Notes under the pieces: generated by a model
What the model was told of the DNA's origin: nothing
Databases searched by the model: none
Seen by the model: only the letters and a program-made list of their open reading frames with translations
NCBI GenBank assembly: GCA_965112735.1
Contig: OZ218963.1
Span: forward strand, 2,604,001-2,668,000
Length of the DNA stretch: 64,000 bases
Direction: 5' to 3'
From: Phaeosaccion multiseriatum
Lineage: Eukaryota > Protista > Ochrophyta, other classes
Shown: positions 1-64,000 of the stretch, piece by piece
How positions within the stretch are numbered: position 1 is the stretch's first letter
How the letters are laid out: the number at the start of each line of letters is the position of its first letter
Translations under genes and position numbers: made by a program

Positions 1-1
1 T

Positions 2-3000
2 TTGCGGCGGGGGATTGAGATTGAGATTGACAAGCTTCTCGCGGCTGCCATCATTCGCCCCAGCACTTCCAGCTGGGCCACTCCGCTGATGGCGGTCTTG
101 AAGACGGACGCAGCTGGCAAAACCAAGTGTCATGAGGATGGGACGCCTGTGGTACGTATGACGTGTGACTTGTCTCAGCTGAATGATGCGTGTCGCACGG
201 AGGCCCCTGCGATGCCGGTGATTGATGATCTGCTGGCAGAGATGCGTGGCTCCAAGGTGTTCTCGGTGATGGACATCATGTCGGGCTACTTCAATGTGTC
301 GATGGCATCAGCAGCGGAAGAGGACATATCCACCTTTGTGTGCCACAGTGGTACTTACGCTTGGCGAGTGATGCCGCAGGGCGCGAAGAATGCGCCTGCA
401 GTCTTTGTGCGGCTTATGAACAAGGTGCTCAAGGGGCTTCAGGAGCATGTGGCATGCTTTGTGGACGATATTGCTGTGTTTTCGGCTACGGTTGAGCAGC
501 ATCTGGAGCATTTGGATGCTGTGCTTGCGCGGTTGGTGGAGCACAAGCTCAAGTTGGAGCCGAGTAAGGCTGTATTGGGTGCACCGGAGGTGTGGTTCTG
601 CGGGCATTTGCTGGATCAGAATGGGGTGCGCACAGACCCGGCCAAGCATGCGGCGGTGCAAGAGCTGGTCAAGCCGTTCAGGTTGCTTGCGAAGGATGGC
701 GGCGTCAATCGAGTTAAGCAGGTGCGGCGTTTCATTGGCATGCTCAGCTACTTTCGCCGTTTCATTCCGGAGTTTGCGCGCAAAGTGCGGCCTCTCAATG
801 GGCTGCTGCGTAAGGGCGTCGACGTGAGCACCGCCTGGAATGCCTCGCACGATGCAGCTTGGGATGGACTCGTTGCCGACTTGTTGTCTTCCCCTGCACT
901 GGCTTTTCCGGAGTACGGGCCAGCGACGACTTTCACCCTGAGTACCGATGCCTCGACGGAGGGGTTAGCAGGAGTGCTCTCTCAGAAAGATGCGACCGGG
1001 GAGGAGCGTGTGGTGACGTTCATCAGTCGGGCTACCACGGAGACGGAGGCGCGACTGAGCAGCACGGAGCTGGAGCTGCTGGCAGTGGTGTGGTGTGTGC
1101 GCAAACTGGCCATGTACATCTGCCACTACCCCACCACAGTGGTGACGGACCATCAGCCCTTGTTGTGGTTGGCTGGGCACAAGGATACCAATTCCAAGCT
1201 GTTCAGATGGTACGAGCGGCTCTCTACGCACCACTTGCAGTTTGTGCATCGTCCCGGGAAGCAAATGGTGGTGCCTGACTGCCTCTCTCGCAACGCGCTT
1301 CCGGTGCAGGAGTGGGCGACGCATGCGGGGGTAGACTTGGCCATGGTTGCGTGCGGGTGGCCGTCGCCCTTGCACACCTGGTGTGCTTCGATGGGGGTGC
1401 AGTTGAACCTGGTGGAGATGGTAGGGGACGAGTGCAGCCTTCATTGGGAGGAGCCCACGGAGGGCGCACTGCTTCGCTTTCTCGCAGTGGCGCAACAGCT
1501 GCAGGGCGAAGCCGACACACGCCTTCCTATTCCTGTGCCTGCCGTGACGGCCCAGCAACAGCAGCAACGGTGCCACCACCAGCAGCAGAGCGGAGCGGAG
1601 GCCCTACAAGCCTGGCAGACTGCAGAGGTGGACTTGTCGGCGACGCAGTCACGCAAGGGTACTGCTCGGCGTGCTTGGACACAGCGTCTCCAGCAATGTG
1701 GATGGCAGCCTACGCGAGCACCTCAGCTGGGTGTGAAGAAGGCTGTGATAGAGGCCTGGCAGCCGGGTCAGATGCCGCCATTTGTGAGCCACATTTCCGC
1801 AGCGAGGTGCACGTACGTGTCTACGCCGAGGCACGTGCAGGCTCTATCGACTCAGTTGCGCACAGCCAAAGTGGTCGCTATGGATTCGGAGTGGGCGCGT
1901 CACCGACGGCGCGCGTCGCTGCTGCAATTGGCCGTGCAGGTTGGGCCGCTGCCGGATGTGGCGCGTGACTATGGGCTCTTGCTTGATCTAGACGCGCTTC
2001 AGAAGGCGGGGGGTATGATGGTACTGGCGCAAGAGTTGCGGGACCTGTGGGCCGAACCCTCGATTGTGAAGCTGGCTCACCACTGGAGTCACGACCAACG
2101 TGCCCTGGGCCGATGGCCGGCGCTCGCGGAGCATGTCCAGCACATCGTCAACTTGGTGGACACCAGTGACCTCTTTAAGCGCGTGTGCCCCGAACATGCT
2201 CAGTTCATCGGACTCCAGGACCTTGTCAGCATGTTTTTGGAGCAACACCTTAGCAAGGAGGAGCGGGCCACCGATTGGACGAAGCGGCCGCTGTCCGCCG
2301 CTCAACAGGAGTACGCGTTTGCTGACGCTGCGGCGCTCCTCCGCCTCTGGCCTCGCATGGCGGAGTGTGTGCCGTTCGTCCATGGTGGCCCGGGGGTGGA
2401 GCTTAGAGCGATGAGCCCTGCTCACACCCCTGCGGAGCAGGAGGAGATGCAAGTCGGCAGGTTCATGCAGGCCGCGGTTGGTTATTGGGGCGATCGCGAC
2501 CACGTGTCACCGCTCTACATCTTTGGTGTCCACTCCAAGACGTTGGAGGTATTCGACCTGGCCAAACTGCAATTCAAACTGCAGTGCTCGTGGGAGACAA
2601 TGATGCAGGTGGTGGAGCTGTTCACGCGGACATATAAGCGCCAGCGGAAGGTGGTGGGCGCGTTGGCCAGTCATCTAGATACCATGATCGAGTTGCCATG
2701 GAAGCAAGTCCGTCAGGTGTCATGTGACTACTTCTCGATGTGCACACCAGCGGAGGCTCAGCAAACGGGTGCCGCGGCCGCTCATGCGTGGGCTGCATGG
2801 GAGGCTGAGCTTGAGGAGGATGCGTCTCGTCTGCTCTCGGAGGTGTGTCCAGCTGCCGTTGCTGGTGCCACCGAGGGTGAGGAGCTTGTTCCGGAGGAGG
2901 GCCGCATCACCCCCCCTGGGGAGCCGCCTGCTGCGGAGTCGCCGTCGGAGCCTGGTACGGCAGATCTACTGGTCACGGAAGAAGCAGGGGATGCAGGTAA

Positions 3001-5053
3001 TGAAGCTGAGGATGCAGTGGATTCAGTTTCCAAGGAGCCGGTGGAGCAGGAGTCCACCTTGCAGCGCGAGCTTGATGGGCATCGACGAGAGGCAGAGCGA
3101 CAGTTTGGGTGGTCTCTACCAGGCACGGTGCCTGCTGCCGCGGCGCACAGACGAGCGGCTGGAGCTTTGGGTGGCAGTCTGCATGTCGAGGCCGCGTGGT
3201 GGGTGCGTGCGCAGCGGGCTGATGCGGAGCTGGAAGCACTCCGTCGCCGTGTTCAGGCTGGGCCCACCGGCGGCGTGGTGGATGCCGGTGGGGGTGAGTT
3301 CTTTGTGGATGAGGACGGGCTCTTGATGCGTAAGTGGGCTCCTGGGGGCTTTCGGTGGCGGGTGCGGCACACTCGGCTACAAGTATGTGTGCCCAAGGAG
3401 ATGCGGCCAGCCTTGCTGCATGCCGCCCACACCGATGCCATCGCAGGCGGGCACCAAGGCCCGGGACGTATGCTAGACGCGCTGCAAGAGCGCGTATGGT
3501 GGGAGAAGATGAATGCACATGCGCTGTATTGGGCCCGCTCCTGTCTGGCGTGCCAGACACGCAAGACTCCTCGCCGGCAGCCAAAGCCTGTGCCGCTGTC
3601 GTCCATTTCCAAGGTGGATGGACCTTGGGCGGTCATGGGCGCTGATGTGGCTGGCCCCTTTCCTATGGGCATGGGCGGTGAGGAGTACCTCTTGGTGTTT
3701 CAGGATTGGTTCACGAAGTGGACAGTGGTGGTGCCTTTGAGGGCACAGGACTATACGGCGGAAGGTATTGCTCGGGCCTTCGTGCGGCATGTCGTCACCA
3801 CCCTGGGTGTGCCCCGAGTGCTGGTGAGTGATCAAGGCTCGCAGTTCACCAGTGCGCTCATGGGCGATGTGATGCGGGTTCTATCGGCGTCGCAAGTGTT
3901 CACGACGCCGATGCACCAACAGGCCAATGGGCAGGTGGAGCGCTTCATGGCCACGATCAAGGACATGTTGGCGACGACCGTGGAGTCACAGATGCAGCAG
4001 TGGCCAGATTACGTCGCCGGGCTCACCTATGCGTACAACTGCCGCTCGCAGGAGAGCACGGGGATGGCGCCATTCTACGCCTTGTTCGGTCGGCACCCCC
4101 CGGTGCCTCTACAGGCGATGCTTCCGGCGCTAGTGGAGGACGGGTCGTTTTCGTCTGCCTCGGCATGGGTCCACGAACTGCGGGCACGTCTGGCTGCGGC
4201 TGCGGCGGTGGTAAATGGGAGGCGCTGCGACTACCACGGGAGATTGCAGCTGAAGAACGCCTCACGCCGTTGGCCGACGCCCCTGCGACCCGGAACCAAG
4301 GTGATGTTGTATCGTCCTGGTGCCGCCGCCCAGCAAGAAGGGGAAGAACTCGAAGGGCCCCCGTCAGCGCAACTCAAGGCTCTGCAGCACTCGTGGGATG
4401 GTCCTTATACAGTCTTGCCTTGGCCATCTCTGGGGGCCTACTGTGCTCAGCATGGGCGGGTGAGTGAAGAGCACTATCAGGTCATGCAGCGCAGCGCAGT
4501 GTATCTGTCTATGAAACGGGTGCGCGGCAATGGTGTGGAGCAGCTGCAACGGGCGTACCACAGAGATTTGACGAAGCCGTTCATCGATGGGGTGAGCGAG
4601 CGGCCCTTCGGTCTCCCGGAAGGGTTCGCCAGGTATCATATCCGTTGGTGCTCTCCTCAGTGGGCTACCAGCGCAATGCAGGAGCAGCGTAGCTTAGAGC
4701 TGGACGAGGTGAGTGAGGGGAAAGTGCCCACGCTGGCGAGGATTGTGAAGTTCCGCTGGCGCAAAGCCACGGGGCTGCCACTGCGGCGAGAGTATAACGT
4801 GCGGTGGGCCGTGTCGGACGGCGGCACTTTCCAGACCTGGGAATGGGCTGAGTGGTTACTGGAGCGGGGACACGCCAAGGCCATAGAGGCGTTCGAGAAC
4901 GCCCTTCCGCACACTGCCCTTGATCCAGGAGTGAATGTCAAAAAAGGGAGAAGGTTTAAACGGGAAAGCACGATCCGTCTGCGGCAACATGAGAAGTGGG
5001 GCAGCGGGCTGGCGCACGAGACGCAATTCTATCGCTCGCATCTCGGCTTCTGA
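2..5053 (+). CDS. pol: Exo-Gypsy Pol, copy 1 (5' end outside the window): RT - RNase H - DEDDy exonuclease - integrase - chromodomain-like C-terminus
   Basis: One open ORF. RT motifs DIMSGYF, VMPQG and FVDD; RNase H LSTDAS, ELELLAVV and TDHQPL; exonuclease VAMDSEW, HHWSHD and YAFAD; integrase HHCC (HAAH..GH..CLAC) plus DDE core (GADVAG, SDQGSQF, NGQVER); GPY motif; EYNVRW..TWE. Confidence 0.96.
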   Translation: MRRGIEIEIDKLLAAAIIRPSTSSWATPLMAVLKTDAAGKTKCHEDGTPVVRMTCDLSQLNDACRTEAPAMPVIDDLLAEMRGSKVFSVMDIMSGYFNVSMASAAEEDISTFVCHSGTYAWRVMPQGAKNAPAVFVRLMNKVLKGLQEHVACFVDDIAVFSATVEQHLEHLDAVLARLVEHKLKLEPSKAVLGAPEVWFCGHLLDQNGVRTDPAKHAAVQELVKPFRLLAKDGGVNRVKQVRRFIGMLSYFRRFIPEFARKVRPLNGLLRKGVDVSTAWNASHDAAWDGLVADLLSSPALAFPEYGPATTFTLSTDASTEGLAGVLSQKDATGEERVVTFISRATTETEARLSSTELELLAVVWCVRKLAMYICHYPTTVVTDHQPLLWLAGHKDTNSKLFRWYERLSTHHLQFVHRPGKQMVVPDCLSRNALPVQEWATHAGVDLAMVACGWPSPLHTWCASMGVQLNLVEMVGDECSLHWEEPTEGALLRFLAVAQQLQGEADTRLPIPVPAVTAQQQQQRCHHQQQSGAEALQAWQTAEVDLSATQSRKGTARRAWTQRLQQCGWQPTRAPQLGVKKAVIEAWQPGQMPPFVSHISAARCTYVSTPRHVQALSTQLRTAKVVAMDSEWARHRRRASLLQLAVQVGPLPDVARDYGLLLDLDALQKAGGMMVLAQELRDLWAEPSIVKLAHHWSHDQRALGRWPALAEHVQHIVNLVDTSDLFKRVCPEHAQFIGLQDLVSMFLEQHLSKEERATDWTKRPLSAAQQEYAFADAAALLRLWPRMAECVPFVHGGPGVELRAMSPAHTPAEQEEMQVGRFMQAAVGYWGDRDHVSPLYIFGVHSKTLEVFDLAKLQFKLQCSWETMMQVVELFTRTYKRQRKVVGALASHLDTMIELPWKQVRQVSCDYFSMCTPAEAQQTGAAAAHAWAAWEAELEEDASRLLSEVCPAAVAGATEGEELVPEEGRITPPGEPPAAESPSEPGTADLLVTEEAGDAGNEAEDAVDSVSKEPVEQESTLQRELDGHRREAERQFGWSLPGTVPAAAAHRRAAGALGGSLHVEAAWWVRAQRADAELEALRRRVQAGPTGGVVDAGGGEFFVDEDGLLMRKWAPGGFRWRVRHTRLQVCVPKEMRPALLHAAHTDAIAGGHQGPGRMLDALQERVWWEKMNAHALYWARSCLACQTRKTPRRQPKPVPLSSISKVDGPWAVMGADVAGPFPMGMGGEEYLLVFQDWFTKWTVVVPLRAQDYTAEGIARAFVRHVVTTLGVPRVLVSDQGSQFTSALMGDVMRVLSASQVFTTPMHQQANGQVERFMATIKDMLATTVESQMQQWPDYVAGLTYAYNCRSQESTGMAPFYALFGRHPPVPLQAMLPALVEDGSFSSASAWVHELRARLAAAAAVVNGRRCDYHGRLQLKNASRRWPTPLRPGTKVMLYRPGAAAQQEGEELEGPPSAQLKALQHSWDGPYTVLPWPSLGAYCAQHGRVSEEHYQVMQRSAVYLSMKRVRGNGVEQLQRAYHRDLTKPFIDGVSERPFGLPEGFARYHIRWCSPQWATSAMQEQRSLELDEVSEGKVPTLARIVKFRWRKATGLPLRREYNVRWAVSDGGTFQTWEWAEWLLERGHAKAIEAFENALPHTALDPGVNVKKGRRFKRESTIRLRQHEKWGSGLAHETQFYRSHLGF

Positions 5054-5091
5054 GGGAGCTGGCGGAAGAGGCGGGGGTGTAGTGAGGGGGA

Positions 5092-5286
5092 TGTTAGAAG
5101 TGGCCTAGTTGGGGTCCCTTGGGGACCCAATCAGGGGTGTAACGGCCGGAAAACGGGCCAACGAGACGGTAAATCAGTAATAAAGAAAGGAAGCGCAGCC
5201 TGCGTGTGGGCTGGCTTCCGGGTGCTTGCTTCAGCTTCTGCTCTGCTCTAGCTTGGCTTTGAGGCTAGCTGTCGGTAGTTTCGACA
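5092..5286 (+). repeat. Exo-Gypsy 3' LTR (195 bp), preceded by a purine-rich PPT
   Basis: TGTTAGAAGT...AGTTTCGACA follows GAGGGGGA. Near-identical copies at 12013-12207, 43586-43780, 45482-45676 and 47404-47598. Confidence 0.9.
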
Positions 5287-5424
5287 CAGACGTGCCCGCA
5301 GTTCGTGGACCCATGCCGAGGCAGACGAAAACGACCCGTCCTCCACTAGCGCCGGAAGCATCGCCTGTAGAGGCACCGGGGGGTGCCGACCGAACAAGGC
5401 GTAGAATGGCGCCATCCCCGTGCC
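5287..5424 (-). mobile_element. Inverted fragment of an Exo-Gypsy integrase region (probable target of the copy 1 insertion)
   Basis: Reverse complement of about 4056-4192. Confidence 0.8.
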
Positions 5425-5427
5425 TCC

Positions 5428-7296
5428 ACTAGGCCACTTCTAACAGAGGTCAATACTCTGACCACTGCTAATGACTTACTCTCGCACTCTTCCACTGATG
5501 AGGAAATCGCCCACCTTAGTGGCGAGCTGAACGTGTGGGGTGACATGACCTCTCGCTTCCGCTCGGTCCCAGGCTCTGCTACAAAGCCTCTTGATCCTCC
5601 GGAAGACCACACTGTACGCGTGAGTGCCCTCCAACGCACCTTCTCTCCAGGATCAGTGCACGACTCCATGGACAGTGACTTTGAGTGGCCCTCTCTCGAG
5701 GAGATTCGCTCTTCTCAAGCGGCTGCCCAAGGCACGCTCACTCTCGAAGCGCTTGCAGCTCAGCAGCACCTTGCTTCTCTGGAGCATGATGCTGACCTCG
5801 ACGCCATTGTGGTGCCTCAATCGGCGTCTTCACGTCCTTTGTGGATACCCAGTGACGACATTGACCTACAAGTCCGACTCTCTGTCATTGCACATCAAGG
5901 ATCGGCAGGGCATCGCGCTGCCGATACCACTCTCTCCGTTCTCTCGGAACGATTCCACTGGCACACCATTGGTGCCGACCTGACTCGCTTTGTTGACCTC
6001 TGCCTCCATTGCCTCACCAACTCCCATGGGCATCGCATACCTCGCCCTCTTCGCGGTGCGGTCCACCCTACCAAGCCCAATCAGATGATTCATTTCGACT
6101 TCGTCCACATGCATGACTTGGGCTGCACTTCCTTGCCATACCTGTTGGTCATCCAAGATGCCTTCAGTGGTTACACCATGCTCAACGAATGCGCTTCCAC
6201 CACTGCAGACGCAGCTGTCGGTGGATTGATGCGCTGGTTCAGCACATTTGGAGTAGTGAGCAAGTGGCAGAGTGATCGAGGCAGTCACTTCCTCAACCAT
6301 GTGATGAAGCGCCTAGCGACTGAGCTTCGCGCCAAACATCGCTTCTCGGCTCCATACTCTGCTTGGAGTAATGGTCTCGCTGAACGAGCTGTACGCACTG
6401 TCGTTTCAGTCTACCGCTCTCTCCTCTCTGAGTTTCGCATTGACGCGGACGACTACAATCTGATCACACGCTCTGGTCCAAGCTGCCATCAACACCACGA
6501 TCAGCTCGACCCGCAAAGAGACTCCACTCTTTCTGCACACTGGCCTACGTTCGACGACTCCACTTGATATCGTCTTGCAACAGGGCGACAGCTTCGATGT
6601 TGACTTCCAATCTTCGCCGCCAACTCTTGAACAGCTCAACCACTATGGTGCTCAGCTGCAAGCGGTTCTTGAAGTTGCTGCTCAACTTGAGCGCTCGCGG
6701 GCGACGGCTCGCGACCGTCACAATCGTCGTCTGGACACTACTCGTCTTGGACATCAACACCGCAAGGAGCTGGCTCTCTCGGCGGCCCTCAACTACGAAG
6801 GCCTCTACATGCCGGGCATCTATGTCCTTGTCGCTTCCAAGAGCCGCTACTCCAAGCTCTCTGGAGTCTGGCAAGGCCCTATAAAGTGCTGGAGGAGATT
6901 GACACTCTGGTCTACAAAGTGCAACATCTTGTCTCGAAGCAAACCTCTGAAGTGCACGCTTGCCGCTTGCGCTACTACGCTGACCAGCATCTCAATGTCA
7001 GTACTGAGCTGCTTAAGCAGATCTCACACGACTCAGCCTCCTGGGTTGTCTCCGCCTTCAAGGACCTACAACGTCCCTCTCAAGGCGCACCCTGGCAGGT
7101 TCACACCTCCTGGAAGGGCTTCAATGCCACCGACGATACTTGGGAACCTTTGACAGTCATGAATGATGACGTTCCTGCTCTCTTAGAGCAATTCCTCTCC
7201 TCTTTCCCTCGTCGTTCTTTGGCGGAGGATGCTAAGCGCTTCCTTCGGTCTCGCGACCCCTCGTCACGCCGACGCCCGCGAGCAGGCCGCCGATAA
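5428..7296 (+). pseudogene. Degenerate Gypsy (clade 2) integrase and chromodomain, frameshifted
   Basis: HQGSAGH..CLHC, IHFDF, WQSDRGSHF and NGLAER; WQGP; chromodomain WKGF..DTWEPL. Split over ORFs 5383-6567, 6575-7153 and 6886-7296. Confidence 0.88.
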
Positions 7297-7411
7297 GGAA
7301 ACCCTTCGGGAACCCTTTTTGGTTACTTTTCTTCTTCTTCTCTCTCTCTCATCTTCTCTTTTAGCATTTAGTCACGCTCTCGTTAGTCGAGCTTCTCTCT
7401 CGAGAGGGAAG

Positions 7412-7617
7412 TGTTGCCCCTACAGCCTCATATTCATTGCCTTAGTACGTGTAACTGTCACCATGCCCATATGACATCTTACGTGGCACAATGAGGTGGC
7501 ACACAGCCCACCAGGAGTAGTAGTCTGTGGCGCTCCCTCACTCTTAGCTTATCCACCCTAAAGCTAAAGGAGACTCGGTTCTTTACTAGAGCTGAGGCAA
7601 GGCCTCCAAACTTTACA
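7412..7617 (+). repeat. Putative 3' LTR of the clade 2 Gypsy (right end uncertain)
   Basis: TGTTG begins immediately after the PPT GAGAGGGAAG. Confidence 0.5.
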
Positions 7618-7894
7618 ACCTTGCACCCATCGCTTCAAATATTGGCTCACTTTCCGACTTGCTAGCGATAGCGGGATTGGCTACATTTCGCAACGCTGGT
7701 AAATATAGCCCCCCCTTCTATTGCCCTCTGGGGCCGAGAAGGATAATACTGCGATGCTCTTAGCGCTATTAGCGCTACTGCTGAAGAGAGAGAAGAAAGG
7801 AAAGCTGCACACTGTTCTCGCCAAATGAAAAACAAGGTTTGCATATTTGTCCTTCGCTGCTTCCACCTCGTCCGTGGGTGCAGGCGTGCGAGAC

Positions 7895-10546
7895 CTAATC
7901 GTCCTTCCCCATGAGGGCGGGCCAGGCGGCCTTGAGATAGCCCGATCCCGAAGTCACTGTCAGCACCGTCGACCCCACAAGGAGGTACTGCAGGAGGCAG
8001 GCAGGCAGACAGGTCCATCATCCAGAGAAGAGAGACAAGACAGAGTCAGGCACATCAGAGAGACGGGAGGGAGAAGAGAGACACCAGTGCGGCGCAGCGA
8101 GAGAGGGCTTTCCCATCTCCTATAAACCCGCTGCGCATTACTCATCAGTACTCATGGTGTGGGGCGAGAGTAGCGCTTGCCCCGCGCCATGCTGTTCGTG
8201 TTCTGCCTACTCGCTCATCTCCCCCTTTCTCCAACAAACACACACCTTCGTGGCGGCGAAGCACGACTTGGGGATGATAGTGTTGTCGCAGCCCGGCATC
8301 AGCAAGAGTAGGCCCGTGATGGACACCATGGTGAAAGCAGTCTTGACTTTTCCCGCCATGCCCACCTGCCATGGCAAACCCAGTCAAAGTGGGGTCCATA
8401 GTTACTGGGAGAGGACAGAACGAAGAGGGAGAGCGAGACGAGAGTTCCGAACTCTTCCAAGAAGGGTCATCCCAAAACAGCAAAATCACAGAAGATAATG
8501 ATGGTGATGGTCGCAAAGAAAGAGTCACCCCCTGTTCCATGCGGCGCACCGTCAGTCGCTCACCTTGACGTTGCCCCTCTTGCCGATCTGAGCCATCCAC
8601 TCTCGAAGCGCGCTGATGCCAATTTCCCGAGCGATAATGATGGCGGTGCATGCAGTCATCCAAATGCCGAGTCTCTCCGCGAGCAGGATCAGCGCTGTCG
8701 ACACCATGAGCTGAGGCACGAGGGCAGCAGCAGTCGTCGCATGCAGCAGGACAAGGAAGCACGTAGTACGGGGGTTGGGGTCAGGAGTGAACTTGAGGTA
8801 AAGGTCTAGAGAGTGGAATACGGGCCACCAAAGAGAGAGGAGTGAGTCGCCAAGTAGGAGGCAGATACACGTCCAATCGAGCACCTGCAGCTCGAGAGAT
8901 ATGCCCCCACCTGCAACATTGAACACAATCGACACGACTGTTTCGTACCTTGTCAGCGACTGGATCCAGAAAGGCACCAAAGGCACTGACAATGTTGTAT
9001 TTCCTCGCCCACCAGCCATCGACATAGTCCGTGATGGCTGCCAGAGCAAAGATGGTCGCCGCCACCACATTCCGGGAGGGGATGTCCATGTAGAAGACGC
9101 TGATACACGAACGAAAGTACAGCATACAGCACGGGCCATGGGCTGGGGTCAGGGGAAACATACGCACGCCCTTAGACAACAGCAGCGGCAAAGAGGAGCC
9201 ACGAGGTAGGCACCCCGTGGGTGAGAAACAGCCCCCAGAGGCCCTGAGGGCCTCACACAGCAAGAGCGGGAAGGGCAACTTTCCCGACGAGGTTCGAGAG
9301 AATAAGATAGGGACTCGGAATGTGTGGTGTAGGACACTCCCACCTCCCCTAAACTGACCCCGGCCACCAGGTCTAATGTTTGAAATGCCGCAGCAGGCCT
9401 GACATCAAAAGGGACTCACGTGGCGAAGACCGGGATGGAGGCCAGGCGCAGGAGAGAGAGCACGTTCGGCACGTTCCATAAGGGCGCCTTCTCCGGCGAC
9501 AATTCAATTGAAGACACCGACTCGGGCCCCAGTCCTGTGGAGGTGACGTGCGACTGCTGCTGGAGAGGGCGGCGACGCAGCACGGGAAGCGGAGCGATAA
9601 GGGAGTAGCAGCTACGGTTTAGAGAGTACACAGGTAAGAAACCCGCACAACTGGGCAACAAAATACGATGGACAACCGCAGCTCAAAGCCCTCAGGGATG
9701 GAAAACCAGGGACCCCCCTCCGCATGGACAGGACACCGCTACTCTAGTGTACTGGGGGATCCGACACGCCCTGCCAAGATGATCTCTACCCACCTCTGCC
9801 GCAGGCCCCCCGCCCTGGGGCCCATCGTCGCGGCTATCTATACCCCCCGCCAGTGCGACGCCTAATGCCCCTCCTCTGAGCCCCGTCAGGCACAGACTTC
9901 CCTGGACACCTCCGCCTGCTCCGGCTCCTGCTTGTGCTCCCGCTGACTTTACCCAAGCACCCGTCTGTGCAGTGGAAGCATTCACACATTGCCATTGTCT
10001 TTTCAAGCGAGTGAAATGGTACACACGTGTGCCCAATAGCTAAATATCCTACACACCGAGAGAGGGAGATCTAAAAGAAATGTATCCTACAAACAGGGAG
10101 AAGAAGAGCTTTTTTCCCCGGTCTTTCCTGTTCCAAGCTTTAGTTCCCCTCTCTCACCAGAGAATACCGACTGCCCCCGCGCCCTCGAAGGCCCAACCCG
10201 CCTCCTCCCACTTCTGTTGCTCCAACGTGAAAGGCAGGAGTTGCGCTGAAGCCGCAAACGCTGTAGCCGCAAACGCCGTAGCACAGCGCAAAAAGAGTTG
10301 ACCTGAAGGAGAGGGCGAGGGGGAGGCTTAAACAAGCAACATTAACGTGACTTAAACAGGACATCAACTGCAGCAACAGCAGAGAGAGGTTTGCATGCAG
10401 GAGCGAAGTCCGACTCACGCGAGGAGAACGAGTTGCTGTTGCTGTTTTCTTCTCCTGCTCAAGCAGTGCTGCTTGTGGCGTGGCTGGCCGCTCAAAGTGC
10501 CCAATCTCCGAAAGCCGCAAAAGAAATTACTCCTGTTTTCTTCCAT
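7895..10546 (-). CDS. pgsA: CDP-diacylglycerol--glycerol-3-phosphate 3-phosphatidyltransferase (PGP synthase), spliced. Predicted exons: 10546-10419, 10302-10168, 9611-9420, 9099-8949, 8710-8564, 8365-8246, 7987-7895
   Basis: Phase-consistent GT-AG introns join LWNVPNVLSLLR, TDYVDGWWAR..FGAFLDPVADKL (CDP-alcohol phosphotransferase motif), IIAREIGISALRE, GKVKTAFTMVSI and YLLVGSTVLTVTSGSGYL..stop. The two 5' exons give a hydrophobic signal plus a GF/AF motif and are less certain. Confidence 0.88.
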
Positions 10547-11192
10547 TTTTCTTCACATCAGGGTCGGGGGCGGCGCGCCCATCAGGCCTCAAAAAGAGCG
10601 CAGATGTCGACTCTACATGGGTTGGTGATACACCCCCCCCTCTTTTCAGCTTTTCAGTCCACTACGTCCTGACACCTAGTACTACCCATGCCTTCCCCTC
10701 GAGCGCTCTCTCGCTCGGTCAGGCTAACTGCTAATACTTGTAATTGTTTATATTGTGTAAGGGGGGGTAAATGCGATTTCCAGGGGGTGCCAAAGCAGGG
10801 CAGGCAGACGCGTCTGCCTCGCCCTTACTCCCATCCACCCCGTTGGATTCCCGATAATCCCACTCGTCCCCCCGGGCCGGGCGGGTGGGGAAACTTTCGC
10901 TGTCGCTGCCGTCTCCTTCGCGCGGTGGACTGCTGGGCTGCTCCGCCCCTTCGCTGTCCTTCTCACCGCGCTGAGCTCTTCGGCACTTGCTACAACTCTT
11001 GCGACGCTGTGCTCGCGTCGCCTCCTCTTTTCACAGTTGTGACTGCTAAATTCTTGCTATACCCCGGTGGGGTGGGCGTCTTACGTGTCGAACGGGCCGC
11101 TAGGCCCCTTGCGTCGGTCGGCGCGGCGTACCCTTGCCTTCAACCATTTCTTGACTGTAACACTGTAACTGCCTATCCTCCCCGTGTTAAGC

Positions 11193-12012
11193 TGTGCCCA
11201 CAAGCTCTACAAAGGGTTTAGAGAATACTCCACAGGCTTTGTGCCAATGTGTGAAGCCTCCTATTATAATCTTGTAGCCTGCTCGTCGAGCGAGGTACCT
11301 TGTTGAATAAAAGAAAAGAAAGTGGAAGTCCAAAGGACATTCCAGAAAAGGGGTCCTGACACCAATACTGACATAGCCCTATTTTAACCCCGGGCAAGTA
11401 TCAATATCGACCTAGACCCAGACAGCACACTGCCTCCAAGGCGAGCTCGGGAGGGACTACCCTCAAGACTAAGCTTTACGTACAGCATCCTCAATGTCGT
11501 GAACGCGCAGCTCTCTTGCGTACCTTCTTCGTCGGCGGTCCTGAGCCTCGAGACAGAAACTCCCGAGCTCGACTGACAAGCTCCTGGTCTGGGAAGTTCT
11601 TAAGAAAGGTCTCCAAAAGGACAGGCACATCAGCCGCAAGCGTACGGATGGGCTCCATGCTGTTCTCCTCCGGCTCAAAGCCAACCCACTGAACTTGGAC
11701 GAGAAAGTCGCCACCCTCATCCTCGACGAGGTCGACGAATCTCTCCACAGTCCACAAGGGAGTGTCGTACTGGATCTGGGCGAGTGCGTCAGTGCTGACA
11801 CCAACACTCGCATCACAATAGTAGCGTAGCCGTGAAGCATGATCAGTGAAGCGCCTCTTCTTGCCAATCAGCTCCTCCACTTCATATACCATGGGGCTCA
11901 CCTCACAGATCACTCTGTAGGGCCCACTCCACACTCCACGCAGCTTGCTATGGGCCGAAACGTTGGCCATATTGACAAAGACACCAGGAACGAAGACGCC
12001 AGTGTGACCAAG
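11193..12012 (-). mobile_element. 3' remnant of a clade 2 Gypsy: GPY and chromodomain ORF (11491-11970), PPT, and an LTR starting at 11429 (far end uncertain)
   Basis: WSGPYRV and QWVGF..NSMEP motifs; GGAGGCAG followed by TGTGC on the minus strand. Confidence 0.75.
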
Positions 12013-14073
12013 TGTCGAAACTACCGACAGCTAGCCTCAAAGCCAAGCTAGAGCAGAGCAGGAGCTGAAGCAAGCACCCGGAAGCCAGCCCACACGCAGG
12101 CTGCGCTTCCTTTCTTTTATTACTGATTTACCGTCTGTTGGCCCGTTTTCCGGCCGTTACACTACTGATTGGGTCCCCAAGGGACCCCAACTAGGCCACT
12201 TCTAACATCCCCCTCACTACACCCCCGCCTCTTCCGCCAGCTCCCTCAGAAGCCGAGATGCGAGCGATAGAATTGCGTCTCGTGCGCCAGCCCGCTGCCC
12301 CACTTCTCATGTTGCCGCAGACGGATCGTGCTTTCCCGTTTAGACCTATGCCCTCTTTTGAAATTCACTCCTGGATCAAGGGCAGTGTGCGGAAGGGCGT
12401 TCTCGAACGCCTCTATGGCCTTGGCGTGTCCCCGCTCCAGTAACCACTCAGCCCATTCCCAGGTCTGGAAAGTGCCGCCGTCCGACACGGCCCACCGCAC
12501 GTTATACTCTCGCCGCAGTGGCAGCCCCGTGGCTTTGCGCCAGCGGAACTTCACAATCCTCGCCAGCGTGGGCACTTTCCCCTCACTCACCTCGTCCAGC
12601 TCTAAGCTACGCTGCTCCTGCATTGCGCTGGTAGCCCACTGAGGAGAGCACCAACGGATATGATACCTGGCGAACCCTTCCGGGAGACCGAAGGGCCGCT
12701 CGCTCACCCCATCGATGAACGGCTTCGTCAAATCTCTGTGGTACGCCCGTTGCAGCTGCTCCACACCATTGCCGCGCACCCGTTTCATAGACAGATACAC
12801 TGCGCTGCGCTGCATGACCTGATAGTGCTCTTCACTCACCCGCCCATGCTGAGCACAGTAGGCCCCCAGAGATGGCCAAGGCAAGACTGTATAAGGACCA
12901 TCCCACGAGTGCTGCAGAGCCTTGAGTTGCGCTGACGGGGGCCCTTCGAGTTCTTCCCCTTCTTGCTGGGCGGCGGCACCAGGACGATACAACATCACCT
13001 TGGTTCCGGGTCGCAGGGGCGTCGGCCAACGGCGTGAGGCGTTCTTCAGCTGCAATCTCCCGTGGTAGTCGCAGCGCCTCCCATTTACCACCGCCGCAGC
13101 CGCAGCCAGACGTGCCCGCAGTTCGTGGACCCATGCCGAGGCAGACGAAAACGACCCGTCCTCCACTAGCGCCGGAAGCATCGCCTGTAGAGGCACCGGG
13201 GGGTGCCGACCGAACAAGGCGTAGAATGGCGCCATCCCCGTGCTCTCCTGCGAGCGGCAGTTGTACGCATAGGTGAGCCCGGCGACGTAATCTGGCCACT
13301 GCTGCATCTGTGACTCCACGGTCGTCGCCAACATGTCCTTGATCGTGGCCATGAAGCGCTCCACCTGCCCATTGGCCTGTTGGTGCATCGGCGTCGTGAA
13401 CACTTGCGACGCCGATAGAACCCGCATCACATCGCCCATGAGCGCACTGGTGAACTGCGAGCCTTGATCACTCACCAGCACTCGGGGCACACCCAGGGTG
13501 GTGACGACATGCCGCACGAAGGCCCGAGCAATACCTTCCGCCGTATAGTCCTGTGCCCTCAAAGGCACCACCACTGTCCACTTCGTGAACCAATCCTGAA
13601 ACACCAAGAGGTACTCCTCACCGCCCATGCCCATAGGAAAGGGGCCAGCCACATCAGCGCCCATGACCGCCCAAGGTCCATCCACCTTGGAAATGGACGA
13701 CAGCGGCACAGGCTTTGGCTGCCGGCGAGGAGTCTTGCGTGTCTGGCACGCCAGACAGGAGCGGGCCCAATACAGCGCATGTGCATTCATCTTCTCCCAC
13801 CATACGCGCTCTTGCAGCGCGTCTAGCATACGTCCCGGGCCTTGGTGCCCACCTGCGATGGCATCGGTGTGGGCGGCATGCAGCAAGGCTGGCCGCATCT
13901 CCTTGGGCACACATACTTGTAGCCGAGTGTGCCGCACCCGCCACCGAAAGCCCCCAGGAGCCCACTTACGCATCAAGAGCCCGTCCTCATCCACAAAGAA
14001 CTCACCCCCACCTGCATCCACCACGCCGCCGGTGGGCCCAACCTGAACACGGCGACGGAGTGCTTCCAGCTCC

Positions 14074-15137
14074 TGTTAGAAGTCGTACTTTTGCTAGACT
14101 GATACCTGCCCTCTGAATTCAGACCGGGAGGTATCAGTCTAGCAAAAGTACGACTTCTAACAAGACCGTTGCTAGAAGACGAACCCCCCCCCCCACCGCA
14201 CGTAGTGGAGAGAAGTAACTCGCAGTCTGAGAATCAGCATCATGGGCCAGCAAGCTGGTAACAGTTTTCGCCGAAAAATACGCTTTTCAGAGGGCAGGTA
14301 TCAGTCTAGCAAAAGTACGACTTCTAACAAGGCTAGTTGTGAGTTCGAACCTTAGCTGTCGCTTGTGAAAAAGCGTATTTTTCGGCGAAAACTGTTACCA
14401 GCTTGCTGGCCCATGATGCTGATTCTCAGACTGCGAGTTACTTCTCTCCACTATGTGCGGTGGGGGGGGGGGGGTCGTCTTCTAGCAACGGTCTTGTTAG
14501 AAGTCGTACTTTTGCTAGACTGACACCTCCCGGTCTGAATTCAGAGGGCAGGTATCACTCGCTAGTTGTGAGTTCGAACCCTAGCTGTCGCTTGTGAAAA
14601 AGCGTATTTTTCGGCGAAAACTGTTACCAGCTTGCTGGCCCATGATGCTGATTCTCAGACTGCGAGTTACTTCTCTCCACTATGTGCGGTGGGGGGGGGT
14701 GTTACGACGCGTTTGGATAATACTGAAGGCATATTGGGATGCCTTATATCGTAACAAAAGAGGGGTTCGAGTCCTACCTGAGGAAAGAGAAAAAAAAAAT
14801 AATATGATGTTTCCCGAGGGGGGTTCCCAAGGAGATACCAGAGGGTCGTACCCTGTTGAAAAAAGCACGTGAAAACTGGTGGGATAAACAAAGGGACAGT
14901 ATTTAGGGACGAACGTGTCGGTAGCGCCAACCCCCCGGTGCGAAGGTGTAGGGCTCAAGGAACCCACCTAGGCGTTTGGATAATACTGAAGGCATATTGG
15001 GATGCCTTATATCGTAACAGGGGGGGGTTCGTCTTCTAGCAACGGTCTTGTTAGAAGTCGTACTTTTGCTAGACTGATACCTCCCGGTCTGAATTCAGAG
15101 GGCAGGTATCAGTCTAGCAAAAGTACGACTTCTAACA
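14074..15137. mobile_element. Hairpin-terminal mini-element family A, head-to-head composite, TSD CTCC
   Basis: 89-bp palindromic TG..CA repeat at both ends in inverted orientation. CTCC at 14070-14073 and 15138-15141; the empty site is visible near 52089. Confidence 0.9.
14700..15019 (+). mobile_element. TRIM-like mini-element family D (57-bp repeat TGTTACGA..TCGTAACA), nested in the G-run of element A
   Basis: Direct repeats 14700-14756 and 14972-15019. B-box GGTTCGAGTCC at 14764-14774. Flanked by G runs (GGGG TSD compatible). Confidence 0.75.
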
Positions 15138-18100
15138 CTCCGCATCAGCCCGCTGCGCACGCACCCACCACGCGGCCTCGACATGCAGACTGCCACCCAA
15201 AGCTCCAGCCGCTCGTCTGTGCGCCGCGGCAGCAGGCACCGTGCCTGGTAGAGACCACCCAAACTGTCGCTCTGCCTCTCGTCGATGCCCATCAAGCTCG
15301 CGCTGCAAGGTGGACTCCTGCTCCACCGGCTCCTTGGAAACTGAATCCACTGCATCCTCAGCTTCATTATCCACTGCATCCGCAGCTTCATTACCTGCAT
15401 CCCCCGCTTCTTCCGTGACCAGTAGATCTGCCGTACCAGGCTCCGACGGCGACTCCGCAGCAGGCGGCTCCCCAGGGGGGGTGATGCGGCCCTCCTCCGT
15501 AACAAGCTCCTCACCCTCGGTGGCACCAGCAACGGCAGCTGGACACACCTCCGCGGGCAGACGAGACGCATCCTCCTCAAGCTCGGCCTCCCATGCAGCC
15601 CACGCATGAGCGGCCGCGGCACCCGTTTGCTGAGCCTCCGCTGGTGTGCACATCGAGAAGTAGTCACGCGACACCTGACGGACTTGCTTCCATGGCAACT
15701 CGATCATGGTATCTAGGTGACTGGCCAACGCGCCCACCACCTTCCGCTGGCGCTTATATGTCCGCGTGAACCGCTCCACCATCTGCATCATTGTCTCCCA
15801 CGAGCACTGCAGTTTGAATTGCAGTTTGGCCAGGTCGAATACCTCCAACGTCTTGGAGTGGACACCAAAGATGTAGAGCGGTGATACGTGGTCGCGATCG
15901 CCCCAATAACCAACCGCGGCCTGCATGAACCTGCCGACTTGCATCTCCTCCTGCTCCGCAGGGGTGTGAGCAGGGCTCATCGCGCTAAGCTCCACCCCCG
16001 GGCCACCATAAACGAACGGCACACACTCCGCCATGCGAGGCCAGAGGCGGAGGAGCGCCGCAGCGTCAGCAAACGCGTACTCCCGTTGAGCGGCGGACAG
16101 CGGCCGCTTCGTCCAGTCGGTGGCCCGCTCCTCCTTGCTAAGGTGTTGCTCCAAAAACATGCTGACAAGGTCCTGGAGTCCGATGAACTGAGTATGTTCG
16201 GGGCACACGCGCTTAAAGAGGTCACTGGTGTCCACCAAGTTGACGATGTGCTGGACATGCTCCGCGAGCTCCGGCCATCGGCCCAGGGCACGTTGGTCGT
16301 GACTCCAGTGGTGAGCCAGCTTCACAATCGAGGGTTCGGCCCACAGGTCCCGCAACGCTTGCGCCAGTACCATCATACCCCCCGCCTTCTGAAGCGCGTC
16401 TAGATCAATCAAGAGCCCATAGTCACGCGCCACATCCGGCAGCGGCCCAACCTGCACGGCCAATTGCAGCAGCGACGCGCGCCGTCGGTGACGCGCCCAC
16501 TCCGAATCCATAGCGACCACTTTGGCTGTGCGCAACTGAGTCGATAGAGCCTGCAAGTGCCTCGGCGTAGACACGTACGTGCACCTCGCTGCGGAAATGT
16601 GGCTCACAAATGGCGACATCTGACCCCGCTGCCAGGCGTCTATCACCGCCTTCTTCACACCCAGCTGAGGTGCTCGCGTAGGCTGCCATCCACATTGCTG
16701 GAGACGCTGTGTCCAAGCACGCCGAGCAGTACCCCTGCGTGACTGCGTCGCCGCCAAGTCCACCTCTGCAGTCTGCCAGGCTTGTAGGGCCTCCGCTCCG
16801 CTCTGCTGCTGGTGGTGGCACCGTTGCTGCTGTTGCTGGGCCGTCACGGCAGGCACAGGAATAGGAAGGCGTGTGTCGGCTTCGCCCTGCAGCTGTTGCG
16901 CCACTGCGAGAAAGCGAAGCAGTGCGCCCTCCGTGGGCTCCTCCCAATGAAGGCTGCACTCGTCCCCTACCATCTCCACCAGGTTCAACTGCACCCCCAT
17001 CGAAGCACACCAGGTGTGCAAGGGCGACGGCCACTCGCACGCAACCATGGCCAAGTCTACCCCCGCATGCGTCTCCCACTCCTGCACCGGAAGCGCGTTG
17101 CGAGAGAGGCAGTCAGGCACCACCATTTGCTTCCCGGGACGATGCACAAACTGCAAGTGGTGCGTAGAGAGCCGCTCGTACCATCTGAACAGCTTGGAAT
17201 TGGTATCCTTGTGCCCAGCCAACCACAACAAGGGCTGATGGTCCGTCACCACTGTGGTGGGGTAGTGGCAGATGTACATGGCCAGTTTACGCACACACCA
17301 CACCACTGCCAGCAGCTCTAGCTCCGTGCTGCTCAGTCGCGCCTCCGTCTCCGTGGTAGCCCGACTGATGAACGTCACCACACGCTCCTCCCCGGTCGCA
17401 TCGTTCTGAGAGAGCACTCCTGCTAACCCTTCCGTCGAGGCATCGGTGCTCAGGGTGAAAGTCGTCGCTGGCCCGTACTCCGGAAAAGCCAGTGCAGGGA
17501 AAGACAACAAGTCGGCAACGAGTCCATCCCAAGCTGCATCGTGCGAGGCATTCCAGGCGCGGTGCTCACGTCGACGCCCTTACGCAGCAGCCCATTGAGA
17601 GGCCGCACTTTGCGCGCAAACTCCGGAATGAAACGGCGAAAGTAGCTGAGCATGCCAATGAAACGCCGCACCTGCTTAACTCGATTGACGCCGCCATCCT
17701 TCGCAAGCAACCTCAACGGCTTGACCAGCTCTTGCACCGCCGCATGCTTGGCCGGGTCTGTGCGCACCCCATTCTGATCCAGCAAATGCCCGCAGAACCG
17801 CACCTCCGGTGCACCCAATACAGCCTTACTCGGCTCCAACTTGAGCTTGTGCTCCACCAACCGCGCAAGCACAGCATCCAAATGCTCCAGATGCTGCTCA
17901 ACCGTAGCCGAAAACACAGCAATATCGTCCACAAAGCATGCCACATGCTCCTGAAGCCCCTTGAGCACCTTATTCATAAGCCGCACAAAGACTGCAGGCG
18001 CATTCTTCGCGCCCTGCGGCATCACTCGCCAAGCGTAAGTACCACTGTGGCACACAAAGGTGGATATGTCCTCTTCCGCTGCTGATGCCATCGGCACATT

Positions 18101-21100
18101 GAAGTAGCCCGACATGATGTCCATCACCGAGAACACCTTGGAGCCATGCATCTCTGCCAGCAGATCATCAATCACCGGCATCGCAGGGGCCTCCGTGCGA
18201 CACGCATCATTCAGCTGAGACAAGTCACACGTCATACGTACCACAGGCGTCCCATCCTCATGACACTTGGTTTTGCCAGCTGCGTCCGTCTTCAAGACCG
18301 CCATCAGCGGAGTGGCCCAGCTGGAAGTGCTGGGGCGAATGATGGCAGCCGCGAGAAGCTTGTCAATCTCAATTTCAATCCCCCGCCGCAAATGGGGAGG
18401 ATACCGTCGAGCGGAGCTCCGAATGGGCTGCTGATTCGCATCCTTCAGTCCCCACTCAAAGAAGAGAGTATCCGTCCGACCGTAGTCACCAGGCCTCTGA
18501 CAGAATGCTTGCGACCGAGCGCGAAGGATCGCCACCAGTCCCCAGCGTTGCACCTCCGTCCAGGCACCGTCGCCAATCGTGATAGCGTGCAGGGGCGACG
18601 GTAGCTCCCTGAGCCAGAACTGAGCCCGCTCCGTAGTGAGCTTGGCACGGCGCCGCTGCTCCACCACAAGCTCTCCTGCATCCCACGACTCCACTCCACC
18701 ACCAAGACAGCGACTCTCCTGCAGCACCGCTCGCAATTGGATAAGGAGCAGCAGCGCATTGGTCATATCCTGCTCCACCTTCTCCTGCTGCTGTAATGGG
18801 CGACTAGACCACAACGACAAGAGCTGTTGGGCCCATGCGGCCACAGCAACGTCCCCAACGCCGCTCAGACCCGTGCCAGCGGCTTGGTGTACATGGGGGC
18901 GCAGGAGCAGTAGCGCGGTCACAGCCCCTTCCTCTGCCGCAACCAAGCACTCGCGCAGACGTCCATACACTCGCTCTGACAGGTGAGGATACCACTCCTT
19001 GATCAACTGCACTCCTGCCATCAGAGTCCCACCGGACGTGTCACTCTGGCTACCGAGTCGCAAGGCACCATCCGCATCCAGTACCCACCCATCACCGCGT
19101 AGGTCAGTCAATGATGTGCCCACCGCCGCCGACGATGAACCTGCCTCGGACCGTAGTGGCGGTTCCTCCGACGCCACTGACGATGCCGCCCCTGGCGCAG
19201 GCCTGCTGGTGGAATCATCAGCCACCGCCACGTGGTGGACCTGCAGTGGGCCTGTACGAGGCGGTCGGAGCTCCTGCAACTGTGTCTGACGGCGTCGCGC
19301 TACCGCCGCCGGAGCCACCTGCTGCTGTACCGCATTGGACCGCTGAACCTGCTGAGCTGCCGACGAATCCGCTCGCTTAAAGAGCTCTTCCCGCTGGGCC
19401 TTGTGCCGTCGCTGCAATGCCCACTGGCGTTGCTGCCGTGCCTGCTGCTGTGCCGCTTGTAACCGCTTGGCCTGCTGCGTTGCCAACCATGCTGCTGTCT
19501 CCTCCTTCGAGTCCACTCGTGGTGTGTCAGCTCGTCTGGCCGGCACTCGCACTGTCCCCCCCCAGGAGGACGCCAAGGGCACTCGACGCTCCCGCGGCAC
19601 CGGTCGTTGCCCCAAGTCGCTCCCCCAAGCGAGACGAAGCCCTCGGTGATGCCAGGCGCAGGAGCCGTCAGCGCACAGCTCCCGTCGCAGCGGCAAAACT
19701 TGTCGTCGCACTTGCTCATGGCGCTCCAACACTGCTTGCCGATGAACCTGGTCCCACAGCACAGGAGACTCCACAAGCATTGATGCCACTCTCCGACGTT
19801 GCCGCTGCAACCGCCCAGCACCCACTCGACTCTGCCGACACTGACTCCCCTTCTTGCCGCTGCGCTGCAAATGCTGAAACCGGGCCTTCACTGCCGGCTG
19901 AGGCACCAGAGTCGATGGCACCCCCACCTCAGTCCGTGGGTGCGTCAGGGCCTGCACCTGCACAGCTTGCAGCGGAAGCGCCGTAGCCCCCAGCTCAGCC
20001 TCCTCTGGTACCACCGAGCAGCGAACTACAGGCCCCTGCGGTGGGTACCAGACCGGCTCAGCTCCTGCTTCAGATTCAGCCGGCTGCGGCGACGCCTCCT
20101 CCTCCACCACAGACTCAACCGCCTCCCGCGCCTTGGACCATGGCAGCCTGCGCTTCATCACACGCCTCACCATCCCGCCAAGAACACCAAGCCAGGAGGA
20201 GGGGGCCGCTGCAGTCTCCGGCACGGTATCTGAAGAAGCCGGCTCAGCGAGCATGAGCGCGGCCACCTCAGCGCTCGCCTCCGAGTCGAGCAAGCAAGAA
20301 GCCGTGCCGATGACCTGCCCAGGAACGACCACAATGACCTGATTGTGGTGGTTCTGCACTGTGATTCGGTAACTCTGCCCCCCAGCATACACACCATCTT
20401 TGTGCGCCACTAGAACCTGCTCGTGCTCCAGCCACCATAGAACGTCCGTCTCTGCCGCCAAGTGTCCGTGAGCGCCCAGCTCCACCACCGCCTGGACACC
20501 CTCAACGATACCCGTAAGCTCGAGGAGAAGGGACCCCGTCTGTCCAGGTCCCAAGCTCAAAGCCTCCACAGCACGTACCCCCCCAACAGCAGCGTTTGCC
20601 GTCCACCACTGCCAGCACTTGCACAGCCAAGGCATCGGACGGACGAGCATCCGACGTGGCCTCCTCCGAAGGAGTCGGAAGTACGTAGAGCTGCTTCGCA
20701 CGATGATCGACGTGTGCTAAAGCTACGAACAGTACAGACCGCTCAGGGGTTTGGGCTAATATATGCCGCGTCTGTTGCGACGTCGGTGCCCGTATTGATA
20801 GTCTCTTTACTGCCCGCTGCTTCAAGCGTGGTCTCTTGTCTTGTACTTGGCAGTCTACAGGTCCCTTCGTTGCCACCTGGCACTTTCGGGACTCTCAGGT
20901 ACGTTGAGGCGGGAACTCTCTTTAGGACCGTTCTTATTTCTATAACCCCAGAACGTCCACCCGGAAACCGCAGGCGAGATGGTCCCTTATCACACTACCC
21001 CCAAGCGACAGTCCGAGTCACTCGAGTGCTATAGTACCTGGTGTCTACTACTTTCGTTTCTTCTTGGAACCACTGTCGCGTGATCCGCGTCTCTTGCGGG

Positions 21101-22482
21101 TCGCTGACTGTGCTCTCTGTGTTGACTGCTTGTCTGCAATCCCTTTGAGGTAGGCTCGGACTGCGCTGACTTTCTGCTTGTCCGGGTGACCATCCAGGTA
21201 TTGATTGAACTGCCTGGGGATGTCTGCCATCATAACCTCCACTGGCTCTTCGCTGTTCTCCAGCACCTCGAACCCTTTCCACTTGACTAACACATGCCAT
21301 GTGTCGTCAGCGTGTTGTACTACCCCCAGAAACTTGTCTACAACAAAGTCTCGTGTGGTGTACGAAATCTGCTTCAGTACCTCCGTCGTGAGACCGACAT
21401 CAGCGTCACAATAGTACCTCAGCCTGCTGATGTGAGCATCAAAGACTCGCTTCTTGCCCACTAGCTCCTCAACACGTCCATCACCTCGTTCAAGAAGTGA
21501 TCACCTCTATCACTCATCCACCGCTGGACGATTCCATGCTGCGCGAACCATCGCAGCAGAGCACGATTCCATGCTGCGCGAACCATCGCAGCAGAGCACG
21601 GGCACGTCCCTTCGCAGTAGCTTCATAGCACGGCTCGTACATCGTCAGAGACGAGAAGTCATCCACTGTACTCGCACGAATCAATCGGTCGTCGCCAGCT
21701 CGCCCGGAATGTGCTCAATGGTGTCATCAAAGAGCTCACGGGCTCCACCTTGGCAGATGGATCTGGGCACAACAGCTTGTTGCGCCACACACGATGCTTC
21801 AAAAGAGCCTTCATCATCGGCTCTCTCAACTTGGCGGGGAAGTCATTCTCCCTCACCGTTCTGTCTACTTCACCCCTTAACCGACTGCGCAGCTCCTCCA
21901 TATAGGGTGCCTGCCCAGCTTCGAGGCTGTTGGATGAAATCAATGACACTGTCATACTTGTCCACTACTTCATTAGTTACTTGGTGAGAGCCTATCGCTC
22001 CCACCCTCGGGACTTCTGTGTCACTCACCACCGGGAAGAGGTCATCCTCCGGCAGTGTAGGGCTCTCGGAATGGAAGCTCATCACTCGCGCGGCGCTCGA
22101 ACCGTAAGGCTCTTGCTCCTTCTCTACAAGGGCGCGCCCACGCTCAGCCTCCAACACCTCCTCAACCCTCTTGACATTGAACTTCTGTCGTCACTGTCGC
22201 ATACGGCATCTCAAACTCTAAGTGAACGCCCATCACCGCTTGGCTGGTCTCTGCCAAGCCGTTGGCGGTCTTGACCGTAACAGGCTCACACGCCTTTATC
22301 CTGGCCCTTAGCTTCTCCACACAGAGCTTCGCAATCTCCGGTGTGGTGCAAGCCGCAAAGTCATTCCCACTATCCCATATGAAAGGTATCCTCATGAGGG
22401 CAGGTACTTCCACCATCTCCGGCTCTGTCTCGCCTCGAATGGTCACAGCGCCTCGATCACCTACTGTGTTCACGGCCACTGT

Positions 22483-23586
22483 CTAGTCCGAAAACTCCTC
22501 TACTGAGGCAGTCCTTGGACGATTGCCAGGGGTTAGCTTCTGCTTCCAAATAGCCTTCTTCTGGGCTCTAGTGGTTGTTTTGCAATCGCTCAAGCCATGT
22601 CCAGGCTTTCCACACCCAAAGCACAATCGGCCAGAGCTCTCTTGGTCTGAGGCACTGCCTCCACCCTTGGCTCCCGACTCTTCCCCTTCCTTGGCACTAC
22701 CACTGACCTGAGTGTCAGCGGCCTTGGCAGCTGCAGTATCACTGTTCGGCTGCTGCCGCAACGCGTGGTAATCTTCACCTCTCTTGCGTTTCTTGTCATG
22801 GCGACGTGGTTCACGCACCGAATCTTGCTTTCTGTCCTCTTCTCCTCCTTCTTCTCCTCCTGCACCCCCGTTGAGCTTGTTCGTTTTGGCTCCAGGGAAG
22901 ACTGCTGAGAGAGGAAGATTGATACTACGGACCATGGCGCGTGTCTCATGAAACTTAGTCATGACTTCCACCACCGCTTTGAACCAACCACTACAGTCTT
23001 TGTGCCAGTCCGTCGGCCTAGACTGCTCGTGGTTCACTACTACTGCATGCATGCCGACATCAGCACGCTTGATCACTGTCTTGAAAGCAATCATCGCAGC
23101 CTTGGCAGTAGCTCCTGATTGGGGCTTGCCGTAACCATCATCTTTTGTCTCAACGTCCCACTCCATGGATTTGAACAGAGGGGTTTTCTTCGCTCGGAGC
23201 AGAAACTCCGCATGCGAGTACTTAATGGCCTCCAAAAGCTCTCCACTCGTCAACTTGTCGCTGATGTTCAGCTGCACAGACTGAGCAATGCCCTTCCATG
23301 TGACCTCGCCCTTTTGCCCGGAGGTCTTGATGAAATTCTCCAAGTAACCAAGGATATCTTCGCTCGTCAAGTTGACCTCTGTCTTACCCCAGAACGCAGC
23401 AATCTGAGCCCGCAGGACCTCATCCACCAGCGTACTCATTGCTGGGATACGGCTTGCTTGGTTGATACCCTTCATGCGAGCTTTTCCAGCTTTCCAGTTG
23501 TAGACGAAATCCTGAACATTGTCCGCTCTCAGAGCCCCTTCCAACTTCTTGAACTCCGACAATACCGTGTTGGTGGAGTCCACCAT
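22483..23586 (-). CDS. gag: Gag with CCHC zinc knuckle
   Basis: 367-aa ORF containing CFGCGKPGHGLSDC, directly followed by the protease ORF. Confidence 0.85.
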   Translation of the reverse strand: MVDSTNTVLSEFKKLEGALRADNVQDFVYNWKAGKARMKGINQASRIPAMSTLVDEVLRAQIAAFWGKTEVNLTSEDILGYLENFIKTSGQKGEVTWKGIAQSVQLNISDKLTSGELLEAIKYSHAEFLLRAKKTPLFKSMEWDVETKDDGYGKPQSGATAKAAMIAFKTVIKRADVGMHAVVVNHEQSRPTDWHKDCSGWFKAVVEVMTKFHETRAMVRSINLPLSAVFPGAKTNKLNGGAGGEEGGEEDRKQDSVREPRRHDKKRKRGEDYHALRQQPNSDTAAAKAADTQVSGSAKEGEESGAKGGGSASDQESSGRLCFGCGKPGHGLSDCKTTTRAQKKAIWKQKLTPGNRPRTASVEEFSD

Positions 23587-23967
23587 GTTGCTCTCTTCTC
23601 TCTCGCTGCTGCGAAGCCTCCGCTGATATCTCCCGCAGATTGCTCCGCTGCTGCGAAAACTTCACACTCACGCCTTGTAAAATGCGAGAACTAGTTCTGT
23701 GCTAAAGCTACGAACAGTACAGACCGCTCAGGGGTTTGGGCTAATATATGCCGCGTCTGTTGCGACGTCGGTGCCCGTATTGATAGTCTCTTTACTGCCC
23801 GCTGCTTCAAGCGTGGTCTCTTGTCTTGTACTTGGCAGTCTACAGGTCCCTTCGTTGCCACCTGGCACTTTCGGGACTCTCAGGTACGTTGAGGCGGGAA
23901 CTCTCTTTAGGACCGTTCTTATTTCTATAACCCCAGAACGTCCACCCGGAAACCCCAGGCGAGATGG

Positions 23968-26511
23968 TGTTGAGATAAATCGATGTCGACACTGATATCG
24001 ATCTCTATATCGCCGTTACATATCCGATCACTCCTATGCTAACATGGTGTAGCTAATAAGACGCTTTCCCACAACCCGTGCAAGTACGACGCTAGTCTCC
24101 AGAGAGGGAGATATCCCAACACGACAATTGTCGGTGGAAATCTAGTGATCACTAGTGCAGCAGTTGTCGTAAAACACGGGAGGATGAGACGGTAGAAAGG
24201 TCTTTCAGCCAGCGCCAGATACTCGGGAACTAGTCTGTCGCGCTACGTTGAACATGGCGGACCGACAGCTCTCGAGGCAGGAGGCAATCCGTAAGTTGCG
24301 ACAAATTCAGCTTACGGAACAGAAGAAGAAACAGGAGGAGGCGGACGCAAGGCGGGAGAGGCTACGGACTGATACGGCTCCTCCGCGCACCTATGACTTG
24401 CGTGGGCAGCCTAGGGTAGATTATTCCCAGCTCCATCTTCATGGATTGCGCGGCGCCCGTGTGGGGCCCGTGAGCGATAACCCCCCGCGTGCAGCAGTTG
24501 TGTATGATACTCCTCCTCGCAGGGGAAGTGGTGGTGGTGGCAGGGCATTTTCGCCTGTCATGCCTGGAATGATTTCTACTCCTGCAGCAACAAGCTCGGT
24601 AAGTCTGAATGATTCGGTGGCTACGCTGCTGAGTCACCCGCGTCTAGACGAAGCGTCTCGACAGGCTGTGCGGTTGGCTCTTCAGCGTGCTATTGTTGCT
24701 GACGAGGAGGACGAGAAGAAGCAGCGCTCAGTAGCTTTCGGCTCTGAGGCTGATGAGTCTGGTGATGATGAGGTTCGTTCACCGGATTTGACTGGAGATG
24801 GGGGCAGAGGTATCCCTGTAGTGCGCTCGGCAATGGCTGGGCGTGAGAGCGATGAGGCGACTGGTGTGAAGGCCTCTGCTCTCGGTGTTGGACCTGTGTC
24901 TAGCTAGACGGTCAGCAGTGGCGTCTGGTAACACTGGCGAACGCAGACGAGCAGCAGTGGCATCTGATACCCCTGTTCGCAGTGGGAGAAGTGGCAGGGC
25001 AATTACGCCTGCCACGTATGGTGGACCGCGGGCTACTGCAGCGTGTAGTAGTAGTCGTGGAGGGAGTGAGGAGGCACCAGGTATGGAAGCTCCTGCTCCA
25101 GCCCGGAGTGAGGAGGCACTAGTCATGGAAGCTCCTACTCCGGTTCGTGTGCAAGGCGAGGAATTCGCTCACGGAGTTTCTGCCGTGACCGACGATATCT
25201 TTGTCTTTAACGGAGAAGAAGCAGGGGTTGAGGAACCGGTGGTGCCCGATCACGAAGCCTCGACATGCCCTACTGGGCAGAGCCGGCTGCAGGAAGATGC
25301 GGTGGGGCGTGAGCGGACCCAGCAGCGACTGCATGAGGAAGTTATGCAGGAGAAACACAGGCAGCTGCACGAAGAAGAGGCGGAGCACGAGGGGTCCCAG
25401 CTGCGTCTGCGGCAGGAGGTGAAGGAAGGCACAGGGGTAGTGGAAGAGACTGAGCCTCAGCGGCTTGGTCAGCTATATCCTGGTCGGCTGGCACCAGCTG
25501 GTATTGGTACGAAATGGATATGGTTCCATGTGCGCTTCTGTCTTTGGCTCAGGATGGCGATACACCTCTTCAAGAGCATGAGGTGGTGTATGTGGAGCAG
25601 GACAAGGTCATACACATGAGGTGGTGTATGTGGAGCACGGCAAGGTCATGCGCTTGAAGGATGGCACTCTACGACAAGGTCGTGTGCTTGAAGAAGGAGC
25701 TCTATGCATGACGGTGGTATCAGACATTGGCAAGAGTTGTCGAGGTATATGAAGAACCCCGGCCCTGAGCATTGGAAGCAGGCTATGCGTGTGTTTGGGT
25801 ACCTGAAGGGTACTGTGGATTTTGCCTTGGTGTTTGGCAATGGCGAGTGTGTTTTGGAAGCTTATGCAGACGCGAATTACGCTGCATGTGTTGACACTCG
25901 CAGGAGTACGACTGGTTACGCTTTGATGTACGGAGGTGCGGCTATCACTTGGGGTGTGCGATTGCAACTGAGTGTGGCAATGTCTTCGCTGGAGAGTGAG
26001 TACATGGCGGCCAGCGACTGTGTGAAGGAGATATTATATATTAGGCAAGTATTGAGTTTCTTGTTCCCTGATGACTCGTCGAAGGCGACGGTTGTTTTTT
26101 AGGACAACGTGGGGTGCATTAAGCTGACGGAGAGCAATGCTTCGACGCGGAGGATGAAGCACATTGATGTTCGGTTTCACTTTCTGCAAGATGCGGTGAA
26201 GGATGAGCTCGTTGTGTTCGAGTACGTGGCTTCGAAGGCGCAGTTGGCTGATATTTTGACGAAGCACGTGACCCCGACGATACTTGTAGCTTTACGTAAG
26301 AAGATGATGGGTTTTAGGGCGTAGTTTCTTGATAGGATAGTATCGGGCGAGGAGGTGTGTTGAGATAAATCGATGTCGACACTGATATCGATCTCTATAT
26401 CGCCGTTACATATCCGATCACTCCTATGCTAACATGGTGTAGCTAATAAGACGCTTTCCCACAACCCGTGCAAGTACGACGCTAGTCTCCAGAGAGGGAG
26501 ATATCCCAACA
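23968..26511 (+). mobile_element. Non-autonomous Ty1/Copia, 154-bp identical LTRs (23968-24121, 26358-26511), 5-bp TSD GATGG
   Basis: Copia RNase H motifs (YADANYA, SSLESEY, MKHIDVRFHF, QLADILTK). Integrase, protease and most of RT are missing. Confidence 0.92.
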
Positions 26512-26632
26512 GATGGTCCCTTATCACAGACGAATGCCCCTACTTGAGTGAAGAAATCCTGCCCCAAGAAGATGGGCCGCGCCAAGTGGTCCACCACATG
26601 AAAGGGTAGCACCGGCTGGCACGTCGGCGTGA

Positions 26633-26929
26633 TGTAAGAAGGCATCCTTTTGCTAGGCTGGCAGCTATCCACTGAATATTCACGGGGGTAGCTGCCAACC
26701 TAGCAAAAGGATGCCTTCTTACATGTCTGTCAGTTAAGGTCGATCCTCCCCCCCCCTCCGAAAACTCCTCCGAAAACCTTGGGGGGGTAACTACCTAGGA
26801 TTTCTCCCACACCGAGCCCGTGAATTTCAGTGTCATGCCCACCTTTCGCCCTCGGAAATTTTCTCACCATCCTCAGAATCGAACCCCGTCTGGGCATGTA
26901 AGAAGGCATGCTTTTGCTAGGCTGGCAGC
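26633..26929. mobile_element. Hairpin mini-element family B, right hairpin truncated, at a deletion junction in Exo-Gypsy copy 2
   Basis: 91-bp palindrome TGTAAGAAGG..CCTTCTTACA at 26633-26723, followed by the internal region and a partial arm. Confidence 0.85.
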
Positions 26930-27139
26930 GCTCTGACCGCCTGCCGCCGCTGCACGCGACTCACAATGCCGAGCAGCTCCTCACGCGTAGCCGGGATGGC
27001 GTTGCATTCTATCCAGCCATGGCCGGCGCGGCGACAAGTCATGCAGTTAAATGGGGCATTGCCGTTGCCACGCTGCTTGAGCGAGCCGTGGAACAGCAAG
27101 GGCCGCTGCTGGGTGGGCGTGAGCCGCGGCTGCTGCGCC

Positions 27140-27174
<35 letters not shown>

Positions 27175-27617
27175 TGCATTCACCCCCACCTCCTGTGACG
27201 GCTGATGGTCCAGATGCTGCTCCACCGAATTCACGGCCACTTCCAGATGCTGCTCCACCGCAGTCACGGCCACTCCCCCGCGCGGAGTGCGCAGACCACC
27301 ACCACCACCACCACGGGCCCGCGGAGCCCCACCAGTAGAAGCGAGAGTAAGTGGGCTACCAGCCTGGAGCACACGAGTCGCGGCAGGAAATGCCTCCTTG
27401 TAGGAGGCGTAGAAGTCACTCCACGAGGGAGTCGCCGACTCCCAGCGCAGCCAGAAGTTGGTCATGCCGTCAGTTAATGGCAACGAGCCGTGACGAAGCC
27501 GAATCTCGACCTCTGGCCGCAGCACCGCCAGCAGGCCCGTAACCAAGGCTTGCTCATCCGTGGCCTGCCCCGTCACCTGCGCCAGACAGAGAGAGAGTTC
27601 CGCCAGCTTGGTGAGCA
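26930..27617 (-). pseudogene. gag: Gag fragment, probably belonging to Exo-Gypsy
   Basis: CMTCRRAGHGWIEC knuckle and a poly-Q tract. Same strand as, and upstream of, the protease fragment. Confidence 0.75.
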
Positions 27618-28149
27618 TGTTAGAAGTCGTGCTTTTGCTAGACTGGTACCTCCCGGTCTGAATTCAGAGGGTAGGTGTAAGAAGGCATCCTTTTGCTAGG
27701 CTGGCAGCTACCCCCGTGAATATTCAGTGGATAGCTGCCAGCCTAGCAAAAGGATGCCTTCTTACATGTCTGTCAGTTAAGGTCGATCCTTCCCCCCCCT
27801 CCGAAAACTCCTCCGAACACCTTGGGGGGGTTACTACCTAGGATTTCTCCCACACCGAGCCCGTGCATTTCAGTGTCATGCCCAACTTTCGCCCTCGGAA
27901 ATTTTCTCACCATCCACAGAATCGAACCCCGTCTGGGCATGTAAGAAGGCATCATTTTGCTAGGCTGGCAGCTATCCACTGAATATTCACGGGGGTAGCT
28001 GCCAGCCTAGCAAAAGGATGCCTTCTTACATAGGTACCAGTCTAGCAAAAGCACGACTTCTAACATAATATTCAGTGGATAGCTGCCAGCCTAGCAAAAG
28101 GATGCCTTCTTACATAGGTACCAGTCTAGCAAAAGCACGACTTCTAACA
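27618..28149. mobile_element. Family A hairpin containing a complete family B element (27676-28030, TSD TAGG), followed by a partial duplication (28067-28149)
   Basis: TAGG on both sides of B; the A arms can be rejoined across it. Confidence 0.88.
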
Positions 28150-28822
28150 TATGTGAGGACGGTAGGCGCCTTCTCCCCCAACAGCTTTGTTCCCTTTCCA
28201 CTGACAAGAAAGCGCCGCATTCGCTCGGCTAACCACTTGACATCAATGGAAGGATTCCCGCCTGTGAGCTGGAACCCGCCAATCTTTTCCGGATTTGCGA
28301 CATCCTGCACCTTGAAGGCCTTTCCCTTACCCATCCTGCCCCTCAAGGCAACGAGGTACAAAAAAAAGGACTCCTCCTCCTCCTCGTTGCCGCCGCTGTC
28401 ACTCCCGCTGGCTCCCCCGAGCAGCACTGAGTAGTCCCCCTTTCGCTCGGTGTCGTCTTATCTCCGTCCCGCCTTGCGCCCGGCCAACAAATCCCCTCCC
28501 CTCCTTCTTCTTCCTCTCCTCATTCCTTTATCCTCTTCGAGATGGAATCCAAAGAGGAGAGCTGCTGGGGTGCAGAAACTATCTCCACACTCACCGCTTG
28601 TACCTCTTGCTCCTGCACCGACGGCAGAATCAGCAGCGGGGGGGGGGGTACAGTCCTCCCAGTCCACCACTTCAACCTCCTCGTCACCTTGACTTGCCAT
28701 CTCCTTCGCTCCGCTCTTCAACTTGTACTCACGTGAGAAGGAAAAAACTCAAGGCTGTAAGAGAGAAGCTGCACTAGAAGCTCCGTGGGGCTCTATGCTG
28801 CAAGAGAAGCTATGCGGGGGAC

Positions 28823-29111
28823 TGTAAGAAGGCTTCCTTTTGCTAGGCTGGCAGCTATCCACTGAATATTCACGGGGGTAGCTGCCAGCCTAGCAAAAGG
28901 ATGCTTTCTTACATGCCCAGACGGGGTTCGATTCTGAGGATGGTGAGAAAATTTCCGAGGGCGAAGGTTGGCCATGACACTGAAATTCGAGGTAACGGGC
29001 TCGGTGTGGGAGAAATCCTAGGTAGTTACCCCCCCCCCCCCCAAGGTTTTCGGAGGAGTTTTCGGAGGGGGGGGAAGGATCGACCTTAACTGACAGGCAT
29101 GTAAGAAGGCT
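28823..29111 (+). mobile_element. Family B element with 3' hairpin truncated
   Basis: Hairpin 28823-28913, then TGCCCAGACGGGGTTCGATTC and the internal region. Confidence 0.85.
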
Positions 29112-29713
29112 TTTCCCTGAACCCTCCAAGTTTTTTTCCAATGTTTCCAATTTGCTACTTTTCCTCTTTTGCACCTTCCCCAAGTGCTGTTTTGAACTGA
29201 AATTGACAGTAAGCTAATAGATTCGTGGAGGTCTAAGCACGACTTTCCACACTTTTCTTCTGTCCCTGTACATATTTTTGTAGCGATATATAAGGAGTCA
29301 TTAGCTCGCTGTAAACCATTCAGCGCGCTAGAGTTTCCGACCCCACCTGTACTGTGAGACCAGACACGGCCCAATTCTCAGTCAATATGGGCATTGGCAT
29401 GCATGATACTGAGGGAGACGTTGTCGGCAAAACACTTGAATATAATAAAGGATTGTCGGCGCAGCCATGTGTCAAGCGAATCTGGACATGCTCTACTTTC
29501 CCTTAAACCTGCTAGTACCTGATTAAAGTATATACCCGCCGCCACCCAATGTCAATGTCGGCTCGCCTCAGACCGTTCCGCACGGCCCTTGCATTTCTAT
29601 TGATTGGGTCCCCAAGAGACCCCAACTAGGCCACTTCTAACAATTAAATAATTGTGCCCTTCCCAGCTCCACCACATGTCACTTATACACCTTACACATG
29701 CACGCCGACCACC

Positions 29714-31609
29714 TTAAGCAAACCCACCCTCGACGGCTGGAGGCATGCATTCTCGGACTCTAACCGGCCCAGACTGTGTCTCCGCAAACCCAATAGGCTC
29801 AGTTGCCAGGCACTCAGGCGGGCAGGGCTCATGCCCAATTTCGTGTTGGACCGAATCCGGCGGGATGTTCTCGACACGTTCGCAGAGAGGCCTGGGAGGT
29901 GTTTTGATATGGAAAGGAAGGAGGCCCTTGGGGCAGTCGGTGCAAATTTCAAAGCTTGCTTCAACTTCGTGGATTCGCTTCCCCAGTTCGAGTGTGCCTG
30001 TAACTCGTTGCATTTTCTTTTCGGGCCCCAGAGCTGCAGCCAAGGCGATCTGCCCAAGCATATGAGTGACGTCACTCAACACCATTCTCGCCCCCTCACT
30101 ACTTTCGGCCCAGTCTGTGTCATTTTGAGAGCCTACAACGCGGTGAAAATGCTGGGACTTGCAGAATCCCGTGCGGGCCTCATTTTGATGAAACATTGCC
30201 TGATACATTGGCAACACGTGCAAGTGAATTATGCGTGGATCATCTCTGCTCATCGCTTGGAACTTCGGGAGACCATCTTTTTCATGCGGTCCCGATATAA
30301 CCTTGTCCGAGTAATCGCTTATTGTCGGGTTGCTGGGATGGAAGGTTCCGAAACCCAGTGTTGCCATGCCTTCAAGCATCAAGACTCTGCCATTCCAGTC
30401 GGGATGAAGTCCATCTAAAATGACATTAATGCGGGAGTTTGGTAGTTTAGACAGGCCATCGCGGATACCAGGAAAGACAATGACGTCCGGCGCCATTTCA
30501 GCCCCCCCCCCAAAGAGAAAATCCCGAACGAAAGCCGCCCCTCCCTGCTTTAAGGCCATTCCGCTGGTTCCTACAAGTCTCTCCTCGTGACAGGTAGTGT
30601 TCGACTCGTCAGAGAAGTAGACGGCACGAAAATCCTGATAGGAAACACGGAGATTTCCAACTCGGACGTCCGCCCAGCCCCAACACTTCCCAAGAGCAGA
30701 TGTTTTGAGTTCGTCCTTCTGCCCCTCTCGCAGGATCTCGTCGAAAAGGGAGAGTGCTATACCGCGTTGAACAGAGCTCCCCATCACCACAATCCACGTC
30801 TGCTCGTCGAGGGCAGCCAAAGCCATCAATTTATCGTACGTGAACACCTCGTGAGTGCAATCCTTCGGTTGGAAAACCCATCCGGAAGGCAAAGTCCCAC
30901 CCGAGACCGCGTTCCCCTCTGCTGACAACCACGTTCCGGGACGCCAGAAGCTGGACATCCAATCAGCTGCTACCATTGGTTGTTTCTCCCTCCTTTCCTC
31001 GTCAAAATCGTAACAACTAGGCAAGCGCTCAGGAAACAAAGTGCGGGGGCCTACGACGTGCAACAGAAATGGGCTCCCTGTAAATTGCTTCAGACCGGAG
31101 TGAGACTTCGTAGATTTCGCAACCTTCAGGTCCACCTCGTCGACGAAGACAGAATAGGTGCCGGGGAAGTCACAAGTGTAAGATGCAGTCAAAGTTCCGT
31201 CCCCATTGTTCACCACCTCTGCCGCCATGATCTGATTTGGTCCGGAGATCCACACATAGATAAAGGCCGCCCACTCCAGGTTCCAGTCCACTCCCGCAGA
31301 CCTGCTATCGGTAACCGGAATACCACCAGGCCACATCAACTGAATGGTGAAGGACGTACGCGCCCCTGTGAGGGCCGAGGTTACCCCCTCGCCGATCACT
31401 CTGTGTGGGGCTCTGTTCGTCGCTGTGCCCCCCACCACATCAATCTCGTCCGCACCGTAGTCATGGGCCTGTGGTTGCACTTTGGGAGGTCGTGAACATA
31501 CGCTGCTCTGTACCACGAATAGGAATACCAGCAGTTTTAGCCCCTTCTCCCACTTTACCCCCGTCATTATCCCCATCATACAAAAACGAAGAAGTGATGC
31601 TATCACCAT
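29714..31609 (-). CDS. Intronless secreted or membrane-anchored protein with a filamin/ABP280-type Ig repeat and an SGNH/PC-esterase (NXPE-like) domain
   Basis: ORF of about 630 aa with an N-terminal hydrophobic segment. Filamin-type motifs GEGV..SFTI..NNGDGTLTASY..PGTYSV..GSPF, then WVFQPKDC and IVVMGSSVQR. Confidence 0.7.
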   Translation of the reverse strand: MVIASLLRFCMMGIMTGVKWEKGLKLLVFLFVVQSSVCSRPPKVQPQAHDYGADEIDVVGGTATNRAPHRVIGEGVTSALTGARTSFTIQLMWPGGIPVTDSRSAGVDWNLEWAAFIYVWISGPNQIMAAEVVNNGDGTLTASYTCDFPGTYSVFVDEVDLKVAKSTKSHSGLKQFTGSPFLLHVVGPRTLFPERLPSCYDFDEERREKQPMVAADWMSSFWRPGTWLSAEGNAVSGGTLPSGWVFQPKDCTHEVFTYDKLMALAALDEQTWIVVMGSSVQRGIALSLFDEILREGQKDELKTSALGKCWGWADVRVGNLRVSYQDFRAVYFSDESNTTCHEERLVGTSGMALKQGGAAFVRDFLFGGGAEMAPDVIVFPGIRDGLSKLPNSRINVILDGLHPDWNGRVLMLEGMATLGFGTFHPSNPTISDYSDKVISGPHEKDGLPKFQAMSRDDPRIIHLHVLPMYQAMFHQNEARTGFCKSQHFHRVVGSQNDTDWAESSEGARMVLSDVTHMLGQIALAAALGPEKKMQRVTGTLELGKRIHEVEASFEICTDCPKGLLPFHIKTPPRPLCERVENIPPDSVQHEIGHEPCPPECLATEPIGFAETQSGPVRVRECMPPAVEGGFA

Positions 31610-31765
31610 TCATTATTAGTACCCCTTGCTATCACGGGTTCAATTCCCAATGGAGAATTTCTGGCGATTAAACATATATAAGATTTCAGCGTTGGAAAAT
31701 CACTCGGGGATCATGATCTGATCATGATATTCCATGTTATCAAATCGGAAAATTATCAAATCGCT

Positions 31766-34700
31766 TGTTGTGATATCTCTCACCTAGAGACTGGTGACGA
31801 ACTTGCACGAGTGTGGGGAAGCGTCTTATTAGCTACATAACACCAAAAGAAGGAGTGAACGGACTTGTACCAGCGATATGAGATCGATATCTAGTGTCGA
31901 CATCGATTTATCTCAACACACCTCCTCGCCTGGTACTGTCCATTCCGCTAACTACGCCCTAAAACTGTGCTATTGTCCTATATAGTGTTGGTCATACATT
32001 CAGGGGTCACAGAAATATGAGTGTAACCTTCATGGACACCCCTGACCCAGGGGGGATAGAAAGAGAGTGCTCTCCACTCTTTTCTTGTAAGCTCTAAGTG
32101 AGTAGTAAAGACTTAATACGGACACCGACGCCCCACCAGAGGCACGGCGAATACTTGGTCCAAACCCCTTAAGCTTTTCTACGTCAGCTTAGCACAAAAC
32201 CCATCATCTTTTCACGTAAAGCTACAAGCACTGCCGGGGTCACGTGCTTCGTCAAAAGGTCAGCCAGCTGCGCCTTCGAAGCCACGTACTTAAATGTAAT
32301 AAGAGCCTCCTTCACTGCGTCTTGCAGAAAATGAAACCGAACATCAATGTGCTTCATCCTCCGCGTCGATGCATTGCTCTCTGCCAGCTTGATACACCCC
32401 ATGTTGTCCTCAAAAACAACTGTCGCCTTCGACGAGTCATCAGGGAACAAGAAACTCAATACCTGCCTTATGTATAATATTTCCTTCACACAGTCACTGG
32501 CCGCCATGTACTCGCTCTCCAGCGAAGACATCGCCACACTCAGCTGCAATCGCACACCCCAAGTGATAGCTGCACCTCCGTACATCAAAGCGTAACAAGT
32601 CGAACTCCTGCGAGTGTCAACACATGCAGCGTAATTCGCGTCTCCATATGCTTCCAAAACACACTCGCCCTTGCCAAACACCAAAGCACGATCCACAGTA
32701 CCCTTCAGGTACCCAAACACACGCATAGCCTGTTTCCAATGCTCAGGGCCGGGGTTCTTCATATACCGCGACAACTCTCGAACAGCATAGGCAATATCAG
32801 GCCTTGTCCAGTTTGAGATCCACATCAAAACGCCCACCACACCGGGGTAGTCCTTGTCAGTCATAAAAGCTACGTCAGCTGCAGATGAGGGCTCCATACT
32901 CTTGCTGAGTGCTGTGCCAGACACACCGGGTGTCGAGTAAACTCGATCAGACTCCAAACCAAACTTCACTATCATCTTCTTGATGTAGTGCTCCAATGTC
33001 AATGTGACAGTGCCTACGCTCCGATTGAACACAACGCGCACTCCCAAAAACTGATCAACATTGGGCCCAAGTCTCTTCAACGAAAACTTGTTGTCCAGCT
33101 CTGTAAAGAGCCAGTCCACCACCTCCTGCTTTCCTCCGCAGGACAAATCATCAACAAATACAATGAGGATGCCAACAAGCTCCCCATTCTTCCACAAAAC
33201 AAATAAACACGGCTCAGCGCCACACTTTTGCCATCCAAGCTCAAGCAGAAACTTCACCAATGTCTGATACCAACGCCATGCATAGAGCGCCTTCTTCAAG
33301 CACATGACCTTGTCGTAGAGTGCCATCCTTCAAGCGCATGACCTTGCCGTGCTCCACATACACCACCTCATGTGTATGACCTTGTCCTGCTCCACATACA
33401 CCACCTCATGCTCTTGAAGAGGTGCATCGCCATCCTGAGCCAAAGACAGAAGCGCACATGGAACCATATCCATTCCGTACCAATACCAGCTGGTGCCAGC
33501 CCACCAGGATATAGCTGACCAAGCCGCTGAGGCTCAGTCTCTTCCACGACCCCTGTGTTTTCCTTCGCCTCCTGCATCAGACGCAGCTGTGGTCCCTCGT
33601 GCTCCACCTCTTCTGCGTGCAGCTGCCTGTGTTTCTCCTGCATAACTTCCTCATGCAGTCGCTGCTGGGTCCGCTCACGCCCCACCGCATCTTCCTTCAG
33701 CCGTCTCTGCCCAGTAGAGCATGTCGAGGCTTCGTGGTCGGGCACCACCAGTGCCTCAACCCCTTCTCCGTCTACGTTAAAGACGAAGGTATCATCATCG
33801 TTCGCGGCAGAAACTCCTTGAGTGAATTCCTCGCCTGGCACACGAACTGGAGCAGGAGCTTCCATGACTGGTGCCTCCTCACTCCGGGCTGGAGCAGGAG
33901 CTGCCAAACCTGGTGCCTCCTCACTCCGGGCTGGAGTAGGAGCTTCCAAACCTGGTGCCTCCTCACTCCGGACTGGAGTAGGAGCTTCCAAACCTGGTGC
34001 CTCCTCACTCCCTTCCTCATTCGTGGCTTCTTGCACAGTGCCTCGACGTGGAGCAGGAGCTTCCACAACCGGTGGTGCCTCCTCGCTCTCTTGTGCCTCT
34101 GCAGCGTCCATGAAGCGCTCGTCGGCATCCCTCTTTTTGGGTGCCAACGCTGCTTTCACTGCTGCAATGGTCTCGTCGTCCATCTCATGCAACTGTGACA
34201 AAAACGACTGCGCCGTGGGTCTACTGGTCACTACAGCAGACCTAAGTCCAGACATGGCAGGCGTGAACGCCCTGCCACCGCTCCCGCTACGAGCAGAGGT
34301 ATCCACTGCTGCTGCCCGACTGGGGGAGTTTGTTACGGGCCCCACCTGGGCACTACGCAACCCTCGTGTATGGAGTTCCTTGTAGTCAAGGCCAGGCCGC
34401 ATACGCAAGCCATAGCCGCTGCCGGACAAAGCAGAAGCGTTTTCTCCTCAAAACCCCCTCCTGTCTCGTGCTCTCTTGGTCGCGGAGCCACCGCTCCTTG
34501 ATCGCACGACGTGCCTTCTCCCTCGAAGCTCTAATGGACGTCACCGTGGGTCTACTGGACACTACAGCAGACCTAAGTCCAGACATGGCAGGCGTAAACG
34601 CTCTGCCACCGCTCCCGCTACGAGCAGAGGGATTCACCGCTGCTGCCCGCCTGGGGGATTCAGTTGCGGGCCCCACCTGGGCACTACGCAACCCACACAG

Positions 34701-35185
34701 GTAGGGGTCTGAGTGTTCGATACCTGACCGCCTACGCAAGTCATAATGGATGCTGACGGAAGGAGCTGAATCAGCTCGTAGCCCCTCCTGCCTTCCACTC
34801 AAAACCCCCTCCTGTCTCGTGCTCTCTTGGTCGCGGGGCCACCGCTCCTTGACCGCACGACGTGCCTTCTCCCTCGAAGCTCTAGACACTCGTCGGTCCG
34901 CCATACCCAATGCAGCGTGGCAGACGCACCAGTGCTAAAATCTGCTCCGACCGTTTCACCTTCCCGTACTCATCCCGTACTTTACGTCCACCGCTGCACT
35001 AATGCGCATTAGATTTCAACCGACAATTGTCGTGTTGTGATATCTCTCACCTAGAGACTGGTGACGAACTTGCACGAGTGTGGGAAAGCGTCTTATTAGC
35101 TACATAACACCAAAAGAAGGAGTGAACGGACTTGTACCAGCGATATGAGATCGATATCTAGTGTCGACATCGATTTATCTCAACA
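31766..35185 (-). mobile_element. Non-autonomous Ty1/Copia, 153-bp LTRs (31766-31918, 35033-35185), TSD TCGCT/TCGTT
   Basis: RT 3' part (KKALY, FVDD, TRPDIAY) and RNase H at 32184-33326. Disordered repetitive 5' ORFs; no integrase. Confidence 0.92.
31966..32196 (+). repeat. Solo LTR of a clade 2 Gypsy, TSD AAAC
   Basis: TGTGCT..AGCACA ends; homologous in reverse complement to the LTR at 59117. Confidence 0.85.
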
Positions 35186-35354
35186 TCGTTATCATATCAC
35201 GACCAGCTGCCTCAGTAGAATATCTCTGGGGGTGTTAGTGTTATCAGATCAATCGAATATCTTATCACATACCTTGACAAGGAATCCAAATCTTATCACA
35301 AATCACTCATAGTCGTGATAATTGTCGTGATATGATTTTATTGTTGTCTTTTAA

Positions 35355-36194
35355 CACTCCGTTTGCGTAAAAATCGCCCAAATTTATAGAAAAACAGTTT
35401 TCGCGCATTTGCAGAGAAATGACGCTGGGAGAAGCGCTATAGCTGTTCGTGTAGCTCTTTGAGATGCCTACCGATACATAGTCTTTCGGCTTTCAACGCC
35501 TCTTCCCTTCCGTAGTTGTCAGCATTTCCGCAGCAGCACCCCCTGTTGCCTTCAGATAGGCTACGCAATACTAATCTAAGTGGGTAGTGTAGCCTATCTG
35601 AAGGCAACAAAGATTTCTCCCACTCTCGGGTTCGATTCTCATCTGAGCTCTCTGCTACTATTTTCCTGTGGACTTGAGGTACCCATAGGACTTCCATATA
35701 TTTTCCTGTGGACTTGGTGTACCCATAGGACTTCTACATCTTCTTGGATGGGTATCGATACCCTTGAATGGGCGATATTTTTGTTGCCTTCAGATAGGCT
35801 ACACCCCTTCCCGCGGGGGGGGGGACGGGGGATGTGCACGTCACGGAAATCGCACCAGGCTTGCCAAGGGTCCTGCTGCTGCTCCACTGTGGCTAGCTGC
35901 CTTAGCGCTGCGCCTGTTCTCTTGCAGAAGGGCGGGCAAGCTGCCCATGAGCGATTTCCGTGGCGTGCACATCCCCCTTCTCCCCCCCGCGGGAAGGGGG
36001 TGCTGCTGCGGAAATGCTGACAACTACGGAAGGGAAGAGGCGATGAAAGCCGAAAGACTATGTATCGGTAGGCATCTCAAAGAGCTACACGAAGAGCTAT
36101 AGCGCTTCTCCCAGCGTCATTTCTCTGCAAATGCGCGAAAACTGTTTTTCGCCGGAAATCGGGCGATTTGGGCGATTTTTACGCAAACGGAGTG
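35355..36194. mobile_element. piggyBac-type MITE / foldback element with long TIRs of about 200 bp, TTAA target
   Basis: TTAA|CACTCCGTTTGCG ... CGCAAACGGAGTG|TTAA. The arms are reverse complements and there is no coding content. Confidence 0.8.
35544..35803 (+). mobile_element. Hairpin mini-element family C, TSD CCCC, inserted in the MITE arm
   Basis: 66-bp palindrome 35544-35609, GGGTTCGATTC at 35628-35638, and a terminal single arm 35782-35803. The empty site is visible in the opposite MITE arm. Confidence 0.8.
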
Positions 36195-36268
36195 TTAAAA
36201 TAAAACAGCCAAACAGCTGGCCAAAACCGCCAAACAGCTGTGTCAGCCGAGGTCGGGCCTCATTTTAG

Positions 36269-36357
36269 TGTTAGAAGTCGTGCTTTTGCTAGACTGGTAC
36301 CTACCCTCTGAATTCAGACCGGGAGGTACCAGTCTAGCAAAAGTACGACTTCTAACA
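36269..36357. repeat. Family A hairpin (solo)
   Basis: 89-bp palindrome. Confidence 0.85.
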
Positions 36358-36519
36358 AGCTGTTGGAAGGCCCCGGGATAGGCATTGGGGATGTTGGAAG
36401 GCCTCAGATGAGATGGGCCATAAGTCAAAGGCCCAGGCCCAGGCAGATGCGGTGAGAACGGGTGGCGTGGCTCTCACTATCCTATGTGCGAAGGTGGTCG
36501 TTTAGGACTAGCATGCAAT

Positions 36520-39126
36520 TGTGGAAAGTCAGTCGTATGTCAGTGGCCCAGGCCTAGGCAACGCAGTGAGAAACGGTGCCCGTTTCTCACTATCCTCCTG
36601 TAGGTGGTCGTTTAGGACAGTGCATAGATAAGCTAATAGATACAAGGCCGGCTGTCAGGCTAGCTTTGAGGTGCTGCTACCTTATCTGTGTGTCTAGTCC
36701 GTTTCGTTGAGGTCTAAGCACGACTTTCCACAACCCCAAAGCTCGAAGACAGTTTGGCACTTGGCCAATAGGCTCAGCAGAGGGAGGCTTTGAGTTCATC
36801 GTGCGCTAGACTAGCACGTGGACGTTTTTGGTTAGTGTCCAAGGCACGGACACGCCACAGCTTGCTCCGTCCGGGGCGTTTAGCTTAATTAGCTTTGCTT
36901 GGGAACCGGTGGGAGAATTTATTTGTGGGAGAATTTATTGGTTGGCTTTGAAAGAGTGGCACAGCAGCGCTACCGTGGATCGGCAGCAAGAGGTAGCTAG
37001 GGATATTGCAAGGAGCAGCTGCAGGGGCAGCAGCAGGAGGCACGGAAGGATTGGCGAGCAGCTGCAGGGGCAGCAGCAAAGGATTGGATACAGCAGCTGC
37101 AGGGGCAGCAGCAGGAGGCACGGGTATCCGCTATACTTAATCAGAGGGGACCGCTGATTTAGAGGTTAGCGGCAGGAGATACAGCAGGCTTGGCTGGAGA
37201 GGCAGGGGGCGCAGCAGCAGGTGTTGGATACCGCAGCAGCTGCAGAGGCAGCAGCAGCAGCAGCAGGCACGGATATCAGGCATAATTAGGCACGCTCGGA
37301 GGGAGCAGCTGCAGGGGCGCAGCAAGAGGGAAGATGCCGGCATAGCGCGGCGATCGGCTGGCACAGAGTAAGCGTACTGGCTGGTCCCAGGAGGAACCGA
37401 TGGGGGATCACGACATGGTCAATCGGTTGATGGAGGAGCTGCATGGAATCAGGATGGACCTTGCAGCACTTCCGGTGCTACTGGGCCAGCTATTGGGTCG
37501 GGATCCAAGGCAGCAGTCGGAGGTGCAGGTAGCTGCTGCACAGGTGGGGTCGGGCAGCAAGCAGAAACGATCTAAGGTCGACTGTGGGGCAGGGCAAGTC
37601 TTTTCGTGCTTTCACTGCAAGAAGGAGCACTGTCTCTCTCGCTGCCCTACCGAACCGACCACCGGAGCCATGGTGAGGAAGATGGTGGATGCAGGGAAGC
37701 GGTACGGCTTGGGTACAGCTTCCCAGGTGGTGGTGACGCTTGTGCAGCGCACTGAGCAATACAAGCGCGTCCTTGCTCAGCTGGTGAAGGCCGTGACGAC
37801 GACAGGGCAGGCAGCACAGCGCAGAGCCTCGAAGGAGTTGCAGACGCTAGAGCTGACGGTGGCGGCCGCGGCGCAGTCTCGGCTTCGGGTGGCGCAAGCG
37901 CAGGCTCAGGAGGAGCAGGTAGAGCAGGCTGGCGTCACGCTTGCAGAGGGGTCAGTGTCTGCTGCGGTCCTCGAGCGGGAGCGGCAGGAGCGCGAGTCTG
38001 TTTGGCTGGAGGAGGAACAGTTGGAGCGGGCGCGTGTGTGTGCGGCTCAGGAGCGGGTGGAGAGGCGCCGCGTCGGGGAGAAAGAGAGACGGCAGCAGGC
38101 GCAACAAGCTGCCTTGGCTGAGGAAGCTCAGCGCAAGCTGCAAGAGGTACACACGCAGGCTCAAGCGGAGAGCACGCGGGTACAGCAAGTGCGGGACTGG
38201 CAAGAGCGGGAGGACGCACTGCGGGCTGTGGCTCAGCCTGTAGTGCGGGTGAATGGTGTTCTCAGTGGTCTTGGTTCCACTACCGAAGTTGGTGCGCGGC
38301 CAAAGAGGAGGGGGCGGCGGTCGAAGAAGCGCAAGGTAAGGCCCGACGGGGTCAGGGATCCGGCAGAGCGGCAGCTTGAGGAGGAGCGCCAGTGGCAGCA
38401 GGAGATGGACGCGAGGAAGTGTGATCCGGCAAGGCAGCGCCGGTGGCAGCAGGAGATTGCAGCGGATCGTCCGGCCTGGTTGGACCGGCCTCCTCTCTCT
38501 CTGAAGGATCGGATGCAGCAAGTGGAAGCGGCGCAGGCGCGGCTGCAGAAGCTGATGGACGAGAAGGCGGCCCAGCTGCTGGCGACGGAGCAGGCCGCGC
38601 ATGGAGTGCCTCGTACGGTTGCAACGCTGGGACAGCAGGTGACGTGGGGACGAGCCAGCGCTAGCGCAGCCGTGCGCAGCCACGGAGGGTGAGTTTGAGG
38701 CCTTGGGCTTTCTCACCCTGCCGTGGCAGGTGTGTGGCAGGGTGACCTGTGGAGTGCCACGTCACACACTGGTGGGTGAGTTTTGCATATTTCTCATCCG
38801 GTTTTTTTGGTGGCTACAGTCGAGCTTCAGTAGGTGAAAACGCTTGAGTTGCGTGGGGACACGCAACAGTCTTGTCAGGGGAGTGTTAGAAGTGCAGGGA
38901 TGGCTGACGGGGATGTGGAAAGTCAGTCGTATGTCAGTGGCCCAGGCCTAGGCAACGCAGTGAGAAACGGTGCCCGTTTCTCACTATCCTCCTGTAGGTG
39001 GTCGTTTAGGACAGTGCATAGATAAGCTAATAGATACAAGGCCGGCTGTCAGGCTAGCTTTGGGGTGCTGCTACCTTATCTGTGTGTCTAGTCCGTTTCG
39101 TGGAGGTCTAAGCACGACTTTCCACA
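36520..39126 (+). mobile_element. Non-autonomous gag-like LTR element (TR-GAG-like), 213-bp LTRs (36520-36732, 38914-39126), TSD CAAT
   Basis: TGTGGAAAGTC..GACTTTCCACA ends, a single ORF, and no pol. Confidence 0.92.
37400..38692 (+). CDS. Gag-derived protein: variant Zn knuckle and long coiled coil
   Basis: 430-aa ATG ORF with CFHCKKEHCLSRC and an E/R/Q-rich helix. Identical protein at 49107-50399. Confidence 0.75.
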   Translation: MGDHDMVNRLMEELHGIRMDLAALPVLLGQLLGRDPRQQSEVQVAAAQVGSGSKQKRSKVDCGAGQVFSCFHCKKEHCLSRCPTEPTTGAMVRKMVDAGKRYGLGTASQVVVTLVQRTEQYKRVLAQLVKAVTTTGQAAQRRASKELQTLELTVAAAAQSRLRVAQAQAQEEQVEQAGVTLAEGSVSAAVLERERQERESVWLEEEQLERARVCAAQERVERRRVGEKERRQQAQQAALAEEAQRKLQEVHTQAQAESTRVQQVRDWQEREDALRAVAQPVVRVNGVLSGLGSTTEVGARPKRRGRRSKKRKVRPDGVRDPAERQLEEERQWQQEMDARKCDPARQRRWQQEIAADRPAWLDRPPLSLKDRMQQVEAAQARLQKLMDEKAAQLLATEQAAHGVPRTVATLGQQVTWGRASASAAVRSHGG

Positions 39127-39227
39127 CAATAAGTAAATAGTGGCAAGGCTGGCTGCTAGGCTGGCTTTGGGGTTGCTGTTACCTTGTCCGTGTGTCTAGT
39201 TCTATCCTATCTGTAGGCGACAGCGCA

Positions 39228-42200
39228 TGTCGGTCGTGCGTACGTCGTTTTACAACCCCAAAGGCCCGGGCTGGTGGGGGCGACGGCGGAGGCACAGCGG
39301 CGGGTCTGGAGGGCCCGACAGGTTGTGGTCATGCGGCGGTGGCGTGAAGGGCATGTGTTCCGCTGCCCTGCGTCTGCGGCCGCTGGCGTGCCCCGGGGGG
39401 TCATGTCTCTGCCGCTCGGGGTCCCTCCATGGGAACAGTCTCTCCGTGACCCCAGCCTGCTTCGTGAGTGGGTGTGGGCGGCGCAGGAGTGGGTGATCAG
39501 CGACGCACAGACAGCTACGCAAGCTGCACAGCGCTGGGCGGCAGAGTGCGCGGCCGCGCACGCGCGTGTGCTGACGTGGGCGGCCGAAACGTTTGTGATT
39601 CCGTCGGCTGGCCGTCGCGTGCCTTCGGGGGTGGGGGCTGGGCCTTCAGTCGCGCCGGCAGGGGGTTCTGCTCTGCTGGTCGACGATTGCGATGATTTCG
39701 ACGCGCTGCTCGCGGAGCACGTCACCCTGCTGCCGGAGTGTAGTGGTGCTCTTCCTGCATTGTCTCCGACGGCGAAGGCGTGTCGAGCAGCCGCGCTCCT
39801 GGCACCAGCTGCAGACCCGGTGGAGAGGGAGTGCGTCAGTGGGTGCTCTCTGAGTGCGGAGCGGGAGCCCTGCGAGGTGTGCGTGCAGCGAGCGAGGGTG
39901 GAGATGGCGGCGCTCTCAGTTACTGACGATACAGGGGCGGCGTATCTGCGGCGGGAGGCGAGGCGGAAGCAGATTGAGATGACTCTGGCGATTAAGCAGA
40001 CAGGGCGTACCGGGGTGGCGGTCAATCCGCGTGGGCATACGGTATCGGTGGTGCTTCAGTCTGCCCTTCAATTGCGCGAGCATCCGTCACGGGCTCCGAT
40101 GTCGCTCACGGTGCAGGCCTTGGTGGACACCGGCGCCACTCACACGTGTGCCTCACGTGCGACCTTTGATCGTGGCGTCGCCGCAGGGGTCTTTCAGGTG
40201 CGGGACTTGGCGGAGGAGCGAGTGGCAGTTCGGTACGCCACGACTCAGGCCGCTACTTCAGCCTCGCTCGCTCGGGTGTGGGTGCAAATCGCCCTCACGC
40301 CTACGTGTCAGCCGGTGGTGGCCATGTGGGTAGTGGAGCACCTCGCCCGTCCCTTGATCTTAGGCCAAGACGTGCTCACGATGGTGGGGGCGGTTACTGA
40401 CCACAAGGTTCATCAGCTGTACGTGCACCCCACGGAGGCGAGTTCTCCGTCGTCGGAGCCGCGGTCGGAGGTCGACGACACCATCGCCGTGGCCGCTGTC
40501 AGCTTGGGGGAGTGTCAGGTGCTGGCGACTGAGGCACTTCGCCTCGCCCCGGGCGGCAAGGCCGCGCTCGTGCTGGAGGTGGACGGGGGTGTCGCAGGCG
40601 GGCGTCTCAGTGTGGAGTTGGGTGCCCACGGGCAGTTGCAGGCGCAGCAGGAGGCGTTGTGGTGGCTGAACCACGAGCAAGTCCTGGTGAGTCGTGCGGC
40701 GTGCGTGGTCGGTGCCACGCAGCAGTGGAGCATCGGTATACACAATCAGCACAATGAGACGATAGTCGTGGTCCCTGGGCAGGCTGTGGGCGTGGGCACG
40801 TATCTGCTGGCGGAGGAGGATCGGGGGGGCAGCGGTGGAGGTGGCGTTATGTGAGCCGGCTCCTCTTGTTGCGCCTTGCACGCCGGCCGGGGGCCTTCGT
40901 TCGCTCCCGCGTCGCTGGGCACGCTGGGGTGCGTCTCGTGCTGTGGTCGGTGGCGAGGAGCGTGGTGGTGGTGTCGGTGGAGGAAGTGCAGCAGCGGCCG
41001 TCGCAGGCACAGGAGTAGGAGGAGGCACCGGTGGAGTGGCTGCCTTGTGGCCTTCAGGTGGCGCTGGGGGAGCCGGAGGAGGAGGAGGAGGAGGAGATGG
41101 AGGAGGCGGCGACGGCGGAGGCGGCGCTGGCGGGGACGGAGGAGGAGGAGGCGTAGAAAGAGGAGATGGCGAAGGCGGCGCAGGTGGAGGTGGCGCTGGA
41201 GGAGACGGAGGAGGAGGAGGAGGAGGAGATGGCGGAGGCGGCGACGGTGGAGGAGGAGGAGGCAACGACGGAGCGGCCCGACAGGCGTGGCTCGCGGCTG
41301 TGGCTTTGCGTGAGCGCTGGGGACGCGAGGCAGTGGCCTCCGATCTGGTCGATGGGCCTGAGGATGTTTTCCGCCCTGTGCCGCTGGGGCCCGTGGCTCT
41401 GGGAGCCGTCCGTGCTCCGGTCGTGCAGGCAGTGCGGCCCGTGACGAGGGAGTCGGGCAAACACAGGCCATGCAGGCCTACTCGGCTGGGGCTCGGTCGG
41501 CGTCTACGGGTAGCGCGGCGGCACGTCTCACTCTCAGTGGAGGGGCCTTTTACTGCTGGTCCTAGCATCTTGGCTCGACACGCACGGGCCGTGGCGGCCG
41601 CAGCCGCCGCTGGAGGAGGCACAGGTGGTGGTGGTGGAGGAGGAGGAGGAGGAGGAGGAGGAGGAGGAGGAGGAGGAGGAGGAGGAGGAGGCGGAGGAGG
41701 CGGAGGAGGAGGAGCAGGAGGAGGCTCAGAGGGCGGAGGAGACGGAGGAGGCGAAGGAGGAGGAGGAGGAGGAGGAGGAGGAGGAGGAGGAGGAGGAGGA
41801 GGCGGAGGAGGAGGAGGAGGAGGAAGAGGAGGAGGAGGAGGAGGAGGAGGAGGAGGAGGAGGAGGAGGAGGAGGCGGAGGAGGAGGAGGCGGAGGAGGCG
41901 GCGGCGGAGGAGGAGGAGGAGGCGGAGGAGGAGGAGGAGGAGGAGGAGGAGGAGGAGGAGGAGGAGGAGGAGGAGGAGGAGGAGGAGGAGGAGGAGGAGG
42001 AGGAGGAGGTGCCCCTTCCCTGTGCGTGTCCGAGGTCTGTGTGGCAGCGGTGGACGGGGGGCCCTCAATTGGCGACGCTGTGACTGGGGCGGTGGAGGTG
42101 GTGCCACCCACGGTGTCTCCACAGGCCACTCTGCATACCTTGCAGGATGACGTGGCGATGGGGCAGCAGGTTGAGGCTACGGCGGGCAGCCTGCACGGCC

Positions 42201-43585
42201 CGACCTGGGCTATCGACGAGCATGGTGCCTTGACGCTTGGTGGCACGGGTGATGGACGGCAGGCGGGCACACGGGAGGCCGCTCACAGCTTGATCCTGCG
42301 TGAGTGGGCGCCGTGCCTTGCAGCGAGTGGGCAGGAGCGGCTCCGTACGTGCTTGGCGGCTGCGGAGGTGGGTGCAGTTACGGCTCTCCTGCTCTTACGC
42401 CCACACGTGCAGCAGACGCAAGGGGGACTCGAGGGTGTCGATGATGTGGTGGTGGCCCGGTGGTTGGAGCAACTCTTGTCCATGTGGAGCAGTCACTCGT
42501 TGCTGAAGCAGGCCGGTGTGGAGACGGAGCTGAACGCAGCACTGCAGTTATTCCTCACCATTCGGCGACTATTGTGGCAGTGTCGTGTCCTGCGGGCGGA
42601 GGTTGGAGGATTGGCAGGTGGTGAATGTGTGCAGCAGCAGCGGCGACGGGCGCAAGCAGCAGTGGCACGTGCCACATTCTACCAGGCGCAGCTGCCCCAG
42701 CACATGCACGCTATGACCATCGGTGATGAAGGTTGGACAGAAGCGCAGCGGTGGGGCTTGGTGGTGGTGTTGAAGCAGCGAGTAGCGGCATTCTGCGTGG
42801 ATGGGAGCGACTACGGCCGCACTGATTCGGGACGGTTTGGTGTTCCGTTGTTGGACCCGAAGCAGCCGCCAATTCGGAGTGCGGCACGGCGCTACCCTCC
42901 TCCGGTCCGCCGCGGTATTGAGATTGAGTTGAACAAGATGTTAGCGGCAGAGATCATCCGGCCCAGCACAGCAGCCTGGGCCACTCCTCTCATGGCCGTG
43001 TTGAAGACGGACGAGCACGGCAACACCAAGTGCCACGAGGACGGCACTCCGATTGTGCGGATGACGTGTGACCTGCCACAGCTCAATGACGCGTGCCGCA
43101 CGGAGGCGCCCGCCATGCCAGTGGTGGATGATTTGCTGGCGGAGATGCAGGGGTCTACGGTCTTTTCGGTGATGGACATCATGTCCGGCTACTTCAACGT
43201 GCCGATGGCCACCACGGAGGACGAGGACATCTCTACCTTTGTCTGTCACAGTGGCACGTACGCCTGGCGGGTCATGCCACAGGGAGCGAAGAATGCACCC
43301 GCCACGTTCGTACGCCTTATGAACACGGTTTTGCAGGGCCTGCAGGCGTTTGTGGCGTGCTTTGTGGACGACATTGCGGTCTTCTCCGCCACGGTGGATC
43401 AGCACATTGGCCAGTTAGACCAAGTTCTCGGCAGGATGGTGCAGCACAAGCTCAAGCTGGCGCCGAGCAAGGTGGTGTTGGGGGCACCACAGGTGCGCTT
43501 CTGCGGGCATTTGGTGGATAGTGAGGGGGTGCGGGCCGATCCAGCCAAGTATGCAGCAGTGCGAGCGCTGGCCAAGCCCACCGCG
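39228..43585 (+). mobile_element. Exo-Gypsy relative, truncated: LTR end at 39254, protease (LVDTGA) ORF 39274-40854, then poly-Gly spacer and RT 40835-43585
   Basis: RT strongly similar to copy 1 (DIMSGYF, VMPQG, FVDD). Frameshift in the G-run near 40823-40830. Confidence 0.88.
41611..42010 (+). repeat. (GGA)n microsatellite encoding poly-Gly in the pol frame
   Basis: About 400 bp of GGA/GGC triplets, with a smaller tract near 41076-41265. Confidence 0.95.
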
Positions 43586-45676
43586 TGTCGAAACTACCGA
43601 CAGCTAGCCTCAAAGCCAAGCTAGAGCAGAGCAGAAGCTGAAGCAAGCACCCGGAAGCCAGCCCACACGCAGGCTGCGCTTCCCTTCTTTTATTACTGAT
43701 TTACCGTCTGTTGGCCCGTTTTCCGGCCGTTACACTACTGATTGGGTCCCCAAGGGACCCCAACTAGGCCACTTCTAACATCCCCCTCACTACACCCCCG
43801 CCTCTTCAGCCAGCTCCCTCAGAAGCCGAGATGCGAGCGATAGAATTGCGTCTCGTGCGCCAGCCCGCTGCCCCACTTCTCATGTTGCCGCAGACGGATC
43901 GTGCTTTCCCGTTTAGACCTATGCCCTCTTTTGACATTCACTCCTGGATCAAGGGCAGTGTGCGGAAGGGCGTTCTCGAACGCCTCTATGGCCTTGGCGT
44001 GTCCCCGCTCCAGTAACCACTCAGCCCATTCCCAGGTCTGGAAAGTGCCGCCGTCCGACACGGCCCACCGCACGTTTTACTCTCGCCGCAGTGGCAGCCC
44101 CGTGGCTTTGCGCCAGCGGAACTTCACAATCCTCGCCAGCGTGGGCACTTTCCCCTCACTCACCTCGTCCAGCTCTAAGCTACGCTGCTCCTGCATTGCG
44201 CTGGTAGCCCACTGAGGAGAGCACCAACGGATATGATACCTGGCGAACCCTTCCGGGAGACCGAAGGGCCGCTCGCTCACCCCATCGATGAACGGCTTCG
44301 TCAAGTCTCTGTGGTACGCCCGTTTGTTAGAAGTCGTACTTTTGCTAGACTAATACCTGCCCTCTGAATTCAGACCGGGAGGTATCAGTCTAGCAAAAGT
44401 ACGACTTCTAACAAGACCGTTGCTAGAATACGAACCCCCCCCCCCCACCGCACATAGTGAAGAGAAGTAACTCGCAGTCTGAGAATCAGCATCATGGGCC
44501 AGCAAGCTGGTAACAGTTTTCGCCGAAAAATACGCTTTTTCACAAGCGACAGCTAAGGTTCGAACTCACAACTAGCCTTGTTAGAAGTCGTACTTTTGCT
44601 AGACTGATACCTGCCCTCTGAATAATTTTATATTTTATATTCAGAGGGCAGGTATCAGTCTAGCAAAAGTACGACTTCTAACAAGGCTAGTTGTGAGTTC
44701 GAACCTTAGCTGTCGCTTGTGAAAAAGCGTATTTTTCGGCGAAAACTGTTACCAGCTTGCTGGCCCATGATGCTGATTCTCAGACTGCGAGTTACTTCTC
44801 TTCACTATGTGCGGTGGGGGGGGGGGGTTCGTCTTCTAGCAACGGTCTTGTTAGAAGTCGTACTTTTGCTAGACTGATACCTCCCGGTCTGAATTCAGAG
44901 GGCAGGTATCAGTCTAGCAAAAATACGACTTCTAACAAACGGGCGTACCACAGAGACTTGACGAAGCCGTTCATCGATGGGGTGAGCGAGCGGCCCTTCG
45001 GTCTCCCGGAAGGGTTCGCCAGGTATCATATCCGTTGGTGCTCTCCTCAGTGGGCTACCAGCGCAATGCAGGAGCAGCGTAGCTTAGAGCTGGACGAGGT
45101 GAGTGAGGGGAAAGTGCCCACGCTGGCGAGGATTGTGAAGTTCCGCTGGCGCAAAGCCACGGGGCTGCCACTGCGGCGAGAGTATAACGTGCGGTGGGCG
45201 GTGGCGGACGGCGGCACTTTCCAGACCTGGGAATGGGCTGAGTGGTGGCTGGAGCGGGGACACGCCAAGGCCATAGAGGCGTTCGAGAAAGCCCTTCCGC
45301 ACACTGCCCTTGATCCAGGAGTGAATGTCAAAAGAGGGCATATGTCTAAACGGGAAAGCACGATCCGTCTGCGGCAACATGAGAAGTGGGGCAGCGGGCT
45401 GGCGCACGAGACGCAATTCTATCGCTCGCATCTCGGCTTCTGAGGGAGCTGGCGGAAGAGGCGGGGGTGTAGTGAGGGGGGTGTTAGAAGTGGCCTAGTT
45501 GGGGTCCCTTGGGGACCCAATCAGTAGTGTAACGGCCGGAAAACGGGCCAACGAGACGGTACATCAGTAATAAAGAAAGGAAGCGCAGCCTGCGTGTGGG
45601 CTGGCTTCCGGGTGCTTGCTTCAGTTTCTGCTCTGCTCTAGCTTGGCTTTGAGGCTAGCTGTCGGTAGTTTCGACA
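43586..45676. repeat. 2.09-kb palindrome: Exo-Gypsy LTR, pol 3' end and family A element, mirrored about 44625-44637
   Basis: The left half is the reverse complement of the right half with scattered substitutions. Confidence 0.92.
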
Positions 45677-46552
45677 GTAGTGCGGGTGAATGGTGTTCTC
45701 AGTGGTCTTGGTTCCACTACCGAAGTTGGTGCGCGGCCAAAGAGGAGGGGGCGGCGGTCGAAGAAGCGCAAGGTAAGGCCCGACGGGGTCAGTGATCCGG
45801 CAGAGCGGCAGCTGGAGGAGGAGCGGCAGTTGCAGCAGGAGATTGACGCGATGAAGTGTGATCCGGCAAGGCAGCGCCGGTGGCAGCAGGAGTTTAAAGC
45901 GGATCCTCCGGACTGGTGGGACGGGCCTTCTCTCTCTCTGAAGGATCGGCTGCAGCAATTGGAAACGGAGCAGGCCGCGCATGGAGTGCCTCGTACGGTT
46001 GCAACGCTGGGACAGCAGCTGACGGTGGGGACGAGCCAGCGCTAGCGCAGTCGTGCACAGCCACGGAGGGTGAGTTTAAGGCCTTGGGCTTTCTCACCCT
46101 GCCGTGGCTGGCAGGTGTGTGGAAGGGTGACCTGTCGAGTGCCACGTCACACACTGGTGGGTGAGTTTTACTTTTTTCCCAGTTTTTGGTTACAGTCGAG
46201 CTTCAGTAGGTGAAAACGCTTGAGTTGCGTGGGGACACGCAACATGTTAGAAGTCGTGCTTTTGCTAGACTGGTACCTACCCTCTGAATATTCAGACCGG
46301 GAGGTACCAGTCTAGCAAAAGCACGACTTCTAACAAACAGTCTTGTCAGGGGAGTGTTAGAAGTGCAGGGATGGCTGACGGGGATGTGGAAAGTCAGTCG
46401 TATGTCAGTGGCCCAGGCCTAGGCAACGCAGTGAGAAACGGGGCCCGTTTCTCACTATCCTCCTGTAGGTGGTCGTTTAGGACAGTGCATAGATAAGCTA
46501 ATAGATACAAGGCCGGCTGTCAGGCCAGCTTTGGGGTGCTGCTACCTTATCC
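45677..46552 (+). pseudogene. Diverged 3' fragment of the gag-like element with a partial LTR
   Basis: Homologous to about 38240-39080. Confidence 0.85.
46245..46335. mobile_element. Solo family A hairpin with TSD AACA
   Basis: 91-bp palindrome (centre GAATATTC). Empty site near 38864. Confidence 0.9.
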
Positions 46553-46943
46553 CGTCTGAATTCAGAGGGTAGGTACCAGTCTAGCAAAAGTACGACTTCT
46601 AACAAGGTAATTGCGAGTTCGAACCCTGGCTGTCGCTTGTGAAAAAAACGTATTTTTCGGCGAAAACTGGTACCGGCTTGCTGGCTTGCTGACCCATTAG
46701 TCTGATACCCAGACTGCGAGTTACTTCTCTCCACTATGTGCGGTGGGGGGGGGTTCGTCTTCTAGCAATGGGCTTGTTAGAAGTCGTACTTTTGCTAGAC
46801 TGGTACCTACCCTCCCGGTCTGAATTCAGAGGGTAGGTACCAGTCTAGCCAAAAGTACGACTTCTAACATTTTCCTAGACTGGTACCTCCCGGTCTGAAT
46901 GCAGAGGGTAGGTACCAGTCTAGCAAAAGTACGACTTCTAACA
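46553..46943 (+). mobile_element. Family A subfamily copy with a tandem partial hairpin
   Basis: Half hairpin, variant internal region (AGGTAATTGCGAGTTCGAACCC), then two hairpins. Confidence 0.82.
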
Positions 46944-46945
46944 GC

Positions 46946-47403
46946 TGTCGCCTACAGATAGGATGGAACTAGACACACGGACAAGGTAACAGCAACCCGA
47001 AAGCCAGCCTAGCAGCCAGCCTTGCCTCTATTACTTATCGCATGCTAGTCCTAAACGACCACCTACGCACGTAGGATAGTGAGAGCCACGCCACCCGTTC
47101 TCACCGTATCTGCCTGGGCCTGGGCCATTGACTTATGGCCCATCTCATCTGAGGCCTTCCAACATCCCCAATGCCTATCCCGGGGCCTTCCAACATCCCC
47201 AATAGCTATCCGCCACTTCCAACATCCCCTTGACAAGACTGTTGCGTGTCCCCACGCAACACAAGCGGATTCGCCTACTGAAGCTCGACTGTCGCACAAG
47301 CCTCCATGCTGCTTTCGAAAAAAAACCGGATGAGAATTATGCAACACTCACCCAGATGTGTGCGACCGCTCCTCCCACACACACCCCCTGTATTGATGAG
47401 AAA
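46946..47403 (-). mobile_element. 3' end of an LTR-D element with triplicated PPT/att units
   Basis: LTR plus three CTTCCAACATCCCC units; the 3'UTR is homologous to that of the gag-like element. Confidence 0.75.
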
Positions 47404-48655
47404 TGTCGAAACTACCGACAGCTAGCCTCAAAGCCAAGCTAGAGCAGAGCAGAAGCTGAAGCAAGCACCCGGAAGCCAGCCCACACGCAGGCTGCGCTTC
47501 CTTTCTTTTATTACTGATTTACCGTCTGTTGGCCCGTTTTCCGGCCGTTACACTACTGATTGGGTCCCCAAGGGACCCCAACTAGGCCACTTCTAACATC
47601 CCCCTCACTACACCCCCGCCTCTTCCGCCAGCTCCCTCAGAAGCCGAGATGCGAGCGATAGAATTGCGTCTCGTGCGCCAGCCCGCTGCCCCACTTCTCA
47701 TGTTGCCGCAGACGGATCGTGCTTTCCCGTTTAGACCTATGCCCTCTTTTGACATTCACTCCTGGATCAAGGGCAGTGTGCGGAAGGGCGTTCTCGAACG
47801 CCTCTATGGCCTTGGCGTGTCCCCGCTCCAGTAACCACTCAGCCCATTCCCAGGTCTGGAAAGTGCCGCCGTCCGACACGGCCCACCGCACGTTATACTC
47901 TCGCCGCAGTGGCAGCCCCGTGGCTTTGCGCCAGCGGAACTTCACAATCCTCGCCAGCGTGGGCACTTTCCCCTCACTCACCTCGTCCAGCTCTAAGCTA
48001 CGCTGCTCCTGCATTGCGCTGGTAGCCCACTGAGGAGAGCACCAACGGATATGATACCTGGCGAACCCTTCCGGGAGACCGAAGGGCCGCTCGCTCACCC
48101 CATCGATGAACGGCTTCGTCAAGTCTCTGTGGTACGCCCGTTGCAGCTGCTCCACACCATTGCCGCGCACCCGTTTCATAGACAGATACACTGCGCTGCG
48201 CTGCATGACCTGATAGTGCTCTTCACTCACCCGCCCATGCTGAGCACAGTAGGCCCCCAGAGATGGCCAAGGCAAGACTGTATAAGGACCATCCCACGAG
48301 TGCTGCAGAGCCTTGAGTTGCGCTGACGGGGGCCCTTCGAGCTCTTCCCCTTCTTGCTGGGCGGCGGCACCAGGACGATACAACATCACCTTGGTTCCGG
48401 GTCGCAGGGGCGTCGGCCAACGGCGTGAGGCGTTCTTCAGCTGCAATCTCCCGTGGTAGTCGCAGCGCCTCCCATTGACCACCGTCGCAGCCGCAGCCAG
48501 ACGTGCCCGCAGTTCGTGGACCCATGCCGAGGCAGACGAAAACGACCCGTCCTCCACTAGCGCCGGAAGCATCGCCTGTAGAGGCACCGGGGGGTGCCGA
48601 CCGAACAAGGCGTAGAATGGCGCCATCCCCGTGCTCTCCTGCGAGCGGCAGTTGT

Positions 48656-51279
48656 TGTGGAAAGTCGTGCTTAGACCTCCACGAAACGGACTAGACACAC
48701 AGATAAGGTAGCAGCACCCCAAAGCTAGCCTGACAGCCGGCCTTGTATCTATTAGCTTATCTATGCACTGTCCTAAACGACCACCTACAGGAGGATAGTG
48801 AGAAACGGGCACCGTTTCTCACTGCGTTGCCTAGGCCTGGGCCACTGACATACGACTGACTTTCCACATCCCCGTCAGCCATCCCTGCACTTCTAACACT
48901 CCCCTGACAAGATTGTTGCGTGTCCCCACGCAACTCAAGCGTTTTCACCTACTGAAGCTCGACTGTAGCAAACCCCTTTATGCTGCTTCCAAAAAAACCG
49001 GATGAGAAATATGCAAAACTCACCCACCAGTGTGTGACGTGGCACTCCACAGGTCACCCTGCCACACACCTGCCACGGCAGGGTGAGAAAGCCCAAGGCC
49101 TCAAACTCACCCTCCGTGGCTGCGCACGGCTGCGCTAGCGCTGGCTCGTCCCCACGTCACCTGCTGTCCCAGCGTTGCAACCGTACGAGGCACTCCATGC
49201 GCGGCCTGCTCCGTCGCCAGCAGCTGGGCCGCCTTCTCGTCCATCAGCTTCTGCAGCCGCGCCTGCGCCGCTTCCACTTGCTGCATCCGATCCTTCAGAG
49301 AGAGAGGAGGCCGGTCCAACCAGGCCGGACGATCCGCTGCAATCTCCTGCTGCCACCGGCGCTGCCTTGCCGGATCACACTTCCTCGCGTCCATCTCCTG
49401 CTGCCACTGGCGCTCCTCCTCAAGCTGCCGCTCTGCCGGATCCCTGACCCCGTCGGGCCTTACCTTGCGCTTCTTCGACCGCCGCCCCCTCCTCTTTGGC
49501 CGCGCACCAACTTCGGTAGTGGAACCAAGACCACTGAGAACACCATTCACCCGCACTACAGGCTGAGCCACAGCCCGCAGTGCGTCCTCCCGCTCTTGCC
49601 AGTCCCGCACTTGCTGTACCCGCGTGCTCTCCGCTTGAGCCTGCGTGTGTACCTCTTGCAGCTTGCGCTGAGCTTCCTCAGCCAAGGCAGCTTGTTGCGC
49701 CTGCTGCCGTCTCTCTTTCTCCCCGACGCGGCGCCTCTCCACCCGCTCCTGAGCCGCACACACACGCGCCCGCTCCAACTGTTCCTCCTCCAGCCAAACA
49801 GACTCGCGCTCCTGCCGCTCCCGCTCGAGGACCGCAGCAGACACTGACCCCTCTGCAAGCGTGACGCCAGCCTGCTCTACCTGCTCCTCCTGAGCCTGCG
49901 CTTGCGCCACCCGAAGCCGAGACTGCGCCGCGGCCGCCACCGTCAGCTCTAGCGTCTGCAACTCCTTCGAGGCTCTGCGCTGTGCTGCCTGCCCTGTCGT
50001 CGTCACGGCCTTCACCAGCTGAGCAAGGACGCGCTTGTATTGCTCAGTGCGCTGCACAAGCGTCACCACCACCTGGGAAGCTGTACCCAAGCCGTACCGC
50101 TTCCCTGCATCCACCATCTTCCTCACCATGGCTCCGGTGGTCGGTTCGGTAGGGCAGCGAGAGAGACAGTGCTCCTTCTTGCAGTGAAAGCACGAAAAGA
50201 CTTGCCCTGCCCCACAGTCGACCTTAGATCGTTTCTGCTTGCTGCCCGACCCCACCTGTGCAGCAGCTACCTGCACCTCCGACTGCTGCCTTGGATCCCG
50301 ACCCAATAGCTGGCCCAGTAGCACCGGAAGTGCTGCAAGGTCCATCCTGATTCCATGCAGCTCCTCCATCAACCGATTGACCATGTCGTGATCCCCCATC
50401 GGTTCCTCCTGGGACCAGCCAGTACGCTTACTCTGTGCCAGCCGATCGCCGCGCTATGCCGGCATCTTCCCTCTTGCTGCGCCCCTGCAGCTGCTCCCTC
50501 CGAGCGTGCCTAATTATGCCTGATATCCGTGCCTGCTGCTGCTGCTGCTGCCTCTGCAGCTGCTGCGGTATCCAACACCTGCTGCTGCGCCCCCTGCCTC
50601 TCCAGCCAAGCCTGCTGTATCTCCTGCCGCTAACCTCTAAATCAGCGGTCCCCTCTGATTAAGTATAGCGGATACCCGTGCCTCCTGCTGCTGCCCCTGC
50701 AGCTGCTGTATCCAATCCTTTGCTGCTGCCCCTGCAGCTGCTCGCCAATCCTTCCGTGCCTCCTGCTGCTGCCCCTGCAGCTGCTCCTTGCAATATCCCT
50801 AGCTACCTCTTGCTGCCGATCCACGGTAGCGCTGCTGTGCCACTCTTTCAAAGCCAACCAATAAATTCTCCCACAAATAAATTCTCCCACCGGTTCCCAA
50901 GCAAAGCTAATTAAGCTAAACGCCCCGGACGGAGCAAGCTGTGGCGTGTCCGTGCCTTGGACACTAACCAAAAACGTCCACGTGCTAGTCTAGCGCACGA
51001 TGAACTCAAAGCCTCCCTCTGCTGAGCCTATTGGCCAAGTGCCAAACTGTCTTCGAGCTTTGGGGTTGTGGAAAGTCGTGCTTAGACCTCCACGAAACGG
51101 ACTAGACACACAGATAAGGTAGCAGCACCCCAAAGCTAGCCTGACAGCCGGCCTTGTATCTATTAGCTTATCTATGCACTGTCCTAAACGACCACCTACA
51201 GGAGGATAGTGAGAAACGGGCACCGTTTCTCACTGCGTTGCCTAGGCCTGGGCCACTGACATACGACTGACTTTCCACA
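48656..51279 (-). mobile_element. Second gag-like non-autonomous element, TSD TTGT, inserted in the Exo-Gypsy integrase
   Basis: LTRs 48656-48868 and 51067-51279; ORF 49107-50399. Confidence 0.93.
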
Positions 51280-54200
51280 TTGTACGCATAGGTGAGCCCG
51301 GCGACGTAATCTGGCCACTGCTGCATCTGTGACTCCACGGTCGTCGCCAACATGTCCTTGATCGTGGCCATGAAGCGCTCCACCTGCCCATTGGCCTGTT
51401 GGTGCATCGGCGTCGTGAACACTTGCGACGCCGATAGAACCCGCATCACATCGCCCATGAGCGCACTGGTGAACTGCGAGCCTTGATCACTCACCAGCAC
51501 TCGGGGCACACCCAGGGTGGTGACGACATGCCGCACGAAGGCCCGAGCAATACCTTCCGCCGTATAGTCCTGTGCCCTCAAAGGCACCACCACTGTCCAC
51601 TTCGTGAACCAATCCTGAAACACCAAGAGGTACTCCTCACCGCCCATGCCCATAGGAAAGGGGCCAGCCACATCAGCGCCCATGACCGCCCAAGGTCCAT
51701 CCACCTTGGAAATGGACGACAGCGGCACAGGCTTTGGCTGCCGGCGAGGAGTCTTGCGTGTCTGGCACGCCAGACAGGAGCGGGCCCAATACAGCGCATG
51801 TGCATTCATCTTCTCCCACCATACGCGCTCTTGCAGCGCGTCTAGCATACGTCCCGGGCCTTGGTGCCCACCTGCGATGGCATCGGTGTGGGCGGCATGC
51901 AGCAAGGCTGGCCGCATCTCCTTGGGCACACATACTTGTAGCCGAGTGTGCCGCACCCGCCACCGAAAGCCCCCAGGAGCCCACTTACGCATCAAGAGCC
52001 CGTCCTCATCCACAAAGAACTCACCCCCACCGGCATCCACCACGCCGCCGGTGGGCCCAGCCTGAACACGGCGACGGAGTGCTTCCAGCTCCGCATCAGC
52101 CCGCTGCGCACGCACCCACCACGCGGCCTCGACATGCAGACTGCCACCCAAAGCTCCAGCCGCTCGTCTGTGCGCCGCGGCAGCAGGCACCGTGCCTGGT
52201 AGAGACCACCCAAACTGTCGCTCTGCCTCTCGTCGATGCCCATCAAGCTCGCGCTGCAAGGTGGACTCCTGCTCCACCGGCTCCTTGGAAACTGAATCCA
52301 CTGCATCCTCAGCTTCATTACCTGCATCCCCTGCTTCTTCCGTGACCAGTAGATCTGCCGTACCAGGCTCCGACGGCGACTCCGCAGCAGGCGGCTCCCC
52401 AGGGGGGGTGATGCGGCCCTCCTCCGGAACAAGCTCCTCACCCTCGGTGGCACCAGCAACGGCAGCTGGACACACCTCCGAGAGCAGACGAGACGCATCC
52501 TCCTCAAGCTCAGCCTCCCATGCAGCCCACGCATGAGCGGCCGCGGCACCCGTTTGCTGAGCCTCCGCTGGTGTGCACATCGAGAAGTAGTCACATGACA
52601 CCTGACGGACTTGCTTCCATGGCAACTCGATCATGGTATCTAGATGACTGGCCAACGCGCCCACCACCTTCCGCTGGCGCTTATATGTCCGCGTGAACAG
52701 CTCCACCACCTGCATCATTGTCTCCCACGAGCACTGCAGTTTGAATTGCAGTTTGGCCAGGTCGAATACCTCCAACGTCTTGGAGTGGACACCAAAGATG
52801 TAGAGCGGTGACACGTGGTCGCGATCGCCCCAATAACCAACCGCGGCCTGCATGAACCTGCCGACTTGCATCTCCTCCTGCTCCGCAGGGGTGTGAGCAG
52901 GGCTCATCGCTCTAAGCTCCACCCCCGGGCCACCATGGACGAACGGCACACACTCCGCCATGCGAGGCCAGAGGCGGAGGAGCGCCGCAGCGTCAGCAAA
53001 CGCGTACTCCTGTTGAGCGGCGGACAGCGGCCGCTTCGTCCAATCGGTGGCCCGCTCCTCCTTGCTAAGGTGTTGCTCCAAAAACATGCTGACAAGGTCC
53101 TGGAGTCCGATGAACTGAGCATGTTCGGGGCACACGCGCTTAAAGAGGTCACTGGTGTCCACCAAGTTGACGATGTGCTGGACATGCTCCGCGAGCGCCG
53201 GCCATCGGCCCAGGGCACGTTGGTCGTGACTCCAGTGGTGAGCCAGCTTCACAATCGAGGGTTCGGCCCACAGGTCCCGCAACACTTGCGCCAGTACCAT
53301 CATACCCCCCGCCTTCTGAAGCGCGTCTAGATCAAGCAAGAGCCCATAGTCACGCGCCACATCCGGCAGCGGCCCAACCTGCACGGCCAATTGCAGCAGC
53401 GACGCGCGCCGTCGGTGACGCGCCCACTCCGAATCCATAGCGACCACTTTGGCTGTGCGCAACTGAGTCGATAGAGCCTGCACGTGCCTCGGCGTAGACA
53501 CGTACGTGCACCTCGCTGCGGAAATGTGGCTCACAAATGGCGGCATCTGACCCGGCTGCCAGGCCTCTATCACAGCCTTCTTCACACCCAGCTGAGGTGC
53601 TCGCGTAGGCTGCCATCCACATTGCTGGAGACGCTGTGTCCAAGCACGCCGAGCAGTACCCTTGCGTGACTGCGTCGCCGACAAGTCCACCTCTGCAGTC
53701 TGCCAGGCTTGTAGGGCCTCCGCTCCGCTCTGCTGCTGGTGGTGGCACCGTTGCTGCTGTTGCTGGGCCGTCACGGCAGGCACAGGAATAGGAAGGCGTG
53801 TGTCGGCTTCGCCCTGCAGCTGTTGCGCCACTGCGAGAAAGCGAAGCAGTGCGCCCTCCGTGGGCTCCTCCCAATGAAGGCTGCACTCGTCCCCTACCAT
53901 CTCCACCAGGTTCAACTGCACCCCCATCGAAGCACACCAGGTGTGCAAGGGCGACGGCCACCCGCACGCAACCATGGCCAAGTCTACCCCCGCATGCGTC
54001 GCCCACTCCTGCACCGGAAGCGCGTTGCGAGAGAGGCAGTCAGGCACCACCATTTGCTTCCCGGGACGATGCACAAACTGCAAGTGGTGCGTAGAGAGCC
54101 GCTCGTACCATCTGAACAGCTTGGAATTGGTATCCTTGTGCCCAGCCAACCACAACAAGGGCTGATGGTCCGTCACCACTGTGGTGGGGTAGTGGCAGAT

Positions 54201-56771
54201 GTACATGGCCAGTTTGCGCACACACCACACCACTGCCAGCAGCTCCAGCTCCGTGCTGCTCAGTCGCGCCTCCGTCTCCGTGGTAGCCCGACTGATGAAC
54301 GTCACCACACGCTCCTCCCCGGTCGCATCTATCTGAGAGAGCACTCCTGCTAACCCTTCCGTCGAGGCATCGGTACTCAGGGTGAAAGTCGTCGCTGGCC
54401 CGTACTCCGGAAAAGCCAGTGCAGGGGAAGACAACAAGTCGGCAACGAGTCCATCCCAAGCTGCATCGTGCGAGGCATTCCAGGCGGTGCTCACGTCGAC
54501 GCCCTTACGCAGCAGCCCATTGAGGGGCCGCACTTTGCGCGCAAACTCCGGAATGAAACGGCGAAAGTAGCTGAGCATGCCAATGAAACGCCGCACCTGC
54601 TTAACTCGATTGACGCCGCCATCCTTCGCAAGCAACCTCAACGGCTTGACCAGCTCTTGCACCGCCGCATGCTTGGCCGGGTCTGTGCGCACCCCATTCT
54701 GATCCAGCAAATGCCCGCAGAACCACACCTCCGGTGCACCCAATACAGCCTTACTCGGCTCCAACTTGAGCTTGTGCTCCACCAACCGCGCAAGCACAGC
54801 ATCCAAATGCTCCAGATGCTGCTCAACCGTAGCCGAAAACACAGCAATATCGTCCACAAAGCATGCCACATGCTCCTGAAGCCCCTTGAGCACCTTGTTC
54901 ATAAGCCGCACAAAGACTGCAGGCGCATTCTTCGCGCCCTGCGGCATCACTCGCCAAGCGTAAGTACCACTGTGGCACACAAAGGTGGATATGTCCTCTT
55001 CCGCTGCTGATGCCATCGACACATTGAAGTAGCCCGACATGATGTCCATCACCGAGAACACCTTGGAGCCACGCATCTCTGCCAGCAGATCATCAATCAC
55101 CGGCATCGCAGGGGCCTCCGTGCGACACGCATCATTCAGCTGAGACAAGTCACACGTCATACGTACCACAGGCGTCCCATCCTCATGACACTTGGTTTTG
55201 CCAGCTGCGTCCGTCTTCAAGACCGCCATCAGCGGAGTGGCCCAGCTGGAAGTGCTGGGGCGAATGATGGCAGCCGCGAGAAGCTTGTCAATCTCAATCT
55301 CAATCCCCCGCCGCAAATGTGGAGGATACCGTCGAGCGGAGCTCCGAATGGGCTGCTGATTCGCATCCTTCAGTCCCCACTCAAAGAAGAGAGTATCCGT
55401 CCGACCGTAGTCACCAGGCCTCTGGCAGAATGCTTGCGACCGAGCACGAAGGATCGCCACCAGTCCCCAGCGTTGCACCTCCGTCCAGGCACCGTCGCCA
55501 ATCGTGATAGCGTGCAGGGGCGACGGTAGCTCCCTGAGCCAGAACTGAGCCCGCTCCGTAGTGAGCTTGGCACGGCGCCGCTGCTCCACAACAAGCTCTC
55601 CTGCATCCCACGACTCCACTCCACCACCAAGACAGTGACTCTCCTGCAGCACCGTTCGCAATTGGATAAGGAGCAGCAGCGCATTGGTCATATCCTGCTC
55701 CACCTTCTCCTGCTGCTGTAATGGGCGACTAGACCACAACGACAAGAGCTGTTGGGCCCATGCTGCCACAGCAACGTCCCCAACGCCGCTCAGACCCGTG
55801 CCAGCGGCTTGGTGTACATGGGGGCGCAGGAGCAGTAGCGCGGTCACAGCCCCTTCCTCCGCCGCAACCAAGCACTCGCGCAGACGTCCATACACTCGCT
55901 CTGACAGGTGAGGATACCACTCCTTGATCAACTGCACTCCTGCCATCAGAGTCCCACCGGACGTGTCACTCTGACTACCGAGTCGCAAGGCACCATCCGT
56001 ATCCAGTACCCACCCATCACCGCGTAGGTCAGTCAATGATGTGCCCACAGCCGCCGACGATGATCCTGCCTCGGACCGTAGTGGCGGTTCCTCCGACGCC
56101 ACTGACGACGCCGCCCCTGTCGCAGGCCTGCTGGTGGAATCATCAGCCACCGCCACGTGGTGGACCTGCAGCTGGCTTGTACGAGGCGGTCGGAGCTCCT
56201 GCAACTGTGTCTGACGGCGTCGCGCTACCGCCGCCGGAGCCACCTGCTGCTGCACCGCATTGGACCGCTGAACCTGCTGAGCTGCCGACGAATCCGCTTG
56301 CTTAAAAGAGCTCTTCCCGCTGGGCCTTGTGCCGTCGCTGCAATGCCCACTGGCGCTGCTGCCGTGCCTGCTGCTGTGCCGCTTGTAACCGCTTGGCCTG
56401 CTGCGTTGCCAACCATGCTGCTGTCTCCTCCTTCGAGTCAACTCGTGGTGTGTCAGCTCGTCTGGCCGGCACTCGCACTGTCCCCCCCCAGGAGGCCGCC
56501 AAGGGCACGCGACGCTCCCGCGGCACCTGTCGTTGCCCCAAGTCGCTCCCCCAAGCGAGACGAAGCCCTCGGCGATGCCAAGCGCAGGAGCCGTCAGCGC
56601 ACAGCTCCCGTCGCAGCGGCAAAACTTGTCGTCGCACTTGCTCATGGCGCTCCAACACTGCTTGCCGATGAACCTGGTCCCACAGCACAGGAGACTCCAC
56701 AAGCATTGATGCCACTCTCCGACGTTGCCGCTGCAATCGCCCAGCACCCACTCGACTCTGACGACACTGAC

Positions 56772-57390
56772 TGTTAGAAGTCGTACTTTTGCTAGACTGA
56801 TACCTCCCGGTCTGAATGACTTCTAACAAGGCTAGTTGTGAGTTCGAACCTTAGCTGTCGCTTGTGAAAAAGCGTATTTTTCGGCGAAAACTGTTACCAG
56901 TGTGGGGCCGGTACCTCCCTCGATTATGAGGAGGAAGGCACCCCCAAGCTGAGCGCTCCGTTCCGGGCCCAAAAGGGGAGAGATAAGAGTCCAATGCTGG
57001 CACCAAGTGTATTAATGACTATGGCTATCCCACCCTAAGACCCTGGACAGCTCCCTTGTTTAAGGAAGCAATCCAATTGGTCTTTACGGGTTCAGGAGTG
57101 CGGAGGGGCCAACCAGGCCCCAAAAGGCCGCGTCCCCACATCATTGACTTACTGTCCTGCCTACCTAATAATACGTAATTGGGCCTAACCCAGCTCCACC
57201 ACACCAGCTTGCTGGCCCATGATGCTGATTCTCAGACTGCGAGTTACTTCTCTCCACTATGTGCGGTGGGGGGGGGGGGGTTCGTCCTCTAGCAACGGTC
57301 TTGTTAGAAGTCGTACTTTTGCTAGACTGATACCTCCCGGTCTGAATTCAGAGGGCAGGTATCAGTCTAGCAAAAGTACGACTTCTAACA
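56772..57390 (+). mobile_element. Family A monomer (5' hairpin internally deleted), TSD TGAC
   Basis: TGAC at 56768-56771 and 57391-57394. The empty site is in copy 2 near 19843. Confidence 0.9.
56901..57203. repeat. 303-bp solo-LTR-like insertion, TSD CCAG, inside element A
   Basis: TGTGG..CCACA ends; removing it restores the A internal sequence. Confidence 0.8.
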
Positions 57391-59116
57391 TGACTCCCCT
57401 TCTTGCCTCGGCGCTGCAAATGCTGAAACCGGGCCTTCACTGTCGGCTGAGGCACCAGAGTCGATGGCACCCCCACCTCAGTCCGTGGGTGCGTCAGGGC
57501 CTGCACCGGCACAGCTTGCAGCGGAAGCGCCGTAGCCCCCAGCTCAGCCTCCTCTGGTACTACCGAGCAGCGAATTACAGGCCCCTGCGGTGGGTACCAG
57601 ACCTGCTCAGCTCCTGCTTCAGCTTCAGACGGCTGCAGCGACACCTCCTCCTCCACCACAGACTCAACCGCCTCCCGCGCCTTGGACCATGGCAGCCTGC
57701 GCGTCACCGCACGCCTCACCATCCCGCCAAGAGCACCAAGCCAGGAGGAGGGGGCCGCTGCAGTCTCCGGCACGGTATCTGAAGAAGCCGGCTCAGCGAG
57801 CATGAGCGCGGCCACCTCAGCACACGCCTCCGAGTCGAGCAAGCAAGAAGCAGTGCCGATGACCTGCCCAGGAACGACCACAATGACCTGATTGTGGTGA
57901 TTCTGCACTATGATTCGGTAACTCTGCCCCCCAGCATACACACCATCTTTGTGCGCCACTAGAACCTGCTCGTGCTCCAGCCACCAGAGAACGTCCGCCT
58001 CCGCTGCCAAGTGTCCGTGAGCGCCCAGCTCCACCACCGCCTGGACACCCTCACCGATGCCCGTAAGCTCGAGGCGAAGGGACCCCGTCTGTCCAGGTCC
58101 CAAGCTCAAAGCCTCCACAGCACGTACCCCCCCAACAGCAGCGTTGCCGTCCACCACTGCCAGCACTTGCACAGCCAAGGCATCGGACGGACGAGCATCC
58201 GACGTGGCCTCCTCCGAAGGAGTCGGAAGTACGTAGAGCTGCTTCGCACGATGATCGACGACTGCCCCTACTTGGGTGAAGAAATCCTGCCCCAAGAAGA
58301 TGGGCCGCGCCAAGTGGTCCACCACATGAAAGGGTAGCACCGGCTGGCACGTCGGCGTGAGTCCCACCTGAAGCCAAACAAGCCCTCTGGACATGGTCTT
58401 GGCACGATTGTCAGCGTAAGACACCTGCACCCCCTTCTGCGTGGCGAGCTCTGACCGCTCCACCGTGCCATCCGCCACCAGTTGATTGAAGCAGGCTGTC
58501 GAGATGCAGCCCGCTCCTGTGCACCCACTGTCCATCAAGGCTGTAAAGGCGCTCTTCTCCACGGCGTCGGCGGCACTGGCATCCCGTGGAGCGGTAGCAG
58601 CCAAGCAATGCCGAGCGTCACTGACCTTCACTGGCGAGCGCACCGTAACCTCGATCGTGTGGCCCCGCCCTGCTGGGACTGCCGTACGACCCGTGGCAGC
58701 CACCGCTTCGGCAATCTCAGCTCTCCGCACTGCTGTCTGCAAGGCGGCCACCCCCCCCGGAGCGTCCTCCATCCGCACACGGTAGAGAGCCAAGGCAGCG
58801 CGTTGCACACACCCCTCACACATATCACACTCACTGTCAACAGCCGACGCACAGGCACAAGCTCCCGGACTGGGGGGCTCCTTGAGCAGAGCGACTCCCG
58901 CGCCAGGCTCCAAGGCTACTGCATGACAAGCACGCACAAACGGATCAAGGGCTAGCGTGTGCAGCCCCGCCTCCTCCGTCAACACAGCCGTGAAAGCAGC
59001 CTCCTGCTGATGCTGCTGTGCTGCTGCTGTCGCACGAGCACGCTGCCTCCGCTGCTTCCTCCGTACCCGCAGTCGAAGAGCCACTGCGCGCCTCGCTGCA
59101 TCCTGCTGCTCCTGTG

Positions 59117-62100
59117 TGTGCTAAGCTGAGATAGTAGAAACGTTAAGGGGTTTGGACTAAGTATATGCTGCGCCTATTGTAAGAAGGCATCCTTTTGCTA
59201 GGCTGGCAGCTATCCACTGAATATTCACGGGGGTAGCTGCCAGCCTAGCAAAAGGATGCCTTCTTACATGCCTGTCAGTTAAGGTCGATCCTTCCCCCCC
59301 CTTCGAAAACTCCTCCGAAAACCTTGGGGGGGTAACTACCTAGGACTTCTCCCACACCGAGCCCGTTACCTCGAATTTCAGTGTCATGCCCAACTTTCGC
59401 CCTCGGAAATTTTCTCACCATCCTCAGAATCGAACCCCGTCTGGGCATGTAAGAAAGCATCCTTTTGCTAGGCTGGCAGCTATCCACTGAATATTCACGG
59501 GGGTAGCTGCCAGCCTAGCAAAAGGATGTCTTCTTACATGCCCAGACGGGGTTCGATTCTGTGGATGGTGAGAAAATTTCCGAGGGCGAAAGGTGGGCAT
59601 GACACTGAAATTCGAGGTAACGGGCTCGGTGTGGGAGAAATCCTAGGTAGTTACCCCCCCAAGGTTTTATGTAAGAAGGCATCCTTTTGCTAGGCTGGCA
59701 GCTATCCATTGAATATTCACGGGGGTAGCTGCCAGCCTAGCAAAAGGATGCCTTCTTACATGCCTGTCAGTTAAGGTCGATCCTTCCCCCCCCTCCGAAA
59801 ACTCCTCCGAAAACCTTGGGGGGGCAACCACCTAGGATTTCTCCCACACCGAGCCCGTTACCTCGAATTTCAGTGTCATGCCCACCTTTCGCCCTCGGAA
59901 ATTTTCTCACCATCCACAGAATCGAACCCCGTCTGGGCATGTAAGAAGACATCCTTTTGCTAGGCTGGCAGCTATCCACTGAATATTCACGGGGGTAGCT
60001 GCCAGCCTAGCAAAAGGATGCCTTCTTACATGCCCAGACGGGGTTCGATTCTGTGGACGGTGAGAAATTTCCGAGGGCGAAAGTTGGGCATGACACTGAA
60101 ATTCACGGGCTCGGTGTGGGAGAAATCCTAGGTAGTTACCCCCCCAAGGTTTTCGGAGGAGTTTTCGGAGGGGGGGGAAGGATCGACCTTAACTGACAGG
60201 CATGTAAGAAGGCATCCTTTTGCTAGGCTGGCAGCTACCCCCGTGAATATTCAGTGGATAGCTGCCAGCCTAGCAAAAGGATGCCTTCTTACACTATGGT
60301 GGGGCGTCAGTGTCCGTATTGATAATATATCTCTACTACTTGCTGATGCAAAGCTTGTGCCCACAAAGAGGAGGGTGAAACGCCAGAGCCGTTGATCCCC
60401 CTCGGGGCGTGCCTAGGAAACCGACATTCTTATTATACCCCAGAATGTGTGACCGGAAACCCTCAGGCAGGACAATCTACCACACTACCCCCAAGCGACA
60501 GTTCGAGCCGACTGGGAAGTAAGTGTGTCTATCTAGTTTGTGTCCGCTTTCGTGTGCGCGCGGAGCGCGGCGGCTTAGTGGCCGATCGCGTCGTAGTCTT
60601 GCGCAGATAGGCTCGGACTGCGCTGATCAACTGCTTGTCCTGATGGTGCTGCAGGTAGGTCTCCAGTAAACGTGGAGTATCTTCGTGCAGCGCCTCGATG
60701 GGCTCCTCGCTATTCTCGAGGGCGTCAAAGCCACGCCACTTAACAATGACGTGCCATGAATCATCTGCGTGCTTAACGAGGCCTTCAAAGGCCTCCACCA
60801 CAAAGTCTTGGGTGTTATACGAAATCTGTTGAAGTACGTCGGTAGTGACGTTAACGTGAGCACCGCAGTAGTAGCGGAGCCGGCTGATGTGTACCTCATA
60901 GGTACGCTTCTTGCCCACAAGCTCCTCCACCTTGTACACGTGTTGCTCAAGGGCTTCAAGCACTCGGCAGGGCCCATGCCACTTGCCTAGTATCTTGCTT
61001 GTAGGCCCTACTGTTGCAACGAGTACGTAGACTCCGACCTGAAACAGCGTCTCGCTGTTGAGCTGCTTAGCTCTGGCCAAGTCCTGACGATGCTCTGCAC
61101 CACGTCTGCCACTCATCAACCTCTGGTTGATGCCATCGCGCTTGTGATCGCGGAGGGTAGTCAGTTGGCGCGCCGCCTCGGCACGCTGCCCCTCCTTCCT
61201 CTGATGGAGTTGTGTCGCAAGGGTGTCTCTCTGCGCCGGGGTCAGCTGCAGTAGCCGAACCTTTTGCATCCGATCCGCGTCGTGGATCAAAATCGTGTCG
61301 AGAGGCCGCTGTGGTACGTGACCACTGTGCAGCTGGATGGGAGACAAGTTAGACCGACTGCTCTTGTTGGAGCTGTTCTCAACAGCCTCCATCACTGGCA
61401 GTAGCTGCGGCCATGTCTCGGGCGGCTGCCGTAGTTCAGACATCATTGATTTCATGATCTTCTGCAGTGTCTGTACACCACGCTCGCCCAATCCTCGACT
61501 GTATGGGTTGTGTGCCACCACAAAGTGGTGGTTGCACCGCAAGAGCTGACTTAACTCACGTATCACCTCATTTAGGAAATGACTGCCTCGGTCACTCTGC
61601 CACCTGGGCACTACGCCATGCTGTGCGAACCAGCGCAACAGATCGCGTGCACACACTCGTGCAGTAGCTTCCAAACATGGCTCATACATTGACAATGATG
61701 AAAAATCATCAAAGATGCACAGCACTTGCTTGACCTGAAGCTTCATGAACCCTTCTGGGGACTCTGCCCATATGACTCCATCGCCAATCTTGACGAAGTC
61801 AAACCAGATGAGTTGCTGGGGTCCAGTGGCGTGCCATTGAGCTAGCAGGGGGCGAGGCACTCTCTCGCCCTTGCCGTTGGTGAGGCAGTGGAGACAGTTC
61901 TGAACGAGGCTGCGCACGTCCTTGTCTAGCGACTGCCAGATGAACTTCTCCTTAAGAGCACTCAGGGTGTTTGTCTCTCCCTGATGGCCCATCATACCCT
62001 GATGGCCAGTCACACACAGCCTCAGGTGCATGTCTTCCGCCTTGGCTCCCACCGAGGGAATTCAAATGCGGGTGCTGTCAGCGGGGTTGCTCGTCGGATG

Positions 62101-64000
62101 GCACGCTCGAATCAACCCGTCGTCGCCAACTGATGAGAGGAGCAGGCGGCGCCCGTTCTCTCCCACCTCCTTGCTAGCCTGCTGGAGCTCCTGAAGAGCG
62201 TCGGCCTGCAGACTGGCAATCTCAGTTGTGGAGGGCCAAGTGAAGTCGTCACACATAGTGTCAAACACTTGCATGGGTCCAAACTTGCCCAAGGCGAGCA
62301 CACTAGGGGTGAGGCTCACCGGGTGCGTGTACCGCCTGCTAATGGGGTCGGCCCAATCATGGAGATGACCAGGGAAGTGGACAATGACGTAGTCAAAGCT
62401 CTGAAGGCGCACGGCCTGACGCTGCAGCCTGTCCCTCATGGGCTTAGTCATGCCAGGGTACTTGCTGTCGTTGCTCATCATGAACGCCAAGTTGCGATGG
62501 TCGCAAAAGATGTGCACTTTCTGTGCCCCGACCAAAGCGTACTCGTTCTGGATCAAGCCTCGTAGTGTCGCGTCTCCTTCCTTGTCGATGGTGGCACGCC
62601 TCAGCTCTGCGCCTTCAAAGGCGCCTGAGCCGAAGGCCACCGGGATGTGGTTCATCTCATGTACCGGAAGGCACAGCTCTTTGGGGTCTATGTATGTAAT
62701 CATACATCCCCAGTAGAGGTCACTAGCATCTGGGAATACCAGTGCCAGTTTGGTTGGGTCTGGGTGCGACAGCACCGTGTTCTGTGCAAGAACGCGCTTG
62801 ATCTGGAAGAAAGCGTCGTCGTGCTCTGTGCCCCACCCCACAGAAGCCAATGGAATCGTCTTGGCCACTGCCTTGGAGCGCTTGTGCTGATGAGGCTTAG
62901 CGTTAGCCTGCCCGAGGGCTTTGTTCAATAGCGCGTTCAAAGGACCCACTAGCTTAGCGAAGTCCTTGATGTATCGATGAAACCACTGCAGGCTGCAGAG
63001 GAAAGTCATCAAATCTCCAGCCGTCTCTGGGGCCGCGAGACTGGTCAGGCCCTGCACTCTGGCGGGGTCATGTCGCGTGCCGCGTCGGTCGTGCACGCGG
63101 CCAAGGAACTTGAGCTCGCTACCGAAACGGAACGAGTTCAATCCTATCTTGATGTTGGCACTGTGGAGGCGCTTCATCGTCAATCGAGTGAGACTCACCA
63201 TCTCCTCTCCCACCTTTGCCCAGTACGCTACGTTGTCAATGTAGACGGCGTGGGTCTTGCACAACTCTTTGCGAAAGAGGTGGGTCATCTGGCCTTGGAC
63301 GTAAGCGCCCGAGTTCTTAGCCCCCTGGGGTACTCGAGTTGGCGTCACTTTGCCATTTGGGAATATATAGGTGTGAGCAACTTGGCTCAACTTGCCTAGT
63401 GGGAATTGCCAATACATGTCAACCCCATCTATCTCGATGAATCATAGGCAACCCAACATGGAGGCTACGGCGTCTTCAATGTTCATCATCCCAAAATCGA
63501 CCTTCTGTACCTTTTCATTGACTTCGCGAAAGTCGCAGACGATACGGTACTTGCCTGGCTTGCCGGGTTTGCCCACTGCAAACGCCGGGCTGCCATGAGC
63601 GCTCTGCGGGTTGCTATAACCCAGGCCTTTGTCTATCAACTTGTTGCAAAAGTCATTTACAAAAGCACCCTTTGCGCCTTGTTGCCTTATGGGGAGACGG
63701 GAGCTCGGTACCTTATTGGTAAACGTCACCTCCATTGGCTCTACGTTAGCGGGGCCGTCGCTAAAGAGCAACTCTTCCCGCCACACGTCGAACTCTAAGA
63801 GAGCTTCCATCATTGGCTCTCTCAGCTCCGCAGGGAAATCATGATCAGTGACTGCTTTGTCCACAATGGGACCTAGCACCTCTCTACGGCGTGCCTCAGA
63901 AGGGGGAACTCCCTCTGATGGCCCTTGAATAGTATCCGGTACACCTTCACACTCTTCACGGTCTTTATTATTAAGCGGTTGGCCGCCTATGGCGCTAACC
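59117..64000 (-). mobile_element. Clade 2 chromodomain Gypsy, degenerate: 3' LTR 59117-60484, integrase-chromodomain 60529-62052, RT-RNase H 62062-63879
   Basis: GHQG..CLHC, WQSDRGSHF, WHGP, VKWRGF; RVPQG, YIDN (YIDD mutated) and PDASD. Contains stops and frameshifts. Confidence 0.9.
59178..60293. mobile_element. Family B concatemer (5 hairpins, 4 alternating-orientation internal units), single TSD CTAT
   Basis: Hairpins at 59178-59268, 59448-59538, 59670-59760, 59940-60030 and 60203-60293. CTAT at 59174-59177 and 60294-60297. Confidence 0.92.

Follow-up and report, generated by a model that had tools for sequence, protein, structure and literature searches.

The stretch of DNA analysed here, referred to as the window, comprises 64,000 nucleotides of contig OZ218963.1 of Phaeosaccion multiseriatum. 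Between positions 12012 and 26632, on the minus strand, it carries the second copy of Exo-Gypsy, an element with a Ty3/gypsy pol and an added 3'-5' exonuclease domain. This copy has lost its 5' part, has been hit by three transposable element insertions and contains at least one frame break. It hosts a single insertion at 14074-15137, flanked by an exact 4-bp TSD (CTCC; left copy at 14070-14073, right copy at 15138-15141). The uninterrupted target site, with one CTCC, is present in Exo-Gypsy copies 1 and 3, and because of these two paralogous empty sites the insertion boundaries and the TSD are known exactly. The insertion opens with a family A terminal hairpin of 89 bp (14074-14162, centre orientation 'a'). 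The original prediction had claimed perfect arms of 34 bp for this hairpin; they are present and enclose a 12-nt central palindrome, the whole forming an 89-nt near-palindrome with TGT...ACA ends. Folded as single-stranded DNA, the hairpin reaches -42.6 kcal/mol (z = -16.6), a value equalled by none of 200 shuffles.

Behind this hairpin lies an internal region, inverted and truncated (14163-14285, minus strand), which is 98-99% complementary to 14369-14472 and 14598-14703. The following parts are on the plus strand: a right half hairpin (14286-14329), a first direct copy of the internal region (14330-14494) with a conserved 10-nt motif at 14342-14351 and a G-run near its 3' end, a hairpin in orientation 'b' whose right arm is truncated by a deletion between short CTAG repeats (14495-14560), a second direct copy as far as the G-run (14561-14699, 99% identical to 14332-14470), a nested 320-bp family C element within the G-run (14700-15019), and the rest of the second copy, that is, G-run plus 21 nt (15020-15048). 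The closing terminal hairpin (15049-15137, orientation 'b') is the exact reverse complement of the first, and the outer 118 nt of the two ends show 100% inverted identity. The same end therefore faces outward on both sides, next to the CTCC duplication, as had been proposed, and the empty sites agree. The inversion junction had also been placed correctly: at about 14286 the truncated inverted region meets the half hairpin, which begins 1-2 nt from the hairpin centre. In the composite, an inverted double copy of a family A unit is combined with a tandem repeat, a deletion and the nested element. The term 'inverted dimer' holds for the TSD-flanked inverted double copy, but the truncations, the tandem part and the nested element mean that the dimer is not a clean one.

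A family A unit consists of a hairpin, about 165 bp of non-coding DNA and a second hairpin. The two repeats of a unit are near identical, and the window holds few young copies. About 18 places in the window carry hairpins, which fall into two diverged subfamilies and show compensated changes. A monomer lies in Exo-Gypsy copy 3 (56772-57390, plus strand, TSD TGAC), with both centres in orientation 'b', a deletion in the left hairpin that begins at its centre, and a nested 303-bp TG..CA solo-LTR-like insert (56901-57203, TSD CCAG). A solo hairpin of the variant A2 lies in a partial copy of another element, E36 (46245-46335, TSD AACA). The earlier claim that these two forms also carry 4-bp TSDs is confirmed by empty paralogous sites, against which both duplications are exact. 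Further A2 sequences comprise a partial copy (46552-46943, plus strand) that starts with half a hairpin from the centre and continues with an internal region, a full hairpin with a 6-nt bulge and a 5'-truncated hairpin; a solo hairpin without recognisable TSD (36269-36357); and a hairpin without TSD that a family B insertion has split and next to which the junction is partly duplicated (27618-28149). In each of the four family A units the asymmetric (bulged) centres point the same way (direct orientation), as LTRs would, an arrangement that may simply descend from a single master copy.

Three sister families, B, C and D, are built on the same plan. The B monomer inside the A2 hairpin (27676-28030, minus strand, TSD TAGG) has 91-bp hairpins whose centres are inverted relative to each other, and its repeats are identical at 90 of 91 positions as an inverted repeat, not as a direct one. 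A second B insertion is composite (59178-60293, TSD CTAT): five hairpins separate four internal regions of alternating orientation, one of them truncated, with a single shared hairpin per junction. Overall, the B centres are of mixed orientation. The D element (35544-35803, plus strand, TSD CCCC) has a 66-bp hairpin with 21-nt perfect arms, a 172-bp internal region and a right hairpin reduced to the left arm, and the C element nested at 14700-15019 has a 57-bp, partly palindromic left terminal repeat, a 48-nt direct repeat and TGT..ACA ends. In this sample of about ten insertion events from one window, all readable TSDs are of 4 bp (CTCC, TGAC and AACA in A, TAGG and CTAT in B, CCCC in D; that of C is ambiguous). 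Inverted multimers flanked by TSDs thus occur in two families, at 14074-15137 in A and at 59178-60293 in B, and for this reason they were most likely integrated as units. This fits the part of the original prediction that made any end a valid integrase substrate.

The palindromes are maintained across families through changes on both arms. Across 14 distinct copies, the 34 pairs of the hairpin arms are 98.9% paired, and 8 of these pairs differ on both arms between A1, A2 and B. The 10-nt motif lies 6-20 nt inside one hairpin in all four families; 15 of its 16 matches in the window are in this position, where 1.56 are expected. It resembles a B box or T-loop, as a tRNA-derived SINE or a Pol III-driven (Cassandra-like) TRIM might carry, and one half of a long-range stem explains it at least as well. 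Indeed, the first and last 40 nt or so of the internal region are complementary to each other. Shuffles did as well in 0 of 300 cases for C, 0 of 300 for D, 8 of 300 for A1 and 23 of 300 for A2, and the complementarity was not significant in B; covariation between A and B is seen in these ends. The same strand folds better in nine of nine copies, and transitions that give G.U pairs on that strand outnumber the opposite kind by 23 to 9. This asymmetry hints at a constraint at the RNA level. Part of it, however, is due to composition (the G-run), the p value is only 0.02, and A1 and A2 do not count as independent families.

Neither a tRNA-type (TGG) PBS next to the family A repeats, on either strand, nor a canonical PPT abutting a repeat could be found, in agreement with what had been noted before. 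Families A and B do share a conserved G-run of 8-13 nt, though at a distance of 19-25 nt from the hairpin. ARAGORN detected no tRNA gene in the window and hence none with which to compare a PBS; the same result speaks against a tRNA gene or tRNA-derived SINE, and the T-loop-like motif has no matching stem. Rfam returned no family at gathering score and no 5S match, and a ribozyme, a retrozyme or a Penelope-like repeat with a hammerhead in the terminal repeat was set aside accordingly; at a relaxed threshold only generic hairpin (microRNA-precursor) matches appeared, below the cut-off. Pfam scans of the long ORFs showed no replication-initiator endonuclease. Short stretches taken directly from the window sequence served as search patterns for further copies, and gave no match in metagenome contigs (two patterns), viral contigs (one) or prokaryote genome contigs (one).

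The window also contains several LTR elements with which family A can be compared. The 196-bp 3' LTR of Exo-Gypsy copy 1 lies at 5092-5287 (plus strand). As predicted, the first 10 nt of the hairpin are the first 10 nt of the Exo-Gypsy LTR, at 10 of 10 positions in all five LTR copies in the window. Only the U3-side end matches the hairpin terminus; the other LTR end differs. E36 (36520-39126, plus strand, TSD CAAT; second copy at 48656-51279, TSD TTGT) has two 213-bp LTRs around one ORF of 430 aa, for which no gag homology could be detected. The match between the variant arm and the LTR end of this gag-like element was borne out, as an 11-nt stretch in register (positions 7-17). Over the 17 terminal positions the A2 arm agrees with E36 at 14 and with Exo-Gypsy at 11. 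Thus, E36, which has no pol, matches the variant arm as well as or better than Exo-Gypsy. E20 (20713-26528, minus strand, TSD GACG) is a terminal-repeat element with a zinc-knuckle ORF, within which a Copia-like element, E24, is nested (23968-26511, 5-bp TSD GATGG). Both E36 and E20 are bona fide LTR elements with the same TSD length and TGT..ACA ends as family A. A GGGGA adjoins the repeat in Exo-Gypsy and in E36, and family A has no abutting PPT. The original prediction had named Exo-Gypsy as the likely helper. One LTR end, over 10 nt, speaks for this, but the other end and the PPT do not, and E36 matches the arm as well or better; Exo-Gypsy is a plausible candidate for the helper of family A. 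The window holds no Exo-Gypsy copy with both ends, and hence none with a readable TSD or PBS.

We rejected an origin of the internal region in the LTR of Exo-Gypsy or E36, as local alignments were no better than shuffles. Similarity of internal regions to the 3' UTR of a chromovirus-like element and E20 is marginal (for A, 13-32 of 500 shuffles were as good; for a single match of C, 2 of 500). The ORFs of E36 and E20 show no similarity to the N-terminal ORF of Exo-Gypsy. In protein searches, the exonuclease region of Exo-Gypsy alone found no match, and the polyprotein found matches of at best 38% identity, with the exonuclease domain listed for none of them. Among 1.84 billion representatives the best matches reached 33-41%, and the four top ones contained no exonuclease domain when scanned. 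The exact look-up of one ORF gave no match.

At 43585-45676 lies a 2.1-kb palindrome with unrelated flanks and no TSD. Each arm consists of 740 bp of the Exo-Gypsy 3' end and one family A unit, and the outer ends on both sides are exact Exo-Gypsy LTR termini. The axis falls at the hairpin centre, where there is a 16-nt A+T filler (44623-44638). The arms contain an inverted repeat of 915 nt at 99%; over 1040 nt, 15 substitutions and 2 gaps separate them. A minus-strand cDNA folding back on itself at the nested hairpin should have just this geometry, which supports snap-back during reverse transcription. Altogether, five rearrangement junctions in the 64-kb window lie at or a few nt from a hairpin centre: those at about 14286, at the filler at 44623-44638, at 46552, in the left-hairpin deletion of the monomer at 56772 and, in family B, at 28066.

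Our preferred reading, which we put forward tentatively and at a little under an even chance, is that families A to D are miniature non-autonomous LTR-type (TRIM-like) elements mobilised by a Ty3/gypsy-type integrase, and that their hairpins provoke snap-back into inverted multimers that are still substrates for integration. Two short terminal repeats, each a hairpin palindrome, would flank about 165-215 bp. An integrase supplied in trans by a resident element would cut at the terminal CA and make a 4-bp staggered cut in the target; since each repeat is its own reverse complement, all hairpin ends would look alike to this enzyme. We infer that the intermediate is RNA, and the complementary segments beside both hairpins probably bring this single-stranded form's ends into contact. 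A single-stranded copy ending in a hairpin could fold back and prime on itself, which would yield inverted double copies sharing one hairpin. Such double copies would keep two valid ends and could be integrated as units, as at 14074-15137. In its favour we count the exact insertions with 4-bp TSDs, the TSD length and termini shared with the neighbouring LTR elements, the direct orientation of the family A centres, the maintained palindromes and common plan of the four families, the strand asymmetry, the TSD-flanked multimers and the geometry of the 2.1-kb palindrome. Several points count against this reading. The centres of the B unit at 27676-28030 are inverted, when the two LTRs of a freshly made pair should not differ, and the elements have neither a tRNA-type PBS nor a PPT abutting a repeat. 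Moreover, the palindrome at 43585-45676 has no TSD, and the step from a folded strand to a duplex palindrome is not accounted for. The small number of insertion events (about ten, in one window) and the lack of matches in the contig collections searched weigh on the same side.

Hairpin-primed replication is a style known from parvoviruses. A further reading would make the hairpins the origin of DNA synthesis as well, with hairpin-primed (rolling-hairpin-like) copying of a single-stranded intermediate followed by insertion through a retroviral-type integrase. Each arm would therefore be templated by the other, the asymmetric centre would flip, and concatemers of alternating orientation would be normal intermediates. 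The parvoviral style would then be coupled, in a transposon of a eukaryote, with integration of the retroelement type. We assign a low probability to this version. A DNA-based alternative is unlikely too, although it is the most serious competitor: the families could be MITE-like deletion derivatives of a cut-and-paste DNA transposon with an integrase-related (Ginger-like) transposase. If TIR hairpins hold two opposed binding sites, any two outward arms become usable, which would give solo, monomer and composite forms. The outer arms are indeed perfect inverted repeats, the whole element folds back, and the subterminal regions are degenerate inverted repeats of about 66% identity. The B unit with its 90/91 inverted match and the lack of canonical PBS and PPT point the same way. 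In addition, Ginger1 and Ginger2 encode a transposase that is a homologue of Gypsy integrase and have TIRs of 40-270 bp, TGTNR termini and 4-bp TSDs (PMC2836005), and family A shares the TGTNR-type ends and the TSD length. GingerRoot, by contrast, has a TSD of 6 bp (PMC6839031). Moreover, the targets are CCGG/CCGT for Ginger1 and RTATAY for Ginger2 (PMC2836005), and CTCC, TGAC, AACA, TAGG, CTAT and CCCC fit neither, within a small sample of six TSDs. The termini match resident LTR ends well past TGTNR, and a hairpin inside the terminal repeat has not been described for Ginger. No RT-less integrase gene was found in the window: of the six ORFs that contain rve, four stand next to RT/RNase H, and neighbouring insertions truncate the two others (5383-6567 and 11491-11970), so that none is demonstrably stand-alone. 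Cut-and-paste movement copies no DNA and hence leaves the inverted multimers with single shared hairpins unexplained. Nor would one expect the strand-asymmetric features, the G-run and the G.U excess, if the substrate were double-stranded DNA.

The composite could also have arisen in place, from a simple monomer inserted at 14074 and reshaped by hairpin or cruciform breakage and template switching in the chromosome, without insertion of a dimer. Since only one of the internal copies holds the nested C element, some events at 14074-15137 certainly came later. The clustering of five junctions at or near hairpin centres would suit such a history, as would the truncation at 14560, whose position between short direct repeats is what replication slippage typically leaves. 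On the other hand, an inverted duplication arising in place would normally invert or lose a flank too, and here both flanks are intact and the TSD is perfect. The same TSD-flanked architecture recurs in family B at another locus, and the outer 118-nt arms are 100% identical. We consider this history distinctly improbable as the source of the inverted copy. Long-read data are known to contain artefactual inverted duplications, and the palindromic structures might be assembly artefacts, for instance from fold-back chimeric reads. This explanation is hardly credible in view of the substitutions and gaps that separate the arms of the palindrome at 43585-45676, the many places with hairpins of two diverged subfamilies and their compensated changes, and the exact TSDs with their empty paralogous sites.

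Compared with known systems, families A to D resemble TRIMs in being shorter than 1 kb and non-coding, with two terminal repeats around a short internal domain, in their TG..CA ends and short TSDs of the 4-6-bp class (4 bp where read, in A, B and D), and in their solo repeats, tandem repeat-internal-repeat arrays and presumed dependence on an autonomous partner. However, the repeats of TRIMs measure 100-250 bp and are not palindromes, whereas those described here are hairpins of 57-91 bp kept palindromic by paired changes. TRIMs by definition have a PBS at the start and a PPT at the end, whereas no PBS and no abutting PPT could be seen here, and the TSD-flanked inverted multimers are a further difference. 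In Ty1, cyclisation involves 5'-3' pairing between CYC5 and CYC3. The complementary segments beside the 5' and 3' repeats and the lack of a tRNA-type PBS recall Ty1 and the self-priming Tf1 group, but the pairing here is imperfect and spans 30-40 nt, as opposed to 7-11 nt, and its role is suggested by the sequence. Some TRIMs also have no recognisable PBS, and self-priming LTR elements have been listed (PMC6934838).

A parallel to the multimers comes from viruses. We note three features that families A to D have in common with parvoviruses: identical palindromic termini whose asymmetric centre occurs in both orientations (in family B), alternating concatemers joined by single palindromes, and complementary arms. 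Parvovirus termini are palindromic with an asymmetric centre in flip and flop forms, and rolling-hairpin replication produces concatemers linked through single palindromes. Unlike these viruses, the elements described here are 260-350 bp long, non-coding and integrated with TSDs and TG..CA ends like retroelements, so that by analogy the resemblance would be one of working mode, not of membership.

Families A to D belong to a familiar kind of element, of which they are an unusual form, and they also seed DNA palindromes. If the preferred reading is true, they form a natural case of an LTR-type element whose two ends became the same sequence. They would then bear on the length of LTR end that an integrase needs, on copying without a PBS or PPT, and on transposon hairpins as makers of genomic palindromes and inverted duplications. 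They represent a small superfamily, one that standard tools for finding LTR elements or MITEs would probably put in the wrong class. Finally, TR-GAG elements are LTR elements shorter than 4 kb whose single ORF is GAG (PMC4350172). Family A differs in having no ORF and E36 in an ORF without detectable gag homology, and the likeness is with E20, whose ORF has a CCHC knuckle, and possibly with E36.

The window is made up of nested transposable elements, including three copies of Exo-Gypsy, a Ty3/gypsy element with an added exonuclease domain (copy 1, 1-5287, plus strand; copy 2, 12012-26632, minus strand; copy 3, 47404-48655 plus 51280 to ~59177, minus strand). The composite insertion of family A, a family of non-coding mini-elements, lies at 14074-15137 within copy 2 and is bordered on either side by CTCC. 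Copies 1 and 3 are uninterrupted here and provide empty sites with a single CTCC. Because copy 2 has two, the boundaries of the composite and its 4-bp TSD are exact. Both ends of the composite consist of an 89-bp near-palindrome (TGT...ACA) with perfect arms of 34 nt and a folding energy of -42.6 kcal/mol (z = -16.6), centred on a 12-nt palindrome bordered by an asymmetric 4/5-nt bulge. This bulge orients each hairpin, the left one being "a" and the right one "b". The outermost 118 nt form an inverted repeat of 100% identity. Between the ends, hairpin a is followed by a truncated inverted internal region, a half hairpin that begins 1-2 nt off the hairpin centre, an internal region, a truncated hairpin b (the truncation falling between short CTAG repeats), another internal region, whose G-run holds a nested element of 320 bp, and hairpin b. 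The original prediction had described the composite from sequence, and all its sequence statements are borne out, among them the identity of the hairpin start with the first 10 nt of the Exo-Gypsy LTR and the in-register match of 11 nt to the end of the LTR of E36, the element at 36520-39126.

BLAST with the hairpin revealed about 18 full or partial family A copies in the window, split into subfamilies A1 and A2 (87-92% alike), and no related hairpin was matched in the public collections searched. The basic unit is a hairpin, ~165 bp and a second hairpin, and both centres are directly oriented in the four units of four. Empty-site proof backs three independent TSD-flanked forms: the composite, a monomer at 56772-57390 (TSD TGAC) holding a nested 303-bp TG..CA insert with TSD CCAG, and a solo hairpin at 46245-46335 (TSD AACA). 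Family B follows the same plan with 91-bp hairpins, as a monomer within an A hairpin (27676-28030, TSD TAGG) and as a composite (59178-60293, TSD CTAT) of four internal regions alternating in orientation and five hairpins, neighbours having a single hairpin in common. One monomer snap-back predicts exactly the last three of these hairpins, and the whole composite looks like a tandem of a snap-back dimer. Families C and D, with one copy each, share the A/B design: C (14700-15019) has a partly palindromic left terminal repeat of 57 bp, and D (35544-35803, TSD CCCC) a 66-bp hairpin with 21-nt perfect arms. Wherever readable, TSDs in these families are 4 bp long, and no target sequence preference is visible among those in the window. 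Nearby bona fide LTR elements likewise have 4-bp TSDs (E36, CAAT and TTGT; E20, a terminal-repeat element at 20713-26528 on the minus strand, GACG); that of a Copia-like neighbour is 5 bp.

In a set of 14 distinct hairpins from A1, A2 and B, pairing holds at 98.9% of arm positions, and 8 of 34 pairs are altered on both sides, several through transversion. Palindromy is therefore maintained, through selection or arm-from-arm copying. The internal regions of A and B are homologous and share conserved blocks. A 10-nt motif (e.g., 14342-14351) occurs 16 times in the window where 1.56 matches would be expected, 15 of the occurrences 6-20 nt inside one hairpin of families A-D, and is complementary to the segment directly before the opposite hairpin. 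The two ends of the internal region, ~40 nt each, are complementary to one another in A-D. This end-to-end pairing was equalled by none of 300 shuffles in D (-36.8 kcal/mol) or C (-29.0 kcal/mol), by 8 of 300 in A1 (-30.4 kcal/mol) and by 23 of 300 in A2 (-29.7 kcal/mol), and was not significant against shuffles in B. Its 10-bp core covaries between A and B, and pairing is more stable on the same strand in nine of nine copies. Transitions leaving G.U pairs on that strand number 23, versus 9 of the opposite kind (p = 0.02); A1 and A2 do not count as independent here, and the G-run adds to the excess. At most, these figures hint that the pairing constraint acts on RNA of the better-pairing strand.

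Rearrangement junctions lie at or adjoin hairpin centres in five instances. The most informative structure, a 2.1-kb palindrome at 43585-45676 with arms 98.4% alike, has as its axis a family A hairpin centre plus 16 nt of A+T filler. Its arms each combine one A unit with the final 740 bp of Exo-Gypsy and end precisely at the LTR terminus, and the sequences on either side of the palindrome are unrelated. A chromosomal fold-back offers no reason for the arms to halt at the LTR end. Minus-strand cDNA of an Exo-Gypsy copy carrying a nested A unit could snap back at the hairpin, which would give exactly these bounds; however, no TSD surrounds the palindrome, and the step from folded strand to duplex is left unexplained.

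Our inferences are based on about 10 insertion events in a single window. The use of a retroviral-type integrase is indicated by the TG..CA ends, by TSDs of 4 bp and by termini identical to those of resident LTRs. The likeliest reading, which we hold tentatively, is that the families are TRIM-like, RNA-mediated elements, because they combine direct repeats, strand-asymmetric features, a cDNA-like palindrome and, in two of the families, inverted multimers flanked by TSDs; the inverted forms would arise from snap-back at the hairpins. Against this count a family B unit with inverted centres and the failure to find either a tRNA-type PBS or a PPT directly adjoining the repeat. A derivative of a Ginger-like DNA transposon would agree with the TSD length, the inverted termini and the fold-back shape, but not with known target preferences, the multimers or the strand asymmetry, and we regard such an origin as rather unlikely. 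Rearrangement after insertion certainly played a part: truncations, tandem copy and nested element all came later. Alone, however, it fails to account for the inverted dimers at two loci where the flanks are intact.

Exo-Gypsy had been proposed as the helper of these elements. The 10 shared terminal nucleotides favour this proposal, which stays tentative on several counts. The other LTR end differs, the PPT is not shared, and no Exo-Gypsy PBS or TSD is visible in the window. E36, with 213-bp LTRs and one 430-aa ORF, agrees with the A2 arm at 14 of 17 terminal positions; 30 nt ahead of its 3' LTR it also repeats GGGGAG followed by the initial 11 nt of the LTR of Exo-Gypsy. The conserved internal motif also occurs once upstream of the PPT of another, chromodomain-bearing element. 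One integrase may be common to Exo-Gypsy, E36 and families A-D, and the window does not single out whose.

Several observations concern these neighbours. The second PPT-plus-LTR-start-like motif of E36, 30 nt 5' of its 3' LTR, is seen at 38884, 46355 and 48889, and an E36-related element has the PPT (GGGGA)/LTR-start junction in three tandem copies (47150-47235, minus strand; 36361-36400, plus strand). The stretch 46944-47195 represents, in its empty state, the site into which E36 inserted at 36520-39126 (96-97% identical to 36361-36519 plus 39129-39224); thus, the two loci are segmental duplicates, and each adjoins a family A hairpin, on opposite sides. E20, whose ORF has a CCHC knuckle, and the chromodomain-bearing Gypsy at 60529-64000 have a common LTR and pre-PPT region at 76% identity (60295-60531, minus strand, and 20713-21090), which suggests that E20 is a TR-GAG-like dependant of that Gypsy.

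The Exo-Gypsy polyprotein comprises RT, RNase H, a 3'-5' exonuclease of DNA_pol_A_exo1 type and integrase. Copy 1 is open in a single frame from RT to integrase up to the window's edge; copy 2 lacks its 5' part, is interrupted by three TE insertion events and has one or more frame breaks; copy 3 also has three insertion events, its long pol frame showing no visible break. The 3' LTR measures 196 bp (5092-5287, copy 1), just after a purine run ending GGGGA. No 5' LTR lies within the window, the sole LTR fragment being 42 bp (29601-29642). A 20-nt stretch at 5417-5445 (minus strand) matches the LTR start at 19 of 20 positions, inside another element's integrase frame on the opposite strand. The exonuclease is DEDDy-type and located between RNase H and integrase (polyprotein at 1-5053, plus strand; 12246-20701 and 51168-56747, minus strand), its closest solved relatives being Rrp6, RNase D, Mut-7 and NanoRNase C. 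DnaQ-like exonuclease has been listed among the accessory domains that LTR elements can carry (PMC6338049). Matches to the Gypsy protein include other algae, e.g., the ochrophytes Phaeothamnion and Ectocarpus; with the host gene described below, they make an ochrophyte alga the probable source of the DNA, on weak evidence. The exonuclease domain was listed for none of the polyprotein-search matches and was absent from the four best library matches scanned.

Elsewhere, an 866-bp fold-back element (35342-36207; 607 bp minus a nested family D copy) has arms of ~255 bp, 85-99% complementary in three segments, and ends TGTTG../..AACA, with no recognisable TSD and no second copy in the window. A GGA triplet repeat of ~125 copies (41636-42009) falls within a long plus-strand frame of another RT-bearing element (40835-43624). 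The sole evident host gene encodes a CDP-alcohol phosphatidyltransferase, with exons at 7600-11000 (minus strand), of which that at 8781-9278 (minus strand) has 76% identity to a Chrysoparadoxa australica protein, the best named relative.

What the first reader, a model, noticed from the sequence alone, without database searches (positions are those of the whole stretch)
14329..14774. Four distinct mini-element families all place a Pol III B-box just downstream of the 5' terminal repeat
Seen: A has GAGTTCGAACC about 12 nt after the hairpin; B has GGTTCGATTC about 11 nt after (e.g. near 28925); C has GGGTTCGATTC at 35628 with an A-box-like TAGTGTAGC about 43 nt upstream inside the hairpin; D has GGTTCGAGTCC at 14764. 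Their internal sequences otherwise show no obvious similarity. Known: GTTCRANNC is the TFIIIC B-box, and Cassandra TRIMs use a 5S-type Pol III promoter. Inference: these are SINE/TRIM hybrids transcribed by Pol III from within the terminal repeat. Internal T4-T5 runs may yield short RNAs that act as primers.
Basis: partly seen in the sequence, partly recalled or inferred. Interest (0 to 1): 0.75.

Follow-up and report, generated by a model that had tools for sequence, protein, structure and literature searches.

The report
Hairpin-ended mini-transposons sharing a B-box motif
Four families of tiny non-coding mobile elements with hairpin-shaped ends all carry, just inside one end, the same short sequence that matches the tRNA-gene promoter box read by RNA polymerase III; the motif is real and non-random, but its use as a promoter is only a plausible, untested reading.

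Summary
GTTCGA is the only 5- or 6-mer shared by the four internal domains. It lies 8-20 nt inside one terminal repeat and always points inward (0 of 20,000 shuffles). All nine GGTTCGANNC hits in the 64 kb lie in these elements.

The elements are 260-360 bp and non-coding. They are integrase-type insertions with TGT...ACA ends and 4-bp target duplications, nested in Ty3/gypsy elements. Their terminal repeats are 57-91-nt palindromes, partly homologous to LTR ends.

The SINE/TRIM Pol III reading is partly supported.
- For: all four fit GTTCGANNC exactly, on one side only. In A, B and C the spacing puts a tRNA-type start near the palindrome centre. The repeats are too short to hold a conventional promoter.
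- Against: no A-box above chance and no tRNA, 5S or SINE match or fold. T4-T5 runs lie inside the elements. Each family has a degenerate inverted copy at the other end. There is no canonical PBS or PPT, so they fail TRIM and Cassandra membership. The short-RNA-primer idea found no complementarity.

Rivals are a sub-terminal binding site of a DNA-level foldback or MITE-like element, or a module shared with the resident chromovirus. More copies could not be fetched.

The parts
14074..15137 (+). Family A composite (1064 bp) inserted as one unit into a Ty3/gypsy element. Layout: hairpin, partial inverted A, half hairpin, A1, truncated hairpin, A2 (interrupted by D), hairpin.
   Evidence: TGTTAG...CTAACA ends and TSD CTCC. 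The empty site is seen in another copy of the host element at 3226-3229.
14330..14494 (+). A1 internal domain. B-box-like GAGTTCGAACC at 14341-14351, T5 run at 14378-14382, G13 run near the 3' end.
14559..14699 (+). A2 internal domain (motif at 14570-14580). The hairpin upstream of it is truncated, and the domain is cut in its G-run by D.
14700..15019 (+). Family D element. The 5' repeat 14700-14756 is a weak hairpin (TGTTACGA...TCGTAACA). GGTTCGAGTCC is at 14764-14774. The 48-nt direct repeat recurs at 14972-15019.
   Evidence: It sits inside A's G-run, so the GGGG duplication is ambiguous.
15049..15137 (+). Type-1 palindromic terminal repeat (89 nt) of family A.
   Evidence: DNA fold -42.1 kcal/mol, z = -16.8
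44325..44937 (+). Head-to-head A dimer: hairpin, A(-), symmetrised central hairpin, A(+), hairpin. Motifs at 44557-44565 (-) and 44697-44705 (+).
   Evidence: It is the centre of a 2.1-kb palindrome.
46551..46943 (+). Diverged A variant (internal 46605-46774, motif 46617-46625) with rearranged hairpins.
56772..57390 (+). A monomer with TSD TGAC (motif at 56842-56850). Its 5' hairpin is internally deleted and its internal domain is split by a 303-bp solo LTR at 56901-57203 (TSD CCAG).
28823..29110 (+). Family B copy: 91-nt hairpin 28823-28913, internal 28914-29089 with GGTTCGATTC at 28925-28934, then a truncated 3' hairpin.
59178..60293 (+). B array of five hairpins and four internal domains in orientation - + - +. 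It was inserted as one unit into a chromovirus 3' LTR.
   Evidence: TSD CTAT. Motifs at 59427(-), 59550(+), 59919(-) and 60042(+). Hairpin loops occur in both orientations.
27676..28030 (-). B monomer inserted into a type-1b hairpin (TSD TAGG). Motif at 27919-27928 on the minus strand.
26633..26929 (-). B copy with a truncated second hairpin. Motif at 26876-26885 on the minus strand.
35544..35803 (+). Family C element: 66-nt hairpin 35544-35609, GGGTTCGATTC at 35628-35638, inverted degenerate copy GGGTATCGATACCC near 35746-35759. The 3' repeat is reduced to the left arm, 35782-35803.
   Evidence: TSD CCCC, with the empty site in the other arm of the host palindrome.
46245..46335 (.). Solo type-1b hairpin with TSD AACA, inserted in a gag-only LTR element.
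36269..36357 (.). Solo type-1b hairpin with no detectable TSD.
48656..51279 (-). 2.6-kb gag-only LTR element 'G' (second copy 36516-39129). It has ~213-bp LTRs reading TGTGGAAAGTC...GACTTTCCACA, TSD TTGT on the + strand and a PPT-like GACGGGGA. Its LTR ends resemble the family-A hairpin arms.
60481..60528 (-). 3' untranslated end of a chromovirus with PPT GCTTGGGGGTAG. On the + strand, GTTCGAGCC (60501-60509) lies 16 nt inside the LTR boundary, which is the same geometry as in the mini-elements.

Best explanation
A, B, C and D are non-coding, non-autonomous mobile elements that a retroviral-type (DDE) integrase inserts. Their terminal repeats have shrunk to short palindromes built from LTR-end sequences.

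Each family keeps a tRNA-gene-type B-box (GTTCGANNC) 8-20 nt inside one repeat, pointing inward. I take this as a TFIIIC binding site that acts as an internal Pol III promoter element.

The 57-91-nt repeats have no room for a conventional U3 promoter. An internal promoter is therefore the simplest way for the element to be transcribed from a start inside its own repeat. In A, B and C that start would fall near the centre of the palindrome, 54-58 nt upstream of the motif. The RNA, or a DNA copy of it, would then be handled by the reverse transcriptase and integrase of resident Ty3/gypsy elements.

Shown: the elements, their ends and target duplications, the LTR-end homology, the motif, its exclusivity, its orientation and its spacing.

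Inferred: TFIIIC binding, Pol III transcription, the start site, and every step from RNA to inserted DNA.
For: - Motif statistics.
- Pattern fit: all four families fit GTTCGANNC, while the inverted copies at the other end never do.
- Shared module: B, C and D share a wider homologous module around the motif although their hairpins are unrelated. This argues for selection on it.
- Within-family conservation: the motif is invariant in 7 B and 6 A copies, with variable sites directly beside it in A.
- Compensating spacing: a long repeat goes with a short spacer (A 89+13, B 91+12) and a short repeat with a long spacer (C 66+20). The palindrome centre therefore lies 58, 58 and 54 nt from the motif. 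By established knowledge that is about the usual start-to-G53 distance of tRNA genes.
- Weak upstream feature: a TRGC-like string lies 35-40 nt upstream in every family.
- Possible terminators: a T4 in the left arm of the A and B repeats and a T5 at the C 3' junction.
- Integrase-type insertion: 4-bp TSDs and TGT...ACA ends like the resident gypsy-type element G.
- Origin of the hairpins: an arm is homologous to the G LTR end.
Against: - No A-box beats random windows.
- No tRNA-like gene or fold was found.
- A has a T5 38 nt after the motif, and B and C have T4 runs inside, so full-length Pol III RNA is doubtful.
- D's spacing does not fit: about 30-37 nt from repeat centre to motif.
- The motif region is mirrored at the other end.
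- A B-box-like string also sits, antisense, next to the PPT of an autonomous chromovirus.
- No PBS or PPT is present to complete a retroviral-type cycle (against 56, 63, 64).
- Only one window and 1-7 near-identical copies per family were available, with no expression data.
Confidence: 0.4

Rival explanations
1. DNA-level reading. The elements are foldback or MITE-like cut-and-paste (or copy-in) transposons moved by an integrase-like transposase. The motif is a sub-terminal protein-binding site that belongs to long imperfect inverted ends, and its likeness to a B-box is coincidental or historical.
For: - Sub-terminal inverted repeats include the motif at matched offsets: C p<0.002, D p=0.012, and B and A concordant in position only.
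- No PBS or PPT is present in either orientation.
- TGTNR ends and 4-bp TSDs are those of Ginger1 as well as of gypsy (PMC2836005).
- Dimers and arrays move as single units.
- In three of the four TSD-flanked units the outer repeat loops are inverted relative to each other, like TIRs.
Against: - No integrase-only transposase gene is seen. Every integrase domain in the window lies beside RT or chromo parts of gypsy elements.
- The TSDs are not the CCGG-type targets of Ginger1.
- The terminal sequences differ among families while the sub-terminal motif is kept, which is the reverse of what a shared transposase usually gives.
- An arbitrary binding site would match seven fixed B-box positions in four families only by a very unlikely accident.
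- Only one end keeps the exact form.
Confidence: 0.25
2. Reversed-orientation retroelement reading. The reader's '5' end' is really the 3' end. The motif, read as GG(A)CTCGAAC-like, is a cis element lying just upstream of the 3' repeat. It is inherited from, and recognised by, the chromovirus-type partner that mobilises the mini-elements.
For: - The chromovirus at 60481 onward has GGCTCGAAC 16 nt from its 3' LTR on its sense strand. A related 3.25-kb element has GACTCGGAC in the same place. A third chromovirus has GTCGAGC and CTCGAGA before its PPT. Element G has CTCGAAG 9 nt inside its LTR.
- By my rough estimate, the chance of GTTCGANNC falling in that 14-nt zone at one of about 12 LTR boundaries is about 1%.
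- C read in reverse has a purine-rich stretch between the motif and the repeat.
Against: - In reverse orientation A, B and D have no purine tract next to the repeat.
- The chromovirus relatives do not keep the exact motif (GTCCGAGTC, GCTCGCC).
- TCGA-type strings near 3 of 9 boundaries is only weakly above expectation.
- No role for such an element is known.
Confidence: 0.15
3. Relic reading. The module is a leftover piece of a tRNA gene's 3' half (T-arm plus following bases), captured once by an ancestor of all four families. It persists without present function.
For: - B, C and D align beyond the motif, including a following CTGAG(GA). This is compatible with a common origin.
- The motif is in tRNA sense.
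Against: - Everything else, including the hairpins, has diverged beyond recognition, while seven motif positions are intact in four families. That implies constraint.
- T-stem pairing is not kept (and by reading).
- No tRNA model scores, even at E<=10.
Confidence: 0.12
4. Chance co-occurrence, picked out by eye.
Against: 0 of 20,000 shuffles give any shared 6-mer in the first 30 nt. Allowing the eight orientation choices still leaves p<0.001.
Confidence: 0.01

Closest known systems
Cassandra TRIMs of plants (PMC7215508)
   Same: Both are miniature non-coding terminal-repeat elements that carry a Pol III promoter-type sequence and form arrays in which neighbouring units share one repeat.
   Different: Cassandra has a 5S-derived type-1 promoter (box A and box C) inside a 240-350-bp LTR, a canonical PBS (TGGTATCAGAGC) and a PPT. 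Here the motif is a type-2 B-box lying outside the repeat. The repeats are 57-91-nt palindromes, no 5S match exists, PBS and PPT are absent, and array units alternate in orientation.
tRNA-derived SINEs
   Same: Both have an internal B-box near the 5' end of a short non-coding repeat, with T-runs downstream.
   Different: No A-box above chance and no tRNA-like fold are found here. Insertion is integrase-type (TG...CA ends, 4-bp TSD) rather than LINE-type, which gives variable long TSDs and a 3' tail.
Ginger1 DNA transposons and their non-autonomous copies (PMC2836005)
   Same: Both have TGTNR termini, inverted ends, 4-bp TSDs and an enzyme of the gypsy-integrase kind.
   Different: Ginger1 targets CCGG or CCGT. 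Here the TSDs are CTCC, TGAC, CTAT, CCCC, AACA and TAGG. No Ginger-type transposase is in the window, and each end is itself a full palindrome.
Parvovirus/AAV terminal hairpins (works-like only)
   Same: Both have palindromic ends whose asymmetric loop occurs in two orientations (family B), and both show head-to-head and tail-to-tail concatemers sharing one palindrome.
   Different: There is no Rep-type gene or nick site. Recombination between palindromic repeats could produce the same arrangements. Family A loops are not flipped.

Membership tests
TRIM (terminal-repeat retrotransposon in miniature) | Small size, no coding capacity, terminal direct repeats starting TG and ending CA | tested here: met
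   Elements are 260-360 bp with repeats of 57-91 nt and TGT...ACA ends. The repeats are palindromes, which is atypical.
TRIM (terminal-repeat retrotransposon in miniature) | PBS complementary to a tRNA 3' end directly after the 5' repeat | tested here: not met
   No TGG-type PBS occurs in either orientation. The post-repeat sequence read as antisense tRNA does not form a T-arm or acceptor (by reading). The host tRNAs are unknown, so an unusual primer cannot be excluded.
TRIM (terminal-repeat retrotransposon in miniature) | Polypurine tract abutting the 3' repeat | tested here: not met
   The bases abutting the 3' repeat are not purine-rich in A, B, C or D. G-rich runs lie 8-25 nt away. Resident copia, chromovirus and G elements do have abutting PPTs.
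TRIM (terminal-repeat retrotransposon in miniature) | Short target-site duplication (4-6 bp) | tested here: met
   4-bp TSDs at six insertions, three of them with empty sites available.
Cassandra | 5S rRNA-derived domain with box A and box C inside each LTR | tested here: not met
   No 5S match in Rfam at gathering score or at E<=10.
Cassandra | Conserved PBS TGGTATCAGAGC | tested here: not met
   Absent from all element sequences read.
tRNA-derived SINE / type-2 Pol III gene | B-box GGTTCGANNCC | tested here: met
   11/11 in D, 10/11 in B and C, 9-10/11 in A.
tRNA-derived SINE / type-2 Pol III gene | A-box TRGCNNAGTGG 30-60 nt upstream of the B-box | tested here: not met
   The best matches have 2-3 mismatches, as in 14-57% of random 60-nt windows.
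tRNA-derived SINE / type-2 Pol III gene | tRNA-related sequence or fold | tested here: not met
   ARAGORN finds none. Rfam gives no tRNA or SINE hit at E<=10. Folds have z-scores near 0.
tRNA-derived SINE / type-2 Pol III gene | Pol III transcription and TFIIIC binding | not testable with these tools
   Needs RNA 5'-end mapping and ChIP.
Ginger1-type non-autonomous DNA transposon | TGTNR inverted termini and 4-bp TSD | tested here: met
Ginger1-type non-autonomous DNA transposon | CCGG/CCGT target preference | tested here: not met
   The TSDs are CTCC, TGAC, CTAT, CCCC, AACA and TAGG.
Ginger1-type non-autonomous DNA transposon | Autonomous partner encoding an integrase-like transposase without RT, with the same ends | tested here: inconclusive
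   None is in the window. The rest of the genome could not be searched.

The most novel reading that the evidence does not exclude
This would be an undescribed class of integrase-inserted mini-elements that need neither a PBS nor a PPT. Their palindromic terminal repeats would self-prime both DNA strands (snap-back or rolling-hairpin style). That would explain the shared single palindromes between inverted units and the flipped loops. The template RNA would come from an internal tRNA-type Pol III promoter kept just inside the repeat.
Probability: 0.12. Interest if true: 0.85.

Novelty: new variant of a known kind. Interest (0 to 1): 0.55.

Why it matters
If the motif is a working B-box, these elements would be a second, independent solution to a problem so far documented only for Cassandra: how an LTR-derived element too small for a Pol II promoter gets transcribed. 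They would use a tRNA-type promoter rather than a 5S-type one, placed outside the repeat. They would also show that an LTR can shrink to a palindrome of its two integrase-recognition ends and still move, as monomers, dimers and arrays. The lack of a PBS and PPT raises a concrete and testable question about how their DNA is made.

Tried and rejected
1. PBS reading of the motif. The motif is in tRNA sense. As antisense tRNA the post-repeat sequences give no T-stem or acceptor, and read-through copying of a primer tRNA would give the opposite strand. Rejected by reading.
2. tRNA-like, T-arm or dimerisation-hairpin structure. No shared or stable fold was found.
3. Hammerhead retrozyme or 5S. No Rfam match. 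Only generic microRNA-precursor hits to the hairpins appeared, as any long hairpin gives.
4. Short Pol III RNAs as primers. No complementarity to primer-binding positions.
5. Hairpins as independent elements that target sites upstream of a B-box. Flanks of solo hairpins and of composites lack the motif, and hairpin type tracks internal type. Rejected.
6. More copies from public data.
   - The viral and metagenome scans with a hairpin pattern gave only unrelated chance hits.
   - The gypsy Pol has no relative above 39% identity, so the source genome is not in the collections.
   - A literature search for the hairpin strings found nothing.
7. Within-family conservation test. Copies are too alike (about 95%) to separate the motif from its flanks.
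8. Other hairpin families without the motif. None exists in the window.

Full report
**Setting.** The window has about 58% G+C and is almost entirely nested transposable elements.
- Three copies of a large Ty3/gypsy-type element have the domain order RT, RNase H, 3'-5' exonuclease, integrase. They lie at 1-5287 (+), 12012-20712 (-) and 47404-59119 (-).
- The window also holds several chromoviruses, a copia-like element and a 2.6-kb gag-only LTR element I call G.
- One ORF fragment at 8781-9278 (-) matches a CDP-alcohol phosphatidyltransferase and looks like an exon of a host gene. I did not build or search a joined gene model.
- The sequence is not human-like.
- The best relatives of the gypsy Pol are 39% identical, so the source genome is not in the protein collection and the organism stays unidentified.

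**The observation.**
- GGTTCGANNC occurs nine times against 1.6 expected, and every hit lies in a mini-element.
- I took one representative internal domain per family. GTTCGA is the only 5- or 6-mer they share on one strand, starting at positions 14 (A), 13 (B), 21 (C) and 8 (D).
- Only 0.75% of shuffles share any 6-mer anywhere. None of 20,000 share one within the first 30 nt.
- All four fit the B-box core GTTCGANNC.
- No other short-loop hairpin family exists in the window, so there is no motif-free family hidden from view.

**What the elements are.** Every intact boundary reads TGT...ACA and is flanked by a 4-bp duplication.

| Insertion | TSD |
|---|---|
| A composite 14074-15137 | CTCC |
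| A monomer 56772-57390 | TGAC |
| B array 59178-60293 | CTAT |
| B monomer 27676-28030 | TAGG |
| C 35544-35803 | CCCC |
| Solo hairpin 46245-46335 | AACA |

- Empty sites are visible for three of these in other copies of the host sequence.
- The resident element G also makes 4-bp duplications, whereas the copia-like element makes 5 bp.
- The terminal repeats of A, B and C are near-perfect palindromes of 89, 91 and 66 nt. Their DNA folds are -42, -41 and -24 kcal/mol, with z-scores of -17 to -10. D's 57-nt repeat is only a weak hairpin.
- A type-1b hairpin arm shares an exact 11-mer with the end of the G LTR. Its centre resembles the start of a solo LTR. By eye, both G LTR ends resemble the hairpin ends.
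- I therefore read the hairpins as LTRs reduced to their two integrase-recognition ends.

**Arrays and orientation.** Units occur as monomers, as a head-to-head dimer and as an array of four units in orientation - + - +. Neighbouring units always share one hairpin, and these multimers have moved as single units.
- In family A the asymmetric hairpin loop always follows the orientation of the internal domain.
- In family B it occurs in both orientations.
- Recombination between palindromic repeats, or snap-back copying, could each give these patterns. I cannot tell which.

**What the motif is not.**
- ARAGORN finds no tRNA.
- Rfam finds nothing at gathering score. At E<=10 it reports only generic microRNA-precursor hits to the hairpins, with no tRNA, 5S, SINE or hammerhead.
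- The 60 nt after each repeat fold no better than shuffles and share no structure.
- No A-box match exceeds what random 60-nt windows give, although a TRGC-like string sits 35-40 nt upstream in each family.
- The motif is in tRNA sense, so it cannot be a PBS for a tRNA 3' end. Read as antisense, the sequences give no T-stem or acceptor.
- None of the four families has a purine tract abutting the 3' repeat. The copia-like element, three chromoviruses and G all have one.
- The elements therefore fail two defining features of TRIMs and the defining features of Cassandra (PMC7215508).

**Points in favour of a B-box function.**
- The exact pattern is kept on one side only. Each family has a degenerate inverted copy at the matching distance from the other repeat, and none of these fits the pattern. 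The alignment is significant for C (p<0.002) and D (p=0.012) and concordant only in position for A and B.
- B, C and D share a wider module around the motif although their hairpins are unrelated.
- Repeat length and spacer compensate. The palindrome centre lies 58, 58 and 54 nt from the motif in A, B and C. From general knowledge of tRNA genes, that is close to the usual distance from transcription start to G53. D does not fit (30-37 nt).
- The repeats are too short for a conventional promoter, so an internal one is a natural solution.
- A conserved site that matches seven fixed positions of one well-known box in four families is unlikely to be an arbitrary binding site.

**Points against.**
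- A has a T5 run 38 nt after the motif. B and C have T4 runs well before their 3' repeat. A Pol III transcript would probably be about 100 nt long and would not span the element.
- The mirrored architecture suits a DNA-level inverted-end element, whose TGTNR ends and 4-bp duplications are also those of Ginger1 (PMC2836005).
- An autonomous chromovirus carries GTTCGAGCC antisense, 16 nt inside its 3' LTR next to the PPT. Weaker TCGA-type strings sit at the same place in relatives. The module may therefore be a retroelement cis sequence read from the other strand.
- Within families the copies are about 95% alike, so the motif is invariant but so is most of its surroundings.

**Verdict.**
- The elements are a new variant of miniature integrase-dependent elements with palindromic repeats.
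- The Pol III promoter reading is the single most likely explanation (about 0.4) but rests on sequence geometry only.
- The 'TRIM' label and the primer idea are not supported.
- Attempts to fetch more copies failed. The decisive tests are a whole-genome copy census, RNA 5'-end mapping and TFIIIC/Pol III ChIP.

Noticed in passing
window 43585-45676: A 2.1-kb near-perfect palindrome (arms 915 nt at 99%) is centred in the loop of a family-A hairpin at about 44631. Both outer ends are the 3' terminus of the large gypsy element. The flanks on the two sides are unrelated and there is no TSD. It looks like a fold-back duplication seeded by the hairpin.
   Followed up: partly
window 2-5053 (+), 15132-17510 (-), 51168-56747 (-): The large Ty3/gypsy Pol carries a DNA_pol_A_exo1 (3'-5' exonuclease) domain between RNase H and integrase (E about 1e-20). 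A paper on bdelloid LTR elements with DEDD-type additions came up in a search (PMC5408684) but I did not read it.
   Followed up: partly
window 5275-5287, 12012-12024, 43585, 45676, 47404; 5' sides at 20712 and 59119: The large gypsy element ends in ...GGTAGTTTCGACA in five copies with different flanks. It has no recognisable 3' LTR there. Its last ~20 nt merely resemble the end of a 271-bp chromovirus-type LTR. Both available 5' sides abut the last base of such an LTR. This is unexplained.
   Followed up: partly
window 14757-14769 and 15020-15033: Both terminal repeats of D are followed by a G-run plus TTCG, so BLAST extends the direct repeat to 61 nt. D sits in A's G-run just before A's own GGGGTTCG. 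It could be coincidence, a target preference or a recombination trace.
   Followed up: no
window 24122-24133 and 23688-23697 (-): Perfect palindromes sit directly after the 5' LTRs of the copia-like element (CGACAATTGTCG) and of the 3.25-kb chromovirus derivative (GAACTAGTTC). No LTR element in the window has a TGG-type PBS.
   Followed up: no
window 51040-51057 (-) against 60481-60505: The leader just inside the 5' LTR of element G (ACCCCAAAGCTCGAAG) resembles the reverse complement of the chromovirus PPT flank. G therefore has PPT-like sequence abutting both LTRs in inverted orientation.
   Followed up: no
window 35400-36140: A larger palindromic (foldback or TIR-type) element with arms of about 145 nt plus inner arms hosts the C insertion. 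Its second arm supplied the empty site.
   Followed up: partly
window 29005-29017 against 35610-35623: B's internal domain contains GTGGGAGAAATC, the reverse complement of the first bases of C's internal domain (p=0.003). The families share rearranged pieces beyond the motif.
   Followed up: no
window 8781-9278 (-): An ORF fragment has a CDP-alcohol phosphatidyltransferase motif (E 9e-17). It is probably one exon of a host gene among the transposons. It was not modelled or joined.
   Followed up: no
window 40920-42100: A G+C-rich (68%) tract has a 9-nt periodic repeat in 58 overlapping copies. It lies inside a long ORF (40835-43624) that ends in a reverse-transcriptase domain.
   Followed up: no

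Follow-up and report, generated by a model that had tools for sequence, protein, structure and literature searches.

How did the 3′ ends of two Gypsy retrotransposons come to stand back to back across a mirrored pair of hairpin-ended mini-elements, and were they joined in one inserted molecule or by a rearrangement of the chromosome? The 2.1-kb palindrome that raises this question lies at 43586-45676 of a 64,000-nucleotide stretch of the Phaeosaccion multiseriatum genome (C14:2604001-2668000), here called the window, and the analysis was extended by 100 kb downstream. Positions are those of the window; beyond it we use "big" coordinates, in which the window numbering is carried on (C14 minus 2,604,000).

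The palindrome is present in the assembly as two arms, 43586-44624 and 44638-45676, each consisting of 739 nt from the 3′ end of a Gypsy element, G, and 299 nt of a mini-element, A (BLAST against the window). A repeat search returned an inner arm pair (43710-44624 and 44638-45552; 915 nt, 99% identity, 13 nt in between) and an outer one (43586-43690 and 45572-45676; 105 nt, 98%). Gapped alignment of the whole arms revealed 17 differences in 1040 columns; the inner 547 hold 3 of these and the outer 493 the other 14. A mirror of 1 kb is beyond chance, and chance or an ordinary repeat was rejected as its origin. At the centre, one half-hairpin is found in two copies with an A/T hinge (44625-44637) between them. 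The Gypsy sequence is identical for 247 nt on either side of the resulting A dimer (44325-44937), which is flanked by CGTT and AACG. These are reverse complements and hence mirror images, and no direct 4-bp target site duplication (TSD) surrounds the dimer.

Genome-wide, the junction between pol and A was found in the two arms of the palindrome only. Likewise, among the sequences examined, a private variant of A (TTCTCTTCACT, the T variant) was confined to the two arms, against 25 copies that have the common variant. The genome-wide junction search returned no progenitor Gypsy copy in which A occupies this site, and the reciprocal junction, in which upstream pol would be followed by a TSD and an A terminus, was not found in the genome either. 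The outer ends of the palindrome have no TSD in common, as CGCG... adjoins the left end and GTAG... the right. The initial annotation had described the palindrome mirroring the Gypsy 3′ end, its centre of two half-hairpins joined by AT filler, the single A insertion point and private variant common to both arms, differences between the arms at about ten or more positions and the missing outer TSD, and in all of these observations it is borne out.

Table 1. Coordinates of the palindrome, its surroundings and comparable mini-element dimers
Feature	Position	Strand	Description
W 5′ half	39267-43585	+	target of the left Gypsy insertion; TSD CGCG at 43582-43585
Left arm, Gypsy part	43586-44324	-	last 739 nt of G (G 11712-12451); 3′ LTR 43586-43780
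Left A copy	44325-44624		complete outer 89-nt terminal hairpin, approximately 160 nt internal sequence and inner half-hairpin
A/T-only hinge	44625-44637		sole asymmetric part of the palindrome
Right A copy	44638-44937		mirror of the left copy, 3 differences in 299
Right arm, Gypsy part	44938-45676	+	last 739 nt of a different G insertion; 3′ LTR 45482-45676
Spacer S	45677-47403	+	fragment of element C with nested A/B pieces
Gypsy copy Y, 3′ end	47404-48142	-	99.6% direct repeat of the left arm, 3818 nt off
A/B whole-element head-to-head dimers with TSDs	L001 1216-1840; L006 1212-1826; L007 1215-1833; L013 1218-1856
Example of an A/T-hinged inverted dimer	C14:1588216-1588840		same architecture

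G is a Ty3/Gypsy element in which the Pfam domains follow the order RVT_1, RT_RNaseH, Integrase_H2C2, rve. A full-length copy is 12,451 bp long with 195-bp LTRs, TGTTAGAAGTGG...TTTCGACA (TGTTAG...), and three more copies besides the two arms were found in the window using BLAST. G copies have 4-bp TSDs, namely TTTC at both ends of copy Y and CTAC for copy V. The mini-element A and its sister B, which have a unit of approximately 340 bp, also generate 4-bp target duplications, and both ends of the unit are formed by an 89-nt near-perfect hairpin that starts with TGTTAGAAGTCG and ends with ...CTTCTAACA. The A terminus TGTTAGAAGTCG (44325-44336) and the start of the G LTR, TGTTAGAAGTGG (45482-45493), match at 11 of 12 nt, a better match than that to the LTRs of W and C, the elements that flank the palindrome, which start differently. 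This resemblance makes the integrase of G the likely mobiliser of A and B, with G probably their autonomous partner.

When the 67-Mb genome was searched, with strict and relaxed patterns, for a half-hairpin followed after at most 30 nt by the same half-hairpin inverted, 11 symmetric junctions were found, including the centre of the 2.1-kb palindrome; the relaxed patterns added none. Five are mirrored over the 45-nt hairpin arm alone and five are whole-unit, head-to-head dimers with arms of 298-312 nt and A/T hinges. Across the ten junctions other than that of the palindrome, the hinges include 6 G+C in 134 letters. As four of the five whole-element dimers are surrounded by perfect 4-bp TSDs (GGAG, GTCA, ACAG and TGAG), the A/B family regularly produces A/T-hinged inverted dimers that insert as a unit. 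Exactly this architecture is present at 44325-44937, with two units that meet at the same half-hairpin across a hinge of A and T only, and the half-hairpin and A/T filler at the centre probably arose before the palindrome event and not from it. A computed fold of the 613 nt comprising A, hinge and A′ is a single DNA hairpin (-392 kcal/mol, z = -69). Symmetry that runs past the element into the flank was seen at the 2.1-kb palindrome alone among the 11 junctions. Other palindromes centred on A or B half-hairpins, for which the initial annotation had proposed a search, do exist, and most of the whole-element ones have TSDs, but extension into flanking DNA is not repeated at any of them.

On its left, the palindrome adjoins the RT region of a different Gypsy family, W (Pfam RVT_1). 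The 5′ half of W present there is 97.7-98.1% identical to an uninterrupted copy, W2 (C14 ~2733225-2746905, big 129225-142905), which has 201-bp LTRs. In the window, W ends at W2 position 134396. Position 134399 is where a third W fragment (big 93274-94968) begins, and this fragment adjoins the start of a G 5′ LTR at big 94969 (C14:2698969). On W2, the two halves overlap by exactly 4 nt, CGCG. Judged from its sequence and that of the flank, the left arm stems from a G copy that inserted into W with the TSD CGCG, and it represents the 3′ end of that copy. The Gypsy part of this arm is 98.8% identical to full-length G (BLAST), and its closest relative is the neighbouring copy Y (99.6%). This insertion has its 5′ end 51 kb away in inverted orientation, where it now makes up the 5′ part of Y2 (C14:2698969-2726675), a chimeric copy that has mismatched TSDs, CGCG at the 5′ end and TTTC at the 3′ end. 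The separation of the two CGCG copies by 51 kb reflects either an inversion, via exchange between inverted G copies, or ambiguous orientation in the assembly. The W open reading frame upstream of the RT (40922-42009) contains a long array of GC-rich repeats with a period of 9-15 nt, and W2 has the array too.

The right outer end belongs to a different insertion. Window positions 44938-47449 are 99.72% identical, in inverted orientation, to big 125144-122630, a locus 80 kb away that contains the G copy here called G15. The A′-pol junction is the exact start of the match, which crosses the LTR end and the GTAG junction and continues into the flank. The Gypsy part of the right arm is 99.7% identical to G15 (C14:2728406-2729144), which is continuous through G position 11712 and does not contain A. 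The GTAG at 45677-45680 is found at the G15 junction with the same flank, and the right flank matches element C from C1 position 38240 onward. Spacer S was the target both of the right-hand Gypsy insertion (GTAG) and of Y (TTTC), whose 3′ end is tail-to-tail with the right arm. A search for the 5′ end that belongs to the right-hand insertion, expected as GTAG with a C-like left flank, found none. At the 11 sites where the right arm differs from both the left arm and Y, it has the G15 state in every case, while the left arm is of the Y type; accordingly, the differences between the arms cluster in their outer part. The inverted duplication is at least 2.5 kb long and probably exceeds 10 kb.

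The initial annotation had proposed that a molecule starting at the centre of the A hairpin ran through the downstream LTR, snapped back and was fixed as an inverted dimer with two U5 ends. The part of this proposal that survives is fold-back copying, which would account for the mirrored A-pol junctions, while the fixed dimer does not survive. Its left U5 end has a mate of its own 51 kb away, complete with the 5′ LTR, CGCG and the other half of W at C14:2698965, and its right U5 end, along with its flank, is a 99.7% duplicate of a locus where the Gypsy is continuous and contains no A.

How far the lineage markers can be trusted depends on the history of the G copies. Y (big 47404-70128) and Y2 are identical over G 4501-7000 and have a nested A at G 5728-5736 in common; at G 8001-9000 they differ at 8-9 sites per 500 nt, and there Y is nearly identical to copy Z. 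The G copies are mosaics, and this pattern suggests frequent ectopic gene conversion. Because of the mosaicism, identity profiles did not locate the limits of the duplication inside G copies, and markers alone could mislead or postdate the event, while evidence from flanks and TSDs is immune to it. In the inner 262 nt of the Gypsy part of the right arm, the sole informative marker, at window position 44947, has the state of the left arm, from which G15 differs. This fits copying from the left arm but could also reflect a later private change in G15 and is not decisive.

On balance, the evidence leans towards the palindrome being a junction made by chromosomal repair, at which the tails of two separately inserted Gypsy elements were fused, and not an inserted dimer. 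A head-to-head A dimer with an A/T hinge would have inserted as a unit at G 11712, in the 3′ region of pol, in one G copy; insertion as a unit is documented for the A/B family by the TSDs and, by analogy, is presumed for the copy at 44325-44937. The 613-bp near-perfect palindrome so created may then have broken, or been resolved as a hairpin or cruciform, and the 3′ end of the folded single strand would have primed synthesis on its own flank, giving rise to the mirror A-pol junction. Within at most 262 nt of Gypsy sequence, the growing strand would have switched by homology to an oppositely oriented G copy, one inserted in element C beside Y. The lineage markers and the flanks both point to such a switch. 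As a result, the two arms would stop at LTRs from different insertions, on the left that of the W-embedded copy and on the right that of the copy within C.

Several features are explained by this history of fold-back and switch, including the start of the inverted duplication at the palindrome, the missing reciprocal junction and the end of each arm at a genuine but different LTR terminus. Since the two ends stem from two integrations, no TSD common to both is expected. The mirrored CGTT and AACG flanks are predicted by templated fold-back copying and not by integration into a pre-existing site. Fold-back copying through A appears to be the only simple route to mirrored A-pol junctions on both sides, and it is from this symmetry, not from the markers, that we infer copying from the left arm across the junction. 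The inverted duplication that starts exactly at the palindrome may have formed in the same event or in a separate homologous exchange, and the same choice applies to the 5′ half of the left copy, which could have been inverted to its place 51 kb off by a separate exchange between inverted G copies. The divergence of A from A′ together with the inner pol (3/547) is compatible with the 0.28% of the duplication, and a single origin for palindrome and duplication is possible on this comparison, if not proven.

Routes that involve no copying were also considered. Integration of a dimer into a pre-existing Gypsy/Gypsy palindrome was rejected, as the 4-mers that flank the dimer are not a direct repeat. 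Homologous exchange alone, whether between inverted G copies or inverted A copies, gives only collinear chimeras and was likewise rejected; the mismatched TSDs and the 51-kb inversion are accounted for by exchange between inverted G copies, but the head-to-head junction is not. A palindromic dimer with two U5 ends that integrated as a unit would have a single TSD in a single target, and this model was therefore rejected. In a rescued form, exchanges after integration replaced one or both flanks. Both outer ends do stop exactly at the LTR terminus ...TTTCGACA, and unit-integrated dimers are known for the mini-elements. However, the TSDs differ, CGCG having its mate beside a 5′ LTR and the right-hand GTAG junction recurring at a full-length paralogue, two additional exchanges are needed, and, as the right arm is of the G15 type, the arms are not sister copies over their whole length. 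We regard this rescued form as the least probable of the explanations considered.

An assembly artefact, arising either from a chimeric read that folded back or from a wrong join between near-identical Gypsy copies, has to be considered in a region that is a nest of 98-100% identical repeats and in which segments bounded by long inverted G copies could be ambiguous in orientation. A fold-back read predicts identical arms and mirrored flanks, whereas the 17 differences seen are structured by lineage and the outer flanks differ and obey the logic of TSDs. These two observations make misassembly unlikely. In addition, the structure, at 2.1 kb, is shorter than typical long reads, and its hinge is the same in kind as those of the ten other junctions. 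An artefact is thus quite improbable, if not to the degree of the rescued integration.

Slightly less improbable than an artefact, but still doubtful, is the possibility that two opposite G copies both contained A at 11712, that the tips of the two hairpins were cut and the ends joined with A/T filler, and that the DNA between the two cut hairpins was lost. The symmetric breakpoints and the filler would be accounted for, and the flanks and TSDs of two different insertions would be expected. Against this, G15, the paralogue of the right-hand copy, does not contain A at 11712, and nor does any other G copy. Further, the two A copies have the private variant in common and differ at only three sites, and for these reasons they are sisters and not independent insertions.

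A small chance, if the largest among these alternatives, remains for a cDNA bridge, in which the RNA of an A-bearing Gypsy was reverse transcribed with a U-turn at the tip of the A hairpin, and the palindromic cDNA, instead of integrating, recombined at its ends with two opposite resident G copies and so joined them. The centre is structured like those of the unit-integrated dimers, which must form outside the chromosome, and a homology-mediated patch would leave arms that end, as these do, in resident copies with different TSDs. However, an A-bearing Gypsy template is needed and the pol-A junction is found nowhere else in the genome. Two simultaneous exchanges with two copies are also required, and the exact start of a large inverted duplication at the palindrome is left unexplained. 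That the replication chemistry of the mini-element itself made the palindrome, through a U-turn of the reverse transcriptase on an A-containing Gypsy transcript, A/T tailing and recombination of the cDNA into the chromosome, we consider about as doubtful as the cutting of two hairpin tips. If true, hairpin elements would be able to capture and duplicate their flanks and to promote rearrangements among Gypsy copies.

Palindromic duplications are known to arise through fold-back priming at palindromes that already exist, and palindromes formed by fold-back priming or from hairpin-capped breaks are described in yeast systems with Alu inverted repeats or short inverted repeats and in palindromic amplification in tumours (reviewed in PMC7999016). 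As in those systems, the palindrome at the centre here, which would have been in place before the event, has kept its asymmetric spacer, the mirror copy extends beyond the palindrome into flanking sequence without a target duplication, and a larger inverted duplication starts at the palindrome. Unlike them, the event in the algal transposon island is natural and fixed and was not selected. Here, a transposon dimer would have supplied the palindrome, the copy would have run for at most ~260 nt and then moved by homology to a dispersed repeat, and the visible palindrome ends at two retrotransposon termini. As a rearrangement, the palindrome belongs to a known class, to which it adds a new natural case.

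The A/B dimers and the palindrome are alike in the core at 44325-44937, which has the same half-hairpin, an A/T-only hinge and complete outer hairpins (TGTTAG...CTAACA). They differ in that the dimers have direct 4-bp TSDs (four of five) and symmetry that stops at the element ends, whereas the palindrome has mirror-image flanks and symmetry that continues for a further 739 nt. Self-primed, snap-back cDNA, the classical product of hairpin priming by reverse transcriptase, and the dimer replicative forms of parvoviruses, which are rolling-hairpin dimer intermediates, resemble the A/B head-to-head dimers in being joined at a hairpin, and by analogy a process of this type is a likely origin of the mini-element dimers. 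Unlike such intermediates, the Gypsy parts of the palindrome end in two separate integrations. Ectopic recombination between inverted retrotransposon copies is known to produce inversions, for example in Ty-mediated rearrangements in yeast. The chimeric G copies, the mismatched TSDs (CGCG/TTTC) and the inverted mates 51 kb apart are of this kind; the head-to-head junction is not, and homologous exchange explains its surroundings only.

That the hairpin element can transduce flanking DNA, as the initial annotation had suggested, finds no support, as A/B dimers insert as units and one of 11 junctions reaches into the flank, and the palindrome no longer counts as evidence for it. What remains is the unusual biology of the family, with its hairpin mini-elements and unit-inserting inverted dimers. 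The case illustrates how secondary rearrangements can arise from the long perfect palindromes that a transposon makes. In this retrotransposon-rich island of a stramenopile alga they comprise an inversion, an inverted duplication and a fold-back junction, and their history can be reconstructed from TSDs.

Two further pairs of 4-mers in the region are possible split TSDs in inverted arrangement. CAGA is found at a 3′ end at window position 5286 (+) and at a 5′ start at big 151930 (-; C14 ~2755930), and CCTC at a 5′ start at window position 5445 (-) and at a 3′ end at big 153014 (+; C14 ~2757014). Together, these pairs hint at a second inversion, of roughly 146 kb. Between its RNase H and integrase, the pol of G also includes a Pfam DNA_pol_A_exo1 3′-5′ exonuclease domain (E 2.5e-20), at window positions 1814-2362 on the + strand (amino acids 605-787 of the open reading frame at 2-5053), which is an unusual and unexpected accessory domain for a Ty3/Gypsy element.

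Follow-up and report, generated by a model that had tools for sequence, protein, structure and literature searches.

An array of hairpin-ended units in alternating orientation in Phaeosaccion multiseriatum resembles an unusual miniature retrotransposon more than a replicon of the parvovirus type

Terminal hairpins with an asymmetric bubble are known from parvoviruses and AAV, in which palindromic concatemers are joined through a single hairpin. Copy-back products, viz. hairpin-primed second-strand cDNA and defective viral genomes, are mirror-image molecules with the axis at the template end and with short non-templated fillers, and if the copying back is asymmetric, then the partner arm is truncated. 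Foldback (FB) elements have long inverted ends made up of short tandem subrepeats and a 9-bp target-site duplication (TSD). TRIMs form solo repeats as well as repeat-sharing arrays (x repeats with x-1 internal domains), they often have no recognisable tRNA primer site, and a tRNA-complementary primer site is also lacking from some accepted TRIMs and from Tf1-type elements (PMC6934838). Ginger1 and Ginger2 elements, which encode an enzyme of the Gypsy-integrase type, have TGTNR termini, 40-270-bp inverted ends and 4-bp TSDs, with CCGG/CCGT (Ginger1) or RTATAY (Ginger2) targets (PMC2836005). Inverted duplications can also be seeded in chromosomes by short inverted repeats (PMC10766183, PMC4689423). 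A literature search for TRIMs with palindromic LTRs or in the form of inverted dimers returned only papers on chromosomal palindromes and no such TRIM, and the literature searched has no description of retrotransposon cDNA that is regularly copied back.

The array considered here is 1116 bp long (59178-60293 of the window, i.e. of the whole 64,000-nucleotide stretch of DNA that was analysed) and consists of five 91-bp palindromes (H1-H5) interleaved with four units of ~179 bp (U1-U4) in the orientations -,+,-,+, which confirms the layout of hairpins alternating with reverse and forward units given in the original prediction. The asymmetric core that it described for the 91-bp hairpin, occurring in two isomers, is also borne out: in H1-H4 this core is TCCAC/TGAATATTCA/CGGGGG ("flip") and in H5 it is the reverse complement ("flop"). 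The folding energy of the 91-nt hairpin is -47.7 kcal/mol (z = -15.8), and a 26-nt probe from its arm finds 20 matches in the window vs 0 expected. Reading from the left, H1 (59178-59268, + strand, flip core) is the outer tail hairpin of U1 (59269-59447, - strand), which is a complete unit of 179 bp with haplotype alpha, whose nearest relative, at another locus (L002_R), shows 3 differences from it. H2 (59448-59538, + strand, flip core) is a head-to-head joint with the alpha variant in its left arm and the beta variant in its right arm. It is followed by U2 (59539-59669, + strand, haplotype beta), of which only unit positions 1-130 are present (59539-59668) and which ends with TTTT and one extra A (59669), immediately before H3. 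The tail-to-tail joint H3 (59670-59760, + strand, flip core with one substitution) is the canonical tail hairpin of U3 (59761-59939, - strand), a complete unit of haplotype beta with 2 mismatches vs U2. At the head-to-head joint H4 (59940-60030, + strand, flip core), the left arm mirrors the right-arm variant of H2. U4 (60031-60202, + strand, haplotype gamma) is without GAGGTA(A), a gap of 6-7 bp that is shared with several copies elsewhere, and its outer tail hairpin H5 (60203-60293, + strand, flop core) is the mirror image of H1.

The array is inserted in an LTR of another element, the left part of which (59117-59173, + strand) starts TGTGCTAAGC and which resumes at 60298. One copy of CTAT is present on its left (59174-59177) and another on its right (60294-60297), and in ~25 paralogous copies of this LTR the two flanks directly adjoin one another and share one CTAT. 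Due to the presence of one CTAT at these empty sites, the 1116 bp must either have entered as one insertion or descend from one, and the claim of a single insertion with a 4-bp CTAT TSD thus holds. Insertion into this LTR was of the integrase type. Nesting of one element in another within the array was considered and rejected, as there is no internal 4-bp duplication around H3-H4, H2-H3 or H3-H5. The Logan contigs are fragmentary and break in repeats, none of them spans the locus, and the empty-site paralogs appear in them as a 1120-bp "skip"; they neither support nor refute the assembly.

The array belongs to family B, which is a small non-coding mobile element with DNA hairpins as its end repeats, and which has a sister family, A. 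In the canonical family-B monomer, one unit lies between two hairpins whose asymmetric cores point the same way, as LTRs do; the "head" of the unit bears a GGTTCGA motif, similar to a T-arm or B-box, and the "tail" bears a G-run. When isomer state, unit orientation and TSDs were tabulated genome-wide, both families were found as monomers, solo hairpins (e.g. L056, TSD ACTG) and direct arrays (e.g. L080, +,+,+, TSD CAAG), the commonest form being a head-to-head palindromic dimer of ~630 bp, and each of these forms carries one 4-bp TSD. The family termini are TGT..ACA (TGTAAG..CTTACA), and 4-bp TSDs were seen for 12 of the 14 elements of family B and 17 of the 19 of family A; TSD sequences include CTAT, GTGG, CACG, TCGT, CACT, TACG, TGAG, TAGG, ACTG and CACC. 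Inverted arrays with tails at both outer ends numbered 19 and those with heads out 0, and the joints were roughly 26 or more head-to-head vs 3 tail-to-tail. The outer hairpins of the dimers are exact mirror isomers and not the original head hairpin, and their central hairpins can be mirror-symmetric with unique AT-rich fillers, as at L002 and L009 (family B) and L071, L072 and L089 (family A). Many copies have central deletions, with the ends and TSDs intact.

The direct orientation of the cores is seen in a monomer at another locus (L014), in the sub-units of the tetramer and in the monomers and direct arrays of family A, and the exception is a 355-bp family-B monomer (27676-28030, - strand, TSD TAGG) that lies inside a family-A-like hairpin core and has the lone non-canonical tail isomer. 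Two further family-B copies in the window consist of a hairpin, a unit and a truncated hairpin (26633-26931, - strand; 28823-29110, + strand, where it is the tail hairpin that is truncated). According to the original prediction, both isomers occur at both ends of the unit; this is correct for the copies on which it was based, viz. those at 26633, 27676 and 28823 and the array, but genome-wide 25 of 26 tail hairpins have the same isomer, which is flop with respect to the unit. The same prediction held that isomers fixed per end would speak against it, and at the tail they are essentially fixed.

The four units of the array represent three haplotypes, each of which resembles copies from elsewhere in the genome more than the units beside it. 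There are 7 differences between U1 and U4, both of which are closer to other loci, and three polymorphisms show all of the four-gamete combinations. Within dimers the divergence is 1.7-5.6%, vs a between-locus mean of 4.1%. The heterodimer L089 (TSD ACAG) has arms that are 90% identical and are mirrored for only ~45 nt around the axis. As H2 and H4 are the same isomer and three haplotypes are present, the tetramer is not one molecule that has been doubled.

A possible source of the integrase is a co-resident 12.4-kb Gypsy element (Exo-Gypsy), with 4-bp TSDs CACA and CACG, whose 195-bp 3' LTR (5092-5286, + strand) starts TGTTAGAAGT and ends TTTCGACA. The first 10 nt of this LTR, TGTTAGAAGT, are common to the terminus of family A, and the hairpin arms of families A and B resemble each other at ~76%, CTTTTGCTAG occupying the same place in both. 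Judging from termini and TSD length, Exo-Gypsy is a candidate partner of family A. Of the original prediction, a non-coding parasite with an integrase-type insertion is supported by the TGT..ACA ends, by 4-bp TSDs like those of Exo-Gypsy and by the 10 nt shared with family A; however, a search of the window for an LTR with the family-B terminus TGTAAGAAGG found none, every such site being a family-B hairpin. Comparison of the unit with the leader and 3' sequence of Exo-Gypsy for shared packaging or priming signals showed no similarity other than the 10 nt at the family-A terminus. All integrase domains among the long ORFs of the window sit within Gypsy frames that bear reverse transcriptase. 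Exo-Gypsy also has, beside its 5' LTR, an 11-nt site complementary to a stretch within the LTR, which points to a putative tRNA-independent priming. The self-priming of Tf1/Tf2 has its likeness in this site, and in a head-to-head dimer the two unit heads would pair with the hairpin between them, in a comparable arrangement; however, in monomers the hairpin inspected has only a 6-nt match complementary to the unit head.

The reading to which we give about an even chance of being correct is that of a TRIM-like non-coding retroelement: its terminal repeats are palindromes, and at the head hairpin its cDNA is copied back or changes template before it is integrated. It has in common with TRIMs and other non-autonomous LTR elements direct repeats at the termini around an internal domain that is short and non-coding, TG..CA ends, a short TSD, solo repeats and repeat-sharing arrays, and a dependence on an autonomous partner that is suggested here by termini and TSD length. 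However, it differs from them in that the terminal repeat is a near-perfect 91-bp palindrome, in that a single TSD encloses, in most copies, a head-to-head inverted dimer or an array of mixed orientation, and in the apparent lack of a polypurine tract adjoining the 3' repeat. A G-rich run, GGAGGGGGGGGAAGGA, is found 20 nt upstream of the family-B tail hairpin, and family A has a G13 run at an equal distance; in Exo-Gypsy, GTGAGGGGGA adjoins the LTR directly. No tRNA-complementary primer site is present next to the 5' repeat, where the unit head starts TGCCCAGACGGGGTTCGATTC, which is T-arm-like in the tRNA sense. An origin from a tRNA or Pol III transcript was tried and rejected, with 0 predictions by ARAGORN and with Rfam giving only sub-threshold matches to generic miRNA hairpins and no tRNA; the resemblance of the unit to an A-box and B-box is a lead only.

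If the elements are copied via RNA by the reverse transcriptase of a resident Gypsy and inserted by its integrase, then the 3' end of the minus-strand cDNA would be the palindromic head hairpin, which could be extended once it has folded back or annealed to another cDNA. Such an extension would give mirror-image molecules with two tail ends, insertable by integrase, and further template jumps before integration, one of them leading from the end of an intact hairpin into a unit truncated at position 130, could give the tetramer. The predicted snap-back priming by hairpins is retained in this limited form, as hairpin copy-back explains the head-to-head dimers, but not in its parvovirus-like rolling-hairpin form. 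Under a model of copy-back and template jumps, "flip" and "flop" should be interpreted as marks of unit orientation, and not as isomers produced by hairpin transfer. The dimers resemble known copy-back products also in being mirror images with the axis at the template end and with short fillers; however, the products here would be DNA, integrated in chromosomes and inherited. The retroelement model expects sense transcripts that begin within the head-hairpin core, at its centre immediately before TTCAGTGGA, and extend across the unit and into the tail hairpin; no RNA run was found to contain the stretch. The model does not account for how RNA yields the exact outer hairpin ends. A bolder version, which we consider rather doubtful, is that in this lineage the hairpin has replaced the logic of U3-R-U5, tRNA primer and polypurine tract: located at the 3' end of the cDNA, it would serve as the primer for the second strand and restore the terminal repeat, and mirror multimers would be regular products that a Gypsy integrase inserts. 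Such a lineage would combine retrotransposition with rolling-hairpin synthesis, and in it the 3'-5' exonuclease of the partner Gypsy is possibly helping.

An element of the same class could also have formed its arrays after integration, if a monomer or dimer at CTAT grew to four units by recombination, template switching or gene conversion, and this we regard as unlikely, though deserving serious attention. TRIM tandem arrays are usually put down to unequal recombination (PMC6934838), inverted-repeat template switching has a precedent in yeast (PMC10766183), and copies that cluster within 0.4 Mb favour gene conversion. Hairpins are also unstable in place, as the one at L055 is adjoined by a 27-bp inverted copy of the host flank, a half-hairpin with its flank is duplicated at 28031-28149 of the window, and many copies carry the central deletions noted above. 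As hairpins provoke chromosomal fold-backs with host DNA (L055), some rearrangement is post-integrational, and since the internal hairpins of the tetramer are of the ordinary asymmetric type and not mirror-symmetric, its joints could also be due to recombination within arms. However, random inversion or recombination predicts equal numbers of heads-out and tails-out arrays, where 0 and 19 were counted, and unequal sister-chromatid exchange, which was tried and rejected, would give U1=U3 and U2=U4, whereas U2=U3 was found, with U1 and U4 from other lineages. The exact mirror isomers at the outer ends of dimers, and the 10% difference between the arms of L089 inside one TSD, similarly count against this origin. 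The event at L055 resembles chromosomal template switching at inverted repeats, as in ODIRA and fold-back inversions. ODIRA leaves a triplication whose middle copy is inverted, without units bounded by a TSD, and it does not predict the tails-out rule. A non-autonomous cut-and-paste DNA transposon of the Ginger type (Foldback- or MITE-like), moved by an integrase-derived transposase, would account for the TGTAA.. ends, palindromic arms and 4-bp TSDs, for internally deleted copies with intact ends and TSDs, as from abortive gap repair, and for the MITE-like solo 91-bp hairpin with a TSD (L056). This is nevertheless improbable, as the asymmetric cores of monomers are direct and not inverted, the TSDs show neither a CCGG/CCGT (Ginger1) nor an AT-rich RTATAY (Ginger2) preference, the terminus of family A is identical to that of a reverse-transcribing Gypsy, the tails-out rule and heterogeneous arms have no natural explanation in it, and no integrase-only transposase is found among the long ORFs of the window. 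The Foldback (FB) class was rejected separately, as the arms here are unique sequence rather than subrepeats and the TSD is 4 bp.

It was originally proposed that the array amplifies as a parvovirus-like rolling-hairpin DNA replicon, with flip/flop ends and palindromic concatemers, before insertion by a Gypsy integrase. The asymmetric bubble in the terminal hairpins, the head-to-head joints with one tail-to-tail joint, the series of 2-4 units and the mirror-image outer hairpins of dimers are in accordance with this, and parvovirus or AAV arrays are likewise joined through a single hairpin. However, this model is largely refuted by the isomer census, and we now hold it to be very improbable. 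The tail isomer shows no flip/flop equilibrium, monomers have direct cores, the fold-back is confined to the head end (19:0), and doubling about H3 would make H2 and H4 mirror images, which they are not. The three haplotypes, each closer to other loci, also argue against it, as does insertion into the chromosome with TSDs, and no nickase of the Rep/NS1 type is evident in the window. That the array was falsely built from fold-back or chimeric long reads is barely credible. Palindromes are hard to assemble, and no public contig spans the locus; however, the imperfect symmetry of the array and its three haplotypes speak against a fold-back read, its partner units differ by 49 bp and by 6-7 bp, and the same architecture is present at >25 independent loci, in two families and with distinct TSDs.

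If the retroelement reading is true, then LTR-type terminal repeats can be hairpins, reverse transcription can routinely yield inverted multimers that are cleanly integrated, and a new route exists for making the ends of retroelements. It would also identify a class that is missed by TE annotation tools, as these look either for direct repeats (LTR finders) or for simple inverted ends (MITE finders), it would provide a natural substrate for studying the requirements of a Gypsy integrase at the end of a DNA, and it would account for one origin, in this genome, of perfect palindromes, which are fragile sites. A palindrome of 2.1 kb (43586-45676) has arms that stop exactly at a Gypsy LTR terminus and an axis within a family-A hairpin core, and no TSD is present at its ends (CGCG vs GTAG). 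The element at its axis is a head-to-head dimer of family A (44326-44937) with a mirror-symmetric central hairpin and a 13-nt AT filler. Palindromes in this genome mark fold-back rearrangements, and telomere-type repeats adjoin one truncated hairpin end.

The array at window positions 59178-60293 consists of five palindromic hairpins (H1-H5) and the four units of about 179 bp between them (U1-U4), in the order hairpin, unit(-), hairpin, unit(+), hairpin, unit(-), hairpin, unit(+), hairpin. The hairpin of this family (family B) is a 91-bp palindrome, TGTAAGAAGG...CCTTCTTACA, with arms of 35-38 bp and a 21-nt core, in which a 10-nt inner palindrome, TGAATATTCA, is flanked unequally by TCCAC and CGGGGG; folding of its single-stranded DNA gives -47.7 kcal/mol (z = -15.8). 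The core is in the flip orientation in H1-H4 and in the flop orientation in H5, U2 ends at position 130, directly 3' of TTTT and with a single additional A before H3, and U4 lacks 6-7 bp. CTAT is present on either side of the array, the flanks of which are the LTR of an element of about 5.5 kb with dozens of copies. In about 25 paralogous copies of this LTR the two flanks adjoin each other and share exactly one CTAT; based on these empty sites, the 1116-bp array was inserted and its 4-bp target-site duplication (TSD) is genuine, which bears out what the original prediction had claimed for this array of alternating orientation.

In the genome (67 Mb, 22 contigs) there are about 99 family-B arms (roughly 50 hairpins) and about 25 units, and the majority of the copies are found at 2.35-2.75 Mb of contig C14, amid a nest of Gypsy copies. 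Rather than the monomer, the most frequent form is a head-to-head palindrome of ~632 bp, viz. tail hairpin, unit(-), central hairpin, unit(+), tail hairpin, where head and tail are the two ends of the unit; such dimers are seen at loci L002, L003, L009 and L018, and their centrally deleted derivatives at L004, L013, L015, L026 and L027. A perfect 4-bp TSD is present in 12/14 family-B elements with intact ends (CTAT, GTGG, CACG, TCGT, CCCC (twice), CACT, TACG, TGAG, TAGG, ACTG and CACC), inclusive of the monomer at window 27676 and the solo hairpin L056. The sister family A, which is more abundant, has an 89-bp hairpin with arms about 76% like those of family B and the same repertoire of monomers, direct arrays and (-,+) dimers, as well as longer arrays, viz. 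(-,-,+), (-,-,-,+) and a five-unit (-,-,+,-,+), with one 4-bp TSD per element (17/19 overall). As this repertoire with single 4-bp TSDs is shared by family A, it is clear that the studied array is one member of a recurring class.

The C14 interval (G000:C14:2.35-2.75 Mb), about 0.4 Mb of a 3.33-Mb contig, also holds many family-A copies and many copies of Exo-Gypsy, a co-resident Gypsy with a 3'-5' exonuclease domain, and may represent a TE island in centromeric or heterochromatic DNA. The five-unit family-A array (L105 180-1320; G000:C14:2753479-2754619) is 1141 bp long with a single TSD, GTTT. At L079 1501-2206 (G000:C14:2410175-2410880), two family-A monomers of different subfamilies are located 8 bp apart with separate 4-bp TSDs (CGTG and TTCT), which hints at a local insertion preference; the family-B monomer at window 27676 sits within the core of another hairpin.

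The inverted arrays are strongly one-sided. In 19 clear cases (8 of family B, 11 of family A) tails occupy both outer ends in all 19 and heads in none, and head-to-head joints number about 26 or more versus 3 tail-to-tail joints. Five dimers, drawn from both families, have a mirror-symmetric central hairpin, in which the unit-proximal core half stands to either side of a unique filler (~6-14 nt) that is for the most part AT-rich, whereas in other dimers it is ordinary and complete, in either isomer (L103 vs L104). In both tail-to-tail joints examined in detail (the studied array and L105), a complete hairpin end meets a partner unit whose tail side is truncated. A 2.1-kb palindrome at window 43586-45676 has as its arms the final 739 bp of Exo-Gypsy, stopping exactly at the LTR terminus, and as its axis the symmetric core of a family-A head hairpin with a 13-nt AT filler; comparison of its flanks revealed no TSD (CGCG vs GTAG).

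If these elements were amplified by rolling-hairpin replication with flip/flop ends, as originally predicted, then hairpin transfer should produce the two isomers at 50:50. However, the tail (outer) hairpin, scored relative to its own unit, is the identical isomer in 25/26 cases. The cores are direct repeats in the monomer L014 and in the sub-units H1-U1-H2 and H3-U3-H4, and also in most family-A monomers and direct arrays. Due to this fixed tail isomer and the direct cores, the isomers are mostly reporting unit direction, the pattern of LTRs. Isomers fixed per end had been named beforehand as speaking against the replication claim, which fails on the tail hairpin, and we consider this mechanism very improbable. 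Doubling of one molecule about H3 also predicts that H2 and H4 are mirror images; they are the same isomer, and therefore the tetramer is not a rolling-hairpin doubling. U1-U4 represent three haplotypes: U1 carries one arm variant together with A at column 62, U2 and U3 have another arm variant in common as well as G at column 93, and U4 has a 6-bp deletion, all of these variants being found again at other loci. U1 shows 3 differences from a copy on contig C7 versus 6-8 from its neighbouring units, and the copy at C14:2.688 Mb is 3 differences away from U4. Under unequal sister exchange U1 would equal U3, and U2 would equal U4; as U2 and U3 share a haplotype, this origin of the tetramer was rejected. 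Arm divergence in ordinary dimers is 1.7-5.6% versus a between-locus mean of 4.1%; the arms of the family-A dimer L089, mirrored ~45 nt either side of the axis within a single TSD (ACAG), are merely 90% identical. For three polymorphisms all four-gamete combinations are present. Single-base variants in one arm are matched by compensating variants in the other in L014, L005, G000:C14:2726111-2726201 and other family-B hairpins, and in the L014 monomer all four arms carry them; either the arms were copied from one another or their pairing was maintained.

Some events do represent growth of the arrays in place, through recombination or through template switching during replication, viz. the host flank copied beside a hairpin at L055 and the half-hairpin and flank duplicated at window 28031-28149. 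However, it predicts neither the 19:0 tails-out asymmetry nor the haplotype pattern, and we regard it as an unlikely origin of the arrays. At L055 227-698 (G000:C1:3697526-3697997), CACC lies at either outer end of a segment in which a solo family-B hairpin is followed by 27 bp of its own left host flank in inverted orientation, then by some 300 bp of unrelated sequence and finally by a half hairpin; this is the signature of a fold-back or template switch in the chromosome at the hairpin. A Ginger-type DNA transposon would have the same termini and TSD length (PMC2836005), but no such transposase was found in the window, the Ginger target preference is absent from the elements and the direct cores are left unexplained, making this origin quite improbable. 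That the array is an assembly artefact seems scarcely credible; the four-unit array is known from the genome assembly, and the public Logan contigs are fragmentary, none of them spanning the locus.

The interpretation that we favour, at roughly even chances, is that families A and B are non-autonomous LTR-type elements, akin to TRIMs, whose terminal repeats are palindromic and which are copied via an RNA, with copy-back at the head hairpin. The 3' end of the minus-strand cDNA would be the head hairpin and, because it is self-complementary, could fold back on itself or anneal to a second cDNA and then be extended, giving mirror molecules with two complete tail ends; an integrase would insert these, making the 4-bp duplication, and more template jumps would lead to longer mixed arrays such as the studied tetramer. 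Copy-back would explain why the tails face outwards and why the outer hairpins are mirror images, and likewise the symmetric cores with their fillers, the arms that differ in haplotype and the rampant recombination. Its weak points are that the hairpin elements have no tRNA primer site and the tail hairpin no abutting polypurine tract, that it would not account for the exact regeneration of the outer ends and that it names no partner for family B.

A candidate source of the integrase is Exo-Gypsy (12.4 kb), which has RT, RNase H, a DEDDy 3'-5' exonuclease domain (PF01612, placed between RNase H and integrase) and integrase. Several copies are in the window (1-5287, 12012-20712 and 51280-58260), others are at L036/L037, and many are 97-99% identical. 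Its 195-bp LTR starts with TGTTAGAAGT, the first 10 nt of the family-A hairpin, and its TSDs are 4 bp (CACA, CACG). An 11-nt site adjoining the 5' LTR (ACCCGGAAGAC) is complementary to GGCTTCCGGGT within the LTR; this resembles Tf1-type self-priming and suggests, from sequence, that Exo-Gypsy may prime itself likewise. The family-B terminus differs from TGTTAGAAGT at positions 4 and 10, and no LTR with the exact family-B start is present within the 64-kb window.

TRIMs with solo repeats and shared-repeat arrays are already known (PMC6934838), as are Ginger termini (PMC2836005). Our search of the open-access literature turned up no TRIM or MITE described as combining terminal repeats that are palindromic with inverted multimers in one TSD. 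Some copies have incomplete hairpins. The family-B element L005 1501-1810 (G000:C2:9606-9915) is located in a subtelomeric tandem repeat at a distance of 9.6 kb from a contig end, and its head hairpin is cut after TGTAAGAAGGCTTCCTTTTGC, followed directly by TTAGGGTTAGGGTTAG and then by TTCT, the same 4 nt as in the left flank; one possibility is that the element had a broken end, which telomere-type repeats capped either before it was inserted or as it was. At L086 1443-1753 and L059 226-290 and 866-930, most of one arm is missing from a head or solo hairpin, with terminal TGTTAG or TGTAAGAA joined straight to the core. Both L059 copies are part of a tandem duplication, and the TSD observation covers L086, where a 4-bp TSD (GTAG) is present; a few terminal nucleotides may suffice for insertion.
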